Positions 1 through 43,782 of a DNA stretch of 43,782 nucleotides are shown in pieces (within the stretch, counting starts at the first letter, position 1; each line of letters starts with the position of its first letter). This DNA comes from Clostridia bacterium (GTDB lineage: Bacteria; Bacillota; Clostridia; Oscillospirales; SIG627). Made by a program: the position numbers and the translations under genes. Location: positions 1 through 43,782 of the forward strand of contig JAFYTG010000196.1 in the NCBI GenBank assembly GCA_017558945.1, written 5' to 3'. The notes beneath the pieces were generated by a model, which worked only from the letters and a program-made list of their open reading frames with translations, searched no databases and had not been told where the DNA came from.

Positions 1-53
1 GCGTCAGGTTGTGGCCCTGAAGGCCGTGGGTTCGAATCCCATCACTCACCCCA
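1..53 (+). tRNA. 3' part of tRNA-His (anticodon GTG), truncated by the window edge, CCA encoded
   Basis: Anticodon stem tcagg(4-8)/cctga(16-20). Loop ttGTGgc (9-15). T-arm gtggg-ttcgaat-cccat (26-42). Acceptor 3' strand cactcac (43-49). Discriminator C50 is the His-typical C73. CCA at 51-53. The 3' end closely resembles known bacterial tRNA-His. Confidence 0.8.
28..53. repeat. attL core (gggttcgaatcccatcactcacccca), part of the intact tRNA-His
   Basis: Identical 26-mer recurs at 35048-35073. Flanking bases differ on both sides. Confidence 0.9.
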
Positions 54-62
54 AAAATGAAA

Positions 63-108
63 AGCACTGTATATAGGCAAAAACGTCTATTTACAGTGCT
101 TTTCTTTT
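63..108 (+). terminator. Rho-independent terminator after the reconstituted tRNA (phage-supplied)
   Basis: Stem agcactgta(63-71)/tacagtgct(92-100) with extra inner pairing, followed by tttcttttg. Confidence 0.6.
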
Positions 109-302
109 GTTTGCTCATTTTCCCTTACTATGCTGTTTCATCCCAAAATTGCCCAATAAATGATGTAGAATTGCTGTAGTAAAAATCGCACCCTTTAGTT
201 GATGCAGTCGAACGCCGTCTGCTTTTGTTTTCTAACACGAACAGGCGGACCGTGTTTTCATATGTTGAAGTTGATTATGATGTGAATCGAAGGAGAAACA
301 TC

Positions 303-572
303 ATGAGCATAAGCTTCAAATTCGCAAATCTCATACTTAATGCCCGTCTCGATTCAGGACTCACACAAAGCGAAGTTGCACAGGCCGTATCCGTCAGCAC
401 GCGTTGGATACAGCGCATCGAAGCAGGCGAAAAGCTTCCGGGCACTCTCACAATGCTTAGACTGATTTTATTTTTCGACCTCGATATCGAGGAACTGAGA
501 AAGGAGATAGGGCTTATTGAACCTATATCTGATAACCGCCGAAGGCTGTTCGCAAAGCACTCAGGGAAATAA
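303..572 (+). CDS. XRE-family helix-turn-helix protein
   Basis: ATG at 303 preceded by aaggag. Sequence LTQSEVAQAVSVSTRWIQRIEAGEKLP is a classic HTH_XRE signature. Confidence 0.7.
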   Translation: MSISFKFANLILNARLDSGLTQSEVAQAVSVSTRWIQRIEAGEKLPGTLTMLRLILFFDLDIEELRKEIGLIEPISDNRRRLFAKHSGK

Positions 573-610
573 GCGTGCATTTGGGATAGCTGTTTTTCAC
601 AATTTCAGGA

Positions 611-632
611 AGGTCGCGCACGTGCACGACCT
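611..632. promoter_or_regulatory. 22-bp near-perfect palindrome aggtcg-c-gcacgtgc-a-cgacct (weak terminator or protein-binding site)
   Basis: Seen directly, about 40 nt downstream of the XRE gene, followed by tttct. Confidence 0.3.
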
Positions 633-742
633 TTCTGACCGCCTCGCATTTGTGCTCTCACTGTGCGTGAAATTTACATTTTACCAATTGTCACCACTAC
701 ACATCGCAGATGTACTCGAAGATACCCTCTCCGAGCCTCACT

Positions 743-784
743 AAAAAAACACGGCAGAAACTATGGAACACATAATTTCTGCCG
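743..784 (-). terminator. Terminator downstream of the HNH-like operon
   Basis: Stem cggcagaaa(752-760)/tttctgccg(776-784). The A7 run at 743-749 gives a U-tract on the minus strand. Confidence 0.6.
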
Positions 785-851
785 CATTTCTTTATTCTTC
801 TTTACTGCATTCGGGATAGAGTTCCCATCAAACCGTTTCACTTTGCCAAAG

Positions 852-1346
852 CTAATCCTTCCGTTTCTTTCTATTACGGTTTTGGGTTATAGAATCAGCC
901 CAACGGCAGTTATCTGGCGAATATCCCTTATCTCCATCTATTCGATCAATTGATAAATTATCCGCATAGCCGTGTGAAATAGACCAATTATAGAAGTTTA
1001 CAAAACCAGTCTCTTTATTTAACCAATCATCGCAAATAGCAATACCTCTCTCGCCATAGTTTTTATAGGCTTTACTATGTTTGTTATAACATCTTGTTTT
1101 CATTGCATTATAAATTCTATACAGTCGTGTCTTTATTTGCCCATGCTTATTTTGCTTTTTTAAACACCCACAAGATTGTGTTCTTCCGTTGCGCAAATTA
1201 GATCCTCGCACAATCTTACTTTCACCACAAGAACATTTGCAAAGCCAATGAGGCTCTTTAAACTTTGTAGTTTTGGGACAAGGAGCAGGACCTATAACAG
1301 TCCATCTTCCGAATTTTTGCCCGGTTAAATCAATCATCTTAGGCAT
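852..1346 (-). CDS. HNH-type (homing-like) endonuclease family protein
   Basis: N-terminus MIDLTGQKFGRWTV, then a CxCxCG...SCGC Cys cluster. C-terminal SIDRIDGDKGYSPDNCRWADSITQNRN is an HNH-like motif. The start is ambiguous (1346, 1337 or 1382). Confidence 0.65.
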   Translation of the reverse strand: MPKMIDLTGQKFGRWTVIGPAPCPKTTKFKEPHWLCKCSCGESKIVRGSNLRNGRTQSCGCLKKQNKHGQIKTRLYRIYNAMKTRCYNKHSKAYKNYGERGIAICDDWLNKETGFVNFYNWSISHGYADNLSIDRIDGDKGYSPDNCRWADSITQNRNRKKRKD

Positions 1347-1480
1347 AAGCTCACCCGCCTTTCCTTCTGTTCGACGAGACAAGGATACAGACGTTCCCTC
1401 AGTCGACGCAATATTTCTTCCCTTTCACTTTCTGCAAGAGTTGCCCAAAGGTTCAAAATTTCTCTGTCAGTATTACTCAT
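1334..1480 (-). CDS. 48-aa hypothetical protein, paralog of 33596-33745
   Basis: RBS gggagaggg. Start overlaps the upstream stop as ATGA. Shares TD..IL.LW.TL..E...L..L with the other copy. Below the 60-aa cutoff of the ORF track. Confidence 0.45.
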   Translation of the reverse strand: MSNTDREILNLWATLAESEREEILRRLRERLYPCLVEQKERRVSLCLR

Positions 1481-1584
1481 TTTTCCCTCTCCCTATAAAA
1501 TAGATATAAGACGAGAGCCTTAATGAGCTTCGCAATTCCTAAGCCTATCATAATAAATGACAGCACAAATAAAAATTCTTTCAT
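1477..1584 (-). CDS. 35-aa hydrophobic peptide (MKEFLFVLSFIMIGLGIAKLIKALVLYLFYREREK)
   Basis: RBS aaggagaaa 6 nt upstream of the ATG. One predicted TM segment. Translationally coupled to the next ORF. Paralogous to the peptide at 30795-30944. Confidence 0.45.
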   Translation of the reverse strand: MKEFLFVLSFIMIGLGIAKLIKALVLYLFYREREK

Positions 1585-1593
1585 AATTTCTCC

Positions 1594-1622
1594 TTGACTT
1601 TTCATTATTTTTTTGATATTAT
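1594..1622 (+). promoter_or_regulatory. Sigma-70-like promoter TTGACT-17-TATTAT on the plus strand, antisense to the peptide genes
   Basis: -35 at 1594-1599 and -10 at 1617-1622, with an exact 17-nt spacer. It overlaps the RBS of the 35-aa peptide gene. Confidence 0.5.
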
Positions 1623-1654
1623 CAAGGAGGAGAAGATAACTACTCCTCCTTGAT
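1621..1654. other. 12-bp perfect hairpin atcaaggaggag/ctcctccttgat carrying an SD-like and an anti-SD sequence
   Basis: Seen directly. The 3' arm could instead pair with the true SD (ucaaggag) of the 35-aa peptide ORF on the minus-strand RNA. Confidence 0.5.
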
Positions 1655-1665
1655 TTTGTCGGCTC

Positions 1666-1785
1666 TTAAAGTCTTTTGCTTATTAAAGCAATCAGAATGC
1701 CGACCGTTAGGTCAATCAGTCCACTAATTATCAATTCGGCTAAATTGATTGTGGTTCTGTTTGACCTTTTCTTTTTCTTGCTCAA
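1666..1785 (-). CDS. 39-aa peptide with basic N-terminus and one TM segment (SKKKKRSNRTTINLAELIISGLIDLTVGILIALISKRL), TTG start
   Basis: SD gagaggggg lies 8 nt upstream of the TTG. A consensus promoter sits directly upstream. The ORF contains no ATG. Confidence 0.45.
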   Translation of the reverse strand: MSKKKKRSNRTTINLAELIISGLIDLTVGILIALISKRL

Positions 1786-1816
1786 TTTAATCGCCCCCTC
1801 TCTTGTTTCTGTATAT

Positions 1817-1845
1817 ATTATACACTATTTAGTGTCTTTTGTCAA
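1817..1845 (-). promoter_or_regulatory. Consensus promoter TTGACA-17-TATAAT (minus strand) driving the 39-aa peptide
   Basis: Reverse complement of 1840-1845 is TTGACA and of 1817-1822 is TATAAT. Spacer is 17 nt. Confidence 0.7.
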
Positions 1846-1892
1846 TAGCTTTATGAAACTATTTTAATATTTTTGAAATTTTTATTTTTCTA

Positions 1893-1921
1893 TTGACATT
1901 TAATAATTTACAATGTATAAT
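1893..1921 (+). promoter_or_regulatory. Consensus promoter TTGACA-17-TATAAT (plus strand) driving the XRE gene
   Basis: -35 at 1893-1898 and -10 at 1916-1921. It diverges from the minus-strand promoter about 50 bp away. Confidence 0.7.
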
Positions 1922-1954
1922 AAAATCACAAATCATAAAAGAGGTGATATGCAA

Positions 1955-2173
1955 ATGCCTTTGACTATGGGCGAAAAAATCAAAATTATTTTAAAAAGAA
2001 GAAATATGACTCTTGCTCAGCTCGCAGAAAAAACTGAGCAATCTCGTCAAAATCTCTCAAACAAATTAAGCCGAGATAATTTCACAGAAAAAGAGCTTTA
2101 TTCAATTGCCTCCGCTTTGGACTGCACCTTTGAAGCAAGCTTCACGATGAACGACACAGGCGAAAAAATCTAA
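1955..2173 (+). CDS. XRE-family HTH protein (72 aa)
   Basis: RBS aagaggtg 8 nt upstream of the ATG at 1955. MTLAQLAEKTEQSRQNLSNKLSR is an HTH signature. Confidence 0.7.
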   Translation: MPLTMGEKIKIILKRRNMTLAQLAEKTEQSRQNLSNKLSRDNFTEKELYSIASALDCTFEASFTMNDTGEKI

Positions 2174-2202
2174 TGCAAAAAATATACTTACGTATACAAA
2201 AA

Positions 2203-2229
2203 CGGTAGGAAAGCTCCTACCGTTTTTTT
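2203..2229. terminator. Bidirectional terminator between convergent genes
   Basis: Stem cggtagga/tcctaccg with loop aagc. A-run upstream and T7 downstream. Confidence 0.75.
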
Positions 2230-5200
2230 CTATTGCCTTGTTGGAAAATTGTATTCTCTTTTAGGCAGATTAAATTTTCTCTCGGGGAGATTGTATTTCG
2301 GCTGTGTGCCGCTCTCCGAGGCTTTGCCGTCATTGAAGGCTTGAGCGATTCCCGAGGCATAATCGCCGTAGGGATTATTTTTCACCGAGCTTGAGCCCGT
2401 GACTATCTGCCACAGAGCTGCCTTCTGCTGAACCGTTAGTGATATTTCGTTATCCCCTCCCGGCAAGGCAAAGCCGTAGCTCGTCGGAAACAGACCGTCA
2501 ATTGCTTTCTGGTATTCGGCGGCGGAATAGCTGCCGTTACCGTTCGTATCGTACTCGCTCATATTAAGCTTGAGAGCGGTAAACGCCTTCAAGGGAACGT
2601 CATTATCGTAGCAGAGGTCAAGCCTCTTGCTTTGAGCGTCCTCAGTGACAAGAGCCTTGAGAGCCTCAAGAGTCGTTTCCTCGGGATAGCCTGCCTGAGC
2701 TACCGCATCCCACTTCTGAGCCTGCGACACACTTGTTTTATTGCCGAGAGGCTCAAGGGCCTTCAAACTCAAGGCAAGGTGTACTGCAACCCCCTCCGAA
2801 AGTCCCGTGTCTATAAGCTTATCGTAAGACTCGGAATCATCGCCGATGTATTCCTCGAAGAGCAACACTCGATCGTGTGAGTCAAGAGTGCCATCGAGTA
2901 TGAGCTTCGCCTTATTATGCATTTTATCCGCATTTTTGATATCAAGAATAACGTTGATGGCAGACGGGGAGCTTATACGGTCAAGCGTTGCACGCTCGCT
3001 CTCGGTATTGCTCGCCAGCATATTATAATAAAGTGAAAGCTTTGCCTCATCAGAAACGTTGGAATTACGCAATGCACTTCGTTTATCCTTAGTTTTTTCT
3101 GTCGTTCGTATGGTGTTTATAAGCTCAAGAGCTTCCCTCTCACCTGCGCCGACTGCCTTCATCTCTTCATAAGCACGAGTCTGATCTGAGGTGTAGCTCT
3201 TAAAGCCTCCCTCTACCCAATCCTGAGCCGTAGGAAGAGAGCTTTTGCCGAATATAAGCGCTTTAGCGGCGTTGCCGACACTCTTTGCACCCTCATCTGA
3301 ATAATAAGGATATTGAAGCTTTTCATCTCCTTTGCTGTCGGTTTTATAGCTTCCCCCTTTAGCAAGAGCAATTCCGCCCTTGACTGTTTTTGATATTTGT
3401 CCGCCACCCGTCGGTAAAAACAAGTAAGTTGCAGGATTTTCAAGCTCCTTGGCAATGGACTTGAGACCTCCGTTGCCTATTCTGCTCAGGTCCTGAGGAA
3501 GCCCGTCTATCAGCTCCGACACACTTCCGTACGGCAACGCAGATTCCAACGGGAACCTGCCTCCTCCGAAATATCCGCCGACAAAGGGAAGCTCCTCGAC
3601 GATATTGTCCACGAGATTGCTGACGGTATTTTCATCCCCATCACGTATATCACGTATTGTATCCGCCGCCATTCCGATCGGGTCAAATGCCGCATCGTTT
3701 CCCGTAAGCTCCTTGAACACAAGGTTAAACAAGGCGGCACCGATAAACATTTTAACGTATCCGAATATCAGTCTTCCTATACCCTCGTTTTTTAAGTCTC
3801 GGGGCATATCCTTGAACATATACCCATATTGGTTATTGACCTCAAGCTGAAACGCCGTAAATATCCTTGAAATAAAGTTTTTCGCCTCAAACGCAGTCGG
3901 CATTTCTCCTCGGCTGCGGCTTGCCATAACGCTTGAGCAGAATACGTCGGCGTTGTATATAGCCTGTGCCTCCGACATTCCCTCCTTAATATTGTCGTAA
4001 TACTTACCTCGCCATATCACCTCTGACGATAGCGAATCTATCATTTCCATAGGTATCGAAACACTATCGGACACCTTATCCCATCCGCTTTTATAAAGCT
4101 TTTCGACCTTTTCAAGCCTATTGGTCAAAAATGCAGACTTTTCAGTTAAGCCATCATTTTTAAAGGTGGTCGATATAAAATCGCCGAATGCCTTCAAGGA
4201 GCTTCCGAGCGACACCTCTCCCCAGGACTGCGTAACGGATATGAAATTGGTTAACGCAGAGCGTATATTTCCGCCTATCATATTTCCGCTTACTCGGCTC
4301 GACACGTTATCCATAACAGAATAAAATTTTCTGTTTAAAGCCGTTTCCGTGCTTCTGTCAGAGGTGGATTTTTTCCCTGCAAGCGTATTGGTCTGCTTGC
4401 GAAAATCAATAACAAAGTTATTGAGCGGATTACTCTTGGTCTCCAAAACCTTATCTATCAGAGCCTGAGTCGTTTCCTCGTCGTGCCCCTCGGCTATTAT
4501 TTTGTCAATCTCCTCCTGAGCTCCCTTATCGCTATGCTCATACCTTATACGGTTTTCAAAGGCACGTCGTTTTTGAATATCCTCGATATGATATATCCAA
4601 TCAAGTGCGCCTTGAACGTAGGAATCAAGTCCTTTTGTAAAGCTGTAATCGGTTATATCCGATTTTCTCTCTTTATTGAAGGGTTGATAGCTACGCTCGG
4701 GATTAAAGGTCTCGGTAAGGCCTGCTATATCCGTCGGGATCTCATTACTTTTGATTTTCCAGTTGAAGAGTCTTGCAAACCAACCTTGCTTTTCATCGGT
4801 AAAATGAGGAAAATATCCCTCACGATACGGAATTTCCTTCATACCCTGCTCTCGCAAGGTTTCGTTCAATCTGGCAAAGAGACCGTCATACGTTTCTCTT
4901 GCCATTTTTATTGCACGTTCAACCTTTTTGGTGTCTATTTCGTTCTTATGCTCGTCATAGAACCTGCTCACGTCGTCTTCGGTAAGAGTGGTGTCGGGGT
5001 TATGGCGAAGCTCTCCGAGCATTTGAATATATGCATCCTCCGCCCTGGTTATCTTCATATCCGCATAAGGAGACTTAATACTGTTAGCCTCACGTATAAG
5101 CTGCGCCTCGTGAACGTTATATTTTCCCTGAAGCTCGTCCCATATCGCATCAGCCCTCTCAATATCGTGAGTTCCGTCAGCCTTCCGTATTATATCCCGA

Positions 5201-8200
5201 AGATTACGCCTCAAGGTATTCGTGGAATAGTGAAGCCCCAATTTTTTATCTCTCCAGGTGGAAGAGTCGCCGATGAGCTGCTGCATAAGAAGATCATACT
5301 CCTCACGCTTGCTCATCCGCTGTTCCCTTTGCTTGAACTCGGGAGTACCCATTTTGTCAATACGAGCTTGCACGTCCTCAATGCGCTTATCCAATATGGC
5401 AAGCGAATCATCTCTCAGACGTTCAAGCCTTGCTATGCGGGCTTTTAATTGTGTAGCAGTCTTTGACGTATCATTTCGCTTCTGCGATAATAAAAACTGC
5501 AAACCCGCTATTTCATCATCAAACGAGACCTTTGTATCGTGACGTGATATTCCAAGCTCCTCCAGCTCCTTTTCCAAGCTCTCAAGCTTTTGAAGATTTG
5601 CCCCCTTTACCGTAGCTTGACCTTCTGCGATACTGTCAGCTCGGGCGTCGGGATACATTTCCTCTGCGGTTTTCAGTACGATGGGTTCAACGTCGTCAGC
5701 CGTATCCGCCTCTCCGTTACCCTTATAGTAAAGGTCAACGAGCGGTGTGCTGTATGCACCTATATCGGACTGTTCAACGTTTTTGGGAGAAAGTGAATAT
5801 TTTCCATTGACATTTCCGTCAGGAGATGTTATCATATTTTCAGACATAGAGTTGATGTATGGATCCACCGTAGCATTATTGCTACGACCCATAGAAAAAC
5901 TGATTTTTTCAGTTCTAGACTCTGTGTCTTTTGTTTTTAGCAATTCAAATGCTTTCCCTTCAGGTGATAATACTCGTAGCGAGTGAACTCTACCTTTACC
6001 AAACATTACAGATACAACAATATTTCCCTTTTCGCCATTAAGAATTGCAGGTGCTGCAAATGTTATTGATACCGTTCCTTGTCCTTTGTGATTTTTATGA
6101 CCGGAAATTATTTTTCCTTTTTTTATTACATAAGGCGAAGCAATAGCCGCTGCACGTTCCGGATCTGTTTTTGCATAATTTTCAATTGATGAGATTGCAT
6201 CTTCGTCAAAAAGGATGCTACCCAAGCCTTGTACATCAATCTTGTTTCCGAAAGATTTTTTTAACGTATCTTCAAGAACTTTATAATACGGTCTTTTATC
6301 CTGCTTGCTATAAGTCACGTCTACGACCGGTTGCATTGAATTAACTTCGTCAAGGTGTGCAATTAATTGTTCTTTTAACGTACTGAAATTGTCAGGATCC
6401 CAGTTTATATCTAAGTCACGAACGTCTTTTTGAGTGAGACTATATCTAACCTCCCCCGAATTATTCTTAAGCTTAGAGTTCAAAGCTCTCTCGAGTCTAT
6501 GCTGAGCTGTTAAAAGCTTGCGAGCCTCGGGGGTATTTGCTTTTATAAGAGAAATTACGTGCTTTATTTCGTTCAAAATACGCTGTGCGAGGTTGGGATG
6601 CTTTGCGGCAAGGCTATTGACAAAGCCCTCATCGGAAAAGAGGTATTCTCCGACAAGCTCGGCAGTAAGCTCCTCATTGATATCGGCATTTTTTACGGTT
6701 CTGTACATTCGGGCTACAGCCTTGTGCTTGTCTTCGTAAACACCGATCTGATTTGCGTAACCGATAACAGCCCTTTGTAAGCTGTCGTAATACTTGGAAC
6801 CCTCAAGCACGTGGGTTATTTCATGACCGATAACCGACTGCCACGCCTTGCGGGACTCGGCATTGATGAGCACCGTTTTGCCCGTATACACACCGTTAAC
6901 GAAGCGGTTGCCGACAGAAAAGCCCGATTCCTTGAGCCTTTCATTGTTGACGAACTCAAATTCAACACCCGTTCTTGAGTAAAGCTTTGCGGCAAGGTCT
7001 ACAAGCCGATGAGACGCCTCGGTGTCATTGAGCACACCGCTTGCAATCGCCCTCTCAACGATATATCGCTCCTTACCCTCATATTTTGTCGGGTCATCGG
7101 TGAACGCTCTGTTGGAAGCCGTCTTTTCCCGATATTCCTCTGTGACGTATTCCTCGGCCGTCACAAACGGAAGCGGGTCATTCTGAACAGTGTATGGAAG
7201 CTGTGAAGCTTCGTCCTTTGTGTCCGATGTATCGGGGTTGACAGAACTGTCAGGGTGTGGTATACTAATATTAGTAGCATTGCTGTCAAGAGACGTTTCG
7301 GACGTAAGTTGCGGGGAAGAGTATTCTTCTATGTTCAACAATTGACCTTTGCTACCTTTTTTTATGTACGAGCTTGTTATCCAGATTATCTTGTTGGTGC
7401 TATCCGGAACACATTCAGAAACATATATTGTGTTGTTGCCAACCTTTTTTTCTATGCGAATTTGAGGAGCATAACTCCCATCGCTGTTTTGAAATCTGGT
7501 GGATAAAGATACATTTCCATTTTTATCAAGTACAAACTCACCTGAATCGGCATTTTGTATTGCCCACGGTATTAAAAACTGTGAAGCTTCATCGAACATT
7601 GATTTGTCGGCTTTGCCATTCTCGCCATGACGAATATACGTGTGTGATGCACCTGTACCATCTATCCAGATTTGATAGCCCTCCGAAGAAAATCGCGGGT
7701 TGATGGTTTTCATTAAGCTGTTAACTATTTCTGTATGATTTTTAGAAGCTTCACCTATTTTGTGCTTTCTTTTAGATATAAGTGATTTGTCAAGCATTGA
7801 ATTTACACTATTGATAAAGTTTTTGAATCTTAATCCATTTTCATAATTATCCTTTGATAATTTTACAGTAATAATGCTTCGACCATCTTTTGACATTGTT
7901 TCGACCGTCTCATTTACCGAGGCGGTATTATTGTCATCAAGCTCAACCGACGTTGATTTCAAGGCACCGTTTTCATAGTCCTCAAGGTACAGCTCCGCCA
8001 TACTTTTACCGGACGCTTTCGCACGTGCTTCAAGCTCGTCAAAATATTTATTTTTGCCCGTCCATTCGCTCTGTGCTTTGTTAAAATCAGAGGCGATTTG
8101 AGGAGCGGAAAATACGCTGGACATAGCAGCACCCGAGAGTGCACCTGCAATTCCGTCTATTCCAAGCTCAAGAGCCTTATCCTTTACCGCATTTACCCAA

Positions 8201-9900
8201 GCCTGCGATTCGGTCATGCCTTGAGCCTTATAATTCTTTATTGAGCTTTGCCACTGACTCTTATCACCCGAAACAAGAATATCGGCAAAGGTATTAATAA
8301 GATTGGTGCCGGGCTCTTCCAAGCCCTCGGTAAGTGCGTTTTTGGCAATATAACGGATTCCGCTCTTACTCCAGCTTCCGCCAAATAGAGCATCGAGGCC
8401 TATCTTCTCCATTATTAATTCAGCGGCGGCAGCCACTATACCGAGAGAAAGCGCCTGAGCGTTATTGAGTCCTCTGTCTCGGGCTTCGATAACGGTATCG
8501 CCTGCCACGCTTGTGCTCATAATGGCGAGTGAAGCGGCAGGGTTGCCCAAGGATGCCATAAGAGTAGTTCCGTAGCTTCCGAGACCCATTGCGATGTTAT
8601 AAAGCAGCTTACCTGTATCGTTCATATTCTCAGAAACGGCTTGTGTGGTTGCAGCCGATTCAAAGTTAAGACGGTTGTAGTCTGCATCCTGATTGATTTC
8701 GCCGTTTTTTATAAGGTCTATCACCTGTGTAGGAAACGTTGTTATTTTATTGGGGGCATTAAGAATGCTGATGATTGAGCTGCCGACGGGATGTGCTTTT
8801 GCAAACTCACGCGCTTCCTTTTCAATTTCATCTCTGCGTCTGCGGTACAAGGTGGACTCGCCCGTTTGTGCGATAGCTTTTTCAAGAAATTCTATATACT
8901 CATAAGCTTTTTCGGGACCTTCTGTTGCATATATATAGTTAAAGGTCTTTACTTCATCCTCGGTCATTTCCTCAAAGTGAAAGTTGTTGAATTTACGGTA
9001 TCTGTTATCCTCAAAATTAATGGCCTTGGCATCAGCATTACCGTTTATGTAATCATACAGAATATCGTCGAAGGCATCACCGTCTGAATAGTATTCCGTA
9101 TACTCGCGTCTGCTTACGGGATTATACTTTTTGATTCCGAAGATAGGCGTATCCTGACGGGTAGTTTTATACTCACTTTTTTCTTCAAAATCATCATTGT
9201 TTTTCAGATTGTCATAAGCAAAATATTTACTCCAGGTCCTTTCTTCTTCAAGAAGGGCTTTTTCTTTTTTCAGTGCTTCCAGCTCGGATTGTGCGGATGA
9301 ATTAACTGTGTCGTAGCCTTCGTCTCCTTGGGTATAATATGCTTTTTTTGCGTCGTCCGCACGGTTTGCTTCGATAGATGAAATACGTGAAGTTATTTTT
9401 TTGATATCTTTTTCAACATCCTGCTCGTTCCTTACAGTACTTCTCCACTTTGTGTATTCGGACTCATAGGAGTTAGCACCATCAAAAACGGCATTGTCTG
9501 ACACCTTGGAAAGCTTGTCAAGACCTTGTGCTTCAGCTTTTTTACCGGTAGTTTTCATAAAATCAGCTACTTTTTTCGGTGTATTATAAAGAGCACCTAC
9601 CGTATCGGCAACGCCTTTTCTTTCGGTTTCTGCCCATTTTGAAAACTCGGGAGAATAATAAGGATTTGTTTTCGAGGGCGCAAGACGCTCGTCAATTTGC
9701 TTTGCGCGAGTATCAACGGAAGAAGCTTTGAGCATGGCTTGAGGGTCAAAGCCTTTTACTTCTTTGGGTCTTGCATCAATCGGGGTATATGCTCTAAGGC
9801 GGTCAAGAGCACCTACCACAGTTTTTTTATCTGTGGCAGGTGCAGTATTTGTATTAACGTCAACGGGAGTGTATGATTTTAATTTCTCGAGTGCTGTCAT
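2230..9900 (-). CDS. Giant 2556-aa polyvalent-type protein, probably virion-associated, with a zincin metallopeptidase module and PBECR-like nuclease-fold modules
   Basis: RBS aggagg. HEITH zincin motif at codons 6811-6825. A GASHTYIRHGENG...IWITSSY module near 7250-7880 resembles phage Barnase-EndoU-ColicinE5/D-RelE (PBECR) domains. Gly/Ala-rich hydrophobic segments and long coiled coils are present. An EF-hand-like loop DTNGNGSYSAAE lies near the C-terminus. Confidence 0.6.
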   Translation of the reverse strand: MTALEKLKSYTPVDVNTNTAPATDKKTVVGALDRLRAYTPIDARPKEVKGFDPQAMLKASSVDTRAKQIDERLAPSKTNPYYSPEFSKWAETERKGVADTVGALYNTPKKVADFMKTTGKKAEAQGLDKLSKVSDNAVFDGANSYESEYTKWRSTVRNEQDVEKDIKKITSRISSIEANRADDAKKAYYTQGDEGYDTVNSSAQSELEALKKEKALLEEERTWSKYFAYDNLKNNDDFEEKSEYKTTRQDTPIFGIKKYNPVSRREYTEYYSDGDAFDDILYDYINGNADAKAINFEDNRYRKFNNFHFEEMTEDEVKTFNYIYATEGPEKAYEYIEFLEKAIAQTGESTLYRRRRDEIEKEAREFAKAHPVGSSIISILNAPNKITTFPTQVIDLIKNGEINQDADYNRLNFESAATTQAVSENMNDTGKLLYNIAMGLGSYGTTLMASLGNPAASLAIMSTSVAGDTVIEARDRGLNNAQALSLGIVAAAAELIMEKIGLDALFGGSWSKSGIRYIAKNALTEGLEEPGTNLINTFADILVSGDKSQWQSSIKNYKAQGMTESQAWVNAVKDKALELGIDGIAGALSGAAMSSVFSAPQIASDFNKAQSEWTGKNKYFDELEARAKASGKSMAELYLEDYENGALKSTSVELDDNNTASVNETVETMSKDGRSIITVKLSKDNYENGLRFKNFINSVNSMLDKSLISKRKHKIGEASKNHTEIVNSLMKTINPRFSSEGYQIWIDGTGASHTYIRHGENGKADKSMFDEASQFLIPWAIQNADSGEFVLDKNGNVSLSTRFQNSDGSYAPQIRIEKKVGNNTIYVSECVPDSTNKIIWITSSYIKKGSKGQLLNIEEYSSPQLTSETSLDSNATNISIPHPDSSVNPDTSDTKDEASQLPYTVQNDPLPFVTAEEYVTEEYREKTASNRAFTDDPTKYEGKERYIVERAIASGVLNDTEASHRLVDLAAKLYSRTGVEFEFVNNERLKESGFSVGNRFVNGVYTGKTVLINAESRKAWQSVIGHEITHVLEGSKYYDSLQRAVIGYANQIGVYEDKHKAVARMYRTVKNADINEELTAELVGEYLFSDEGFVNSLAAKHPNLAQRILNEIKHVISLIKANTPEARKLLTAQHRLERALNSKLKNNSGEVRYSLTQKDVRDLDINWDPDNFSTLKEQLIAHLDEVNSMQPVVDVTYSKQDKRPYYKVLEDTLKKSFGNKIDVQGLGSILFDEDAISSIENYAKTDPERAAAIASPYVIKKGKIISGHKNHKGQGTVSITFAAPAILNGEKGNIVVSVMFGKGRVHSLRVLSPEGKAFELLKTKDTESRTEKISFSMGRSNNATVDPYINSMSENMITSPDGNVNGKYSLSPKNVEQSDIGAYSTPLVDLYYKGNGEADTADDVEPIVLKTAEEMYPDARADSIAEGQATVKGANLQKLESLEKELEELGISRHDTKVSFDDEIAGLQFLLSQKRNDTSKTATQLKARIARLERLRDDSLAILDKRIEDVQARIDKMGTPEFKQREQRMSKREEYDLLMQQLIGDSSTWRDKKLGLHYSTNTLRRNLRDIIRKADGTHDIERADAIWDELQGKYNVHEAQLIREANSIKSPYADMKITRAEDAYIQMLGELRHNPDTTLTEDDVSRFYDEHKNEIDTKKVERAIKMARETYDGLFARLNETLREQGMKEIPYREGYFPHFTDEKQGWFARLFNWKIKSNEIPTDIAGLTETFNPERSYQPFNKERKSDITDYSFTKGLDSYVQGALDWIYHIEDIQKRRAFENRIRYEHSDKGAQEEIDKIIAEGHDEETTQALIDKVLETKSNPLNNFVIDFRKQTNTLAGKKSTSDRSTETALNRKFYSVMDNVSSRVSGNMIGGNIRSALTNFISVTQSWGEVSLGSSLKAFGDFISTTFKNDGLTEKSAFLTNRLEKVEKLYKSGWDKVSDSVSIPMEMIDSLSSEVIWRGKYYDNIKEGMSEAQAIYNADVFCSSVMASRSRGEMPTAFEAKNFISRIFTAFQLEVNNQYGYMFKDMPRDLKNEGIGRLIFGYVKMFIGAALFNLVFKELTGNDAAFDPIGMAADTIRDIRDGDENTVSNLVDNIVEELPFVGGYFGGGRFPLESALPYGSVSELIDGLPQDLSRIGNGGLKSIAKELENPATYLFLPTGGGQISKTVKGGIALAKGGSYKTDSKGDEKLQYPYYSDEGAKSVGNAAKALIFGKSSLPTAQDWVEGGFKSYTSDQTRAYEEMKAVGAGEREALELINTIRTTEKTKDKRSALRNSNVSDEAKLSLYYNMLASNTESERATLDRISSPSAINVILDIKNADKMHNKAKLILDGTLDSHDRVLLFEEYIGDDSESYDKLIDTGLSEGVAVHLALSLKALEPLGNKTSVSQAQKWDAVAQAGYPEETTLEALKALVTEDAQSKRLDLCYDNDVPLKAFTALKLNMSEYDTNGNGSYSAAEYQKAIDGLFPTSYGFALPGGDNEISLTVQQKAALWQIVTGSSSVKNNPYGDYASGIAQAFNDGKASESGTQPKYNLPERKFNLPKREYNFPTRQ

Positions 9901-9910
9901 TTTATCCTCC

Positions 9911-11290
9911 TTAGGATATTCCTACTGCTTTCATTATATAATCGAGCTCATTCTGACTGATACGTCCATCACCAACGGCTTCTATGAGATTTTTACGCTG
10001 GACAGAGTTTAATCCTTGCACATTGCCATTTTCATTTCGAATGTGACTAAGATAAGTCCTTGCAGTGGGACTCAATTCCGATTCATCGGTGATTTCTTTT
10101 TCAAATCCGTATGACATAAGCGATTCCTCTGTCAATCCGTAATCGGTGATTAAACGATTCCAATTTTCCGCACTGATTACACTGTCTTCGTCAGCAAAAC
10201 CATTATCAATAATTGACTGTCGCCAGCCTTCAGGTGTATCGGGATATTTTTTTCCTGAGGCGTTGTATACGTAGTCTATATATGCATCGCTCCAGCCGTT
10301 ATTTTTCAGAACAGTACGAATATTATCGTCGATATATCCTGCCTCAAGGGCGTTACGTGCATCGGTGAGACTCATTGTTGAGGTAACGGACGAAGCCGAC
10401 TTCTGTTGAGCCTTGACAGAATCTACCACGGCTTGAGCATCCGCCGTGTTTATTCCCGCACTAAGAAGCACGTCGGAGGAGGGCATTATACCGTTCTGGA
10501 GCAAGGTCATTGCCCAGCTGCGAGCATTTGTCCTCTCGTTATTCTCCTGCTCACGTGCTATTGCATCATTCTCCCTCTCTATAACGCTTTTATTATAGTC
10601 AAGGGTATCGTTACGGTTAATAAGCGACTGAAGGACACCTGCATAGCTGTCCGTCCCTCTCTGTGCCAGCTCAAGTGCGGCGTTCGCCGTTTCCACGTCT
10701 CCCGTAAGCTTGGTATCGGTTATAGCCTTATCAAGCTCGGCTTGAGTCCTGATTCTCTCCTGCTCGCCCTGACGGAGTGCCTCGCCGTAGCTTGTATCCA
10801 GCCCGAGAAGAGAGCTTTCAGACATTCCTCCCGTGATTCCCTGAGAAGCGAGCTGCTGATTTACGTTCTTTTTAGCCTTCATCTTATCAAGATAAAGCTG
10901 TCGGAAAAGGTTAGCGTAGCTTTGGTCGGTCGAGGCCTTCTGTGCATTCAGGTCGTTCACCGCCTTATTCACCGCCGCATCGTTGGCTTTTTTTGCGTTG
11001 TTGTAAGCGGCGGTATATCCGCTCGACGTTAAATTCTTATACTCCTTAATGAGAGAATCGGTATCATTGGGATTAGAGTCCGCTTTCCTTGTGCCATCGT
11101 AATTATAAGCTTGTGTATACGTCATATTAGAACCGGCAAGCGTGGGCTCAACTCCTTTGTATAAATGATCGATTTTTGCAGCTCTTTCTCCCGTGTATTT
11201 CGCTCTTTGTTCGGCAGATAAGTTAGTATCGGCAAGCAACGCACTATAATCCTTGTCGGGATCATATCCAAGTTTAATATTATATGCCAT
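9911..11290 (-). CDS. 459-aa hypothetical protein, coiled-coil rich, possible virion or ejection protein
   Basis: Strong RBS aaggag. Tightly packed between the endolysin and the giant gene. No motif recognised. Confidence 0.5.
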   Translation of the reverse strand: MAYNIKLGYDPDKDYSALLADTNLSAEQRAKYTGERAAKIDHLYKGVEPTLAGSNMTYTQAYNYDGTRKADSNPNDTDSLIKEYKNLTSSGYTAAYNNAKKANDAAVNKAVNDLNAQKASTDQSYANLFRQLYLDKMKAKKNVNQQLASQGITGGMSESSLLGLDTSYGEALRQGEQERIRTQAELDKAITDTKLTGDVETANAALELAQRGTDSYAGVLQSLINRNDTLDYNKSVIERENDAIAREQENNERTNARSWAMTLLQNGIMPSSDVLLSAGINTADAQAVVDSVKAQQKSASSVTSTMSLTDARNALEAGYIDDNIRTVLKNNGWSDAYIDYVYNASGKKYPDTPEGWRQSIIDNGFADEDSVISAENWNRLITDYGLTEESLMSYGFEKEITDESELSPTARTYLSHIRNENGNVQGLNSVQRKNLIEAVGDGRISQNELDYIMKAVGIS

Positions 11291-12037
11291 TTATTTCTCC
11301 TTTTTTATTGCAAGTCTTTGGAGCATAGTCCATACTTCTGCTCTCGTTGCGGGTTCATTGGGACGTGTACCGTCTGCAATACCGTTTTCCACCGCCCACC
11401 TTTGAGCGTCGGCGTACCACTCCTCGTTTTTCTTCAAGCCAAAGAACTCGGCTATAACCTTGGCTTCAGCCTTTGCGAGCTCTTCGAGGTTGCCATCAGC
11501 AGAGAGCCACCTTGCACACTTGAGGTTGGTGTGGAAGCCGTGCTCAACTATAAGGCCGGGAGTACCTACCCTTCGGGCACCGTAGAGAACACCGTAGTAT
11601 TCGTCATCAAGCTTCCCGTTGCCGTCTCGGTCATTGTCTGATTTTTTCTGATATACCTGATATCCGGACAGAACCATCGTATCTTTTATACACTCGCCAA
11701 GCTTTTCGGCAAGTGTTTTTGACACATCATCAATATCGGTCCAGTCAACGTCCTGATATGTAACGACAACTGCTCTATCAACACTCTCTGTGTTGCAAGC
11801 GTTAGAATGAAGCGAGATAAACAGGTCACAGCCTTGTGATTTCATTCCTCTTTCGTGGAGTGGTAAATCAACGTCCTTGTTATCTCTTGTTGTTATAACT
11901 CTGATGTTGTAGGCTTCGAGTTCTTTCTTGAGGGAATTTTGCAGTTTCCACGTCATATCGCTTTCGTAATAAGAAGGAAAAACGTTGCTTCTGTTGTATT
12001 TGCCGTAGTGACCTGCATCAAGACAGACTTTAGGCAT
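11291..12037 (-). CDS. N-acetylmuramoyl-L-alanine amidase endolysin (Amidase_3-like) with an SLH-like C-terminal module
   Basis: CLDAGHYG and ISLHSNA motifs. C-terminal WYADAQRWAVENGIADGTRPNEPATRAEVWTMLQRL resembles an S-layer homology repeat. The start at 12037 has better SD spacing than 12046. Confidence 0.8.
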   Translation of the reverse strand: MPKVCLDAGHYGKYNRSNVFPSYYESDMTWKLQNSLKKELEAYNIRVITTRDNKDVDLPLHERGMKSQGCDLFISLHSNACNTESVDRAVVVTYQDVDWTDIDDVSKTLAEKLGECIKDTMVLSGYQVYQKKSDNDRDGNGKLDDEYYGVLYGARRVGTPGLIVEHGFHTNLKCARWLSADGNLEELAKAEAKVIAEFFGLKKNEEWYADAQRWAVENGIADGTRPNEPATRAEVWTMLQRLAIKKEK

Positions 12038-12302
12038 CTGAATCATCTCCTTTAGGTGTAGTATAAGTCATAGCCCTTTCACTGTCAGATACGCCCTTTG
12101 TAGTCGGGTCGGTAACTATACCCAAAATTGCAAGAACGATAAACACCGCTTCTACAACGGTCAGCAACCTTTCCCCGATTTCACTCAAATCAAGAATATA
12201 CCCAAAAACATTTGCAACCGCCTGAATGAGCAATATAACCGCAGGGATAATTGCAAGCCAAAAGTTTTTGTTTTTGAAACGTACCAACCAATTAATTTTC
12301 AT
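12030..12302 (-). CDS. Holin (phi LC3 / holin_4_1-like)
   Basis: MKINWLVRFKNKNFWLAIIPAVILLIQAV...AILGIVTDPTTKGVSDS matches the typical family pattern. Sits upstream of the amidase. Confidence 0.8.
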   Translation of the reverse strand: MKINWLVRFKNKNFWLAIIPAVILLIQAVANVFGYILDLSEIGERLLTVVEAVFIVLAILGIVTDPTTKGVSDSERAMTYTTPKGDDSDA

Positions 12303-12318
12303 AGTGCATTTTCCTTTC

Positions 12319-12600
12319 TTAAAGTCCTAATTCAGATAAAAGATAACCCACAACTGCGGCGATGATGAGAGTTATAATCTGTTCCCACCGCTTAGCAGGA
12401 ATGTTTTTTATATTTTTTACATCAGTTTTTATCTCTTTTACATCGGCTTCTACTGTTTTTTCTCTTTCGTCAAGGCGAGCAACAGTATTCACTATCTTGT
12501 CGAGGTCGTTTTGTCGTTTTTCAACGTCATCAAGTCTGTGTGAGTTTGACTTTGAGCGTTCTTCCACTTCTGTCAATCTCTTTTCGTGTGCCAAGTCCAT
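12319..12600 (-). CDS. xhlA: XhlA-family lysis accessory protein
   Basis: N-terminal coiled coil plus a C-terminal TM segment (WEQIITLIIAAVVGYLLS). Occupies the PBSX-like xhlA-holin-amidase position. Confidence 0.65.
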   Translation of the reverse strand: MDLAHEKRLTEVEERSKSNSHRLDDVEKRQNDLDKIVNTVARLDEREKTVEADVKEIKTDVKNIKNIPAKRWEQIITLIIAAVVGYLLSELGL

Positions 12601-13037
12601 TATGTCACCGCCTTCCATCCGCTTGGATACTCAATCGGAGACCATATGTTGTTATCACACGTTGATTCATACTTCTGTCCGTTGAATGATACAGCATCAC
12701 CCGTCATATACGCATCGGAGCTTCCAAGAGGCTGCACCCATTCGGGAACACCCTCTTCGGTAATACCAATAGCCTTATACAAGCTCGGCGCAGTATCGGG
12801 AGTCCATTCCTCGCTTGAGGTGTGATCCTGCAATACCACATAAAGCTGTGTATCTCCTACGGCATTCTCACCAAAGCCAAATACCTCTTTCACCTTGTAA
12901 TTTCTGCCTATCTCCCACTTCGGAAACACGCTCGGTACTTCGAGAATACTCTCACTCTGCGTATCCACATCAAGTGTTGCAAGGAACATCTGCAAAGCCT
13001 TGCGCAATTCAAGTGCAATCTGCTTCTTATTCATCAT
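12600..13037 (-). CDS. Tail-associated protein with a C-terminal carbohydrate-binding (CBM5/12-like) motif
   Basis: YMTGDAVSFNGQKYESTCDNNIWSPIEYPSGWKAV resembles the chitin/carbohydrate-binding aromatic pattern. The start MMNKK has SD gggggtgg. Confidence 0.45.
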   Translation of the reverse strand: MMNKKQIALELRKALQMFLATLDVDTQSESILEVPSVFPKWEIGRNYKVKEVFGFGENAVGDTQLYVVLQDHTSSEEWTPDTAPSLYKAIGITEEGVPEWVQPLGSSDAYMTGDAVSFNGQKYESTCDNNIWSPIEYPSGWKAVT

Positions 13038-13395
13038 CTGCCACCCCCAAAAGCACATCAAGTATCTCATCCGTTGTTGGCTCGGGGATAGGCTCGGGAG
13101 CAGGCTCGGGAACAACACCCTCGGTCATACTCGTTACTACCGTTACGGTATACGGAATATGTTCAATGATTGGCTCTTCGTCCTCTGTTTCCTCATCAAC
13201 TTCTATCGGGTAATGCTTGACCTCTTTGTAGCGGGTCTCCTCTGCTACCTTGATGTTGACGAAGGGGAAGGTGCTGGGGATGACCATATCATCGGGTATC
13301 TGTGCGTATCCTTCGGGAATTTCGCTGATGTCGGATGTTTGATTAAAGTGAGCTCCGTTTGGGAGTGCTTTAATTTCAATTATTCTCATTTTCAT
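13027..13395 (-). CDS. 122-aa hypothetical tail-module protein (acidic, Pro/Glu-rich C-terminus)
   Basis: ORF translationally coupled to the fiber gene. The start may be 13389. Confidence 0.5.
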   Translation of the reverse strand: MKMRIIEIKALPNGAHFNQTSDISEIPEGYAQIPDDMVIPSTFPFVNIKVAEETRYKEVKHYPIEVDEETEDEEPIIEHIPYTVTVVTSMTEGVVPEPAPEPIPEPTTDEILDVLLGVADDE

Positions 13396-14936
13396 TCCCC
13401 CTTGCCTATTGCAATATAGTAATATGTTTTTAACTGCATAGAATAATCAATATTGTCCCCTAAATTTGCGCTGAATGTATTCGCAAATTCCAAATCGCTT
13501 GCCCGTTTTTTTGAAATGATATCGTTAGCAAAATTCCAATAGGTTCCTTTTTCGCTAAGATGTCTGAAGAAAATCGCAAACGAAGCAAAATCGTTATCCT
13601 CTGTTTCGGGGCAGATTAAGAATACGATATCAGGAGAAAAGCCCAACGCAAATTGTACGATTCCCTCAATCCCGCCTGCACCCTCATAAGTTCCCGTAGC
13701 TATCCTGCAACTGCCAAGCCAATTTGCTATCGTGTTTTTTTCCTCATCCGTTAAGGTGTACTTGTTCGCAGTAAGACCTACCTTTACAGCGTAGTCAAGA
13801 ATCGAAGGTGTGATTGGCATATATGCGGAACGTTTGTCATTGTCAACGTCAATATGACTTTCTTTTGCACCATGTATTGCAAGGCGATCAACACCATCAA
13901 TCCCCTTGTAATACAAGCCGTATGTCGCGGATGAAAGTCGGACTATACCTGCCTTGCCCGTTCCCTTATTCTTGTCATATATTTCGGCATAATCGGTGTT
14001 TTTGACATAGTTTGACGGGTCAAAGTCCGCTATTTCAACCGCTCTATCGCGGGCTTTTTTCGATTCTTCGGCGGCTTTCTCGGCGTCTTGCTGGGCTTTC
14101 TCGGCAGCTTGCTTGGAACTGAGTGCGCTTGAAGCACTATTGGATGCCGCTTGTTTTTCATCCTCTGCAAGCGACGCCGCATTACTTGCATCCAGCGCTG
14201 AAGCTGAAGCCTTCTTCGCATAATCTTCCGCATCATTTTTGGCAGCCACTGCATCTTCTTTCGATTGTTTTGCTTCTTCGGCAGAATTAGACGCATCAGC
14301 AACCTTTTCTATAAGGTCACTCTTAAGTTCCGAGGAAAGATGAGCGTTCGTAATAGATTCATCCTTGACCTCAGCTTTGACAGAATTATTTCCAAGGTTA
14401 GAAAACTTGACGGTATTGCCTTCGACAAAATCCGTAAAGCTTATAAGAGCTGTCAAGGGGATTTCCTGCTTCGTTCCATCAACAAGCTCGAGAATAAGTT
14501 TTTCGTTTTGAGAATCATACTCAAAATTTACAGCGATTTTTTCCAGCCCGGTATCTAAGGTTATTACCTCACCATTTTCTCGCTCAAACGAAAAAACACC
14601 GGTTTTCTCGTCGAATGTAACATTCTTGATGTGAGACTCACTTACCTCGTTGGGTGTATAAAAACTCTCAATATGATTTTTGAGTTTTTCCGTTGCCGTA
14701 AATACACTCAACTTATTATTTTCCCCGAATAAGTCGGTCATTCCAATTGAGGATGCCCCCAAATCAGATACAAGCTTATCAATAAGAGCGTTAAATTGAG
14801 TCCTAACGTAGTCTTTTATCAGGCGGTCAAAGACAGCCTTATTTTGTGCCGCACTGCCAGTAAGCTTATCCCCAACCGATTGAACGCCGTGTGTTTTAAT
14901 ATCCTCGTCTTTAATTTTAAAGCTTTCAATTGACAT
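13392..14936 (-). CDS. Tail fiber / receptor-binding protein
   Basis: Central Ala/Ser/Glu/Lys-rich coiled coil (ADASNSAEEAKQSKEDAVAAKNDAEDYAKKASASALDASNAA...) is typical of phage fibers. Position fits the tail module. Confidence 0.6.
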   Translation of the reverse strand: MSIESFKIKDEDIKTHGVQSVGDKLTGSAAQNKAVFDRLIKDYVRTQFNALIDKLVSDLGASSIGMTDLFGENNKLSVFTATEKLKNHIESFYTPNEVSESHIKNVTFDEKTGVFSFERENGEVITLDTGLEKIAVNFEYDSQNEKLILELVDGTKQEIPLTALISFTDFVEGNTVKFSNLGNNSVKAEVKDESITNAHLSSELKSDLIEKVADASNSAEEAKQSKEDAVAAKNDAEDYAKKASASALDASNAASLAEDEKQAASNSASSALSSKQAAEKAQQDAEKAAEESKKARDRAVEIADFDPSNYVKNTDYAEIYDKNKGTGKAGIVRLSSATYGLYYKGIDGVDRLAIHGAKESHIDVDNDKRSAYMPITPSILDYAVKVGLTANKYTLTDEEKNTIANWLGSCRIATGTYEGAGGIEGIVQFALGFSPDIVFLICPETEDNDFASFAIFFRHLSEKGTYWNFANDIISKKRASDLEFANTFSANLGDNIDYSMQLKTYYYIAIGKGE

Positions 14937-14950
14937 ATTCTATGCATTCC

Positions 14951-16810
14951 TCATTTCTTTGCAAAATTGCCCGTTACAAAATGCTTGACGATACCGTAAA
15001 CTCCGAAGCCCTCGTTTGCGGTATCGTTGACTATAACGAACTGAAGACGTTTATAATTTTTCACCTTGCGATTGAGAGGTATTTCGCTCGGTGCATCGTT
15101 TGAATTAAAGGTGAATCGGGCAAAATCAATATCCTCCCAGTTAAAGATATCCATCGTTCCCGATGCCGCCTCCCATTCAACCGCATCCTTGTCGGTTCTG
15201 AGATATATCGTTGCCGACGAGCGCGTGTACGGCTTAATTGTTACGGCGTTTCCTTTTTTGAGAAGCGTTTTAAGAATCATAGGGTCGCCGTCATCGTCTG
15301 CCTTTGTGCTCCACACAGCTCTGATGGGATCTCCTCCGTCGTTGAACTTCGTAAGCCCGTCGATATCGGTATTGAGCTTACATATTCTGCCGTCTTTTGT
15401 GCCGAAATAGAGATATTCCTTTCCGTTTTCAACGAGCTTCATCACCACTCTCGCGGGGATGTTATCCCAATAGAAGCACTCATATAAAAAAGAGGTATCG
15501 GCACGTGAGGGATAGCTCCTTTGCTGTTTGCCGTCAAGGCCGTAAACACGACCGTCGACAAAAACCATATACGCACCGTCAAAGCTGATGCTCACAGCGT
15601 CTGACAGGTTCTCCTTTATGAGCTTAGGGTCAATCCTTGCACTGCGGTTCTGTACTATCCTTTCGCTCGTCAGGCTGTTTGTAGTGAGGGCATATATTCC
15701 CGAGCCTGTTATAAAAAGCTGTTCATCGTCGATATTACCGAAGCCAAAGCGGCTGACGGCACCCGCACCCGATAAGCAAGGCTTTGTACTCCACACCGCA
15801 CTGCCGTCCTCGGACAAGCCCGAGCTTCGTATGAATACGGTTGAGTCCTGACCGTTATCCTCTTTAATTATCGCAAGGTATTCACCTATACGGCGATATC
15901 CGACTATTGACGTTTGCGCCGTTCCTATCACCTGATAATCCGTATCAGACCAATAGGTACCGTCGTTAAAGGCGCACGTAAAGTCATAATTAGGATAATC
16001 GGGATTACCCGAGGCTATAATTCTGTCGGATGCCCCTCCCACGCCCCACACGGTAGCCACACGGCATTTGTTGATTCTGTCGGAATAGCCTTCAAGCTTT
16101 TTGGAAAACGTTATAAAAACGTTGTCCTCAGCACCCACAAGAGGAGCTGAAGGAGCCTCGGCGAACGTTACGGTTCCTTTTGAATAATCTACCGTGCAGT
16201 CGGTCACATCTTTGCCGTTAACACGAACTGAAATTTCTATTTCGATATCCTCGTACGGCAGCTTATACGTCTTTGCTTTACCGTCAGCCAGATATCCTAT
16301 TCGTTGCTTAGAGGAAAGGTAGTTGATTCCTTCATACGCCACGCCTCCTCCATCGGAGGGAGAGGCGGAAATCACCGTAAGCGGTATATATGCAATATCC
16401 TCGGCAGCAACGGCGCTTTCGCCGTCATACCTGAACAGCTTCTCACCCGTAAATATCCACAAATAGCCGCCCATATATACGGCGCTTGAACGCTCATCGG
16501 GAAGATCATAGCGAAGCTCGTCAATATAGCCGCTCTCATCCCACTCAAAAAGCATATTACATCGGTGACATATAAGGTGCTTTTTACCCTTAAATTCGAC
16601 CGAATACAGACCGTTGATTCTTTCATCACTGTTACCGTTGAGTATCACCCTCCAGCCGGGACGCTTTTCGGGCATACCGCCCATATCCGCAATTATGTTA
16701 GGTGCCCATGGAGAGCGTGAATCATCAACAAGTGACGGATCCGTCGAGAAATCCACTCCCTTGAATCTTGAATAGTTTTTTGTTCTTATGCTAACCGAAC
16801 GCCTTGCCAT
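14951..16810 (-). CDS. 619-aa tail structural protein (possible nozzle/tubular-type)
   Basis: Size and position between the head-completion and fiber genes. Beta-rich sequence. No explicit motif recognised. Confidence 0.45.
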   Translation of the reverse strand: MARRSVSIRTKNYSRFKGVDFSTDPSLVDDSRSPWAPNIIADMGGMPEKRPGWRVILNGNSDERINGLYSVEFKGKKHLICHRCNMLFEWDESGYIDELRYDLPDERSSAVYMGGYLWIFTGEKLFRYDGESAVAAEDIAYIPLTVISASPSDGGGVAYEGINYLSSKQRIGYLADGKAKTYKLPYEDIEIEISVRVNGKDVTDCTVDYSKGTVTFAEAPSAPLVGAEDNVFITFSKKLEGYSDRINKCRVATVWGVGGASDRIIASGNPDYPNYDFTCAFNDGTYWSDTDYQVIGTAQTSIVGYRRIGEYLAIIKEDNGQDSTVFIRSSGLSEDGSAVWSTKPCLSGAGAVSRFGFGNIDDEQLFITGSGIYALTTNSLTSERIVQNRSARIDPKLIKENLSDAVSISFDGAYMVFVDGRVYGLDGKQQRSYPSRADTSFLYECFYWDNIPARVVMKLVENGKEYLYFGTKDGRICKLNTDIDGLTKFNDGGDPIRAVWSTKADDDGDPMILKTLLKKGNAVTIKPYTRSSATIYLRTDKDAVEWEAASGTMDIFNWEDIDFARFTFNSNDAPSEIPLNRKVKNYKRLQFVIVNDTANEGFGVYGIVKHFVTGNFAKK

Positions 16811-16812
16811 TG

Positions 16813-17382
16813 TTAACCTCCGTAAAAGCGCTGTGCTATGTACCCCTTACCGCCGGATGATGGGAGAGATACGTCGAGAGCCGCACGCATATTAATATAC
16901 ATCGACCAAAAAGCCGAGTAATCAACCACAAGATCGGGCATAAGGTGTTGAGCCGCAACGTAGAACGGGAGGCAATTCGCAGCGTCCTCTGATACTTCAA
17001 ATTCGTATGAATCATCGGTTGATGAGGTAATAGTCTGCGGACAGGCAAAATATTCAAGAATTATCTCGCCCGTTTCCTCCATCGGAACGGCTAAACGCCC
17101 CGCTATAATCGGATATCCCGAACGAAGCTTGCCGTTTTTCCAGACTCTGAAGATTTTAACAAAGTCTTTGGGGAGCTCATAATTCGTATAGCCTCCCTCT
17201 CCTCCTGTAAGATTTATCTTATAGGAACGAATTATTTTTTTGTAATTTGCCATATCCTTCTGTGCCGTATCGAAGAAATCTGCCATTTTATTATTTATAT
17301 CCCTATCGTCAGTGACCGCACCGCCTGACGAGTATTCGTCGAGAAGCATAAGGACACGACGCTTGCCGTCACCCAAAGTCAT
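16813..17382 (-). CDS. 189-aa head-tail connector/adaptor candidate
   Basis: Position only. Strong RBS ggagg. Confidence 0.4.
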   Translation of the reverse strand: MTLGDGKRRVLMLLDEYSSGGAVTDDRDINNKMADFFDTAQKDMANYKKIIRSYKINLTGGEGGYTNYELPKDFVKIFRVWKNGKLRSGYPIIAGRLAVPMEETGEIILEYFACPQTITSSTDDSYEFEVSEDAANCLPFYVAAQHLMPDLVVDYSAFWSMYINMRAALDVSLPSSGGKGYIAQRFYGG

Positions 17383-17383
17383 A

Positions 17384-17656
17384 TTAATCCTCCGTTCCTA
17401 TGAGAAAAAATACGTCCGCAGATGCTGTCGCTATCATTGATAAGCTTCCCGCGCATATCGGCATAGGAAGGCTCTGACCGGGAAGTATGGCAAAGCCGTT
17501 TTCGGAAGTGCAAGGAGCTCCGTCGGAGTTCTCGCGCATATAAACCGTTGCACTCCCCGAGGCGTTGGTTACAATAAAGGTACTGCAGCTTGTCGGAACG
17601 GTTATTGCATTCGTGCCAACGGTTACCTTTTTAGATGAATTGATAATAAGAGCCAT
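17384..17656 (-). CDS. 90-aa hypothetical head-associated protein
   Basis: Strong RBS aaggag. Lies immediately after the capsid gene. Confidence 0.45.
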   Translation of the reverse strand: MALIINSSKKVTVGTNAITVPTSCSTFIVTNASGSATVYMRENSDGAPCTSENGFAILPGQSLPMPICAGSLSMIATASADVFFLIGTED

Positions 17657-17677
17657 ATTTTACTTTCTCCTTTCTGT

Positions 17678-17715
17678 AAAAAAATCGGACAGCGGCATTG
17701 ATACCGCCGCCCGAT
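17678..17715 (-). terminator. Hairpin plus U-tract just downstream of the major capsid gene (likely partial terminator)
   Basis: Stem atcggacagcggc/gccgccgcccgat (imperfect). The A7 run at 17678-17684 gives U7 on the minus strand. Confidence 0.5.
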
Positions 17716-17732
17716 TTGTTGTTAAGGGCTTA

Positions 17733-18668
17733 TTACGCAGGATTAGAGAAGATGATCTGACGAGCATCGCCCCAACCGACACCGAAATCGGCATAGCCTG
17801 TATAACGGTCGAGAAGAGGGTTGTCAAGCTCGGTCTGATATACGGTGGGCTTGGTTATATATACGATGTTGAAGAGCTCCTTCATAAGCCTTCTGTCGCA
17901 TACAGCCCACTGCTTCGCTGAAAATCCGTCGTTACCGCCACCGAGGACGATATATTTCATACCGTAAACGGGGTTAGCTGAGTGGTTGGAGGATTCGGGA
18001 TCGAGACGGGCATCGTCTCCGCATATCTTCTTTGCCATCGCCTCAAGCTCGGGCGACACGAGAAGAGTATCCATATCGCAAAGGAAGGGCATACCGTCAG
18101 GAGTGACGAAACGGTTAGCCATAGTCTGCGCCTTGGTGATTGCCGAGACAGAGAGCGAGTCTGTAATGAGGTTGGAATAGGTTCCCGCATCAGGGTCTGC
18201 AATGAACTTTCTTCCTTCGCTGCGAATTGATGCAATGGGATGATCTGCGGCAGCCCACGCTTTTTCGTCACCACCGAGATGCTCATTGTCAAAAGCGTTG
18301 CCAAAGCAACGGATACCGTGCATATATACCGTCATTGCGGCAGATTCGGCAAGACGCGTACCAACCTTACGACATTCACCGCTCTTGTCAACCTTTGCCT
18401 GCTTCAGACCGATATCAATGGTGTTGGAGTATTCCTGAGGCGTGATGATGGTCTTGAAGCCTCTTTTCATTGTGCCCTTATTCAGCGTATCGTTTTCATA
18501 AAGCTGCATTTCTCCGTAGCCGCCAGAGCCCGTCAGCTCGTAATCTATGCTGTTGGAGGTTCTTGTGCCCATAATAACGCTGAGCTTGTTCATTCGGTTG
18601 GCGTAATGAAAGTCAAACGCCTTGCCGACGAACTTATAGTTGTCTGTTTTCCAAGCTATGTTTGGCAT
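17733..18668 (-). CDS. Major capsid protein (presumed HK97 fold)
   Basis: 311 aa, directly after an acidic scaffold gene and followed by a terminator. This is the typical order. Confidence 0.65.
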   Translation of the reverse strand: MPNIAWKTDNYKFVGKAFDFHYANRMNKLSVIMGTRTSNSIDYELTGSGGYGEMQLYENDTLNKGTMKRGFKTIITPQEYSNTIDIGLKQAKVDKSGECRKVGTRLAESAAMTVYMHGIRCFGNAFDNEHLGGDEKAWAAADHPIASIRSEGRKFIADPDAGTYSNLITDSLSVSAITKAQTMANRFVTPDGMPFLCDMDTLLVSPELEAMAKKICGDDARLDPESSNHSANPVYGMKYIVLGGGNDGFSAKQWAVCDRRLMKELFNIVYITKPTVYQTELDNPLLDRYTGYADFGVGWGDARQIIFSNPA

Positions 18669-18682
18669 ATTTTAAATTCCTT

Positions 18683-19561
18683 TCATCGTCTTGATAAAAA
18701 TTCCTTCGGGGTCATTTGCATATCAGGGTTATCCGCGTTCCATCTGTCAAGGGAACGCTTCTGCTCGGGAGAAAGTCTCTCGCCTCCGTCGTTGCCTGAC
18801 CCCGTACTTCTCGCACTGCGAGAGATACTTTTAGCAACGGCAGCATCACCTGCACGTCCAACGAGAGACACGTACGAATCGTACAGCTCTGCAAGAGGCT
18901 CACGTCCGAAACGGCTTCCGCAAAACTCGCGGAACGCCTTATTGTTCTCGAGGGCTTCAAGCTTTTCCGCGTTGTCAAACTCGGGATGCTTCTCAACAAA
19001 ATCAAGAACGTCCCTTCTCAGAAAATCCTCTGAAGGTGTTGAGACCTCTGATGCCTCGGATCTCTTGCGCATTTTGGTGATGTATTCACGGTTAAGGATT
19101 TCCTCCTCAACCTCCTCGGGGCTTCTCCCCTCTCTTTTTGCACGGTCCTCAATCTGACGACGCTTAACCTTTTCGCCGTACTCACGGAGCTCACGTGTAC
19201 TCTTGAAGGGCTGCTTCGTATAAGGATTGATTATTCCGCTTGCGGCAATGTCACTATTTGCCTGAGCCTCTGCCCTCTCGCGTGCTTCTCTTTCGGCACG
19301 AAGGCGAGCGGAGCGGATTGCCGCATTTTCCTCACGGGATTGGTTGCCACTGTTCCGACCGGCGCCGTCGGAATCGGAGTCCTCCGCATCTTCGCCAATG
19401 TCAGCTGAATCATCCTCGTCGGAATCGTTTTGAAAATCTACGAAATCTTCACGGCCGTCGTCAGCTTCGTAATCACTGTCACGGCTTTCATCTGTTGGAA
19501 GGTCTACGACTCCCTCCTGTGCGCCGCCTTCTTCATATTCTGTCGCATTAAATTCGTTCAT
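18683..19561 (-). CDS. Scaffolding protein
   Basis: Highly acidic N-terminus, charged helical repeats, position between portal and capsid. Confidence 0.6.
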   Translation of the reverse strand: MNEFNATEYEEGGAQEGVVDLPTDESRDSDYEADDGREDFVDFQNDSDEDDSADIGEDAEDSDSDGAGRNSGNQSREENAAIRSARLRAEREARERAEAQANSDIAASGIINPYTKQPFKSTRELREYGEKVKRRQIEDRAKREGRSPEEVEEEILNREYITKMRKRSEASEVSTPSEDFLRRDVLDFVEKHPEFDNAEKLEALENNKAFREFCGSRFGREPLAELYDSYVSLVGRAGDAAVAKSISRSARSTGSGNDGGERLSPEQKRSLDRWNADNPDMQMTPKEFLSRR

Positions 19562-19592
19562 TTATTTTTCCTTTCCACCCTCTCGGGCTATG

Positions 19593-21530
19593 TTATATCG
19601 GCAAATCGGATACTGTCGGTACAGATATTGGCATATCCTGCACTTGTGACACGGGAATATCCAGCGGTACTCCGCCTGGAATGATTTCAGGAGCTTGATT
19701 CATCGAGCTTTGAGCAACGATTTCCTCGAGAGCCGCTTTCAATTCGGTGTTTGATTTTAACGCATCTATTATTTCTGGTGATAGCTCGTTTTCGTCAGGC
19801 TCAAATTTCTTTTTCCAGCTCGCTATAATATCCTGCTTTTGAGGAATGTCAAGATACTCAAGCTCAGCCGCAAGGATCTTCCAGTTATCCTCCGTCACCG
19901 TGATGGCGGCAAGCTTATCGAGCACCTCAACCGTTGTTGCGGGATTTTTGGAAAGTCCGTTACCCGTGGTTATGGTAACGTCAATAACGGGATAATACAC
20001 AATATCCTCTGTTATAGACTCTTCGGTGACAAGGTCGGTATGTCCGGGGATAATGCGTGCGATATTATTGGAATTATACAGCCCCTCCCGAGGCGCTTCG
20101 TTTGCGCTTTTTGCACCGATAAAGATATACATATCCTCATCCCAGAACTCAAGGGCAAGCCAATCAAGAAGCTCGTAAAGACGGCGGAAGCCGGAATCAC
20201 GGTCAGACTTCTTAATGTTGCCCTGTCTGTCTGCGTCACTGCGTAGCTGAAGAAGTCCCGATGCAGTTGTTACACGGGAGGTCTCTCGACCGTTGTTGGT
20301 ATCATAATTTCGGCTGGCACGTTGCATTTGATTCTGTGCCCATTCCACCATACCGATACTCTTAACACCGCTTCCGAGACCTCCGAGGCGTGCAATACCG
20401 TTGAGACGTCCTTGCTTCACGTTGTTGACTGCTCCGGGAACGTTGCTGAAGGTTTCACCCTCGACAAGAGTACCCTCCTCAACAAGAACAACGTCGTTTG
20501 CCGTCATTGCATCATTAAGAAGCCCCGTTGCAAGCTCTCTGTCCGCTGTATCAACAAGCGGTATTATCGGTTCAAGCTCGGAACGGTTATAAAAAGAATT
20601 TTCGTCGCGGATGCACCAATACTGCACAAAGGGGTACAAATTGCATTGACGCCAGGTGTTTTCCCAGTAATTCGGAATGTATTTGACCTCAATACCGCTT
20701 ACCTGAATCGAGCAAGCAATAGCACCGGCAGGAGCGTCGGTGGTATCGTAAGGCTGTCTGAACCAATGCTCAAGGATTTGCACGGTGTCGTCAAACACCG
20801 TTGTCGCATGGCTCTCGATATCCAAAACACCTTCCGTCTCGGTATAATATGCACTCGTAATATCGTCAAGAGTCAAGCCCTGAGCCTTTAGCTCCTTGTA
20901 AAAAGTTCTCCAGAATTTATTCTTGTGCATTGAATATACATGGTCGATATATTCGCAATCGTCCAAGCTTCGTGCAGTAGGATCGGGATATATATCCGCA
21001 GGAGAAATATCCTTAATACGGATATTGCCGTTCTTATGACCGAAGGGCATCGTATCATCGTAATACGCCTTCCACCAAGCATCACCAAGCTTGCGGAGAC
21101 GTCTTTCGTTTGCGGTATTCATTTCCTCGAGCCTGTTGGTTTCGATGATGTATTTTACCGCCAATTCACGTATTTTGGCTTTAAGCGAATCTCTATCGTC
21201 GTCCCGCCCGTGAAACTCAGGCTGAGGAATGTCGGGAATAATCTGACTCTCAACCATAATGTACGGATCGGGTACGCAGGTCGGAGTCCACGGAACCCCC
21301 ATTTCCTCCCGTGCATCCTTTATTTCTAAGGCGGTATCGTGTGCGTTATTATAATAGTCTTCGTGCTTTTTCCACTCGGCTTCCTTAACACTTCGCTCGG
21401 ATTTTGCCTGGTTAAAAAGCCATTCGGCAGTGGCAATTCTACCCTCTCGGGAAGAATAATCATATATTCGTCCATCTTCGTACTCCTTCGGCGTGGGTAT
21501 TTTAGCCTTTTTTGAGGTAAATAACGGCAT
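19593..21530 (-). CDS. Portal protein
   Basis: 645 aa, immediately downstream of terL. Confidence 0.65.
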   Translation of the reverse strand: MPLFTSKKAKIPTPKEYEDGRIYDYSSREGRIATAEWLFNQAKSERSVKEAEWKKHEDYYNNAHDTALEIKDAREEMGVPWTPTCVPDPYIMVESQIIPDIPQPEFHGRDDDRDSLKAKIRELAVKYIIETNRLEEMNTANERRLRKLGDAWWKAYYDDTMPFGHKNGNIRIKDISPADIYPDPTARSLDDCEYIDHVYSMHKNKFWRTFYKELKAQGLTLDDITSAYYTETEGVLDIESHATTVFDDTVQILEHWFRQPYDTTDAPAGAIACSIQVSGIEVKYIPNYWENTWRQCNLYPFVQYWCIRDENSFYNRSELEPIIPLVDTADRELATGLLNDAMTANDVVLVEEGTLVEGETFSNVPGAVNNVKQGRLNGIARLGGLGSGVKSIGMVEWAQNQMQRASRNYDTNNGRETSRVTTASGLLQLRSDADRQGNIKKSDRDSGFRRLYELLDWLALEFWDEDMYIFIGAKSANEAPREGLYNSNNIARIIPGHTDLVTEESITEDIVYYPVIDVTITTGNGLSKNPATTVEVLDKLAAITVTEDNWKILAAELEYLDIPQKQDIIASWKKKFEPDENELSPEIIDALKSNTELKAALEEIVAQSSMNQAPEIIPGGVPLDIPVSQVQDMPISVPTVSDLPI

Positions 21531-21532
21531 TT

Positions 21533-23188
21533 TTATCTCCTTTTATGCTTTTCAAGCTGATTGATGAGCTTTTGCGGTGCTTTTTGAATTTCATCATAAA
21601 TTGTGAAGCTCTGTTGAGGTCTGATATAATGTGCAATAGCGGCGGCTATAACGAGGTCATCGTGAGCACCGGGTGACGCCTCGGGACGCATATCCTCGTT
21701 GCGTATGAAGGTAAGCATCTCATTGAGAAGCGCCTCGGAATTAATAACCTCTGGCGTTTGCGACATTACCGCATGAAGATTGGCAAGAATAAGGGGTCTT
21801 GTTCTCGGGTCCGTTCTCCACCCGAATTTTTTTACGTTAAGCTCACGGGTAACGTCGTCCGTCTTTTCACGGATATATAGCTTCGGGTATCCCCATTCCT
21901 CAAGCTTTCGCTCGGGATATGTGGAGAAATTTATTTCGACACCTATCAAAGCATTGTTAAAGTATTTTCCAAGGCAATACAGCTGTTGGGCATACCATTT
22001 TTCCGAGCCCCCCGAATATACAAGCTCCGCCACCTGCTCGGAGGTTACGTTGTCAATCACGCACACCGTAAATTTATCGCTCCCGTCACCTGCGGTATCA
22101 CCGCCAGCAACGAACGGAACGCCCTTTTCAACGTCCTGCCAGATGCATATTTCACCGTCGTAAGCCTCTTGCCAGGCTATATTTTCGGGACGCAGATTTT
22201 CACCCTCCGAATAGATAAATCTCCCTCTCCTGAGTATCTCCTTTGTCCTGTCGATACGGAGAATTATCGGGCGAAGCTCGAAATAAGGATTACCCGAGAG
22301 CAAGAAGGCTTCCTCGGGGCAGGAGGGATATTCCTGCTTGAATTTTTCGGAATCTCCTCGAAGATTTGATGCAATACACCAACGTCGCCAAGACAATTGC
22401 TCGTCATCAAGCTTATACGCTTCCTTAAGCTTAAGCTCCTCGTCCGTCCACTCTATGCCGGGCGGCACGGGCTTACGGTAATCGGGATCCTCAAACCACG
22501 GAAAGAACACGGGAACGAATCCCGTCTTACCTGCAACGGTATCATCCCAAAAAAGCTTGAACGAGTTGAAGCCGTTCGGTGTCGTTTCAATCACGACGGC
22601 GGTATCGGGGCTGTCGGGTACCGCTTGCAGAAGTGCGTCAAGAGTATCGTTCATATTGCTCCAGAAAGCCGCCTCAGAAGCGTGCACGTTGGTAAGAGTA
22701 TCGCTTCGTCCTACTCCCTCTCCCGTTGCGGGAACGCATCGTATCGACGACATAAGCCCTGGATGTAACACTTTTTCTTCGGGGTCACGGGTAGGATTCT
22801 CAAAAACTATTTCTTGAGCGTTCGAGGCTCGACGCATTGGCTTGAGAGCGGAAGGTAGCTTGTCGTAGAAAAGCTTATTCATCTTGAACAGATTAGCCGT
22901 AGCATCCGCAGAATGAGCCACAATGAGCGTTTTGACAAGCTCACGGGTTGCGGCATCCTGAAAGAAGAGTGCCTCAATAACGGTCGAAAAACCGAGCTGG
23001 CGAGCTTTAAGAATTACTATTCTCACGGGCTTTCCTGCCTCGTGCTCGCGCTTCATGATTTCGTATAGCTTTATTTGTGCGGGTTTTAGCTTCAAGGGGA
23101 TAAGCTTGCCCTTTTTATTGCGGATTTTAATAAAATTCTCGATGTAAAAGCGAGGATTTTTAAGGAGCCTTATAAAGTCGGGCGTCAA
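21533..23188 (-). CDS. terL: Terminase large subunit (TTG start)
   Basis: Walker-A-like ILKARQLGFST. Acidic nuclease motif GGDTAGDGSDKFT. Overlaps the terS stop. SD ggagg lies 9 nt upstream of the TTG. Confidence 0.85.
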   Translation of the reverse strand: MTPDFIRLLKNPRFYIENFIKIRNKKGKLIPLKLKPAQIKLYEIMKREHEAGKPVRIVILKARQLGFSTVIEALFFQDAATRELVKTLIVAHSADATANLFKMNKLFYDKLPSALKPMRRASNAQEIVFENPTRDPEEKVLHPGLMSSIRCVPATGEGVGRSDTLTNVHASEAAFWSNMNDTLDALLQAVPDSPDTAVVIETTPNGFNSFKLFWDDTVAGKTGFVPVFFPWFEDPDYRKPVPPGIEWTDEELKLKEAYKLDDEQLSWRRWCIASNLRGDSEKFKQEYPSCPEEAFLLSGNPYFELRPIILRIDRTKEILRRGRFIYSEGENLRPENIAWQEAYDGEICIWQDVEKGVPFVAGGDTAGDGSDKFTVCVIDNVTSEQVAELVYSGGSEKWYAQQLYCLGKYFNNALIGVEINFSTYPERKLEEWGYPKLYIREKTDDVTRELNVKKFGWRTDPRTRPLILANLHAVMSQTPEVINSEALLNEMLTFIRNEDMRPEASPGAHDDLVIAAAIAHYIRPQQSFTIYDEIQKAPQKLINQLEKHKRR

Positions 23189-23706
23189 TATTGCCGACCT
23201 CCGAACTCTCTCATAACATCTTCAATGCTTTGACCTCCTCCGTCGTTCTTTCCGGGAGCTTCAAAGCCGAGTAGCTTTGCAAGCTGTTCAAGTGCCTTGG
23301 TCGCACCCTTGGCGTCGAATTTCCAAACACCCGACTCCACCCACTCGTGAGCCTCGCTGTCCCATTCCATTACAGGATGCGCCGCCATACAACGTCGGTA
23401 TATCTCGATGAGACTGCATACTATTCCGTTACGGGTTATGTCTCCCGCTCCTTCCCGAAGGAGAGCGTCACGGTAGGCGATAATTCTCTCGTCATTCTTG
23501 AGGCGAGAGGCTTGAACGGAAGCGGAGGCGTTATTCTTACCCGCCTTATAGCCCGCTCTGATCGCGGCTTGCGTGCCGTTGAGGTCGTTGAGGTATTCCT
23601 CGACGAATCTCGCTTCACGGTCGTCAAGATACAGCTTGATTTCGGCGGAGCTCATTTTTTGAGCCGTTGAAAAATCAAACTCAATTTTGTCCCTCTTAGA
23701 CTTCAT
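23185..23706 (-). CDS. terS: Terminase small subunit (Terminase_2/P27-like)
   Basis: FVEEYLNDLNGTQAAIRAGYKAGKNNASASVQASRLK motif. Start at 23706 with SD gggagagagg. Confidence 0.8.
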   Translation of the reverse strand: MKSKRDKIEFDFSTAQKMSSAEIKLYLDDREARFVEEYLNDLNGTQAAIRAGYKAGKNNASASVQASRLKNDERIIAYRDALLREGAGDITRNGIVCSLIEIYRRCMAAHPVMEWDSEAHEWVESGVWKFDAKGATKALEQLAKLLGFEAPGKNDGGGQSIEDVMREFGGRQY

Positions 23707-23832
23707 TTCCTCTCTCCCTTCAGTCTTATTCCCGCCCTTTCCTCCCTCCTTGGGAAACTCCATCATTCGTTTTTGTGTCGACTAACCCTGACAAGCATCC
23801 AAAAACGCCTTTTTTCCCTCTGCATATATATT

Positions 23833-23881
23833 TTAACACACCTGCCGTGCAGTTAACACGGACTTTAAAATGCCATTTTAA
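23833..23881 (-). promoter_or_regulatory. Late-operon control region: two TTAACAC repeats plus palindrome TTAAAAT-GCC-ATTTTAA
   Basis: Repeats at 23833-23839 and 23853-23859. Palindrome at 23865-23881. Lies between an upstream terminator and terS. Confidence 0.35.
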
Positions 23882-23927
23882 CGCTATATAGTAGCACTTT
23901 TGAGCTTTTTTGGCGAGGGGGAAAATT

Positions 23928-23954
23928 AAAGACACTCGAAAAATGAGTGTCTTT
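23928..23954 (-). terminator. Terminator separating the early/middle genes from the packaging operon
   Basis: Stem aaagacactc/gagtgtcttt with loop gaaaaat, followed on the minus strand by aauuuuc. Confidence 0.55.
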
Positions 23955-23959
23955 GAAAG

Positions 23960-24298
23960 TTATGTGTTATACCAGTCGTCGTAAAACGCTTTGCGGCAAT
24001 CTTGTAGCACTGTCGCAGATGTAAAATGCTTTGACGCCATCGCTACCGTTGTTGTTGGAGTCGTTACAAGCTCAAAAAGAGCAGCACGATAAGAGCCTCC
24101 GTGTTTTTCACACAGACGCTCAATTTTTTGCTTTGTTTTTTTGCTTAAGCGATTGTAATTCTGGCAAGTGTAATATATCAGCCCTTGCTGTTTCTCGCTT
24201 AATTTAATGCCTCGATATTTACGGAATCCCGTATTATTTTCACACTCCTTCCCTTTGCGTGCGTGTACGTACGGTCCTGCACGCGAAGACCTTAACAT
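23960..24298 (-). CDS. 112-aa hypothetical protein, candidate late-gene regulator (C-terminal HTH-like)
   Basis: Last gene before the late promoter region. TTVAMASKHFTSATVLQDCRKAFY looks HTH-like. Inference from position. Confidence 0.35.
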   Translation of the reverse strand: MLRSSRAGPYVHARKGKECENNTGFRKYRGIKLSEKQQGLIYYTCQNYNRLSKKTKQKIERLCEKHGGSYRAALFELVTTPTTTVAMASKHFTSATVLQDCRKAFYDDWYNT

Positions 24299-24301
24299 TT
24301 C

Positions 24302-25057
24302 TTAACATTTTTTCTTTTGCGGAGTTCTGGCTAGGTGTATTGCAAGATATACGCCTCCGTTAACATCGTTTATGTACGGCGAGCAGTCTACAAGACGGTA
24401 CCCGGGATATCTCGCCTCTATCTGAATACGGTTATCGTTGCCCGATAGAGCCCATTCCTGAACTCTGTGTGCCGATATCTTTCCGTCCCGACTCTTTACC
24501 TCGGGACGCTCAAGGTTACGGCTGCAGCTCCAGAGCTTTGTCAGCGCAGAGCTCTTTGTGAGATAGGTCGCAAGATCCACAAGTCCGTAATCGTCGAACT
24601 GCAAGGGCTTTGCGGTTGTATAACCCATTCCCCACAGCTCCGCAAGCTCGGTGATATCCATTCCACCCGACATTATAACGTGGTGATGAATACGTCCGTG
24701 CTCCTCTCCATACTCGGTCACCATAACGTACCTGAGCTCCGAAAGTCCGTATTTTTGACGGCGGCGTTTTACACGGCGGAAGAAGTTCTGCACGATGCGG
24801 AGCGCCTTCTTGGGAGTCTCGGGCAAAAATTCGTCCGAATAGGTCAGGTCAAAGCGAATATCACGACGTGTGAAATTCGTGTTCAGAAGTCTCACGAGCT
24901 TTTTGCGGGAATTGCGTTCGTTTAGACTCTTTTGAACCTCACTCGTAGGGTTACGCTTGGGACCGCGTCCTCTCTGCTTATCATATACGGGGTATACGTC
25001 AACGTCGAGGTAGGTTTCCCCGCACTTATGCATTGTCTCTCTATATAAACATCTCAT
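24302..25057 (-). CDS. HUH-superfamily rolling-circle replication initiator (Rep)
   Basis: Motif 1 FDLTYSDEFLP. Motif 2 RIHHHVIM (HUH, about 24677-24688). Motif 3 ATYLTKS (catalytic Tyr near 24563-24565). Start MRCLY at 25057 with SD gaggaaag. Confidence 0.75.
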   Translation of the reverse strand: MRCLYRETMHKCGETYLDVDVYPVYDKQRGRGPKRNPTSEVQKSLNERNSRKKLVRLLNTNFTRRDIRFDLTYSDEFLPETPKKALRIVQNFFRRVKRRRQKYGLSELRYVMVTEYGEEHGRIHHHVIMSGGMDITELAELWGMGYTTAKPLQFDDYGLVDLATYLTKSSALTKLWSCSRNLERPEVKSRDGKISAHRVQEWALSGNDNRIQIEARYPGYRLVDCSPYINDVNGGVYLAIHLARTPQKKKC

Positions 25058-25077
25058 TGATTTCTTTCCTCGAGGAA

Positions 25078-25145
25078 GGGGAGAGAGGAGCAAGAGAGCG
25101 ACGGGCAGAGCCCGTCTTAAAGAGAGAGTCACCTCCTCTCTCCCC
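25078..25145. repeat. Nested inverted repeat immediately upstream of rep (candidate origin/nick hairpin or rep control element)
   Basis: Outer 13-bp perfect arms ggggagagaggag (25078-25090) and ctcctctctcccc (25133-25145). Inner hairpin gacgggc-aga-gcccgtc (25100-25116). Confidence 0.5.
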
Positions 25146-25231
25146 TTGGACCCCTCACTCCTCCGACTCTCTCCCTATCTTGTTATTTTTCTTTTTTGGA
25201 TTATGGTCGTTAAGTTATGATTATTTACGAG

Positions 25232-25259
25232 CCCGAAAAAGAGAGCGCCTCTCTTCGGG
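25232..25259 (-). terminator. Hairpin terminator after the early operon
   Basis: cccgaa/ttcggg and gagag/ctctc stems. On the minus strand the inner stem is followed by uuuuu. Confidence 0.45.
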
Positions 25260-25309
25260 ACTTATTTTGTTGTGTAAGTTGGGACATATAATAAGAATAT
25301 TACTAATCG

Positions 25310-25594
25310 TTATACTGATACGGCTTGTCCTTTATTTTCCTCCGTCAGTTCTTTTACGAGGTTGTCACCCGTTATAGTGCTTACAATTCTATAATCAAGT
25401 GTGTTTCGGCTTTTAAGCTCGTTCCAAAACTCTTTTATTGCTTCAGATTTAATTTTCAAGGCTGTTTTTACGGCACTATCGAGGCAAATCGAAAAACCTC
25501 TGTTTTCTTCTTCTAACCTTTCAATCTCCGCTTTCTGTGTGTCGACTTGGTTTTTTAACACATCTCTTTGCTTATATACCATCTTGGCTTCCAT
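25310..25594 (-). CDS. C-terminal coiled-coil part of a gene interrupted by an in-frame TAG
   Basis: No convincing SD of its own. In frame with 25637-25804. Confidence 0.45.
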   Translation of the reverse strand: MEAKMVYKQRDVLKNQVDTQKAEIERLEEENRGFSICLDSAVKTALKIKSEAIKEFWNELKSRNTLDYRIVSTITGDNLVKELTEENKGQAVSV

Positions 25595-25636
25595 TTTGAG
25601 TTCGTGTAATGTTTTTTTAAGACTCGCAACCTCGCT

Positions 25637-25804
25637 CTACTTTCGGTTGATGAGTTCGAGGGTATCTTTAATCAATTCGTTCGCACAATATGTCCTTGTT
25701 TCCATATCCTCATATGGACAGGCATCGCAATCCTTTGAATCATCCTTACTACAACACTTCAAAGCATTAATAACTTCCTCGTCTGTGAATTTACGCTCGG
25801 TCAT
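25637..25804 (-). CDS. N-terminal Cys-rich part (ALKCCSKDDSKDCDACPY...LELINRK) of the TAG-interrupted gene
   Basis: SD gaggt 8 nt upstream of the ATG at 25804. Ends at the TAG at 25637-25639. Confidence 0.55.
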   Translation of the reverse strand: MTERKFTDEEVINALKCCSKDDSKDCDACPYEDMETRTYCANELIKDTLELINRK

Positions 25805-26084
25805 TTCCATATACCTCATTAATTTTCTTATTTGTGGGTAAAATTATAAGTTCTACAACCCAATCTTTTACCTCGTTCCATCTTTTTTTACGTTTCCAAA
25901 ATGGGAGTCGAGAGATTTCTGTTACTATATTGAGACATATCGTTGCACTTACCATTCCCCAACAGCCGTCACAGGCTCTTTCGTTGCACCAAGCTTTAAA
26001 CTCTTTGAATTTCATTTCGGTCTGTTTGTCTTGATATTCACAACGCTTTTTTCTTTCCTTGAAAGGAATGTTACTTTGTTTCAT
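25791..26084 (-). CDS. 97-aa Cys-containing phage protein (FKEFKAWCNERACDGCWG motif)
   Basis: ORF with an ATGA overlap to the upstream gene. The motif is recurrent in Firmicutes phage early regions. Confidence 0.5.
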   Translation of the reverse strand: MKQSNIPFKERKKRCEYQDKQTEMKFKEFKAWCNERACDGCWGMVSATICLNIVTEISRLPFWKRKKRWNEVKDWVVELIILPTNKKINEVYGNDRA

Positions 26085-26410
26085 TCCTCCTCACCGCCAA
26101 ATGAAAGATATGTATTTCGGTCAACCTGTTTCCATTCCTCGCGGGAACTTCCGTCATCATATTTAACTAAATACAGAATCTCGTATTTTTCGGGACGAGA
26201 TTCGGTGTGAGTATCGGGAACCAACATAAAATCACCGTGATACCATGAATATTTGTGTTTATAGTCGGTAACAACTTCTGTATGTGCTTCTGTATACCTA
26301 CAATCTATTGCAGTTCGCTCAACCTCTTCGGGAAGTTCACAAGAGCACAGAAGCATAAGTAATATTGTGCAAAATATAATAAACATAACAAAAAATAAGG
26401 TCTTTTTCAT
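26081..26410 (-). CDS. Lipoprotein (signal peptide with lipobox LLCSC)
   Basis: MKKTLFFVMFIIFCTILLMLLCSC, with a strong RBS. Confidence 0.7.
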   Translation of the reverse strand: MKKTLFFVMFIIFCTILLMLLCSCELPEEVERTAIDCRYTEAHTEVVTDYKHKYSWYHGDFMLVPDTHTESRPEKYEILYLVKYDDGSSREEWKQVDRNTYLSFGGEEE

Positions 26411-26422
26411 TTTTATCTCCTT

Positions 26423-26776
26423 TTAGTCTTTAGGTGGCGGCTGCTCCGAAAGTGCCCTCTCACAGAATGAGTGATAAAATAGTATTGAAGTTTTTTCGGA
26501 TAACCGCAAAAGCTTTTTGAGCGTTGCAGCATCTATTAAGAACTTGAGCGAGTTTTCAAGCTTGGTTTTTAGTCCGCAGGTAATCACCAACTGACCTGCT
26601 TTGGTATTTGCTTCTTCGTTCTCAATTGATACTTGAGCCGAATCGATGCCGGGAGTGAACACATAACGCACGGGATATTTATCGGTAAATATTTCCACAG
26701 ACAAGCCCGCTTCCTTCTCGCTAAAATCCCGAAGAGTGTTTATAGCACTCATATATTCAATAGTAGCACTGTTCAT
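26423..26776 (-). CDS. 117-aa hypothetical protein
   Basis: ORF with RBS aaggaag. Confidence 0.5.
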   Translation of the reverse strand: MNSATIEYMSAINTLRDFSEKEAGLSVEIFTDKYPVRYVFTPGIDSAQVSIENEEANTKAGQLVITCGLKTKLENSLKFLIDAATLKKLLRLSEKTSILFYHSFCERALSEQPPPKD

Positions 26777-26777
26777 T

Positions 26778-27062
26778 TTATCTTCCTTTCGGATCTAAGT
26801 ATTTTTCGTAAATCCAGGCAATGCGCTTTTCGGGCTTTGCATAGTCAAAAAGCTCCTTCGCTTCCTTGAGGGCAACGTCGCGCATTTCTTCCGAACGATA
26901 AAATAGGTATTGTATACGGTGAGTGCTTCTTATTCCGCTGCAAAAGGTCTTATTATATAATTTGAGAAGCTTTTCATTCTTCTCCCAAGTCTCCTTGGTG
27001 CGAAGCTTGACGGCATAGCAAGGGATTTCCTTTTCACTCGGTAAAGGCGGATAACGGGTCAT
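26778..27062 (-). CDS. 94-aa hypothetical protein
   Basis: ORF with RBS agaggtg. Confidence 0.5.
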   Translation of the reverse strand: MTRYPPLPSEKEIPCYAVKLRTKETWEKNEKLLKLYNKTFCSGIRSTHRIQYLFYRSEEMRDVALKEAKELFDYAKPEKRIAWIYEKYLDPKGR

Positions 27063-27321
27063 CTTGAATCACCTCTGTTTTTATTTTTATAAGCTCCTCC
27101 GGTGTGGCAAGCCGTAATGCCGACGGATCTACCACGGCACAGGAATTTGTTTTTGTGTCGTGAATTTCAGCTTGAGGGAAGGTCGTTCGGGTCAATCGGT
27201 CATAACGCTCCACAAGAGCCGAAATATACGTATAATGATATGTACCTTGGTTAATCCCCTGAAGCTCAAGAACTACGGGAAGATGCTTATTGAATGCATG
27301 ACGAACTTCGACTGCGGTCAT
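27034..27321 (-). CDS. 95-aa hypothetical protein
   Basis: ORF with RBS aaggagg. Confidence 0.5.
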   Translation of the reverse strand: MTAVEVRHAFNKHLPVVLELQGINQGTYHYTYISALVERYDRLTRTTFPQAEIHDTKTNSCAVVDPSALRLATPEELIKIKTEVIQDDPLSAFTE

Positions 27322-27689
27322 AGCTTTAACCCCTCCTTGATATTTTCGAATAGTAAAATTTGAGAATCAAGACGGCTTATTTTATCCGTGAGAGTGGCTT
27401 TAGCCCTCTCAATATCCGTAAGCTCGTCGGATATAAGCTTCTTATAGTATTTGATTGCCTCGATTATTATCTCTCTGTCGGGAGAAGGCGGAGCGGATTC
27501 CGCCTTCTTCTTTTTATTCTTTTTCCCAGTAGGAAGCTTTACATCTTCCCCTTCCGCTCTTAAAAGCTCGATTATATCCTTGACGTCACAGCAGTTGCGA
27601 TCGGCAAGAACCCGAAGCATATCCTCTTTGTTTTTCGCCCTCTGATAATCCTGAACGATTTCCCATATTTCCATGTGAAGCTTAGCCAT
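27318..27689 (-). CDS. ~124-aa hypothetical protein with a Lys-rich linker and coiled coil
   Basis: The internal start MAKLHM fits SD ggcggtga. The long N-terminal extension in the ORF track overlaps the upstream gene. Confidence 0.45.
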   Translation of the reverse strand: MAKLHMEIWEIVQDYQRAKNKEDMLRVLADRNCCDVKDIIELLRAEGEDVKLPTGKKNKKKKAESAPPSPDREIIIEAIKYYKKLISDELTDIERAKATLTDKISRLDSQILLFENIKEGLKL

Positions 27690-28035
27690 TAGCATCACCG
27701 CCGATGCCTTTAATGAAATTGGCAAACATTTCTGCCTCAGTGGGAGGCAAAGCAAGTATATCTTCGCCGGCAACGATAGCGAATACAGCAGTACCGACTA
27801 TATAGTCGCCTTCATATATTTTTGATATTTTGGAGGCAAGAGGATTTTCGGGAAGGTTTTTAAGCTTGCCCTCTTCATTGACAATGATAATTCCATCAGA
27901 GGTTATCCCGCACGGTACGGTTTCAATATATCCTCCTACCGCTTCCTGTAAAAATTCGAGCTGTTTATTCTCTTCGGGAGCTCTCTGCTTTTCCACCCGA
28001 CCGTTCGGGTGAATTATAATAAAATACTGTTCCAT
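27682..28035 (-). CDS. DUF3846-like protein
   Basis: LEFLQEAVGGYIETVP...IIVNEEGKLKNLPEN pattern. Confidence 0.55.
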   Translation of the reverse strand: MEQYFIIIHPNGRVEKQRAPEENKQLEFLQEAVGGYIETVPCGITSDGIIIVNEEGKLKNLPENPLASKISKIYEGDYIVGTAVFAIVAGEDILALPPTEAEMFANFIKGIGGDANG

Positions 28036-28044
28036 AACTACTCC

Positions 28045-28995
28045 TTAAAACAAGCTTCCGTGAGGCTTGCTTTGATTCCTTAAATATTTTTTGTAGCCGA
28101 GCTTCTTGCGTTGAACTCGGCAGCCTTGACACATACGGTTTTCTTGACGCTCATAAAACGTCTTACCGCACCGAGCACAGTATTGAGGCCTGATGCGAAC
28201 GAAGGAGCAACAAGTATCACAATCCGTTTCTCCTGCGGTGCATCCCTTTACCTCGTCCCAATTACTGCACAAATGACGCTGCCAATTGTCCTGGTCATTA
28301 AATTGCTTTCGGATCTGATAGGCAAGAATACCGGCGAGGGTACCAAGAGCTTGCTTGACCTCGCCTTTTTCCTCTAAGCTCATAAGACCTCTTTGCTTTA
28401 GCAAACGTTCTGGTCGGTTATCTCCGAAATCACCGTTCCCGAGGATCTTGCGAACCTTATCAAGATTTTCCGACAGATAAACGGAATACACCTTTCCTCT
28501 GATAGCTTTTGCCGACTTACCTATTACCAGGCTCATATTTTCATAATTAGAGCCGTCTTTTATCATTTCGCCGACTGTGTACAACTGTTCATCGGTCCAC
28601 AAGTCGTGATTGTCAGCCTTAATCGGTCTTTCCTTGATTCCAAGATCCAGTACACGTCTTTGGATCGCCCCCTCCGAACGATGTAGGATCATTGATATTT
28701 CGCGGTAGGTATATTTATAAGCACGTAATAAACGCAAAAGCTCTTTATCCTCGGCAATGCTCCACTGAGAATTGTGAGGCTTTATATTTAGGCTTCGGAT
28801 ATAGTCCTCTTGTCTTTTTTTATCACACCAGTCAGGCTCACGTCCCAGCGTGCCCTTCTCAAACCGAGAAAAATCAACAAGTCCCTTATTACCTTCCGCC
28901 CATTTCCAAAACTCATCTATATCTATCATTTGAAACGATGTGCTTTCAACCTGCTGCATATGTATTTTGAGTCCGGCTTTTTTTGAATATCTCAA
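28045..28995 (-). CDS. Myb/SANT-like DNA-binding protein with a C-terminal Cys-rich zinc-ribbon region (3' part of a split gene)
   Basis: Two WS/WT...EL..L...R repeats and a CxxC-rich tail. IDEFWKWAE motif near the N-terminus. Confidence 0.6.
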   Translation of the reverse strand: MRYSKKAGLKIHMQQVESTSFQMIDIDEFWKWAEGNKGLVDFSRFEKGTLGREPDWCDKKRQEDYIRSLNIKPHNSQWSIAEDKELLRLLRAYKYTYREISMILHRSEGAIQRRVLDLGIKERPIKADNHDLWTDEQLYTVGEMIKDGSNYENMSLVIGKSAKAIRGKVYSVYLSENLDKVRKILGNGDFGDNRPERLLKQRGLMSLEEKGEVKQALGTLAGILAYQIRKQFNDQDNWQRHLCSNWDEVKGCTAGETDCDTCCSFVRIRPQYCARCGKTFYERQENRMCQGCRVQRKKLGYKKYLRNQSKPHGSLF

Positions 28996-29221
28996 GCGTA
29001 TAGGTATACCCGCCTCGAATGCCTATGGCATTGAATAGAACGTTCAAGGTTACGTATTGTGATGAATCAAGGAAGGCACCAAGCCCTAAACGCTGTGCTT
29101 TTATTCTGATACCGTTGCAGGTACGGTTGAGGTGTCGGGCTATAACGGGAATACTATACCGTCCCCATTCCTCTGCAAGCTGTTCGTATTCAGCCTTTGT
29201 CCAGCTTCGTGCTTGCCCCAT
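28946..29221 (-). CDS. Myb/SANT-like repeat protein (5' part of the split gene)
   Basis: WTKAEYEQLAEEWGRYSIPVIARHLNRTCNGIRIKAQRLGLG. Ends just after the A7 run. Confidence 0.55.
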   Translation of the reverse strand: MGQARSWTKAEYEQLAEEWGRYSIPVIARHLNRTCNGIRIKAQRLGLGAFLDSSQYVTLNVLFNAIGIRGGYTYTLEIFKKSRTQNTYAAG

Positions 29222-29244
29222 TGCTTTCCCTCTCCTTTTTTGTA

Positions 29245-29487
29245 TTATCCCTCCAGAAGTGACTCAAGGACCTCGTAGCCCTCGCTAAGCTTCTCGGAAA
29301 CGTCCTCGATGCATCCGATAACAAGCTCCTTACCGCTGTATCGAGGGTTATCCTCAGACATTGCCGCAAGAAGCTCAAGCTCGTCAGAGCATATCTCGTC
29401 GAGGTCGTTTATGATATTGCCGAGAGCATCCTTGATGGCAATAAGCTTCTCGGAGTTCTTCTTTGCTCTTTCGTTCTTAGTGCTCAT
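29245..29487 (-). CDS. 80-aa strongly acidic hypothetical protein
   Basis: ORF with RBS ggaggg. D/E-rich. Confidence 0.5.
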   Translation of the reverse strand: MSTKNERAKKNSEKLIAIKDALGNIINDLDEICSDELELLAAMSEDNPRYSGKELVIGCIEDVSEKLSEGYEVLESLLEG

Positions 29488-29749
29488 ACAGTCCCTCCAG
29501 CTCTACGTTCTCAAGCTCGGCGCGGAGCTCAAGGATATGTAAGTATTCACCCATAACACTCTGCTGACGGCGAAGAAGCGAAAGCGGACAATCGTGCTTT
29601 ACTTCACCCCCGACAAGCTCCGCAGCCTCAATGGTGTTATTAAATCTTTTGAGACGTTCATAACGTTCCTTGGTTTGTAAATATTCCGCCTGAAACCTTT
29701 CGCGGTAGTCTGAGCTGTTCATCAGCTCCACAGTCTTATTCAAGTCCAT
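29477..29749 (-). CDS. 90-aa conserved phage protein (crAss001_48-related type)
   Basis: MNSSDYRERFQAEYLQTKERYERL...CPLSLLRRQQSVMGEYLHILELRAE pattern. Confidence 0.55.
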   Translation of the reverse strand: MDLNKTVELMNSSDYRERFQAEYLQTKERYERLKRFNNTIEAAELVGGEVKHDCPLSLLRRQQSVMGEYLHILELRAELENVELEGLYEH

Positions 29750-30098
29750 AGTATATATCCTCCGTAAATATTTTAAGCTCTTCGCCGTTCACCGACGTTG
29801 GATTGATGAGCTGTATCACGCACCCCTTCGCTCCTGCAACGTATACGAGAATACTATCGGCAACCGCTTCAAAGGAGAGCGACGTATCGTCGTAGATCCT
29901 CACCCAATGACGACCTGCGTACAGGAGCTTATAATGCTCGCCGATTTCTGCGTTTTCGTCAACGACGTATGCGTGATATACGCCGTCCTCGCCGAAATGA
30001 AGCATCCTGACTGAATCGGGGAAGCGGACCGTGAGACTCGCTCCGTCGCTTGCACCGATGCACTGCTTCGGATACTCCTTGTAATGAATTTTTTCCAT
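29736..30098 (-). CDS. 120-aa hypothetical protein
   Basis: ORF with RBS aaggagg. Confidence 0.5.
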   Translation of the reverse strand: MEKIHYKEYPKQCIGASDGASLTVRFPDSVRMLHFGEDGVYHAYVVDENAEIGEHYKLLYAGRHWVRIYDDTSLSFEAVADSILVYVAGAKGCVIQLINPTSVNGEELKIFTEDIYYGLE

Positions 30099-30111
30099 TT
30101 TAAAAACCTCC

Positions 30112-30387
30112 TTATTTTCTCCGCTCTCGGCGGATGCTTTTTATACGAAACAAACACGGTCGCAAATCCTTGCGCTTGAAATTAGTTAGGATAAGACGGG
30201 TTAACGTTTTTCTCGATTCTTCTTTCTCTAATAATCTGTCAACCAGCTTGAGAACCTCCTTGTGCAGCTTATTCCTGTCACAACGGTCACAACCGATATA
30301 GAAGGGGCATTTTACGTCAAGGCAAAAGCCCTCGATACAAGCCTCGAAGGTGTTTCTCAGCTCCGTGGCGGTTATATTCGCCTTCAT
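30112..30387 (-). CDS. 91-aa Cys-rich hypothetical protein
   Basis: ORF, with a C..C...C.....C..C pattern. Confidence 0.45.
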   Translation of the reverse strand: MKANITATELRNTFEACIEGFCLDVKCPFYIGCDRCDRNKLHKEVLKLVDRLLEKEESRKTLTRLILTNFKRKDLRPCLFRIKSIRRERRK

Positions 30388-30533
30388 TTACTTCCCCTCC
30401 TCATATTCGCTTCAACAGAGCCGTCGATAAGTCCCCGACGAAGCTCTGCCCTCTCGATTTTGCGAAATTCCTCGTCTGACGTGAACAGACGGCCGACGGT
30501 GGTAACGATAAGAATAAATAATACCTCTAACAT
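30384..30533 (-). CDS. 49-aa protein with an N-terminal TM segment (MLEVLFILIVTTVGRLF...)
   Basis: Strong SD aggagg. Stop overlaps the next start as ATGA. Below the ORF-track cutoff. Confidence 0.45.
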   Translation of the reverse strand: MLEVLFILIVTTVGRLFTSDEEFRKIERAELRRGLIDGSVEANMRRGSK

Positions 30534-30591
30534 TTTTACCTCCTGTTTATTACCTCGGGGAGCAAAAGCGCCCCGAGGATCAATATGAATG

Positions 30592-30795
30592 CTAACAACT
30601 CAGCCATTTGGCAAGTGCGACCACACTGACGTAAATTCGTCCTCCTACCTTCTTCCGCGGGAAGCTCTTATCATTATCAATTTGCTTTCTGGTGCAGCCG
30701 ATATATCCGAGAGCATCTATGTAGGGGATAAGCTCCCCATCAAATTTTTGTGACAATCTTTCAAGGTTGTCTCTGTAATCCTTTTTTTCAGCCAT
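30592..30795 (-). CDS. Small HTH DNA-binding protein, excisionase/AlpA-like candidate
   Basis: 67 aa. ALGYIGCTRKQIDNDKSFPRKKVGGRIYVSVVALAKWL fits the Xis/MerR-type winged-HTH pattern. Confidence 0.45.
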   Translation of the reverse strand: MAEKKDYRDNLERLSQKFDGELIPYIDALGYIGCTRKQIDNDKSFPRKKVGGRIYVSVVALAKWLSC

Positions 30796-30944
30796 TATTG
30801 CTTCCGTCCTTTCTCGTCCTTATTATCAGACTCATTCTTTTTGCTTTTGTGCTTGTAGTAAGCCTTGAACAGTAACGTCTTTATGAGCTTTATAAGCTCG
30901 ACGCAGGCCGCGGCTATTAATGCCGCCGCTATAATCTTTTTCAT
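30795..30944 (-). CDS. 49-aa membrane peptide (MKKIIAAALIAAACVELIKLIKTLLFKAYYKHKSKKNESDNKDEKGRKQ), paralog of 1477-1584
   Basis: Its leader aagucaaggagaaaauaug is nearly identical to the other copy. TAATG overlap with the downstream HTH gene. Confidence 0.45.
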   Translation of the reverse strand: MKKIIAAALIAAACVELIKLIKTLLFKAYYKHKSKKNESDNKDEKGRKQ

Positions 30945-30953
30945 ATTTTCTCC

Positions 30954-30982
30954 TTGACTTATTCTGCCCTGCGTGTTATACT
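30954..30982 (+). promoter_or_regulatory. Plus-strand promoter TTGACT-17-TATACT with an extended -10 TGT
   Basis: -35 at 30954-30959 and -10 at 30977-30982, with tgt at 30974-30976. Confidence 0.55.
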
Positions 30983-30988
30983 GTCAGC

Positions 30989-31073
30989 GGAAGGGAACGC
31001 AGGACGTTTTCCCTCTCCGCTATATGTTTTTGTAGAATAACGGTTCTTTAGTCGGCGACCGTTATTCTTTTTT
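30989..31073 (+). ncRNA. Candidate ~85-nt antisense sRNA (two hairpins, intrinsic terminator)
   Basis: Hairpin 1 spans about 30987-31020 and is followed by uauauguuuuu. Hairpin 2 is agaataacggt(31034-31044)/accgttattct(31058-31068) followed by T5. No plus-strand ORF is present. Confidence 0.5.
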
Positions 31074-31134
31074 ATTGCCCATTTTTACCACCTACCCTTT
31101 ATCCCTCTTCCTGCAATTGCCTTAGATATATCAG

Positions 31135-31371
31135 TCACTCCAATAGTGCCAGCGATATTAGAGCTGCTACATAAAGCATTAGAATTGTTGCAACAAATAT
31201 TATTATGATTGCAATTACTACCTTCTCAAATGTTGAAAATCCACTCGTTGCACATTCTGGCGGTGCAAACCACTTGCACTTTTTTGGCACTACTTTCCTG
31301 TTCGTGTATGGACAGGTGCCACATTTATATTGCAAACAGTAATAACACCGCATTCGCCATGGGTTATCCAT
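31135..31371 (-). CDS. 78-aa protein with a Cys-rich N-terminus and a C-terminal TM anchor
   Basis: CYYCLQYKCGTCPY...C...C, then VVIAIIIIFVATILMLYVAALISLALL. Confidence 0.5.
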   Translation of the reverse strand: MDNPWRMRCYYCLQYKCGTCPYTNRKVVPKKCKWFAPPECATSGFSTFEKVVIAIIIIFVATILMLYVAALISLALLE

Positions 31372-31543
31372 TTTTCATCACCAAACTTTCATAAATGTAT
31401 CCGCATACAATGTTACAATCATCCTTGTCTTTGCAGGCAGAGCAACACTTTATACCGTCCGTGTGACAGCAAGAACACAACCCACTCGGATTCGCCCCTG
31501 TTACACATATCGGAAGACCTCTCTCGTTTAGTTCTAAGTCCAT
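31364..31543 (-). CDS. 59-aa very Cys-rich protein (10 Cys)
   Basis: MDLELNERGLPICVTGANPSGLCSCCHTDGIKCCSACKDKDDCNIVCGY.... SD aaggag. Overlaps the next ORF. Below the ORF-track cutoff. Confidence 0.4.
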   Translation of the reverse strand: MDLELNERGLPICVTGANPSGLCSCCHTDGIKCCSACKDKDDCNIVCGYIYESLVMKNG

Positions 31544-31573
31544 TTTTAATCATCTCCTTCAGCTTTAATTTTT

Positions 31574-31589
31574 GTCGCACTTATGCGAC
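31574..31589. promoter_or_regulatory. Operator-like palindrome GTCGCA-CTTA-TGCGAC (distal copy)
   Basis: Same half-sites as 31805-31824. Located just after the cro-like stop codon. Confidence 0.5.
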
Positions 31590-31591
31590 TA

Positions 31592-31792
31592 TTAGAGCAA
31601 AAAAAATTCTTTTACTTCCTCGTCGGAAAGCGAAAGGACATTTTTAATACGACGCGCTTCTCCAACAGTAAACTTTTCGCCGTCGTTAAGCTTTCTATAA
31701 AAAGAGCTCTTATCAACGCCTATACTTCGTGCCACGCCTTCGACATTCATCCCAAGATTTAATATTTTGTCTTTTAACTTTTTAGTATCCAT
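31592..31792 (-). CDS. Cro-like HTH regulator (66 aa)
   Basis: Start MDTKKLK with SD aggagg. NVEGVARSIGVDKSSFYRKLN is an HTH. Divergent from the CI-like gene. Confidence 0.7.
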   Translation of the reverse strand: MDTKKLKDKILNLGMNVEGVARSIGVDKSSFYRKLNDGEKFTVGEARRIKNVLSLSDEEVKEFFLL

Positions 31793-31804
31793 TAAACAAC
31801 CTCC

Positions 31805-31824
31805 TTGTCGCACATATGCGACAA
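31805..31824. promoter_or_regulatory. Operator palindrome TTGTCGCA-CATA-TGCGACAA at the cro-like transcription start
   Basis: 8+4+8 perfect inverted repeat between the -10 element and the SD of the cro-like gene. Confidence 0.6.
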
Positions 31825-31828
31825 TTAT

Positions 31829-31857
31829 AAAATATCACACACTTTTAGATTTGTCAA
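31829..31857 (-). promoter_or_regulatory. Early (lytic) promoter TTGACA-17-TATTTT with TGn extended -10
   Basis: Reverse complement of 31852-31857 is TTGACA and of 31829-31834 is TATTTT. Confidence 0.6.
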
Positions 31858-31861
31858 CCTC

Positions 31862-31883
31862 TTTTTTGCAAAAATGCAAAAAA
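31862..31883. promoter_or_regulatory. Second inverted repeat TTTTTTGCA-aaaa-TGCAAAAAA between the divergent promoters
   Basis: Seen directly. Possible second operator class. Confidence 0.4.
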
Positions 31884-31897
31884 ATTTCTTTCTGAGG

Positions 31898-31926
31898 TTG
31901 CAATTTTGCGAAAGTTAGTGTATAAT
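31898..31926 (+). promoter_or_regulatory. Repressor promoter TTGCAA-17-TATAAT
   Basis: -35 at 31898-31903 and -10 at 31921-31926. Confidence 0.6.
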
Positions 31927-31950
31927 GTAAAAGTAAAGGGTGATATTTAT

Positions 31951-32286
31951 ATGCATATAGGAGAGAGAATTAAGCTCCGACGAAAAGAATTAGGCATAAG
32001 TGTAGATGATTTGGCTTCGATTTTAGGTAAAGACCGCTCAACCATTTACAGATACGAAAAGGGTGACATAGAGAGTCTGCCGTTGGATATTTTAAATCCA
32101 ATCGCAAAAGCTCTGCGCACCACTCCTGCAAGCCTTATGGGGTGGGAGGAATCAAACACTCCTGCCGTTCCCAGTTCGCCTTCGTCCATAGATAACGAAT
32201 TTCTTCAAATCCTCTCTACCCTCTCCGAAGAAGATAAACAATGGCTCCTTGACCTCATAAAGACTGTAATTGAAAGAAGAAAATAA
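31951..32286 (+). CDS. CI-like XRE-family repressor (111 aa, no peptidase S24 domain visible)
   Basis: GERIKLRRKELGISVDDLASILGKDRSTIYRYEKG. Only plus-strand gene in the switch. ATG at 31951. Confidence 0.75.
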   Translation: MHIGERIKLRRKELGISVDDLASILGKDRSTIYRYEKGDIESLPLDILNPIAKALRTTPASLMGWEESNTPAVPSSPSSIDNEFLQILSTLSEEDKQWLLDLIKTVIERRK

Positions 32287-32338
32287 AATCCCTCTCGGTT
32301 GTAGCCAAGAGGGAAATTATAACATTATTTTAACGATA
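32285..32338. repeat. ~53-bp repeat copy 1 containing the terminator hairpin ccctctcgg..ccaagaggg
   Basis: About 46 of 53 positions are identical to 33186-33238. Confidence 0.7.
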
Positions 32339-32534
32339 CAATCTCAAGCTCGCACTCAAGTGCTTGGGTTACTTTAAGAAGTGTATCGAGCTGAGGGGTA
32401 GCCTTCTTGCTTTCAAAACGAGCAATAACTGATTGAGTGAGCTTGGTCGCCTCGGCAAGCTCCTTTTGAGTCATTCCTCTGTTATGCCGTTCCTCGATGA
32501 GACGGTCAATGATACGCGAACAGTCTTCAGGCAT
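32325..32534 (-). CDS. XRE-family HTH protein, third gene of the DUF4160-DUF2442 cassette
   Basis: Start MPEDCSRII with SD ggaggtga. Overlaps the DUF2442 stop by 8 nt. GMTQKELAEATKLTQSVIARFESKK. Confidence 0.7.
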   Translation of the reverse strand: MPEDCSRIIDRLIEERHNRGMTQKELAEATKLTQSVIARFESKKATPQLDTLLKVTQALECELEIVSLK

Positions 32535-32826
32535 TCGCTTCACCTCCGACAACGTTGCCGTTCTCATACAAATACTCGGGAGCAATATCTATATCGCCGT
32601 CATTCCACACGGGACAACCGTAATCAATATATACTCCCTTAAAGATTTCAATATCCCTGAGCGGAGCAAAAGCAGGAGCCGACAAGAGAGAGGTAAAATC
32701 AAACATCCTCGTTTCTCCGTTATTAAACCGAACCCATAAATTATAATTATCAAGCGGCTTGACTCCGCAAACCTCAAGAGGCTTTGCCCTCTCGCCCGCA
32801 TATACTATTCCGTTTTCGATATACAT
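32527..32826 (-). CDS. DUF2442-family protein
   Basis: VKPLDNYNLWVRFNNGETRMFDF...PLRD...F..V.....CPVWNDGDIDIAPEYLY. Confidence 0.75.
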   Translation of the reverse strand: MYIENGIVYAGERAKPLEVCGVKPLDNYNLWVRFNNGETRMFDFTSLLSAPAFAPLRDIEIFKGVYIDYGCPVWNDGDIDIAPEYLYENGNVVGGEANA

Positions 32827-32837
32827 TATATCACCCC

Positions 32838-33104
32838 TTATCTTAATGGCTCAATTTTTTCAAACGGTATTCCGCGAACGGCATCATTCCAGGCTTTATA
32901 AAGCTCTTCCTCGTGAATCGCCATCCAAGCCGACACTAATTTGAATTGTTTTATCGGCATTTCCCCGGCTAATATTTCACCGTCCAAAGCAATAACTGCT
33001 TTATACTCGGCATATTGCACGTGAATGTGAGATTTGTTATGTTGTCCAATATCATTGTATTGCATTCTTACTATGATGTTGTAAAATCGGCTAAGCTCAG
33101 GCAT
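32838..33104 (-). CDS. DUF4160-family protein
   Basis: MPELSRFYNIIVRMQYND...HIHVQYAEYKAVIALDGEILAGEMP....LVSAWMAIHEEELYKAW matches the family pattern closely. Confidence 0.75.
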   Translation of the reverse strand: MPELSRFYNIIVRMQYNDIGQHNKSHIHVQYAEYKAVIALDGEILAGEMPIKQFKLVSAWMAIHEEELYKAWNDAVRGIPFEKIEPLR

Positions 33105-33134
33105 TGTTTTATCTCCTTAATCATTTCTGTTATT

Positions 33135-33179
33135 ATTATAGCATATTCGCTATAATTTGTCAATAGCAAATTTGCTATT
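33135..33179 (-). promoter_or_regulatory. Consensus promoter TTGACA-17-TGcTATAAT overlapped by palindrome AATAGCAAA-TTTGCTATT
   Basis: Reverse complement of 33158-33163 is TTGACA and of 33135-33140 is TATAAT. Palindrome at 33162-33179 covers the -35. Confidence 0.65.
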
Positions 33180-33185
33180 TTTTAA

Positions 33186-33238
33186 AAAATCCCTCTCAGC
33201 CGTAGCCAAGAGGGAAAATTATCACATTATTTACGATA
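33186..33238. repeat. ~53-bp repeat copy 2 (terminator hairpin)
   Basis: Aligned by eye to 32285-32338. Confidence 0.7.
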
Positions 33239-33252
33239 TGTGCAGGCCGTAC

Positions 33253-33492
33253 TCACGTTCCGTTAAGCCAAAGCTCGTCGCACGATATATCTATATCGTC
33301 GTTCCATATAATGCCGTAGCCACCCACGTCAACGGCGACATCCTCAAACAACGGAGAGTCCTTCAGACCTCTGAATATCGGGTTTTTATCAAAAAGCGGT
33401 TCGACGTTGTATATTTTAGTTATGCCCTCCGAAAACTGTATGCTGAGCATATAATTCGGCAAAGCCTGAACACTTTTTATTTTGTGAAGCAT
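33253..33492 (-). CDS. Second, stand-alone DUF2442-family protein
   Basis: VQALPNYMLSIQFSEGITKIYNVEPLF...GYGIIWNDDIDISCDELW. RBS aaaggag. Confidence 0.7.
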   Translation of the reverse strand: MLHKIKSVQALPNYMLSIQFSEGITKIYNVEPLFDKNPIFRGLKDSPLFEDVAVDVGGYGIIWNDDIDISCDELWLNGT

Positions 33493-33595
33493 TTTATTTC
33501 TCCTTTCACTTAAGTGCTTAGTATAAGCGTATCACGATACCGTGATATTGTCAATGTTTATTTTGCTTTTCTTCACATAAAGCAAAAGGAGGAGC

Positions 33596-33745
33596 TTATC
33601 GCTCTCCCCTTTTGTGTCTGACCTTTTTCTTGAGCTTATTAAGTACCGTTTTCTTTTCCCTTGCGGAAAGGGTCTTCCAAAGCGCAAGAATTTGAACATC
33701 TGTCTGCAAATTTTCTTTTTTGTAGATAACGTCCGTGTTTTTCAC
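33596..33745 (-). CDS. 49-aa basic hypothetical protein (GTG start), paralog of 1334-1480
   Basis: SD aaggcggtga 7 nt upstream of the GTG. TDVQILALWKTLSAREKKTVLNKL aligns with TDREILNLWATLAESEREEILRRL. Confidence 0.4.
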   Translation of the reverse strand: MKNTDVIYKKENLQTDVQILALWKTLSAREKKTVLNKLKKKVRHKRGER

Positions 33746-33900
33746 ATTATCACCGCCTTTGTTTTTTACTTCGCTATTTATATGAATTACAATAGCCGAT
33801 AGAGTAAAAAAGCCCTCTTCTCAAGGTGTAAGAGGGGATAAAATGCCAATTTGCTATTTTTTACCAATTATGGCGATAAATAAATATAACAAGGACATAC

Positions 33901-33940
33901 TGTCGAAAAAACGAATTTCTTGTACAATTGTCGAAAAAAA
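33901..33940. repeat. Two direct TGTCGAAAAAA repeats upstream of int (candidate arm-type recombinase sites)
   Basis: Copies at 33901-33911 and 33929-33940, 28 bp apart. Confidence 0.35.
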
Positions 33941-33998
33941 CAAAAAATCCTCTCTTGCATTGCAAAAGAGGAAGGATTTCCAAATTATCGGGTGAGCT

Positions 33999-34994
33999 AT
34001 GACACGACGTTCTGACGGTCTCTGGCAGGAGGCTATCACAATCAACGGAAAAAGAAAATACTTCTACGGCAAAACCAAGGCAGAGGTTCTCAAGAAGCTT
34101 AGAGACTACCAGGGTGAGACGGAACAGGGCAGACTGTTCCGAGAGGTTGCTGAGGAATGGTGGGAGGAGCATTCGCAAAAGGTCGTCCCCTCTACGATGA
34201 GCGGATATAACGCGCGCTTTCTGTGTGCGGTTGAATATTTTGACGACAAGAGGATCAAGGACATAACACCGCAGGACGTTACAAAGCTTCTCAAGTCCTT
34301 GCAGGACAAGAAATACTCGCAAAAGGTTATCTCCACACAGCTTAACGTTATAAATATGATTATCAACGTAGCAATAATCAACGGAGATATAACCTACAAT
34401 CCCTGCTCAGCCGTTCAGATTCCGAAGGGACTCCCAAAGAAGAAGCGCGAGCTCCCTACGGATAAAGAATTTGAAATCGTTGAAAACAGCGATTGGCTGT
34501 TTCCGTTCTTTCTCCTTTATACCGGGTGCAGACGCGGTGAGGCTCTCGCCGTTACGTACGAGGATATAGATTGGGAGAAAAAAGTTATTCACATCAATAA
34601 AGCCGTTGGCTTTAAAGGAAATATACCATACATCAAATCAACTAAAACCGAAGCAGGTCACAGAGACGTCGTTCTCCTCGACAAGCTCGCCGCAAGGCTC
34701 GATAGGTCTAAAACAGGACTTATCTTTCCGAACAACAAAGGCGAGCTCTGGCACGATTCCATGGTTCAGAGAAAATGGAAGCAGTGGCAGAGGAGATACA
34801 ACACCTCCGTTACCGCGCATCAGCTAAGACACGGTTACGCTACAATTCTTTTTGAGGCGGGGCTTGAGCCAAAGGATGCACAGTATCTTTTGGGGCACAG
34901 TACAATATCAATGACGCAGGATATTTACACTCATATCAGACAAGCGAGACAGCAAGAATATGCTGTAAAATTGAATGATTTTTTGAACAAATAA
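33999..34994 (+). CDS. int: Tyrosine-type site-specific integrase
   Basis: TGCRRGEALA (catalytic Arg), HQLRHGYAT, LLGHSTISMTQDIYTH (HxxR, H, Y). Adjacent to attR. Confidence 0.9.
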   Translation: MTRRSDGLWQEAITINGKRKYFYGKTKAEVLKKLRDYQGETEQGRLFREVAEEWWEEHSQKVVPSTMSGYNARFLCAVEYFDDKRIKDITPQDVTKLLKSLQDKKYSQKVISTQLNVINMIINVAIINGDITYNPCSAVQIPKGLPKKKRELPTDKEFEIVENSDWLFPFFLLYTGCRRGEALAVTYEDIDWEKKVIHINKAVGFKGNIPYIKSTKTEAGHRDVVLLDKLAARLDRSKTGLIFPNNKGELWHDSMVQRKWKQWQRRYNTSVTAHQLRHGYATILFEAGLEPKDAQYLLGHSTISMTQDIYTHIRQARQQEYAVKLNDFLNK

Positions 34995-35047
34995 TGCAAA
35001 TTTGATGTAGTAAGTCGGTTTTTGCTCTATATATAGCGTTTTGTTGG

Positions 35048-35073
35048 GGGTTCGAATCCCATCACTCACCCCA
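35048..35073. repeat. attR core (displaced tRNA-His 3' fragment)
   Basis: Exact copy of 28-53. The upstream sequence is not tRNA-like. Confidence 0.9.
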
Positions 35074-35081
35074 CAAAAAAA

Positions 35082-35111
35082 ACAGTACTCCGTTTGGAGT
35101 ACTGTTTTTTT
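35082..35111 (+). terminator. Original host tRNA terminator
   Basis: Stem acagtactcc/ggagtactgt with loop gttt, followed by T7. Confidence 0.8.
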
Positions 35112-35196
35112 GTGGTTTATTTGAGCGGTGTATCCTTGTGTCCAAAAAAATGTACACGTCATATTTAACCTCTTTTTTGTAAATAATCATTAGTGC

Positions 35197-35245
35197 ATAT
35201 CCTATTAGGATATATACATTATTTTAACATATCCCATTAGGATAT
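35197..35245. promoter_or_regulatory. Two 17-bp palindromic operators ATATCC(T/C)ATTAGGATAT upstream of the host XRE gene
   Basis: Copies at 35197-35213 and 35229-35245. Centres are 32 bp apart. Confidence 0.55.
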
Positions 35246-35278
35246 ACAATAACCTTAATGAAAGTTGTTGAGGTTAAA

Positions 35279-35614
35279 ATGATGAATTTGGATTACACGA
35301 TTATAGGCAAAAGAATAAAAGAGACAAGATTGGAAAAGGGGTGGACACAAGCAATGCTTGCAGAAAAATCGGGTATTGAGCCATCAAACCTTTCTCACAT
35401 CGAAAGAGCTGCAACAAAATTAAGTCTGCCAACCCTCATCAGCATCGCAAATGCTTTAGAGAAAACACTTGATGAGCTTGTATGGGGAAATCTTGTAAAA
35501 AGCTCTCACGTTTCGAACGATACGATAGAGTCACTTCTTGCCGATTGCACAGACCGTGAGCTTATTAAAATTGCAGAAATAATTAAAACCGCCAAAGCCA
35601 TACTCAGAGACTAA
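35279..35614 (+). CDS. Host XRE-family transcriptional regulator
   Basis: GKRIKETRLEKGWTQAMLAEKSGIEPSNLSHIERA. Confidence 0.75.
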   Translation: MMNLDYTIIGKRIKETRLEKGWTQAMLAEKSGIEPSNLSHIERAATKLSLPTLISIANALEKTLDELVWGNLVKSSHVSNDTIESLLADCTDRELIKIAEIIKTAKAILRD

Positions 35615-35656
35615 AGCAAGAGCGGAGAGACAGAAGTCCGATTTTTAATTCAACAG

Positions 35657-35690
35657 AGGACGGGGAATTATAAAATTCCTCGTCCTTTTC
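35657..35690 (+). terminator. Terminator after the host XRE gene
   Basis: aggacg-g-ggaatt-ataa-aattcc-t-cgtcct followed by tttc. Confidence 0.6.
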
Positions 35691-35705
35691 TATACACCCT
35701 ATATA

Positions 35706-35740
35706 CAAAAAACAGCGGGATACTCTTAACCGAGTATCCC
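35706..35740 (-). terminator. Terminator of the minus-strand host operon
   Basis: Stem gggatactc/gagtatccc. The A-run gives a U-tract on the minus strand. Confidence 0.7.
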
Positions 35741-35761
35741 ACCAAACGCTCTTGGAATTTT

Positions 35762-37036
35762 TTACAGCTCCGCAATGAGCCTCCTGATTTTTTCAACGTC
35801 AGCCTCACGGCAAGCCGTACCATCCTCAACGCACACAGCGGCGGCAACACCCGTTGCCTGACCCGTGATATAACAGCAAGGTATAACCCTTGTCGAAGCC
35901 TGCATTGCTCTGTCAGTTCCTATGCATCTGCCTGCAACAAGCAAATTGTCAACTCCCTTGGGAACAAGGCATCGGTAAGGAATACTGTACGTTTCCCCGT
36001 CACGATGTCTCATAGAAATAGCCTTGGAAAAGCCACTCATACCGCTCTTATCGGGAGTCATCGGATGAATATCGACGGGATAAGAATACCGTCCTATCTC
36101 ATCGTAAAAGGGCTCGGTCGAATGAAAGCTTTCACGAGTAAGCATATACTCACAAACAATTCTGCGTGACTCACGAATACCGATAAAATCAGCGCTCTTG
36201 ATAATCGTTGCCTTCTCGCATCCGTCGACGTAATTACGGTAATAGTGCTCGTACTCGGCAAGAATTTTTCTGCCCTTGAGCATTGCCTGAGTAAGACTTT
36301 TAACGTCTCTGTCGTCAACTCCGAAGCAATGACCGACGTTACCTCCGCCAACGTTCAATTCGGGATAATTTCTCTTTATACCCGGAAGCACGCTATCGTA
36401 TTGCGAAAATACACCGTCCTCATACGCCTTATGATAATGCTCGGCATCCCATATCTTTTTATCAAAATCCACACCGCCCCAAAGGGTACAAATGGTGGCA
36501 CTCATAGTATTACCGTTTTCGTCACCGTACTCATAATCAGCACCTGCAAATACCGAGAGACTACCCGAGCCCGTACAGTCGATAAAGCACTTTCCCTCGA
36601 GCGCAAAAAGTCCGTCGGGGCCCGAAACGACAACGCTCGAAATATGTCCGCCGTCGCAAACGGCGTCAACTATACGGGTATAAAGCATAACCTCAACGCC
36701 TGCCTCGACGACCATATCGTCATAAGCCCGCTTAAGCTCCTCGTATCTTACGTTATGCCATTCGCGTTTTTCACGGATTTCAAGTCCGAGCCTTTCAAAA
36801 ACCTCACGTCCGATTCCGTTGGACACAAAATTCTCGCCGTCGTCAAAATTCATAAGCTCGGCAACCATCGAGAGAATGCTCGCGCCTCCGAGAGTACCCG
36901 ATTGCTCAAGCAAAATAACCTTTTTTCCGAGTCTTGCGGCAGAAACGGATGCTGCAACGCCCGAAGGACCTCCGCCCGCAACGATTATATCGGCGCTGTC
37001 AAAAAGCTTCAAGCTCTTGTTATATGCGATTTCCAT
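35762..37036 (-). CDS. FAD-dependent oxidoreductase
   Basis: N-terminal DIIVAGGGPSGVAASVSAARLGKKVILLEQSGTLGG dinucleotide-binding motif. Confidence 0.75.
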   Translation of the reverse strand: MEIAYNKSLKLFDSADIIVAGGGPSGVAASVSAARLGKKVILLEQSGTLGGASILSMVAELMNFDDGENFVSNGIGREVFERLGLEIREKREWHNVRYEELKRAYDDMVVEAGVEVMLYTRIVDAVCDGGHISSVVVSGPDGLFALEGKCFIDCTGSGSLSVFAGADYEYGDENGNTMSATICTLWGGVDFDKKIWDAEHYHKAYEDGVFSQYDSVLPGIKRNYPELNVGGGNVGHCFGVDDRDVKSLTQAMLKGRKILAEYEHYYRNYVDGCEKATIIKSADFIGIRESRRIVCEYMLTRESFHSTEPFYDEIGRYSYPVDIHPMTPDKSGMSGFSKAISMRHRDGETYSIPYRCLVPKGVDNLLVAGRCIGTDRAMQASTRVIPCCYITGQATGVAAAVCVEDGTACREADVEKIRRLIAEL

Positions 37037-37039
37037 ATT

Positions 37040-37693
37040 TTATCTTAATCCTCTCAAAAACATCTTTCGGTCATCCGTTATACGATAGCTTTCGCAAGCC
37101 TTTTGCACCGTCTTAAGCCGAGTCCATTCGTCAAGCATATCAAGAAGCGGCAAAACGGCATCATACTGCTTTGCAAGAGCGGTTGCAAAATACCACGCAC
37201 GCATCATATTGACGTAATACTCATCCGAGCAAATCTCTGCCACACGCTTGGCGTACTCAATTTTAAAATCATCCTCAAGATACCATACCATAAGCATTTC
37301 AATACCGAAGCGTACCGCATACGGATGAGACGATGAAATCCAACGCTCAATATCAAAAATGAGTCTGTCGGTATTTTTTCTGAAGCATTTCGGTCGGAGT
37401 GAATCACACACTCCCCAATTATCAATATAAGGCAAAAATCTATCAAGCTCGGCAACGCATTCCTCATAATCAAGCGTTGATATCATAAAGGCGTGAAGCA
37501 TATTTTCATCGTAGTAATAATGCGGTAGGGTATGTAAAAATTCGCGGTCAAAAAGCTCCCTTGCAAGCGAGCGGATAAGGGGCACGCGCACGCCTATAAT
37601 TCTATCGGGATCAACCGTCGGAACGAGAGCCGAATGAAACCTGCGGTATTTCAAATCCTGCAATTCAAAAAGGCGCTTTTGTACATCAGTCAT
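37040..37693 (-). CDS. DNA alkylation repair (AlkD-like HEAT-repeat) family protein
   Basis: LQDLKYRRFHSALVPTVDPDRIIGVRVPLIRSLAREL...IDNWGVCDSL pattern. Start at 37693, just after the upstream stop. Confidence 0.6.
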   Translation of the reverse strand: MTDVQKRLFELQDLKYRRFHSALVPTVDPDRIIGVRVPLIRSLARELFDREFLHTLPHYYYDENMLHAFMISTLDYEECVAELDRFLPYIDNWGVCDSLRPKCFRKNTDRLIFDIERWISSSHPYAVRFGIEMLMVWYLEDDFKIEYAKRVAEICSDEYYVNMMRAWYFATALAKQYDAVLPLLDMLDEWTRLKTVQKACESYRITDDRKMFLRGLR

Positions 37694-38954
37694 TCCACTT
37701 AAAATCCTTCCACATACCGCCGTTGAATCGATGAAGCTCCTCGGTGGCAATAAAGAATTTTTCAACTACGCGCTCAGAGGGATAAAACTCGACGAATTCA
37801 CCGTTCACAAAGGTATAAAAGCGAGAAACGTCGGTACACATTCCGTAGGTTGAAAGGTGGGTGGACTGAAGGTGAAACTCCCAAGGCTCACCGTTTTTCG
37901 TTCCCGTATAGGTAAGACCCTCACGGTCAAGCACAAGCCTTCCCTCTCCCACTATCTCGGAGGTCTTTTGCTCCTTGAGAGTCTCAAAATCGGGAAGCAT
38001 ACCAAGCTTTACGTCGGCTTCAAGACGGAAGCCCTCCGCCTTGACCTCCTCGCGAATGACGGCTCTTTGCATATTAAACCACTCGGTCTGGGTTTTCGGA
38101 ATTACGCAGGTATCGTCAAGCGGTACCATTTCGTAGGTATCCTTCAAGGTCATTCCGTTACCGCATTCGGTACACCAAAGCTTATTTCCCTCACTCTTCA
38201 TGGTGTGCTGACGGTTACATTTCGGACACCAGAAAAGAAGGTCCTCTAAATTTTCCGCACCGCTGTCACCTATATCGTAGTGATATCCCTTTTCGAGATT
38301 CCACGCATAATCGTCGTGATATATTTTCTCGTTGATAATATCCTCTATTTCCTCGGCTGTCAGAGCTTTAAGCTCCGCAGGAGTAAAGAGTCTGTCTACC
38401 TCCACCTCAATGTGACCCACGCGGTCACGGAGATTATATTTCGGGCAGGTAAGATAACCGCCTTTTATAACCGAATAATAAACGGCAACGCCACGGCGCT
38501 TCAGGAGGTCGCCCGTGCCTACCACGATGGGCTGATTTGCGCCCGAAATACTGCTCATTCCCTCGGGGAAAATACATATATTGCCGCCGTCACGCACAAT
38601 TCTCGTAATAGACTTCATTGCGTAAAGGTCGGGAGTGAAATTCTTTTTCGGAATAACCCTTAAAAGTCTGAAAACGAGTGCGAGATGCGAGCGGTGAAAC
38701 TCGTTGTAGCCCGCAACGTAATTCATACGGTTGGGCAGATTCGGTATGCCCGTGAATATGTAATCAAGACGGGAGGCGTGATTGCTTATAAAGATATAAG
38801 GCTCACGGCACTCTCTCGGGTCGCTCTTGACAATATAATGAGCGTTATACTTCGGCGCGACAAAGCTCTTCCATACAAAGCCGAGAATATTATAAATGAA
38901 ATTCGGACGGGTTATTTTCCTTGAGTGTATTTTTTCTGCGACAGTCATTTTCAT
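37686..38954 (-). CDS. Lysophospholipid/glycerol-3-phosphate acyltransferase family protein (PlsC-like) with a C-terminal extension
   Basis: NHASRLD (HX4D) and FPEGMSS motifs. Confidence 0.65.
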   Translation of the reverse strand: MKMTVAEKIHSRKITRPNFIYNILGFVWKSFVAPKYNAHYIVKSDPRECREPYIFISNHASRLDYIFTGIPNLPNRMNYVAGYNEFHRSHLALVFRLLRVIPKKNFTPDLYAMKSITRIVRDGGNICIFPEGMSSISGANQPIVVGTGDLLKRRGVAVYYSVIKGGYLTCPKYNLRDRVGHIEVEVDRLFTPAELKALTAEEIEDIINEKIYHDDYAWNLEKGYHYDIGDSGAENLEDLLFWCPKCNRQHTMKSEGNKLWCTECGNGMTLKDTYEMVPLDDTCVIPKTQTEWFNMQRAVIREEVKAEGFRLEADVKLGMLPDFETLKEQKTSEIVGEGRLVLDREGLTYTGTKNGEPWEFHLQSTHLSTYGMCTDVSRFYTFVNGEFVEFYPSERVVEKFFIATEELHRFNGGMWKDFKWND

Positions 38955-39099
38955 ATCGTTTACTCCGTTTCGTTCGATATCGACATTTTAACATTTTTTC
39001 AAAATAAATGCAATATATTTTTAACGGCACTTGACAATAGGATTAAAATGGTTTACCATAGGGATGTACTATAACGATATAGAGATGGAGTAACAGTAT

Positions 39100-40569
39100 A
39101 TGAAATCAAAAATAATTATAAATAAAAATTTTACGGTAGGCAAAATAGACGACCGACTGTACGGCTCATTCGTTGAGCATATAGGGCGTGTTGTGTATAA
39201 CGGAATATACGACCCCGAGCACGAAACGGCTGACGATATGGGCTTCAGACAAGATGTGCTTGAAGCGGTCAAGGAGCTTGACGTCCCCATAGTGAGATAT
39301 CCCGGAGGCAATTATCTTTCCGCATATAATTGGGAGGACGGAATCGGAGATAAAGCCCAAAGGCCAACCAAGCTCGATCTTGCATGGAGAAGCATTGAAA
39401 CGAACGAGGTTGGCATAGACGAGTTTCAGGAATGGGCAAAAAGAGCGGGCACGTCGGTTATGATGGCTGTAAATATGGGTACAAGAGGAGCGGATGAAGC
39501 ACGCGAATGCGTTGAATACTGCAACTCGGATACTCCGACCTATTGGGCTGACAAGCGTCGTAAAAACGGATTTGAAAAGCCCTTCGGAATAAAGACATGG
39601 TGTCTCGGAAACGAAATGGGCGGTCTTGGACAAATATGCAGAAAAACTCCCGACGAATACGGACGCCTTGCCGTAGACTGCGCCAAGGTGATGAAGCTTG
39701 TCGACCCGTCCATAGAGCTGATCCTTTGCGGAAGCTCACACCGTGGAATGCCGCGGTTCGGAGAATGGGAGCTCACCGTATTGAATTATGCGTACGAGCT
39801 TGTTGACTATCTCTCGATTCATCAATATTACGGATCGGATGACAATATCGCAGACTTTTTCGCAAAGCCTTGCGATATGGACGATTATATCAAATCCGTT
39901 TTAGCTATGTGTGATTCAATTAAGGCGTATAAAAAATCGGGCAAAAGAATAATGCTGTCCTTTGACGAATGGAATATATTCGGAAAGGGTCTCGTTGCCG
40001 AGCCCAAAGCGGTAGAAAAGGCACCTCACCTTTTTGAATGTGAATATACCTTTGCAGATGCGCTCGTGATAGGTATGATGATGATGACGCTGCAAAATAA
40101 CTGCGACAGAGTAAAAATCGCATGTCTTGCACAGCTTGTGAACGCTATTGCGCCAATAATGACGGAGAACGGTGGAGGGCTTTGGCGACAGACCATATTC
40201 TATCCGTTCAAGCTTATGTCTAAAAACGGCAGAGGAGAAGCCATGAAAACGGCAATATACTGCGATACGTATTCCACCTCGAAGCACTCTGACATTCCGT
40301 ATCTTGCCTCCTCTGTAATTCATAACGAGGAAAAGCGTGAAATTGTAATATTCGCCGTCAATCGTTCACTCGACGAGGATATGGAGCTCGATGCAACAAT
40401 TGAGGATTTCGGAGAATACCGACTCGTTGAGCATATACGCATCTATTCGGATGACCTAAACGCAACAAACTCTATAAACGACGAGAAAATTCATCCGGAA
40501 GCGGTTGATCCGAACAGAGCCACGGTTTTAAAAAAGCACTCCTGGAATATGCTCAGATACAAATATTGA
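39100..40569 (+). CDS. Alpha-L-arabinofuranosidase, GH51 family
   Basis: LYGSFVEHIGRVVYNGIY, RYPGGNYLSAYNWEDGIG, WCLGNEMGG motifs. 489 aa. Confidence 0.8.
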   Translation: MKSKIIINKNFTVGKIDDRLYGSFVEHIGRVVYNGIYDPEHETADDMGFRQDVLEAVKELDVPIVRYPGGNYLSAYNWEDGIGDKAQRPTKLDLAWRSIETNEVGIDEFQEWAKRAGTSVMMAVNMGTRGADEARECVEYCNSDTPTYWADKRRKNGFEKPFGIKTWCLGNEMGGLGQICRKTPDEYGRLAVDCAKVMKLVDPSIELILCGSSHRGMPRFGEWELTVLNYAYELVDYLSIHQYYGSDDNIADFFAKPCDMDDYIKSVLAMCDSIKAYKKSGKRIMLSFDEWNIFGKGLVAEPKAVEKAPHLFECEYTFADALVIGMMMMTLQNNCDRVKIACLAQLVNAIAPIMTENGGGLWRQTIFYPFKLMSKNGRGEAMKTAIYCDTYSTSKHSDIPYLASSVIHNEEKREIVIFAVNRSLDEDMELDATIEDFGEYRLVEHIRIYSDDLNATNSINDEKIHPEAVDPNRATVLKKHSWNMLRYKY

Positions 40570-40684
40570 TAAAAAGCTGTAAAGTATAGCAAGAATTTAC
40601 AAAAAGTATTGAAATAATTACGATTTTATGATATATTGATATTATAATGTTAATATTGATATTAGTTAAAAGGAGTAAAATGCT

Positions 40685-42163
40685 ATGAAAAGAATTTTAT
40701 GTATGCTTCTGGCACTTTTAATGCTTGTGTCGAGCATGACTCTTCTCTTCTCCTGCAAAAAGGACGATGAAAAGAAGCCCGACGGTTCAGGCAACGAGGG
40801 CGGCGCAGTAGTTGACGACGGCTCAATCTTCTATGAAAGAAGCCTCGTTTCCGATGACCTTCCCGAGATTAATTACGGCGGACGCGACTTCCGTGTCGTA
40901 ACTCACATCGAAAGTGAAGTAATCATCAAGGAAGAGGACAGAAATCAGGGAAATCTTATCAAGGATGCAATGTTTTCCCGTAACCAAGCAGTTGAAAACC
41001 GCTTCGGTGTAAACGTAAAGGTAGTATACTCAGGTACTTATTCCGAGGTTACCAGCTACGTTTCCAAGACAGTTCTTGCCGGCTCCGATGAATTTGACCT
41101 CCTTCTCGGTATGGCGGTTGACACGGGTAAGCTCGTTACAAAGAAGCTCTTCCTCAACTGGTATGACATTGAGCATATTAACTTCGACAAGCCCTGGTGG
41201 GCAAGAGCAAACGCTACCGACCTTACCGTAAACGGCAAGTGTCCCATCGCAGTTTCCGACCTCAACTATTCGTCAATTTCCTCCACCTACTGTATGATTT
41301 TCAACAAGAATCTTGCAACCTCCTACGAGCTTGGCGACATTTACGGCACTGTGCTTGACGGCAAGTGGACCTTTGACAAGCTTCAGGAAATGGTTAAGGA
41401 CGTTTACGTTGACGACGGTAACGACAAGCGCGACGAGAATGACTTCTACGGTCTCTCCCACGCTAACGGTTCCTGCGTTAACACTTACCTCTGGTCATTT
41501 GACAACCCCGTATGCGCAAAGGACGAGGAGGGTATTCCTCAGATTGCCATCAAGACCGACAAGATCGACTCCATCGTTACCGACATTTACGATATGTTCT
41601 ACAACACCGACGGTGTATATTTTGACGGAGACAAGATAAACGAGCAATCCATTGCAGGCTCCCTCTTCTACGGAAAGCGTGCAATATTCACCACCTCCTC
41701 GCTCGGTGCTCCCACGGGTGAAAAGCTCCGTGACTTCGAGGATGAATACGGTATCATCCCTTATCCCAAGTATGATGAAAATCAGGCTGAATACAAGACT
41801 ATGGCGGACGGCTATCACACCGTACTCGCAGTGCCCAAGACCGTAAAGGATACCGAGTTCGTAGGTATCATCACCGAGGCTCTTTCGGCAGAAAGCTGGA
41901 AGACCGTAACTCCCACTCTCTATGAGATTGCGCTCAAGACCAGATACCTCCGTGACTCCGAGTCCAAGGAAATTATGGACCTTATCATCGACGGACGTAC
42001 CTTCGACTTTGGCTACATCTTCGACGGATGGCAGGGCTTCTCCTTTATGCTTCAGAAGATGATGGGTAGCGGCAACTCCAACTTCGAGTCCTACTACAAC
42101 ACCCGCTTCAAGTCCGCAAGACTTCACTACAAGACCATAGTTAAGGCGTTTGACAAGCTTTAA
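40685..42163 (+). CDS. Extracellular solute-binding lipoprotein (ABC transporter SBP-like), copy 1
   Basis: Signal peptide with lipobox LLFSCKK. About 490 aa. Follows a glycoside hydrolase gene. Confidence 0.65.
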   Translation: MKRILCMLLALLMLVSSMTLLFSCKKDDEKKPDGSGNEGGAVVDDGSIFYERSLVSDDLPEINYGGRDFRVVTHIESEVIIKEEDRNQGNLIKDAMFSRNQAVENRFGVNVKVVYSGTYSEVTSYVSKTVLAGSDEFDLLLGMAVDTGKLVTKKLFLNWYDIEHINFDKPWWARANATDLTVNGKCPIAVSDLNYSSISSTYCMIFNKNLATSYELGDIYGTVLDGKWTFDKLQEMVKDVYVDDGNDKRDENDFYGLSHANGSCVNTYLWSFDNPVCAKDEEGIPQIAIKTDKIDSIVTDIYDMFYNTDGVYFDGDKINEQSIAGSLFYGKRAIFTTSSLGAPTGEKLRDFEDEYGIIPYPKYDENQAEYKTMADGYHTVLAVPKTVKDTEFVGIITEALSAESWKTVTPTLYEIALKTRYLRDSESKEIMDLIIDGRTFDFGYIFDGWQGFSFMLQKMMGSGNSNFESYYNTRFKSARLHYKTIVKAFDKL

Positions 42164-42169
42164 AATTGC

Positions 42170-42198
42170 AAAAAAAGAGGCTGAAAAGCCTCTTTTTT
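42170..42198. terminator. Terminator between the SBP paralogs (part of the longer palindrome 42163-42210)
   Basis: agaggc-tgaaaa-gcctct with flanking A6/T6, extended by attgcaa/ttgcaat. Confidence 0.75.
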
Positions 42199-42199
42199 G

Positions 42200-42228
42200 T
42201 TGCAATTTTTAAAGAAGTGTGCTAAAAT
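42200..42228 (+). promoter_or_regulatory. Promoter TTGCAA-17-TGcTAAAAT for SBP copy 2
   Basis: -35 at 42200-42205 and -10 at 42223-42228. Confidence 0.5.
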
Positions 42229-42257
42229 GAAAATAGATAAAAAAGGAGTAAAATGCT

Positions 42258-43730
42258 ATGAAAAGAATTTTATGTATGCTTATGGCACTTTTGATGCTTG
42301 TATCGAGCATGACTCTTCTCTTCTCCTGCAAAAAAGAAGAGGAAAACGAGAGCAAGACCGAGCAAGGCGGTCAGGCTGTTGACGACGGCTCCATCTTCTA
42401 TGAGAGAAGCCTCGTATCCGACAACCTTCCCGAGAAGGATTACGGCGGACGAAAATTCCGTATAGTCACTCACATCAAGGACGAGGTCGAGGTAAAGGAA
42501 GAGGACAGAAATCAGGGCAAGCTTCTCGTTGACGCAAAGTTTGCAAGAAATCAAGCGGTAGAAAACCGCTTCAACGTAGAGCTTGAGGTCGTTTATTCGG
42601 CAACCTATCTTGAGGTTGGCGACTACGTTTCAAAGACCGTGCTTTCGGGCAGTGACGAATTTGACCTTCTCCTCGGTATGTCCATCAACACGGGCAGTAT
42701 GGTTACCAAAAAGCTCTTTCTCAACTGGTACGATATAGAGCACGTCGATTTTTCAAAGCCCTGGTGGGCAGATTCAACAGTAAACGAGCTGACGGTTGCC
42801 GATAAGTGTCCCATTGCAATTTCCGACCTCAATTTTACGGCAATCACCTCTACCTACTGTATGCTCTTCAACAAGGACCTCGCAGCCTCCTACGAGCTTG
42901 GAAACATTTACAAGCTTGTTCTTGACGGAAAGTGGACCTTCGATAAGCTTCAGGAAATGGTCAAGGATATCTACGTTGACGACGGAAACGATATTCGTGA
43001 CGAAAACGACTTTTACGGCTTCTATCACGACCACGGCTCCTGCCTCAACACTTATCTCTGGTCATTTGACAACCCCATCTGCAAAAAGGATGCCGATGGC
43101 ATTCCTCAAATCGTTGTCAAGACCGACAAGATAGACTCCATCGTTTCGGGGCTTTATGATTTTTTGAATAACACTAACGGCGTTTACTACAACACTCAGT
43201 ATTATAACGAAAAGGGCATATCCTACAAGCGCTTCCTTGAAAGAAAGAGTATATTCTGCACCTCGGGACTCAGCTCTCCGACGGGCGAAGGACTCCGTGA
43301 CTTTGAGGACGATTACGGCATACTTCCCTATCCGAAGTACGACGAGAGTCAGGAAAAATATATGACGATGGCTGACGGCATCCATACGGTGCTTGCAGTA
43401 CCCAAGACCGTCAAGGACACCGAGTTCGTCGGAATCATCACCGAGGCTCTTTCGGCGGAAACCTGGAAGACGGTAACCCCCACTCTCTATGAGATTGCAC
43501 TCAAGACAAGATACCTCCGCGACTCCGAATCAAAGGAGGTTATGGACCTTGTAATCGACGGCAGAGCCTTCGACTTCGGCTACGTATACGGAGGCTCGCA
43601 GGGCTTCACCTTTATGCTTCAGTCTATGATGGCAGACGGCAAATCCAACTTCTCCTCCTACTACGATTCCCGCTATAAGATGGCTCGTACGCAATATAAG
43701 AGCATCGTAAAGGCATTCGAAAAAATATAA
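42258..43730 (+). CDS. Extracellular solute-binding lipoprotein, copy 2 (tandem paralog)
   Basis: Collinear with copy 1 and highly similar. RBS and signal peptide are nearly identical. Confidence 0.65.
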   Translation: MKRILCMLMALLMLVSSMTLLFSCKKEEENESKTEQGGQAVDDGSIFYERSLVSDNLPEKDYGGRKFRIVTHIKDEVEVKEEDRNQGKLLVDAKFARNQAVENRFNVELEVVYSATYLEVGDYVSKTVLSGSDEFDLLLGMSINTGSMVTKKLFLNWYDIEHVDFSKPWWADSTVNELTVADKCPIAISDLNFTAITSTYCMLFNKDLAASYELGNIYKLVLDGKWTFDKLQEMVKDIYVDDGNDIRDENDFYGFYHDHGSCLNTYLWSFDNPICKKDADGIPQIVVKTDKIDSIVSGLYDFLNNTNGVYYNTQYYNEKGISYKRFLERKSIFCTSGLSSPTGEGLRDFEDDYGILPYPKYDESQEKYMTMADGIHTVLAVPKTVKDTEFVGIITEALSAETWKTVTPTLYEIALKTRYLRDSESKEVMDLVIDGRAFDFGYVYGGSQGFTFMLQSMMADGKSNFSSYYDSRYKMARTQYKSIVKAFEKI

Positions 43731-43782
43731 AGACTTGAGGCTGTAAAAATGATATAATCCCCTTAGAGTAGACACTTGAAAA

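Follow-up and report, generated by a model that had tools for sequence, protein, structure and literature searches.

Type I toxins acting at the membrane are described in PMC8309996 as peptides of less than 60 aa with one helix and with cationic residues that are generally C-terminal. According to the same source, little sequence is shared among type I toxins, and sequence-based toxin searches fail because of this (PMC8309996). Convergent type I pairs are reported from clostridial prophages (PMC7699646), and for the antisense RNA SR6, control over a pair of toxin genes that share a polycistronic message in a prophage is described (PMC5848175). On that description, the SR6 system, yonT/yoyJ/SR6 of the Bacillus subtilis prophage SPbeta, is the closest known system to the cassette analyzed here, the two being likened by layout and not by sequence (PMC5848175). 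A literature search found no report of a type I system in phages of Oscillospirales-type gut Clostridia.

The preliminary description had framed the locus after Bacillus prophages. The likeness holds in that the closest known system belongs to Bacillus, whereas the host does not: the sequence derives from a metagenome-assembled genome (MAG) of Oscillospirales-type Clostridia. On its sequence features the cassette is a candidate for a previously unnamed type I toxin-antitoxin family, carried as an accessory module of a prophage, a reading to which we give about an even chance.

The two-peptide cassette and its relatives

The window, i.e. the whole analyzed stretch of 43,782 nt, contains a prophage of roughly 35 kb edged by 26-bp direct repeats at 28–53 and 35048–35073. 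A tRNA is cut by the contig end: its 3' part was matched by Rfam, and because of this cut no tRNA was found by ARAGORN. The cassette is located near the left end of the prophage, past the virion and lysis genes and at the opposite end from the integrase. The lysogeny switch of the prophage lies at about 32 kb, far from the cassette at the accessory end. The order on the minus strand is promoter, ORF1, hairpin, ORF2, 48-aa ORF and HNH endonuclease gene. The module is a two-peptide polycistronic cassette and not a single peptide with an RNA; ORF2, the hairpin between the ORFs and the antisense terminator had been overlooked in the preliminary description. The features are the following:

852–1382, minus strand: HNH endonuclease gene, last of the operon (phrog_374, E 2e-70; homologue in locus L003; start codon uncertain)
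1334–1480, minus strand: 48-aa ORF, its ATG overlapping the ORF2 stop codon (ATGA); homologue in L003
1477–1584, minus strand: ORF2, 35-aa peptide (ORF listing and alignment; dN/dS 0.155)
1589–1595, minus strand: ORF2 Shine-Dalgarno sequence (SD) AAGGAGA, 4 nt ahead of the ATG at 1584, read from the sequence
1594–1622, plus strand: antisense promoter TTGACT-17-(TG)a-TATTAT (10/12 match, TG 5' of the −10; predicted start near 1629)
1621–1654, no strand assigned: GC-rich hairpin between the ORFs with a 12-bp stem (folding; conserved in the aligned loci)
1629–1777, plus strand: predicted cis-antisense RNA of about 145–150 nt (fold z-score −4.29; inferred ends)
1666–1785, minus strand: ORF1, 39-aa peptide with TTG start (ORF listing; dN/dS 0.160 over six loci)
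1709–1779, plus strand: antisense intrinsic terminator, a 59-nt stem-loop at 1709–1767 (−20.2 kcal/mol) followed by a U-rich tail
1768–1779, plus strand: the U-rich tail TTTCTTTTTCTT, complement of ORF1 Lys codons
1794–1800, minus strand: ORF1 SD GAGGGGG, 8 nt ahead of the TTG start, read from the sequence
1817–1845, minus strand: sense promoter TTGACA-17-TATAAT (12/12 consensus match; predicted start near 1810)
1822–1835, no strand assigned: palindrome ACACTA-TT-TAGTGT in the spacer of the sense promoter, putative operator
1893–2227, plus strand: divergent neighbour unit with a perfect promoter (1893–1921), a small Cro/CI-type HTH gene and a strong terminator
1913–2173, plus strand: the Cro/CI-type HTH gene (HTH_26, E 3.5e-10)
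2198–2227, plus strand: the strong terminator of the divergent HTH unit

The 39-aa ORF with a Lys/Arg-rich N-terminus and a hydrophobic remainder, already noted in the preliminary description, was recovered at 1666–1785. Its cationic N-terminus is followed by a hydrophobic helix with the conserved motif GL[IV]DL.VG, after which only K-R/W-L remains, and the charge polarity is reversed in comparison to the usual type I pattern (cationic N-terminus, C-terminal helix). At the position aligned with the TTG start, L010 and L004 have ATG. The predicted fold of the message leaves the ORF1 SD unpaired, and by this exposed SD it differs from many type I toxin messages. ORF2 has a hydrophobic N-terminal helix with conserved Lys residues (G.AKL.K) and a charged C-terminal tail, YREREK in the window and K-rich in the relatives. 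A cationic C-terminus, a common but not universal type I trait, is present in ORF2 and absent from ORF1. The start of ORF2 is aligned as MKEF in all relatives; an earlier ATG at 1605, listed as the start of a 42-aa ORF, has no SD. Both peptides have the size and single helix of type I toxins, with 39 and 35 aa and one long hydrophobic stretch each, and their helices contain conserved charges of opposite sign, Glu and Asp in that of ORF1 and Lys in that of ORF2.

When six frames were compared over six loci, the lowest dN/dS values were those of the ORF1 and ORF2 frames (0.160 and 0.155), followed by the antisense frames sharing their wobble positions (0.275 and 0.321), while the remaining frames had values from 0.67 to 2.6. 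The dN/dS of about 0.16, indicating purifying selection, and the good SDs identify ORF1 and ORF2 as real genes on the evidence of the alignments. Lack of conservation at the protein level had been named beforehand as evidence that would speak against a toxin module, and ORF1 is conserved at that level.

A gene for an ORF2-like peptide was present immediately 3' of ORF1 in all seven genomic loci. Also in the 12 distinct viral cassettes the best match to the ORF2 profile was always the ORF just 3' of ORF1, the match being significant in four (E 1.8e-7 to 3e-6), marginal in three (0.012–0.021) and non-significant in five (1.5). The 48-aa ORF that follows is probably translationally coupled to ORF2; against family profiles it showed a weak, sub-threshold resemblance to repressor C-termini.

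ORF1 was represented by nine clusters in a set of 5.8 billion proteins, and for ORF2 ten clusters were obtained. Among 1.84 billion proteins, a search at E ≤ 1e-3 gave 120 representatives of the ORF1 family, clustered at 50% identity. No meaningful match to ORF1 or ORF2 of the window was obtained from Pfam, NCBIfam or PHROGs. The ESM Atlas returned unnamed clusters only (DUF6408 at 0.84), and the PDB profile search nothing relevant. No relative was found among viral contigs with a narrow ORF1 alignment or among metagenome contigs with the ORF2 alignment, and tblastn of ORF1 and P0029 against GenBank phages gave no match. With blastn, the region 1400–2230 gave a single match, of 51 nt, among plasmids. 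Among GenBank phages it matched five Enterococcus phages over 86 nt (10% of the query) with 76.8% identity in the AT-rich promoter region, and these were rejected as not homologous.

The Fst_toxin profile matched four of the eight close relatives of ORF1 with 18.1–22 bits over 14 residues (VG....L..KWL), the Pfam cut-off being 36. It found neither the window ORF1 (E ≤ 10) nor any of 111 further family members (E ≤ 0.02), nor a match elsewhere in the genome of the window. The helix proline (APxxxG / PxxxGC) was absent from the aligned region of 13 ORF1 sequences, which have (I/V)DLxVG there. Membership in Fst/Ldr (PF13955) was rejected on account of the scores below 36 bits and the absent proline motif.

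Promoters, a predicted antisense RNA and the hairpin between the ORFs

Both promoters of the preliminary description, the perfect one at 1845–1817 on the minus strand (12/12) and the one at 1594–1622 on the plus strand (10/12), were found again. As the stretch is AT-rich, the number of promoter-like matches does not by itself exceed chance (6 vs 3.7 ± 2.0 in shuffles), and it is by conservation in relatives that the finding does so; the criteria for promoters and terminators were sigma-70/sigma-A-type rules not validated for this host. Counterparts of the sense promoter were detected 5' of ORF1 in L003, L013 and L018. In L004, L010 and L014, where a same-strand gene precedes the cassette, no promoter meeting the criterion was found directly 5' of ORF1. 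The palindrome in the spacer has one exact site in the window, where the chance expectation at up to two mismatches is 0.91, and the window search detected no second operator copy. In the alignment, the promoter spacer of L003 holds a similar inverted repeat. The sense message may be switched off in lysogens via this operator-like palindrome.

The loci, being related, belong to just seven sequence groups, and the position of the antisense promoter is conserved across these. Its −35 begins 10–14 nt 5' of the ORF2 start codon in all seven genomic loci. A promoter scoring 11–12/12 was present at +65 to +82 from the ORF1 stop codon in 11 of the 12 distinct viral cassettes, the background of such matches in the same viral loci being 0.0148 per 61 nt, and the twelfth cassette (L028) has an extended −10 only, TGATATAAT. 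In L018 the promoter is a perfect TTGACA-17-TATAAT although the surroundings are not alignable. The six window-type loci keep TGnTAnnAT with a variable spacer. The −35 overlaps the ORF2 SD region by 2 nt, and the conservation of the −35 within the window group could have another cause, namely the overlap with this SD and with the hairpin-arm repeat.

Each of the 14 loci examined has a stem followed by a T-run at a distance of 131–167 nt from the predicted start, giving predicted antisense RNAs of 137–173 nt. The 59-nt stem has −20 to −25 kcal/mol in six loci and is directly followed by the U-rich tail; L018 has a similar stem with U7, and in four viral loci the stems reach just −8.5 to −9.7 kcal/mol. 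The U-tract is present because of the poly-Lys codons of ORF1 on the other strand, and within the stem the codons for KRS(T/N)K are base-paired to those for GLIDL. When 11 sequences from all seven groups were compared, 88% of the stem cells were paired and compensatory changes occurred in 7 of the 14 stem pairs (17 cells). The covariation was 0.355 in comparison to 0.207 in shuffles, none of 500 of which reached 0.355, and slid controls remained at or below 0.168. In two inner-stem pairs of the window-type loci, both sides have changed, in the Ile/Asn and Glu/Leu codons of INL-x-ELI, and these changes are synonymous.

In the six-locus stem, 123 of the 126 cells pair on the antisense strand and 116 on the sense strand, and a tally of pair types gave 13 G-U cells on the antisense strand vs two cells pairing on the sense strand only. 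Because of these two differences, the antisense RNA is favoured as the selected molecule. Together the conserved promoter and terminator predict an antisense RNA of about 140–170 nt that covers nearly all of ORF1; in the window it would span the hairpin, the ORF1 stop codon and ORF1 codons 4 to 39. In silico, the locus thus has a predicted gene for an antisense RNA that is complementary to the message and equipped with a separate promoter and terminator. The convergent geometry of a peptide promoter and an antisense promoter, which had been proposed beforehand, gains support from the conserved position and the covarying terminator. No Rfam family was assigned to the RNA at the gathering threshold and E ≤ 1, the sub-threshold matches being to generic hairpins. 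A search for RNA sequencing runs with the region 600–4600 of the window returned none.

By its position, the GC-rich hairpin would serve the ORF1 message as 3' stem-loop and the antisense RNA as 5' end. Across the six aligned loci, both arms have changed in ways that preserve the stem, and GC-rich inverted repeats were seen by eye, not by folding, 3' of ORF1 in four viral sequences. No sense-strand U-tract accompanies the hairpin in the window. The 3' arm on the sense strand is complementary to the ORF2 SD. In the folds of the intact RNA the ORF2 SD is unpaired in four of the six loci, and when the RNA-covered part is removed the remaining 3' arm pairs with it in all six, the antisense start being assumed 7 or 9 nt after the −10.

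Proposed control of the peptides and rival readings

The antisense RNA would pair with the ORF1 message from the 3' hairpin to about codon 4. Reaching into the ribosome footprint, it would block translation of ORF1, mark the duplex for RNase III, or both. By sequestering the 5' arm of the hairpin it would also free the 3' arm (CUCCUUGA) to pair with the ORF2 SD, and one RNA could thus hold down both peptides. If the RNA fell relative to the message, the peptides would enter the membrane, where they would damage the cell or stop its growth, and the module would serve prophage maintenance or the abortion of infection.

Three readings concern the plus strand itself. That its signals are functionless side effects of AT-rich sequence, of the ORF2 SD and of folding of the sense message is highly improbable. 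It agrees with the number of promoter-like matches not exceeding that in shuffles, with the −35 overlapping the ORF2 SD, with the stem folding on the sense strand too and with the poly-Lys codons yielding a U-tract automatically. The 11–12/12 matches, however, lie far above background at one position in mutually unalignable groups (L018 and four of the five viral groups, L028 having the extended −10 only), promoter, stem and U-tract always sum to 137–173 nt, and the G-U pairs favour the antisense strand. Also very unlikely, if to a slightly lesser degree, is a promoter that mainly serves the neighbouring regulator gene, as a repressor-establishment promoter does, or that acts by transcriptional interference with the promoter of the peptides, the short RNA being incidental. 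Read-through would enter a DNA-binding gene in the sense direction in five of the seven genomic loci (the HTH gene at 1913–2173 in the window, an HTH gene in L003, cI-like genes in L010 and L004, an RHH gene in L013), but the window regulator has its own perfect promoter, the gene 5' of ORF1 in L014 is an HNH endonuclease gene on the sense strand, and the covarying stem and U-tract found at 131–167 nt in 14/14 loci argue for most transcripts stopping first. The preliminary description had seen no plus-strand ORF; a 63-aa ORF with TTG start (1676–1867) and a 25-aa ORF (1650–1727) are in fact present there. It is extremely improbable that the former is a protein-coding gene expressed from the plus-strand promoter. 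Its frame is stop-free opposite the 34-codon core of ORF1 in all six window-type loci, but a stop could arise only opposite an ORF1 codon for Tyr, His or Gln, and such codons are absent from the window-type ORF1s; opposite ORF2 the corresponding frame likewise lacks stops in six loci, so the effect is generic. An ORF spanning the frame is listed in all seven genomic loci, with lengths between 47 and 120 aa and variable ends that extend across the ORF1 SD and promoter, and outside the hairpin no SD belongs to it. The dN/dS of the frame is rather low, but that of ORF1 is lower (0.275 vs 0.160), and the ORF was rejected as a by-product of the wobble positions shared with ORF1.

The OOP RNA of phage lambda starts from a promoter just 3' of its target gene and overlaps that gene's 3' end. 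Like the RNA predicted here, it is a short antisense RNA in a phage operon that ends inside the target gene; the OOP system differs in that the target is the message of the cII regulator, only the 3' end is covered and no membrane peptide is involved. It is unlikely, though less so than the preceding readings, that the two membrane peptides are non-toxic accessory products tuned by a regulatory RNA resembling OOP or P22 sar, with no addiction or suicide. Superinfection exclusion and host take-over are examples of roles for such peptides. In L004 and L010 the cassette is placed in the early operon, where it comes right after a cro-like gene and diverges from a cI-like one, and the L030–L042 viral group has an HTH gene 3' of the cassette; such neighbours would suit a set of developmental phage genes no less than an addiction module. 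This early-operon place in some relatives, with the two-peptide cassette, is why the regulatory reading was kept. RHH or HTH genes adjoin the cassette in the window, L003, L013, L018, L025, L027, L028 and the L030–L042 group, and the operator-like palindrome, the exposed ORF1 SD and the absence of a toxin family match at threshold (Pfam, NCBIfam) point the same way. In the window, however, the cassette has its own consensus promoter and stands at the accessory end away from the lysogeny switch, and the predicted RNA spans almost all of the peptide ORF. In size and in their single helix, both peptides agree with the description of membrane type I toxins (PMC8309996), and the layout of one RNA with two small ORFs has a toxin precedent described as proven (PMC5848175).

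Under the toxin-antitoxin reading, ORF1 and ORF2 might further be a binary toxin of a widespread phage module, making a heteromeric membrane lesion by virtue of their opposite helix charges, with one RNA governing both and ORF1 codons doubling as its terminator, a combination that we consider quite improbable. On that reading, temperate phages of gut Clostridia may use the peptides to maintain the lysogen or to make rival infections abort. Should the peptides be toxic and be kept in check by the RNA, the cassette would represent a new type I family in phages of Oscillospirales-type gut Clostridia. The ORF1 family, unnamed in Pfam, NCBIfam and PHROGs, is not small, with its 120 representatives. 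Whatever the function, the coding sequence is under selection both for the peptide it encodes and for the terminator predicted for the regulator antisense to it. This dual selection shows itself in compensatory changes, which in the window-type loci are synonymous. A Lys-rich start, a GL[IV]DL.VG helix, a GC hairpin, an antisense promoter and a second peptide form a search pattern for metagenomic phages.

Comparison with described type I systems

The Fst/par system with RNA I and RNA II has in common with the window cassette a single-helix toxin of Firmicutes, and the C-terminal 14 residues are those of the partial sub-threshold match described above (PMC8309996). In par, short repeats are described as bringing the antisense RNA to the toxin initiation region, which can be compared with the hairpin-arm repeat at the ORF2 SD (PMC8309996). 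Fst differs by its APxxxG proline, whereas ORF1 has IDLxVG, a long cationic N-terminus and no C-terminal tail; furthermore, the par antisense RNA is described as sharing only terminator and repeats (PMC8309996), while the RNA predicted in the window is fully cis-overlapping.

The Clostridioides difficile CD0977.1-RCd11 group agrees in host class (Clostridia), prophage location and convergent configuration (PMC7699646). Its toxins are given as 34–47 aa, with sigma-A promoters and AGGAGG ribosome-binding sites, and prophage maintenance has been proposed as its role (PMC7699646). By description, ORF2 shares the build of the C. difficile toxins, with a hydrophobic N-terminus and a Lys-rich tail (PMC7699646). 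The group differs in having one toxin per module (PMC7699646), and ORF1, over which the RNA is predicted, is opposite in polarity.

The pairs bsrG/SR4 and txpA/RatA likewise combine a convergent toxin message and antisense RNA, a prophage and a small single-helix peptide (PMC5848175, PMC8309996). SR4 is described as inducing a structural change that hides the toxin ribosome-binding site, as proposed here for ORF2 (PMC5848175). These pairs differ in having one toxin per RNA and an overlap at the 3' ends only (PMC5848175). BsrG is a 38-aa hydrophobic peptide (PMC8309996), while ORF1 is cationic N-terminally and ends right after the helix.

The agreement is widest with yonT/yoyJ/SR6. As described in PMC5848175, it is prophage-borne, with tandem small ORFs transcribed from one promoter as a polycistronic message. 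It has one cis-antisense RNA (SR6 of 100 nt vs about 145 nt predicted here) that arises from between or over the two ORFs and overlaps the first ORF's 3' end (PMC5848175). SR6 differs in that it shares about 65 bp with yonT, at the 3' end, and 30–40 bp with the 5' region of yoyJ (PMC5848175), whereas the RNA predicted in the window covers nearly all of ORF1 and has no overlap with ORF2, its predicted start at about 1629 lying about 45 nt 5' of the ORF2 start codon. It is possible that the ORF2 SD is reached indirectly, through an 8-nt complementary arm or the hairpin switch. The NCBIfam scan, in a library whose content of YonT/YoyJ models is uncertain, gave no match to ORF1 or ORF2. The Bacillus system also differs by its host and by toxicity and an RNA that are described as proven, both being predicted here (PMC5848175). 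If the predictions are true, the cassette would follow SR6 as the second case in which two toxin ORFs share a single antitoxin RNA.

Prophage context and anatomy of the cassette

Contig C168, from an incomplete MAG of 68% completeness, begins with the window, whose positions 1-50 contain the 3' part of a tRNA (Rfam) cut by the contig end. An exact 26-bp direct repeat was present at 28-53, in the tRNA 3' end, and at 35048-35073, just after the integrase gene. Besides the integrase, the region between the repeats included genes for small and large terminase, P22/SU10-type portal and adaptor, and amidase, while cellular genes of ordinary kind begin at 35762. These repeats are probably the att sites of a prophage that spans about 35 kb. 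Given the phage genes between them, the cassette therefore lies inside this prophage, at 1.4-1.8 kb from the left end, past the genes for virion and lysis and distant from the lysogeny switch. Outside the prophage, three host genes of 489-492 aa lie in tandem on the plus strand (39100-43730), the first with an alpha-L-arabinofuranosidase C-terminal domain.

The cassette comprises two peptide genes on the minus (sense) strand, a hairpin between them and a putative RNA gene on the plus (antisense) strand. The features are:

225-572, plus: XRE-type HTH gene (115 aa) flanked by the left att repeat and the HNH gene; another small regulator at this end of the prophage
852-1382, minus: HNH endonuclease gene downstream of ORF2 (phrog_374, E 2e-70)
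1334-1480, minus: 48-aa ORF, its ATG overlapping the ORF2 stop (ATGA); homologue of 52 aa in relative locus L003
1477-1584, minus: ORF2, 35 aa, ATG at 1584 after the Shine-Dalgarno (SD) sequence AAGGAGA; start agrees with all relatives
1594-1622, plus: antisense promoter TTGACT-17-TATTAT, TG preceding the -10
1621-1654, minus: GC-rich hairpin of 12 bp downstream of ORF1
1666-1785, minus: ORF1, 39 aa, TTG start, SD GAGGGGG 8 nt before; ATG at the aligned position in relatives
1845-1817, minus: sense promoter TTGACA-17-TATAAT
1913-2173, divergent, upstream of ORF1: small HTH gene of the Cro/CI type, served by a perfect promoter of its own and a strong terminator
2230-9900, minus: ORF of 2556 aa with an HExxH-like stretch (HEITH), located between the cassette and the amidase/virion genes
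31906-32286, between the repeats: cI-type HTH gene
33999-34994, between the repeats: integrase gene

Both promoters and ORF1 were found where the preliminary description had placed them. It had also reported no plus-strand ORF, but a 63-aa ORF with a TTG start is present at 1676-1867. The AT-rich stretch contained 6 promoter-like matches, a number not above chance (3.7 ± 2.0 in shuffled sequence), and the case thus rests on comparison with relatives.

No SD precedes the first ATG of the listed 42-aa version of ORF2. The 48-aa ORF matched repressor C-termini weakly and below threshold (DicA, E 0.003). The 2556-aa ORF had no Pfam match and may encode a giant protein of the virion or for ejection. 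In three loci the cassette has an HNH endonuclease gene as its neighbour, which lies downstream in the window and in L003 (721-1389) and upstream in relative locus L014 (2471-2989); cassette and homing-type endonuclease may thus be mobile as a unit. The spacer of the sense promoter contains the palindrome ACACTA-TT-TAGTGT (1822-1835), a candidate operator that may serve the divergent HTH protein. L003 has an inverted repeat like it, and no second copy was found in the window.

Relatives and coding status of the peptides

DNA search of 101 related genomes detected the cassette in G013 and in two places on one 60-kb contig of G014 (C121). These two copies, L003 and L010, are diverged and lie at about 1.7 kb and about 38.4 kb in different contexts, one divergent from a small HTH gene beside an amidase gene and the other preceded by a cro-like gene, with a cI-like gene on the opposite side. 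Profile scanning of genome contigs added two further MAG loci. A search with the profile in 401 genomes from this order gave eight at E ≤ 0.01, of which the window's genome, G014 and G007 alone fell below 1e-7; the G007 locus, L018, is a distant version of the cassette. Against 1.84 billion representatives, the ORF1 profile matched 120 at E ≤ 1e-3 and five at ≤ 1e-10, almost all of 36-80 aa and matched end to end. The family has a Lys-rich start followed by GL(I/V)DL(I/V)VG..L.LI.K. Searching IMG/VR with the ORF1 subfamily alignment gave 21 viral loci with 12 distinct cassette sequences. The loci were divided into seven groups: 1, window type (window, L003, L010, L004, L013, L014); 2, L018; 3, L025 and L027; 4, L028; 5, L029; 6, L030-L032; and 7, L034 and L039-L042. 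The host is a gut-type Clostridia rather than Bacillus, and the MAGs of relatives are titled Eubacteriales, Acutalibacteraceae and Oscillospiraceae.

Judged from substitution patterns and conservation, ORF1 and ORF2 are both real genes. In the six window-type loci their pooled Nei-Gojobori dN/dS values (0.160 and 0.155) were the lowest of all six frames. The wobble-sharing antisense frame had values of 0.275 opposite ORF1 and 0.321 opposite ORF2 and was stop-free opposite both; a stop in it needs a sense Tyr, His or Gln codon, and ORF1 has none. The plus-strand 63-aa ORF was accordingly rejected as a gene, being a by-product of this frame opposite ORF1. An ORF2-like peptide follows ORF1 in all seven genomic loci, and in all 12 distinct viral cassettes the best ORF2-profile match was the ORF directly downstream of ORF1 (four significant, three marginal, five non-significant). 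By eye, no recognisable SD was found just upstream of the ORF2-like genes of the viral sequences L032, L034 and L029, where the antisense -35 occupies that spot.

Antisense promoter and terminator

The antisense promoter, scored by the same rule as in the scanning tool, was present in 7/7 genomic loci, its -35 beginning 10-14 nt upstream of the ORF2 start codon. The six window-type loci kept TTGAYT, a spacer of 16-17 nt and TGnTAnnAT, with variable spacer sequence. L018 was not alignable in this region and contained a perfect TTGACA-17-TATAAT antisense promoter. Also 11 of the 12 distinct viral cassettes had one (11-12 of 12) at +65 to +82 from the ORF1 stop, against a background of 0.0148 equally good matches per 61 nt elsewhere in the same loci; the twelfth, L028, had TGATATAAT with a poor -35.

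RNAalifold of the six window-type antisense sequences produced a 59-nt stem-loop (1709-1767; -20 to -25 kcal/mol) directly followed by a U-rich tail (1768-1779), the complement of ORF1 Lys codons. At the stem base, K-R-S-(T/N)-K codons are paired with G-L-I-D-L codons of ORF1. Pairing was kept in 123/126 cells on the antisense strand against 116/126 on the sense strand, and in two inner-stem pairs, which fall in Ile/Asn and Glu/Leu codons within INL-x-ELI, both sides had undergone synonymous changes. L018 has a similar stem followed by U7. In a set of 11 sequences representing all seven groups, the consensus helix was the outer stem only (88% of cells paired), with compensatory change in 7 of 14 pairs (17 cells). 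Its covariation score was 0.355, compared with a shuffled mean of 0.207 (0/500 shuffles reached 0.355) and at most 0.168 in slid controls. Our tally of pair types gave 13 cells G-U on the antisense strand versus two for which pairing would be confined to the sense strand.

With transcription predicted to start 7 nt downstream of the -10, the first stem with a T-run was reached after 131-167 nt in 14/14 loci examined (predicted RNAs of about 137-173 nt). The four of these loci that belong to groups 6 and 7 had weak stems (-8.5 to -9.7 kcal/mol). Fold z-scores in the window were -4.29 for the predicted antisense RNA (1629-1778) and -5.46 for the sense message (1810-1560). On this comparative evidence ORF1 codons form a conserved terminator for the predicted antisense transcript, and a putative cis-antisense RNA gene with promoter and terminator, covering ORF1 from the 3' hairpin to about codon 4, is well supported.

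Possible function and comparison with known systems

From sequence comparison, the two-peptide cassette is real and conserved, has no name so far, and includes a putative cis-antisense RNA gene that is well supported. Confidence in this anatomy is much higher than in function. The best reading is that Clostridia phages carry here a candidate type I toxin-antitoxin family that is new, with roughly even odds on such a function. The type I reading of the preliminary description was partly supported, as to the geometry with a conserved putative cis-antisense RNA gene, and needed revision in that there are two peptides rather than one and the host is not Bacillus. A serious rival is a regulatory RNA over non-toxic peptides, like OOP, the short antisense RNA of lambda, because the peptides lack above-threshold toxin homology, the ORF1 SD is exposed in the predicted fold, an operator-like palindrome lies within the sense promoter, and in L004 and L010 the early operon holds the cassette, preceded by a cro-like gene. 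That the antisense promoter acts instead as a repressor promoter is unlikely, since the antisense terminator is conserved and the regulator has a promoter of its own.

In a type I module, pairing of the antisense RNA, which would extend into the ribosome footprint on ORF1, could prevent initiation and yield a duplex for RNase III to cut, the route by which SR4, SR5 and SR6 act on their targets according to PMC5848175. In the predicted fold of the intact message the hairpin forms and the ORF2 SD is unpaired in four of six loci. With the RNA-covered part removed, for an RNA start placed either 7 or 9 nt downstream of the -10, what is left of the 3' arm pairs with the ORF2 SD in 6/6 loci because the hairpin arm is repeated, with conservation, at the SD (AATCAAGG), a result not independent of promoter conservation, as the same repeat carries the -35. 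The antisense RNA would thus take the covered part of the hairpin and free the 3' arm to pair with the ORF2 SD. Charges conserved inside the helices, Glu and Asp in ORF1 and Lys in ORF2, suggest that the two peptides may meet in the membrane.

ORF1 and ORF2 had no match in Pfam, NCBIfam or PHROGs, and the predicted antisense RNA matched no Rfam family. Fst_toxin gave partial matches of 18-22 bits (cut-off 36) in 4/8 close relatives of ORF1, and none for the window ORF1 or 111 further family members; with these sub-threshold scores and the missing proline motif of the family, as described in PMC8309996, Fst membership was excluded. The literature search, partly too loose to weigh much, listed no paper on the cassette. 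ORF1 has its charges placed the other way round from typical type I toxins, and ORF2 has the typical pattern, like the C. difficile prophage toxins in PMC7699646. The closest known system is yonT/yoyJ/SR6 of the SPbeta prophage, a polycistronic prophage message with two toxin ORFs and one antisense RNA (PMC5848175). In contrast to SR6, the predicted antisense RNA of the cassette spans almost all of the first ORF without overlapping the second.

Follow-up and report, generated by a model that had tools for sequence, protein, structure and literature searches.

A giant protein of 2,556 residues, encoded by a prophage of a gut Clostridia bacterium, is best explained (we put the probability at roughly 0.6) as a polyvalent cargo protein of mosaic build from a temperate short-tailed phage of the SU10/P22 type, and is probably injected by the phage along with its DNA. 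By sequence comparison, the protein belongs to a large family that carries no name and whose modules are swapped even between near-identical phages. It is encoded by one uninterrupted open reading frame in the window, by which we mean the whole 43,782-nucleotide stretch of contig JAFYTG010000196.1 that was analyzed, and NCBI lists the identical sequence as a MAG protein, 'hypothetical protein IKV53_07205 [Clostridia bacterium]'. The features that define the locus are as follows.

28..53, plus strand: att repeat of 26 bp, like a tRNA 3' end; exact direct repeat with its twin at 35048-35073
2198..2227, no strand assigned: hairpin (13-bp stem, A/T runs on its flanks) directly 3' of the giant stop codon
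2230..9900, minus strand: giant open reading frame (open reading frame, NCBI protein identity), putative mosaic polyvalent protein
9911..11290, minus strand: conserved partner gene, 459 aa, directly upstream of the giant
14951-16810, minus strand: 619-aa virion protein, presumed nozzle (synteny)
16813-17382, minus strand: SU10-type adaptor, 189 aa (profile match)
33999-34994: integrase, adjoining the att twin

The exact 26-bp direct repeats bound a prophage of 35,046 bp, so that the giant open reading frame makes up 21.9% of it, in agreement with the figure of about 22% in an initial annotation made from the sequence. That annotation had also placed the gene last in the late operon, and the flanking signals bear this out: the partner-gene stop codon is followed by GGAGG, with the ATG of the giant 10 nt later, and a terminator-like hairpin lies after the giant stop codon. 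Judged by its sequence, this hairpin probably acts as an intrinsic terminator in both directions at the close of the late operon. The gene does not lie at the prophage end, as about 2.2 kb, containing two HTH genes and an HNH endonuclease gene, separate it from the att repeat. The earlier assignment to a short-tailed phage also holds, because profile matches identified a SU10-type adaptor and a P22/SU10-type portal, and Pfam, PHROGs and NCBIfam profiles found no tape-measure, tube or sheath genes in the prophage.

All motifs on which the initial annotation had based its reading of the giant were recovered by motif search, which also supplied their residue numbers: GASHTYIRHGENG at residue 750, IWITSSYIKKG at 839, HEITH at 1026, KKGKIISGHKNHKGQG at 1260, VHSLRVLSPEG at 1305 and DTNGNGSYS at 2451. 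The three proposed modules (a PBECR nuclease, a zincin and a small beta-rich module) lie where they had been placed, as PBECR3-like, zincin and LPD3-like modules separated by disordered linkers, and at least two unrelated effector-type domains thus share one polypeptide. From the N- to the C-terminus, the protein was divided into the following regions, all on the minus strand.

8056..9534: N-block, residues 123-615 (phrog_22978 match, homologue alignment)
8095..8613: hydrophobic helices rich in Gly/Ala within the N-block, residues ~430-602 (hydropathy, AlphaFold2)
7354..7710: PBECR3-like putative RNase module, residues 731-849 (tile scan, homologue alignment, AlphaFold2)
7123..7353: disordered Ser/Thr/Pro-rich linker, residues 850-926 (alignment, AlphaFold2)
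6466..7113: gluzincin-type metallopeptidase module, residues 930-1145 (motif, alignment, AlphaFold2)
5956..6405: LPD3-like alpha/beta module, residues 1166-1315 (tile scan, alignment, AlphaFold2)
5329..5703: charged stretch linking the LPD3-like module to the C-block, residues 1400-1524
2935..5328: C-block, residues 1525-2322, all-alpha, ~800 aa (homologue profile, AlphaFold2)
2338..2847: C-terminal module, residues 2352-2521 (170 aa), always at the extreme C-terminus

No Pfam match of the giant itself reached a curated threshold, either with the whole protein or with tiles; the whole-protein scan returned a weak M48 match alone, and the modules surfaced with the tiled scan. Searches of PDB sequences with the whole giant and with a profile of its N-half gave nothing significant. 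Two AlphaFold2 models were built, one of the C-block and one of the multi-domain N-half (1,200 residues), and neither had a Foldseek match in the PDB with E < 0.4. For the N-half model this included the lack of any zincin or BECR match, which is a weak test given that several domains were searched together.

The nuclease module was recognized through its homologues. A tile match to PBECR3 (PF18812) covered residues 731-849 and profile positions 13-110 of 115 (E = 7.9e-4), with a score of 19.8 bits against a Pfam gathering threshold of 30. The same stretch aligns with above-threshold PBECR3 domains in homologues P0126 (120 bits), P0008 (66 bits) and P0031 (34 bits), in which the aligned positions H, RHG, E-x-VPD and I-T/V-S-A-Y are conserved. 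In the giant these correspond to H753, R757-H758-G759, E822-C-V-P-D and I-T842-S-S-Y. AlphaFold2 predicted the domain with pLDDT >90 as a helix followed by five strands, placing H753 and H758 in the helix (748-758) and T842-S-S in the last strand. The initial call of a PBECR module is therefore upheld by aligned homologues above threshold and by retention of the predicted catalytic residues, the direct match being sub-threshold, and sequence comparison supports an RNase of PBECR3 type that keeps the His and Thr/Ser predicted to be catalytic. The giants are very long, and PBECR3 and LPD3 homologues were consequently misplaced in alignments with longer proteins; the homologue alignment was built from sequences shorter than 2,000 aa.

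What had been described as a second small beta-rich module is present and is, by sequence, a divergent LPD3. The tile score of the giant on LPD3 (PF18798) was 14.6 bits, below the threshold of 27 (E = 0.037), whereas the aligned region of P0013 scored 26.3 bits, and residues 1173-1289 of the giant share 30% identity with the LPD3 copy in P0121, which scores 43 bits. Junction motifs of the form [RK]YS[LIV][ST] flank the module on either side (VRYSLT at residue 1153 and KYSLS at 1368).

The zincin site consists of H1026-E-I-T-H1030 and E1077, and all four of H1026, E1027, H1030 and E1077 are invariant across 20 aligned homologues. In the AlphaFold2 model, a helix, three strands, the HExxH helix and a helix carrying E1077 follow one another in an order that fits a zincin core. 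None of the named models compared with it (MPTase-PolyVal PF18818, DUF6782, SprT, M48) scored above threshold; the tile scan gave weak matches to M48 (16 bits, threshold 20) and M13 (13.5 bits), the orthologous region of P0123 scored 19.9 bits on DUF6782, and a profile of the module found nothing significant among PDB sequences. Thus the HExxH module itself stood up, through its invariant HExxH...E, while a match to the MPTase-PolyVal model did not. The disordered linker that precedes it (residues 850-926) bears a conserved motif of the SSPQ.T.E..FD.NAT type.

About 1,800 residues, comprising the N-block, the C-block and the C-terminal module, belong to large families that are unnamed in Pfam, NCBIfam and PHROGs; NCBIfam likewise offered no names for the partner and the neighboring genes. 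The N-block matches phrog_22978, a family of unknown function, and always lies near the N-terminus in the giants that bear it. Of the Gly/Ala-rich membrane-like segments proposed earlier, we found stretches at residues 447-502 and 576-602 (Kyte-Doolittle means 1.1-1.55), together with a stronger hydrophobic stretch at 2044-2062 (mean 1.89). AlphaFold2 confidence is low for the N-block hydrophobic helices, which we infer to be a candidate membrane-active segment. The proposed long coiled coils were not confirmed, in the charged region as elsewhere: by a crude score of heptad periodicity, coiled-coil windows were no more frequent than in shuffled sequence. AlphaFold2 did predict long helices at residues 121-235.

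The C-block family spans 2,759 protein clusters at the 50% identity level and has ~47 invariant positions. A Foldseek search with its AlphaFold2 model found no relative among PDB folds; its second-best structural match in BFVD is a protein from Podoviridae sp. labelled 'LPD3'. Within the C-terminal module, the EF-hand-like loop noted initially (D2451-T-N-G-N-G-S-Y-S-A-A-E, ending at E2462; nt 2515-2550) fits the canonical 12-residue motif D-x-[DN]-x-[DNS]-G-x-[hydrophobic]-x-x-x-E and is kept in 14 of 23 aligned homologues. As the Pfam EF-hand model gave no match in the giant even at E up to 5, this assignment holds at the level of the motif.

The clearest view of the mosaicism came from a sibling phage, L086, whose structural and lysis proteins are 93-100% identical to those of the window phage with two exceptions, the tail fibre (47% identity) and a 122-aa ORF (66%). 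Between the two giants, matching sequence is confined to residues 1-672, 874-1158 and 2353-2556 of ours and a single junction island of 39 aa. Accordingly, the N-block (91% identical), the zincin (88%) and the C-terminal module are kept, and unrelated sequence replaces both the PBECR3 cassette, whose exchangeable unit is residues 673-873, and the whole region from the LPD3-like module to the C-block. About 1,400 of the 2,556 residues therefore differ between near-identical phages, and divergence is strongest in the tail fibre and in the giant's internal cassettes. Across the giants, modules recombine freely yet hold their positions. We had considered the C-block as the fixed scaffold of the family, and rejected this idea given the unrelated sequence at that place in the sibling and the free combination of modules.

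Gene order among relatives places the giant close to the virion genes. Of 66 loci, 41 have a homologous partner upstream of the giant. The partner-giant pair comes immediately after a homologue of the 619-aa protein in 31 loci, and in 19 of these the adaptor stands ahead of that homologue, making adaptor, 619-aa protein, partner, giant the usual order. A position after adaptor and nozzle and before the fibre was found in relatives, most clearly in locus L002. In the window, the pair instead lies downstream of the lysis genes (holin and endolysin), outside the structural block. Neither the 619-aa protein nor a profile of the partner had a significant match among PDB sequences, and a tblastn search of GenBank phage records for cultured relatives returned two uncultured faecal records only. 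The homologous giants, 2,000-4,100 aa long, carry ART-PolyVal, LPD23, LPD3, PBECR3/5, MuF_C, SprT and GNAT domains. This is the vocabulary of the polyvalent proteins defined by Iyer et al. (2017), and on this sequence basis the polyvalent reading of the giant, already proposed in the initial annotation, is supported.

A mechanism for such a cargo protein can be outlined. The end modules with their fixed positions, perhaps aided by the partner, would direct the giant into the capsid or internal core, and at infection it would exit with the DNA through the portal-adaptor-nozzle channel. The hydrophobic helices of the N-block might then engage the membrane, and the conserved zincin might cut the disordered linkers and so release the modules; the RNase and other cassettes would act on host RNA or defence systems, with cassette choice tracking the host as the tail fibre does. 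Points that weigh against the cargo reading are the sub-threshold Pfam scores, the lack of PDB fold matches for both models, the undetectable homology of C-block and partner to phi24B proteins, the position of the pair after the lysis genes in the window, and the lack of a peptidoglycan hydrolase domain. A fuller 'effector magazine' scheme is possible, though less likely than not: a distinct and widespread delivery system of gut Bacillota podophages, in which phage-specific N- and C-terminal anchor modules and a dedicated partner would pack a single giant into virions. Recombination at conserved junction motifs would insert cassettes of 200-1,200 aa between these anchors, one of them an all-alpha module of 800 aa whose fold is absent from the PDB; the resident zincin would free them after injection, giving a programmable, host-range-determining device that co-varies with the tail fibre.

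The gene order in relatives also suits a different and, in our estimate, unlikely reading, in which the giant is mainly a structural ejection protein, functionally analogous to T7 gp14-gp16 or the P22 ejection proteins, that builds with its partner a channel prolonging the short tail across the Gram-positive envelope and carries its enzymatic cassettes as secondary passengers. Most relatives have the pair immediately after the adaptor and the 619-aa protein, an arrangement that recalls T7 gp11-gp12 followed by gp13-16; conservation extends to the partner gene, hydrophobic helices rich in Gly/Ala occur in the N-block, gp47 of phage phi24B has been proposed as an ejection conduit, and no other candidates for internal-core genes are evident in the 35-kb prophage. 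Against such a channel, comparison with solved ejection proteins revealed no likeness in sequence or fold, only 23 of the 74 giants that bear a C-block have a detectable N-block, and Pfam searches of the whole protein and tiles found no cell-wall (peptidoglycan) hydrolase domain. Moreover, the divergence between near-identical phages, which includes the whole C-block, is hard to reconcile with a tightly fitted conduit, unless the end modules alone do the job.

Two further readings fare worse. It is quite improbable that the giant is not injected and acts in or from the producing cell, for instance as an inter-bacterial toxin released at lysis (as with polymorphic toxins of the MuF type) or as a cytoplasmic factor made late. 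The location of the gene downstream of holin and endolysin in the window would suit this, as would its toxin-like RNase and zincin modules and the existence of small stand-alone proteins that share its cassettes at up to 61-77% identity. Yet nothing downstream looks like an immunity gene, relatives commonly have the giant inside the virion block after the adaptor and 619-aa protein, end modules held at fixed positions are more what one would expect of determinants for packaging or delivery, and the partly homologous gp47 of phi24B is physically present in virions. The giant might also be taken for a virion RNA polymerase like those of N4 or crAss phages, or for a tail protein akin to a tape measure: the large size, hydrophobic Gly-rich helices and late-operon position fit superficially, and the N4 enzyme is itself polyvalent with an MPTase domain. 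Homology of this kind had been named at the outset as what would speak against the polyvalent reading; Pfam, PHROGs and NCBIfam profiles detected no tape-measure, tube, sheath or RNA-polymerase match, the adaptor and portal are of podovirus type, and the C-block is all-alpha, without a PDB match, and aligns with the C-terminal 1,100 aa of N4 vRNAP at an hhalign probability of only 0.2%. We consider this reading close to refuted, and the C-block was rejected as a counterpart of the N4 C-terminal domain on the same comparison.

Under the preferred reading of an injected mosaic cargo protein, giant polyvalent proteins occupy one fifth of these phage genomes, and most of their mass in our example consists of large unnamed families, the C-block alone accounting for 2,759 clusters. 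We know of no giant polyvalent protein from a Gram-positive gut phage that has been studied experimentally. The C-block family, the partner gene, the usual gene order and the replacement of cassettes in the sibling phage are new here; 8-kb ORFs in C. clostridioforme podophages (2024) and a giant polyvalent protein in phi24B virions (2026) were already known. A testable idea is that the cassettes are injected, host-specific modules for counter-defence or takeover and that the end modules determine packaging or ejection. Such a system could matter for engineering the host range of gut phages and for finding new anti-defence enzymes.

Among known systems, N4 vRNAP (gp50, 3,500 aa), the prototype of a podovirus polyvalent protein, is likewise a giant; it is packaged in the capsid and ejected, and has a zincin MPTase domain (Iyer et al. 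2017; PMC5512222). Unlike it, the giant here has no RNA-polymerase module. The T7 proteins gp14-gp15-gp16 share with it the gene position seen in relatives, after an adaptor and a nozzle-like gene and before fibre and holin, and are likewise large and largely helical with hydrophobic segments. Searches for gp14, gp15 or gp16 similarity gave no PDB sequence or fold match and no lytic transglycosylase in the giant; its host, unlike that of T7, is monoderm, and most of the protein is exchangeable among close relatives. MuF-fused effectors and toxins and the Dar/Ddr proteins of phage P1 are head-packaged with variable C-terminal toxin or anti-restriction domains, and some homologues of the giant carry MuF_C, a PBECR-type domain, whereas neither the giant nor the scanned homologues gave any sign of a MuF (PF04233) or portal fusion.

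A likeness in host comes from the spontaneously released prophages phi1 and phi4 of Clostridium clostridioforme LM41, a gut Clostridia-class host. These ~41-kb predicted podoviruses, which we liken to ours by description, have an ~8-kb ORF at the 3' end that takes up ~20% of the genome and was noted in 2024 with its domains left undissected (PMC11318856). The initial annotation was right that nobody had dissected such a protein in a short-tailed prophage of Clostridia type, with the reservation that such ORFs had already been noted. The LM41 ORF is similar to a Podoviridae sp. 'LPD3' protein, which is also the label of the second-best BFVD match of the C-block.

Temperate podovirus phi24B (Stx2 phage vB_EcoP_24B) encodes a giant polyvalent protein, gp47 (vb_24B_48, 2,807 aa), which proteomics places in virions and which has been proposed as an ejection protein or conduit (bioRxiv 10.64898/2026.04.10.717836). 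Its gene is also the last, at the opposite end from the integrase and directly after a 421-aa ORF, and two gp47 modules recur in the L086 giant (E = 3e-10 and E = 2e-6). The presence of gp47 in virions is an indirect precedent for packaging of the giant. The phage differs in its Gram-negative host and in the LPD1, LPD5, LPD38 and MuF-C domains of gp47, and the large terminase is the sole gene that BLAST finds shared with the window phage. Homology of the C-block or the partner to gp47 or vb_24B_47 was undetectable (probabilities of 3% and 0.3%).

The polyvalent proteins of Iyer et al. (2017; J Bacteriol, PMC5512222), for which that paper gives a packaging and processing rationale, also stand close to the giant. 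The modules of the giant are divergent, being sub-threshold in Pfam and, for the zincin, without a named model, and a partner gene and position-fixed end modules were not found in the parts of that paper searched. Like those proteins, the giant joins several unrelated effector-type domains in one polypeptide among virion genes, draws on the same vocabulary (PBECR3, LPD3 and zincin in the giant; ART-PolyVal, LPD23, PBECR5 and MuF_C in its homologues) and is rearranged as a mosaic among its relatives.

The giant ORF (2230-9900, minus strand) ran without interruption for 2,556 aa, and the evidence supports its being a divergent polyvalent protein from a phage group in which such ORFs had been remarked on before. 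Its product was identical to a database protein, 'MAG: hypothetical protein IKV53_07205 [Clostridia bacterium]', and the peptide strings quoted in the initial annotation were all found, at residues 750, 839, 1026, 1260, 1305 and 2451. The surrounding prophage includes replication and regulatory genes, small and large terminases, a P22/SU10-type portal, a probable capsid gene, a SU10-type adaptor (189 aa), a virion protein of 619 aa and a tail fibre gene; after these come holins, an endolysin, a 459-aa protein (the partner) and the giant ORF. Because no tape-measure, tube or sheath gene was found among the prophage genes, describing it as short-tailed was reasonable. An exact 26-bp direct repeat, GGGTTCGAATCCCATCACTCACCCCA, resembles the T-arm and acceptor 3' end of a tRNA, and its copies are probably the attL and attR of a 35.0-kb prophage inserted in a tRNA gene. 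The contig start truncates the full tRNA, and ARAGORN found none. The repeats bound an element of 35,046 bp, of which the giant ORF makes up 21.9%, in line with the earlier estimate of about 22%, and host metabolic genes begin past ~35.7 kb.

Selected features of the window
28-53 and 35048-35073: the two copies of the 26-bp repeat
225-2173: two small HTH (XRE-type) genes and an HNH endonuclease gene, inside the repeats and past the late operon
852-1382: HNH endonuclease, phrog_374
1817-1845 (-) and 1893-1921 (+): consensus-perfect divergent sigma-70-like promoters
1913-2173: HTH gene convergent with the giant ORF
2198-2227: perfect 13-bp-stem hairpin
9911-11290 (-): partner
33999-34994: tyrosine integrase

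The giant ORF was placed by the earlier reading at the end of the late operon, and it is indeed the last cistron: downstream of the partner stop codon come GGAGG and then the ATG of the giant ORF, and the hairpin lies directly after the giant ORF's own stop. With a run of A on one side and of T on the other, and lying between the convergent giant ORF and HTH gene, this hairpin is probably a bidirectional terminator. The prophage does not end with the giant ORF: ~2.2 kb, with the two HTH genes and the HNH endonuclease gene, separates it from the att repeat. Elsewhere in the window, a 172-aa ORF (12600-13395, minus strand) carries two CBM_5/12 carbohydrate-binding repeats and overlaps the end of a 122-aa ORF by ~90 nt; its true start may lie further downstream, because a 144-aa product is called in the sibling phage L086. 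In the host flank, three tandem ORFs of ~490 aa occupy 39100-43730 (plus strand); an alpha-L-arabinofuranosidase C-terminal domain was recognised in the first, and Pfam matched neither of the others.

A full-length search returned 391 relatives, mostly of 2,000-4,100 aa and on contigs of ~40 kb. The Pfam domains recorded in them (ART-PolyVal, LPD23, LPD3, PBECR3, PBECR5, MuF_C, SprT-like and GNAT) are the polyvalent-protein vocabulary of Iyer et al. (2017; PMC5512222), and together with the modules described below they support the original classification. BLAST mapping divided the query into separately conserved blocks.

Blocks of the query by BLAST mapping (residues)
~100-615: N-block
620-900: variable stretch
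900-1160: zincin block
1167-1377: LPD3-like block
1525-2330: C-block, large
2356-2511: terminal module

The nearest relatives of the middle region stand alone and are much shorter (470-1,370 aa, on long contigs), with up to 61-77% identity; the cassettes are therefore also found in small polyvalent proteins. Neither Pfam, NCBIfam nor PHROGs gave a name to the N-block, C-block or terminal module, leaving ~1,800 residues nameless in these databases. In an HMM tabulation of 183 giants these three blocks occurred in every combination. Despite this free combination the positions of the N-block and terminal module are fixed, the former starting at median residue 168 and the latter ending 8 residues (median) short of the C-terminus.

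AlphaFold2 predicted the C-block and terminal module to be nearly all alpha-helical (mean pLDDT 73, pTM 0.58), and the C-block has about 47 invariant positions. No solved structure resembled the C-block model (best Foldseek E-value 0.43); predicted viral structures gave 58 significant matches (best E=2e-32, TM 0.60), nearly all of them final fragments of giant proteins from uncultured phages, bearing the labels PolyVal-ART, LPD, MuF_C, nuclease or methylase. When 1.84 billion cluster representatives were searched exhaustively, the C-block turned up in 2,759 clusters with an E cut-off of 1e-3 and in 1,596 with one of 1e-30; the matches nearly always fell in the C-terminal third of the protein, whose length was 1,900-3,600 aa. 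Species-representative genomes held 177 loci, the best 80 of which came almost entirely from uncultured gut Bacillota of humans, ruminants and rabbits.

A Pfam scan of the entire query protein gave only a weak M48 match. Re-scanned as 350-aa tiles, it matched PBECR3 at residues 731-849 over nearly the full profile (E=7.9e-4; 19.8 bits against a threshold of 30), LPD3 at ~1211-1298 (E=0.037) and, weakly, M48 and M13 around the HExxH. All these scores lie below Pfam thresholds, and the matches fall where the initial annotation had put its three modules. Homologues supported these placements. Residues 687-887 are 52-59% identical to stretches of three relatives with PBECR3 matches of their own (P0125, P0130 and P0134), and the region aligns with above-threshold domains in P0008 (66 bits), P0126 (120 bits) and P0031 (34 bits). 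Local alignment showed that the query retains H753, R757-H758-G759, E822-C-V-P-D and I-T842-S-S-Y, which correspond to the PBECR active site given by Iyer et al. (PMC5512222), a helix histidine and a late-strand Ser/Thr. The AlphaFold2 domain (pLDDT >90) has a histidine-bearing helix followed by five strands.

The zincin proposal stood in its residues, as H1026, E1027, H1030 and E1077 do not vary across 20 aligned homologues, but not in a name, as no named family scored above threshold. Its predicted order of helix, three strands, HExxH helix and later helix with Glu agrees with the zincin core as given in PMC5512222; sequence and fold searches returned no zincin in the PDB. The second small beta-rich module (residues 1166-1315) aligned with LPD3-bearing regions of P0013, P0006 and P0007, and with the LPD3 copy of P0121 (43 bits) at 30% identity. 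At the C-terminus, the 12-residue EF-hand-like loop was kept in 14 of 23 aligned homologues. The long coiled coils were not confirmed by a crude heptad test.

Directly upstream of almost every giant gene lies a same-strand ORF of 280-560 aa, and an HMM iterated from the 459-aa partner recovered partners at 41 of 66 loci, so that the two genes make up a conserved module. For the partner family the consensus motif is Q.A..GL...G.SESS.....N.YQNR, and no relative was found in Pfam, NCBIfam, the PDB or the annotated PHROGs. A homologue of the 619-aa protein directly precedes the pair at 31 loci, with a SU10-type adaptor before it in 19, so the usual order is adaptor, 619-aa protein, partner, giant. 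At locus L002 a fibre-like protein, holin and lysin follow. This order parallels that of T7, in which gp11, gp12, gp13-16 and gp17 succeed one another. In the window and at L066, L069 and L082 the pair is placed after the lysis genes. On contig L001, which carries the homologue P0010, a reverse transcriptase gene (RVT_1; 1268-2404) sits amid tail and lysis genes beside a DUF6273 protein and may be a diversity-generating retroelement.

The contig of sibling phage L086, whose partner homologue (P0326) is 89% identical, has the gene order of the window. Portal, capsid, adaptor, 619-aa protein, holins, endolysin and other shared genes are 93-100% identical. The tail fibres (6288-7913 in L086, 13392-14936 in the window) share 47% identity and the small 122-aa ORFs adjoining them 66%.

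Query residues compared with the L086 giant
1-672: N-terminal region and N-block, 91% match
673-873: PBECR3 cassette, no match
874-1158: linker and zincin, 88% match
1159-2352: LPD3-like module, charged region and whole C-block, unmatched except for a 39-aa junction island, 1364-1402
2353-2556: C-terminal module, 86% match

In the two non-matching regions L086 has unrelated sequence, recorded as LPD38 and a faint MuF_C. Its replacement for the C-block showed no profile similarity to the latter (hhalign probability 0.3%), ruling out the C-block as the family's fixed scaffold. The siblings have the zincin in common and differ in the cassettes on either side of it, a pattern that would fit a housekeeping processing role better than that of a variable effector. 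Because the tail fibre and the cassettes, along with the 122-aa ORF, are what diverged, host-linked diversifying selection is suggested. A motif, [RK]-Y-S-[LIVM]-[ST] and then acidic residues, recurs at module junctions, in the query at residues 1153 (nt ~6430-6444) and 1368 (nt ~5785-5799); over 194 giants it was counted 68 times, where shuffled sequences predict 37. The siblings share 98% identity over a 53-nt island around TPLVDLYYKG.GEADTA, though the flanking cassettes are unrelated. Such motifs and the island could be processing sites or recombination joints.

The giant is thus expressed in the late operon beside a conserved partner, is built of position-fixed ends and exchangeable middle cassettes, and has intact predicted catalytic residues in its RNase and zincin modules; its function we infer. 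The end modules and partner would take the protein into the capsid or core, from which it would leave with the DNA via the portal-adaptor-nozzle channel. Gly/Ala-rich N-block helices would engage the membrane, the zincin would free modules at disordered linkers, and the RNase and other cassettes would act on host RNA or defences. The main competing explanation, a purely structural 'ejectosome', may hold in part for the end modules. A toxin that is not injected is a less likely reading, and those of a tape measure or an RNA polymerase can in effect be excluded. The analysis adds four points: how large the unnamed module families are, that a partner gene is conserved beside the giants, that the giants are syntenic with tail-channel genes, and that cassettes are exchanged wholesale, as the sibling comparison revealed.

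Two podovirus-like 41-kb prophages of Clostridium clostridioforme LM41, phi1 and phi4, have at the 3' end an 8-kb ORF that takes up nearly 20% of the genome and has limited similarity to an LPD3-labelled protein (PMC11318856, 2024); the phenomenon had therefore already been seen in such phages, though not analysed. In the podovirus phi24B, proteomics showed gp47 (2,811 aa; LPD5, LPD1, LPD38 and MuF-C) to be abundant in virions; the protein cannot be seen in the cryo-EM map, and the authors propose that it is a capsid-packaged ejection protein (bioRxiv 10.64898/2026.04.10.717836, 2026). Its gene in the GenBank record (vb_24B_48, 2,807 aa) is the last gene, opposite the integrase and right after a 421-aa ORF, the same layout as our giant and partner. 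By profile comparison we found no similarity between gp47 and the query C-block or between the 421-aa ORF and the partner, and by BLAST the large terminase is the only gene common to phi24B and the window phage. With the giant of sibling L086, gp47 shares two modules (E=3e-10 and E=2e-6).

Follow-up and report, generated by a model that had tools for sequence, protein, structure and literature searches.

Background

Genes for DUF4160 and DUF2442 form one of the commonest small two-gene units of bacteria, and their toxin-antitoxin (TA) nature was shown only recently. They constitute the DhiTA family of type II TA systems, in which the toxin gene comes first; the family has been tested in Dickeya (2021; PMC8198452) and on Thermus plasmids (2025; PMC12724237). 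For DhiTA of Dickeya dadantii 3937, encoded on an enterobacterial chromosome, the toxin was found to be toxic and to be neutralised by the antitoxin; the antitoxin also represses the promoter, and the complex does so more strongly (PMC8198452). The "Persistence-Enhancing Module" of Thermus thermophilus (DUF4160, 87 aa; DUF2442, 92 aa) is described as a plasmid-borne, two-gene unit without an HTH gene, again with the toxin gene first, in which the antitoxin is needed to tolerate the toxin and the DUF2442 gene is undeletable; its demonstrated role is plasmid persistence, which the pair raises (PMC12724237). DUF4160 has also been proposed as a toxic effector domain in the NsnC proteins of the multi-gene defence system Menshen (PMC12065111). 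The locus analysed here belongs to a gut Firmicute prophage and lies in a 43,782-nt contig of a Clostridia bacterium (JAFYTG010000196.1), the whole of which is referred to as the window.

In the omega-epsilon-zeta systems, which are three-component type II TA systems, the operon is repressed by a separate regulator that is not the antitoxin; the regulator gene comes first, and the zeta toxin is unrelated to DUF4160. PaaR2-PaaA2-ParE2, from the cryptic prophage CP-933P of E. coli O157:H7 (PMC8630535), likewise has three components and a separate repressor and resides in a prophage immunity region. A DUF2442-like fold fused to a C-terminal HTH is known from PHROG 29047 and from the Nitrosomonas europaea protein NE0471 (PDB 2AUW).

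Structure of the locus

Between a cI-like XRE repressor gene (31951..32286, plus strand) and a tyrosine integrase gene (33999..34994, plus strand; Phage_integrase, 84.2 bits), which form the left and right edges of a cargo slot, lies a minus-strand trio of genes with a sigma-70 promoter on its 5' side and terminator modules of ~53 bp on both sides. The trio comprises a DUF4160 gene (32838..33104; 88 aa) encoding the predicted DhiT-like toxin, a DUF2442 gene (DUF2442a; 32527..32826; 99 aa) encoding the predicted DhiA-like antitoxin, and an XRE/HTH_3 gene (32325..32534; 69 aa; HTH_3, 47.1 bits) encoding a predicted repressor. The first two genes are separated by 11 nt that include a Shine-Dalgarno sequence (SD), while the second and third overlap by 8 nt (ATGCCTGA), the HTH gene having its own SD, GGAGGTGA. 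Domain scores and coordinates bear out the three-gene arrangement read by the first-pass annotation. Its view of a TA-like accessory operon, self-contained and located in a variable cI-int slot, is also supported. The operon is located there as claimed, but it is not the sole cargo: a second DUF2442 gene (DUF2442b; 33253..33492, minus strand; 79 aa; 47.5 bits), which that annotation had missed and which has neither a toxin nor an HTH partner, and a 49-aa ORF (33596-33745, minus strand) also lie between the right-hand terminator module and int. An Rfam scan of positions 31000-35600 returned no RNA family.

The DUF4160/DUF2442 pair, the reversed order (toxin gene ahead of antitoxin gene) and the close spacing within one predicted operon are shared with DhiTA (PMC8198452), and the autoregulation predicted for the promoter would be a further likeness. 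That system consists of two genes, whereas the prophage locus adds an XRE HTH gene overlapping the antitoxin gene and two HTH-linked operators. The cassette is therefore a modest variant of the known DhiTA system, and the new part is the third gene. Regarding PaaR2-PaaA2-ParE2, the regulator gene comes first there and last here, and the ParE toxin is unrelated, so that the likeness is one of architecture and not of homology; searches of Pfam, NCBIfam and the PDB gave no match of the toxin and antitoxin to zeta/epsilon or ParE/PaaA2.

Predicted toxin, predicted antitoxin and the third gene

The predicted toxin matches PF13711 with 69.1 bits (cut-off 23; E 3.9e-19), and its match to the NCBIfam model toxin_DhiT (NF048015) reaches 72.7 bits, below the cut-off of 100, which makes it a member of the superfamily and not a DhiT equivalog. 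The existence of this model and the experiments in Dickeya and Thermus (PMC8198452, PMC12724237) make outdated the earlier view that no function is established for such pairs. Identity to the proteins of a Thermus plasmid pair (Senami strain, pTthSNM3-3d), of the type shown to be a TA system, is 42% for the toxin and 35% for DUF2442a. All family-invariant residues are kept in the toxin (H26, H28, D41, G42, W60, H64, E65 and E67), a Ser stands where at least 90% of relatives have Pro25, and the sequence is identical in contigs from at least four samples. An apparently shorter toxin in one contig (L025) proved to be a scaffold gap filled with Ns. The confident model (pLDDT 91.7) predicts a fold of five strands and two helices with a conserved His/Asp/Glu set. 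Comparison of this model with the PDB and BFVD gave no structural match with E below 0.29, and a sequence search of the PDB returned nothing real; no confident structural homologue was reported for the Menshen domain either (PMC12065111). The other components of Menshen are absent from the prophage locus.

DUF2442a matches PF10387 with 50.9 bits (cut-off 23.9), and its model (pLDDT 90) has its best PDB match in the N-terminal domain of NE0471 (2AUW; prob 1.00, TM 0.60, rmsd 2.4). Among solved structures, the third protein comes nearest to the HigA antitoxin 6af3 (E 4.8e-11, over the HTH part only), and its HTH is most like those of the TA antitoxins HigA and HipB. The PHROG 29047 profile spans both products, positions 9-82 matching DUF2442a and positions 92-150 matching the HTH protein. 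What is one chain in NE0471 and PHROG 29047 is thus encoded here by two overlapping genes in different frames. A frameshifted fusion and a programmed frameshift were both considered and rejected: every triad locus, at 56-82% identity, keeps the two reading frames, the overlap of 8 nt and a strong SD. The split form is thus common to the whole set and is not a recent frameshift.

Distribution of the triad

The first-pass annotation had proposed a survey of the co-occurrence of the triad and its flanking repeat. The triad was indeed found to be kept as a unit elsewhere; it recurs at 56-82% identity in unrelated phage backbones, again with the 8-nt overlap (constant in triad loci, including L014, L015, L021, L022 and L023), and in all triad loci the third, co-oriented gene encodes a predicted HTH_3 DNA-binding regulator separate from the antitoxin. 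Neighbours of these triads include a tyrosine integrase, a truncated integrase, a serine recombinase, and AntA together with Mrr. The flanking repeat did not follow the triad, none of the 10 other cassette loci having one.

The two-gene core is far more common. A genome scan found DUF4160/DUF2442 relatives encoded in at least 568 of at least 600 genome stretches, and DUF2442 lies directly 3' of DUF4160 in 73 of 80 surveyed species-representative DUF4160 loci, among the matches listed. In this survey most DUF4160-DUF2442 pairs lie on chromosomes or plasmids, and the seven HTH seed sequences used found no HTH gene next to them; these seeds would miss divergent HTH types, so the 67 loci counted as pair-only are an upper bound. 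In Phascolarctobacterium prophages, the pair lies between ArdA and the terminase.

Promoter and operators

The triad promoter (33135..33163, minus strand) has the -35 box TTGACA (33163-33158), a 17-nt spacer and the extended -10 box TGcTATAAT (33143-33135); it is the sole 12/12 match in the region, which bears out the perfect promoter described earlier. The other triad loci have a like design (TTGAC/TTGAT, 16-17 nt, TATAAT or TATACT). The 18-bp palindrome said to cover the -35 box is real (33162-33179), but just 2 nt of it fall within the hexamer, and most of the palindrome is located upstream. Its core is operator O1 (ATAGCAAATTTGCTAT, 33163..33178), which abuts the -35 box with a 1-nt overlap. 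Moreover, a second operator had been overlooked: O2 (ATAGCGAATATGCTAT in minus-strand reading, 33138..33153) lies in the spacer, overlaps the extended -10 box and is 25 bp from O1.

Both sites match the consensus ATAGC-N6-GCTAT without mismatches at this locus. The consensus occupies fixed promoter positions (the -35 edge and the spacer/-10) across all 10 triad loci: O2 has 0 mismatches in every one, and O1 is found at the matching position in nine, with at most two mismatches, locus L012 having one clear operator copy. The double site occurs in none of 40 loci without the triad-type HTH (five with other HTH types and 35 pair-only), and O2 is missing from all five loci with other HTH types. 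This co-occurrence of gene and operators gives the autoregulation proposed earlier more support than the first-pass annotation could draw on, and the operon is predicted to be negatively autoregulated via the HTH protein at O1/O2. A candidate third operator, an O1-like site near int (33841-33858), was rejected: it has three mismatches and only one good half-site.

Flanking repeats

The two imperfect, terminator-containing repeats of ~53 bp reported at the borders of the cassette are real, with 87% identity over 55 columns (flank-versus-flank BLAST, E 1.9e-13). Copy 1 (32285..32338), between the convergent cI and HTH genes, is the intrinsic terminator of the triad and includes the last HTH codons and the stop; its hairpin (32289-32314; -20 kcal/mol, z -6.1) precedes a minus-strand U-run. 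Copy 2 (33186..33238), at which DUF2442b ends, is the intrinsic terminator of the DUF2442b unit, its hairpin (33190-33215; -19.6 kcal/mol, z -5.1) likewise leading into a U-run, and it insulates the triad promoter.

Alternatively, the two copies might be independent generic terminators, alike by chance or convergence and uninformative on the past of the locus. Both look functional and end separate transcription units, and nearby minus-strand hairpins (33948-33972 and about 33808-33835) also have CCTCT/AGAGG-type stems. Against this stands the extent of the match: the identity reaches ~20 nt beyond the stem, upstream of it and without a structural role, into sequence that encodes the last HTH codons in copy 1 and survives in copy 2 as a decayed trace of the 3'-terminal HTH codons. 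Because the identity also spans these ~20 nt, the repeats are homologous copies and not just generic terminators; no comparable flank-to-flank match was found in the 10 other cassette loci (best E 0.025). Independent origin is accordingly hardly credible.

The reading of the repeats as the footprint of a cassette insertion fares less well. The copies are homologous, but none of the 10 other loci has such repeats, copy 2 serves as the terminator of DUF2442b, and a cassette-free sibling phage, sought via the proteins, the integrase, cI relatives and the repeat core, was not found. An exact scan of IMG/VR and JGI metagenomes with the repeat core gave no match, and exact matches to the DUF4160 and DUF2442b proteins came solely from this prophage. 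Integrase relatives share at most 47% identity; in 97 loci with cI relatives, DNA similarity is confined to cro and cI (31570-32156), and none carries DUF4160/DUF2442 cargo. The repeats therefore point only weakly to cassette insertion; since the repeat was found in this prophage only, among the loci and metagenomes searched, it probably records a local recombination event and is not a mobility feature.

Proposed mechanism and alternative explanations

The cassette is likely a three-component type II TA operon of the DhiTA family, carried as lysogen-expressed cargo between the prophage repressor and integrase genes. In this model, one mRNA would run from the consensus sigma-70 promoter through DUF4160, DUF2442 and the HTH gene, the last being translationally coupled via the 8-nt overlap, to the terminator in copy 1. 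By analogy with the homologues studied in Dickeya and Thermus (PMC8198452, PMC12724237), the antitoxin would bind the toxin directly and so neutralise it. The two ATAGC-N6-GCTAT operators would be bound by the HTH protein, probably in dimeric form, which would repress the operon, as its strict co-occurrence with them suggests; a separate gene would then supply the DNA-binding role that is fused C-terminally in NE0471 and PHROG 29047. A stop of expression, upon prophage loss or transcriptional shut-off by an infecting phage, might deplete the antitoxin and let the toxin arrest growth, where the instability of the antitoxin and the trigger of toxin release are assumptions. The division of labour, with the HTH as repressor and DUF2442a as antitoxin, is our inference, and it is counted against it that the two-gene Dickeya system autoregulates without a separate HTH (PMC8198452). 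The sub-threshold DhiT score (72.7 against 100 bits) and the Ser at the Pro25 position count against the TA reading itself.

Current ideas are not overturned by these data; a known family is refined, and the label "function unknown" is corrected. The locus adds a three-gene form, conserved across triad loci, that is predicted to leave DNA binding to an XRE protein of its own with a clearly defined operator pair, a ready system for studying DhiTA regulation, and it shows the module as recurrent cargo beside integrase genes of gut Firmicute phages.

The same parts might have been selected because they let the lysogen abort phage infections or exclude superinfecting phages, and not for prophage stabilisation, which we regard as a real but lesser possibility. 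The cassette, equipped with a promoter and terminator of its own, sits in the cargo slot of the lysogeny module, related modules adjoin integrases, an AntA antirepressor and an Mrr-type endonuclease, solo DUF2442b-type genes lie beside AbiEii and an AAA_15/21 ATPase, and DUF4160 is an effector domain in the Menshen NsnC proteins (PMC12065111). However, a search of PADLOC-DB 2.0 gave no match at E <=0.1 for DUF4160, DUF2442a or DUF2442b and matched the third gene to generic HTH models only; the tested homologues gave growth inhibition (PMC8198452) and plasmid persistence (PMC12724237), the accessible text of both reports mentioning no phage-defence test, and nothing in the sequence tells defence from addiction. 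Another explanation, that the genes are no TA system but a lysogeny regulatory module (an excisionase/RDF or anti-repressor) acting with the neighbouring integrase, draws on their position beside int, on the O1-like site upstream of it and on a match of DUF2442b to phrog_2655, labelled "excisionase" (E 1.7e-11). We consider it very improbable: that label is explained by an HTH_59 domain that is fused to DUF2442 in relatives and missing here, and the int-proximal site is the poor one described above. Moreover, the predominance of chromosomal and plasmid-borne pairs without a detected HTH gene and the Phascolarctobacterium pairs between ArdA and the terminase do not fit such a role, and toxicity and neutralisation were directly shown for homologues (PMC8198452, PMC12724237).

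It is also unlikely that the module is in decay and has lost its toxicity, as is the case for many TA loci on chromosomes. Decay does operate at the locus, the neighbouring DUF2442b having lost its toxin and HTH, and a Ser replaces the near-invariant Pro25 of the toxin. Nevertheless, the three ORFs are intact and have good SDs, the promoter is perfect, both operators are free of mismatches, the terminator is intact, and the toxin keeps all invariant residues in a protein that is identical across samples.

The second DUF2442 gene

DUF2442b shares 35% identity with DUF2442a and belongs to a different sub-lineage. In both of its closest relatives (65% and 54%) DUF2442 is fused to HTH_59, and one of the two fusions has a DUF4160 partner; HTH_59 is encoded nowhere in the window, which also contains only one DUF4160 gene. 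The match to phrog_2655 covers positions 9-93 of 181, i.e., the DUF2442 part only, and an excisionase-type winged-helix/HTH domain is absent from the protein, as is the HTH_59 of the relatives. Its promoter-like region (33526..33554, minus strand) consists of TTGACA (33554-33549), the palindrome ATCACGgtatCGTGAT (33531-33546) and a weak -10 box, TACGCT. The half-sites ATCACG-N4-CGTGAT are common to this promoter and to that of locus L034, which encodes DUF4160 and a DUF2442::HTH_59 fusion. DUF2442b is read as what remains of another DhiTA-type module, a remnant or orphaned antitoxin gene that now ends at the duplicated triad terminator; with its own promoter and an operator that has no cognate HTH here, it may be constitutively expressed.

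A more speculative and rather doubtful proposal is that DUF2442b acts in trans as an antitoxin against DUF4160 toxins of the host or of competing phages, as an anti-addiction or anti-defence decoy, while the triad serves as the abortive-infection weapon of the phage; if true, the two would form an offence-plus-immunity pair from one protein family. The locus provides an example of an orphan antitoxin beside an intact module.

Gene content and setting of the cassette

The window is a prophage: its minus strand carries phage genes for the small and large terminase subunits, the portal, a structural protein and the replication initiator, and the lysogeny module is placed at the right end. In this module, a cro-like gene (31592-31792, minus strand), a cI-like XRE gene (31951-32286, plus strand) and a tyrosine integrase gene (int; 33999-34994, plus strand) were identified, with five minus-strand ORFs between cI and int. 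Three of these form the cassette recognized in the first-pass annotation, and domain matches confirmed them as DUF4160 (88 aa, 32838-33104; PF13711, 69.1 bits), DUF2442, hereafter DUF2442a (99 aa, 32527-32826; PF10387, 50.9 bits), and an HTH_3 protein (69 aa, 32325-32534; 47.1 bits), all on the minus strand. The DUF2442a and HTH genes overlap by 8 nt in different frames, and GGAGGTGA is located 5 nt ahead of the HTH start codon. No other 12/12 promoter match occurs in the region besides the perfect TTGACA-17-TGcTATAAT reported earlier. Features that had been missed are a 49-aa ORF, another DUF2442 gene (33253-33492) and a second operator. The sequence itself shows a promoter with two operators, followed by three coupled ORFs and a terminator. 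A further promoter-like match, TTGAGC-18-TGaTATAAT (10/12 with TG; 32825-32854, minus strand), lies inside the DUF4160 gene at its 3' end, with the -10 overlapping the start codon of DUF2442a; it may have arisen by chance or may serve as an internal promoter for an extra downstream transcript.

In two cases, an integrase follows a relative of the cI gene within 15-126 nt, which fits the view that the 1.7-kb cI-int interval here would be acquired cargo; a sibling phage of close kinship, sought to prove the acquisition, was not found.

Conservation of the triad and its operators

Is the triad conserved elsewhere as a unit? Among close antitoxin relatives in IMG/VR and toxin relatives in public assemblies, the same three genes were found in comparison loci L005, L008-L012, L014/L015, L021-L023, L038, L100 and L101, with 56-82% amino-acid identity and with the 8-nt overlap reproduced by independent gene calls. 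The phage backbones differ: the triad adjoins a truncated tyrosine integrase in L014 and AntA with an Mrr-type endonuclease in L009, directly follows a large serine recombinase gene in L012, and is situated amid pRha and S24-peptidase genes in L021 and L022. In other loci, the DNA-binding partner is swapped for a downstream MqsA-like HTH (L013), a downstream 82-aa HTH_3 protein (L006), an upstream HicB-like gene (L007, L036) or a 78-aa CI_repr-like HTH gene 4 nt upstream (L017-L020), the regulator thus coming first in the last group, opposite to the order in the window. L017-L020 are Phascolarctobacterium prophages with the pair between ArdA and terminase, and L018 has a PhdYeFM/YoeB TA pair inserted close by. 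DUF2442 directly follows DUF4160 in 73 of the 80 species-representative genomes surveyed, and the window-type HTH is present in only three of them. The pair is therefore the rule and the triad a conserved minority lineage, frequent among the phage-borne relatives examined.

Alignment of the triad promoters revealed two operators of the form ATAGC-N6-GCTAT, spaced 24-25 bp apart: O1 (33163-33178) abuts the -35, and O2 (33138-33153) occupies the spacer, reaching into the extended -10. The 18-bp palindrome described earlier at the -35 does exist, but it merely touches this box rather than covering it. All ten triad loci have a perfect O2 and nine also have O1, while no operator sites were found in five loci with other HTH types; among 35 pair-only loci, a single weak site occurred in only two and the double arrangement in none. 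Because the O1/O2 pair is restricted to loci with the window-type HTH, the third gene is likely to encode the operon's repressor, and this co-occurrence, the strongest evidence obtained here, supports the autoregulation by a dedicated repressor proposed in the first-pass annotation. The nearest solved relatives of the HTH protein are the TA antitoxins HigA (6af3, E 4.8e-11) and HipB, with the match limited to their HTH part.

Identity and putative role of the pair

The DUF4160 protein matches the NCBIfam family NF048015 (type II toxin-antitoxin system toxin DhiT) with 72.7 bits, short of the 100-bit equivalog cut-off. The source of this family is dhiTA of Dickeya dadantii 3937, listed as a DUF4160/DUF2442 pair with the toxin gene first; overproduced DhiT inhibits growth in both Dickeya and E. 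coli but does no harm when DhiA is co-expressed, and promoter activity falls by about 50% with the antitoxin and by 70-99% with the complex (PMC8198452). An independent case is the DUF4160/DUF2442 pair on plasmids of the Thermus thermophilus Senami strain, which raises plasmid persistence and whose DUF2442 gene could not be deleted in Thermus (PMC12724237); the pair of pTthSNM3-3d, a Senami-strain plasmid in PLSDB, shows 42% (toxin) and 35% (antitoxin) identity to the window proteins. Both systems contradict the earlier statement that such pairs have no established function.

The DUF4160 model is confident (pLDDT 91.7), with five predicted strands followed by two helices, and found no match with E below 0.29 in PDB and BFVD; the invariant residues H26, H28, D41, H64, E65 and E67 hint at an enzyme. 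The DUF2442a model (pLDDT 90.2) matches the N-terminal domain of NE0471 (2AUW; prob 1.00, TM 0.60, rmsd 2.4 Å), and positions 9-82 and 92-150 of the 159-position profile PHROG 29047 match DUF2442a and the window HTH, respectively. The arrangement in the triad thus resembles a DUF2442::HTH fusion protein divided between two genes.

By homology to the tested systems, the DUF4160 toxin would be neutralised by the DUF2442 antitoxin. Judging from its co-occurrence with the operators across loci, the XRE protein would repress the operon through O1 and O2. By analogy, the antitoxin would be labile, and the toxin would be released on prophage loss or phage-induced shut-off. The selected role may be either prophage stabilisation or abortive infection. 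PADLOC has no model matching the cassette. PaaR2-PaaA2-ParE2 of an E. coli O157:H7 cryptic prophage (PMC8630535), a three-component type II TA with a separate regulator, is similar in architecture but differs in gene order and consists of unrelated proteins. The cassette is well explained by existing knowledge, to which a putative dedicated repressor with defined operators and an adjacent orphan antitoxin are added.

Second DUF2442 gene and flanking repeats

The second gene, DUF2442b (79 aa, 33253-33492, minus strand), shares only 35% identity with DUF2442a, has neither toxin nor HTH, and ends after the DUF2442 domain; no toxin gene lies upstream, the whole window holding only one DUF4160. The proteins closest to it, at 65% and 54%, are fusions of the type DUF2442::HTH_59 (147-166 aa), one of which sits after a DUF4160 gene, and this accounts for the misleading PHROG label 'excisionase'. 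The promoter-like region retains the palindrome ATCACGgtatCGTGAT (ATCACG-N4-CGTGAT, 33531-33546), whose half-sites also occur in the promoter of the DUF2442::HTH_59 fusion module of locus L034; since the window as a whole encodes no HTH_59 domain, this operator is orphaned.

Many DUF2442b relatives are solo forms of 78-85 aa, and DUF4160 is absent in all three contexts examined. In L117 (2743-2830), another frame past the stop of an 81-aa solo gene still encodes TPFDGLMAL..., the linker found in the DUF2442::HTH_59 fusions, which suggests that truncation of fusion genes has repeatedly given rise to solo forms. In metagenome contigs L120-L122, 82-aa solo genes lacking DUF4160 are followed directly by genes for a 464-aa AAA_15/AAA_21 ATPase and a 235-aa protein (L120, ~1626-4244), and the L121 gene adjoins an AbiEii gene; orphan DUF2442 genes may be associated with a defence-like operon.

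The flanking repeats of ~53 bp noted earlier are real: the copies at 32285-32338 and 33186-33238 share 87% identity over 55 columns (E 1.9e-13, upstream versus downstream flank), each with a hairpin of about -20 kcal/mol followed by a U-run on the minus strand. Copy 2 starts 14 nt past the DUF2442b stop codon and holds a degenerate version of copy 1's last HTH codons and stop. In our reading, copy 2 probably derives from the 3' end of the triad and now terminates the truncated second module, which would make it a local recombination scar. The repeats are not a general cassette property: no flanking repeats accompany the cassette at 10 other loci, the terminators there are unrelated, and neither IMG/VR nor JGI metagenomes gave an exact match to the repeat core.

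Other features of the region

Two copies of the palindrome TTGTCGCAC(T/A)TATGCGAC lie either side of the cro-like gene, one in the cI/cro divergent promoter region (31805-31832) and the other downstream of cro (31564-31589), and probably serve the immunity switch as operators. An O1-like half-palindrome with 3 mismatches (33841-33858) is located between the 49-aa ORF and int and adjoins a weak minus-strand hairpin (~33808-33835, -9 kcal/mol), and a strong terminator-like minus-strand hairpin (33948-33972, -15.5 kcal/mol, z -4.4) lies just upstream of the int start codon. Two early-region genes on the minus strand have precomputed Pfam matches, to Sequestin (PF21825; 29477-29749, 90 aa) and DUF3846 (27682-28035, 117 aa), and are possibly counter-defence or accessory genes.
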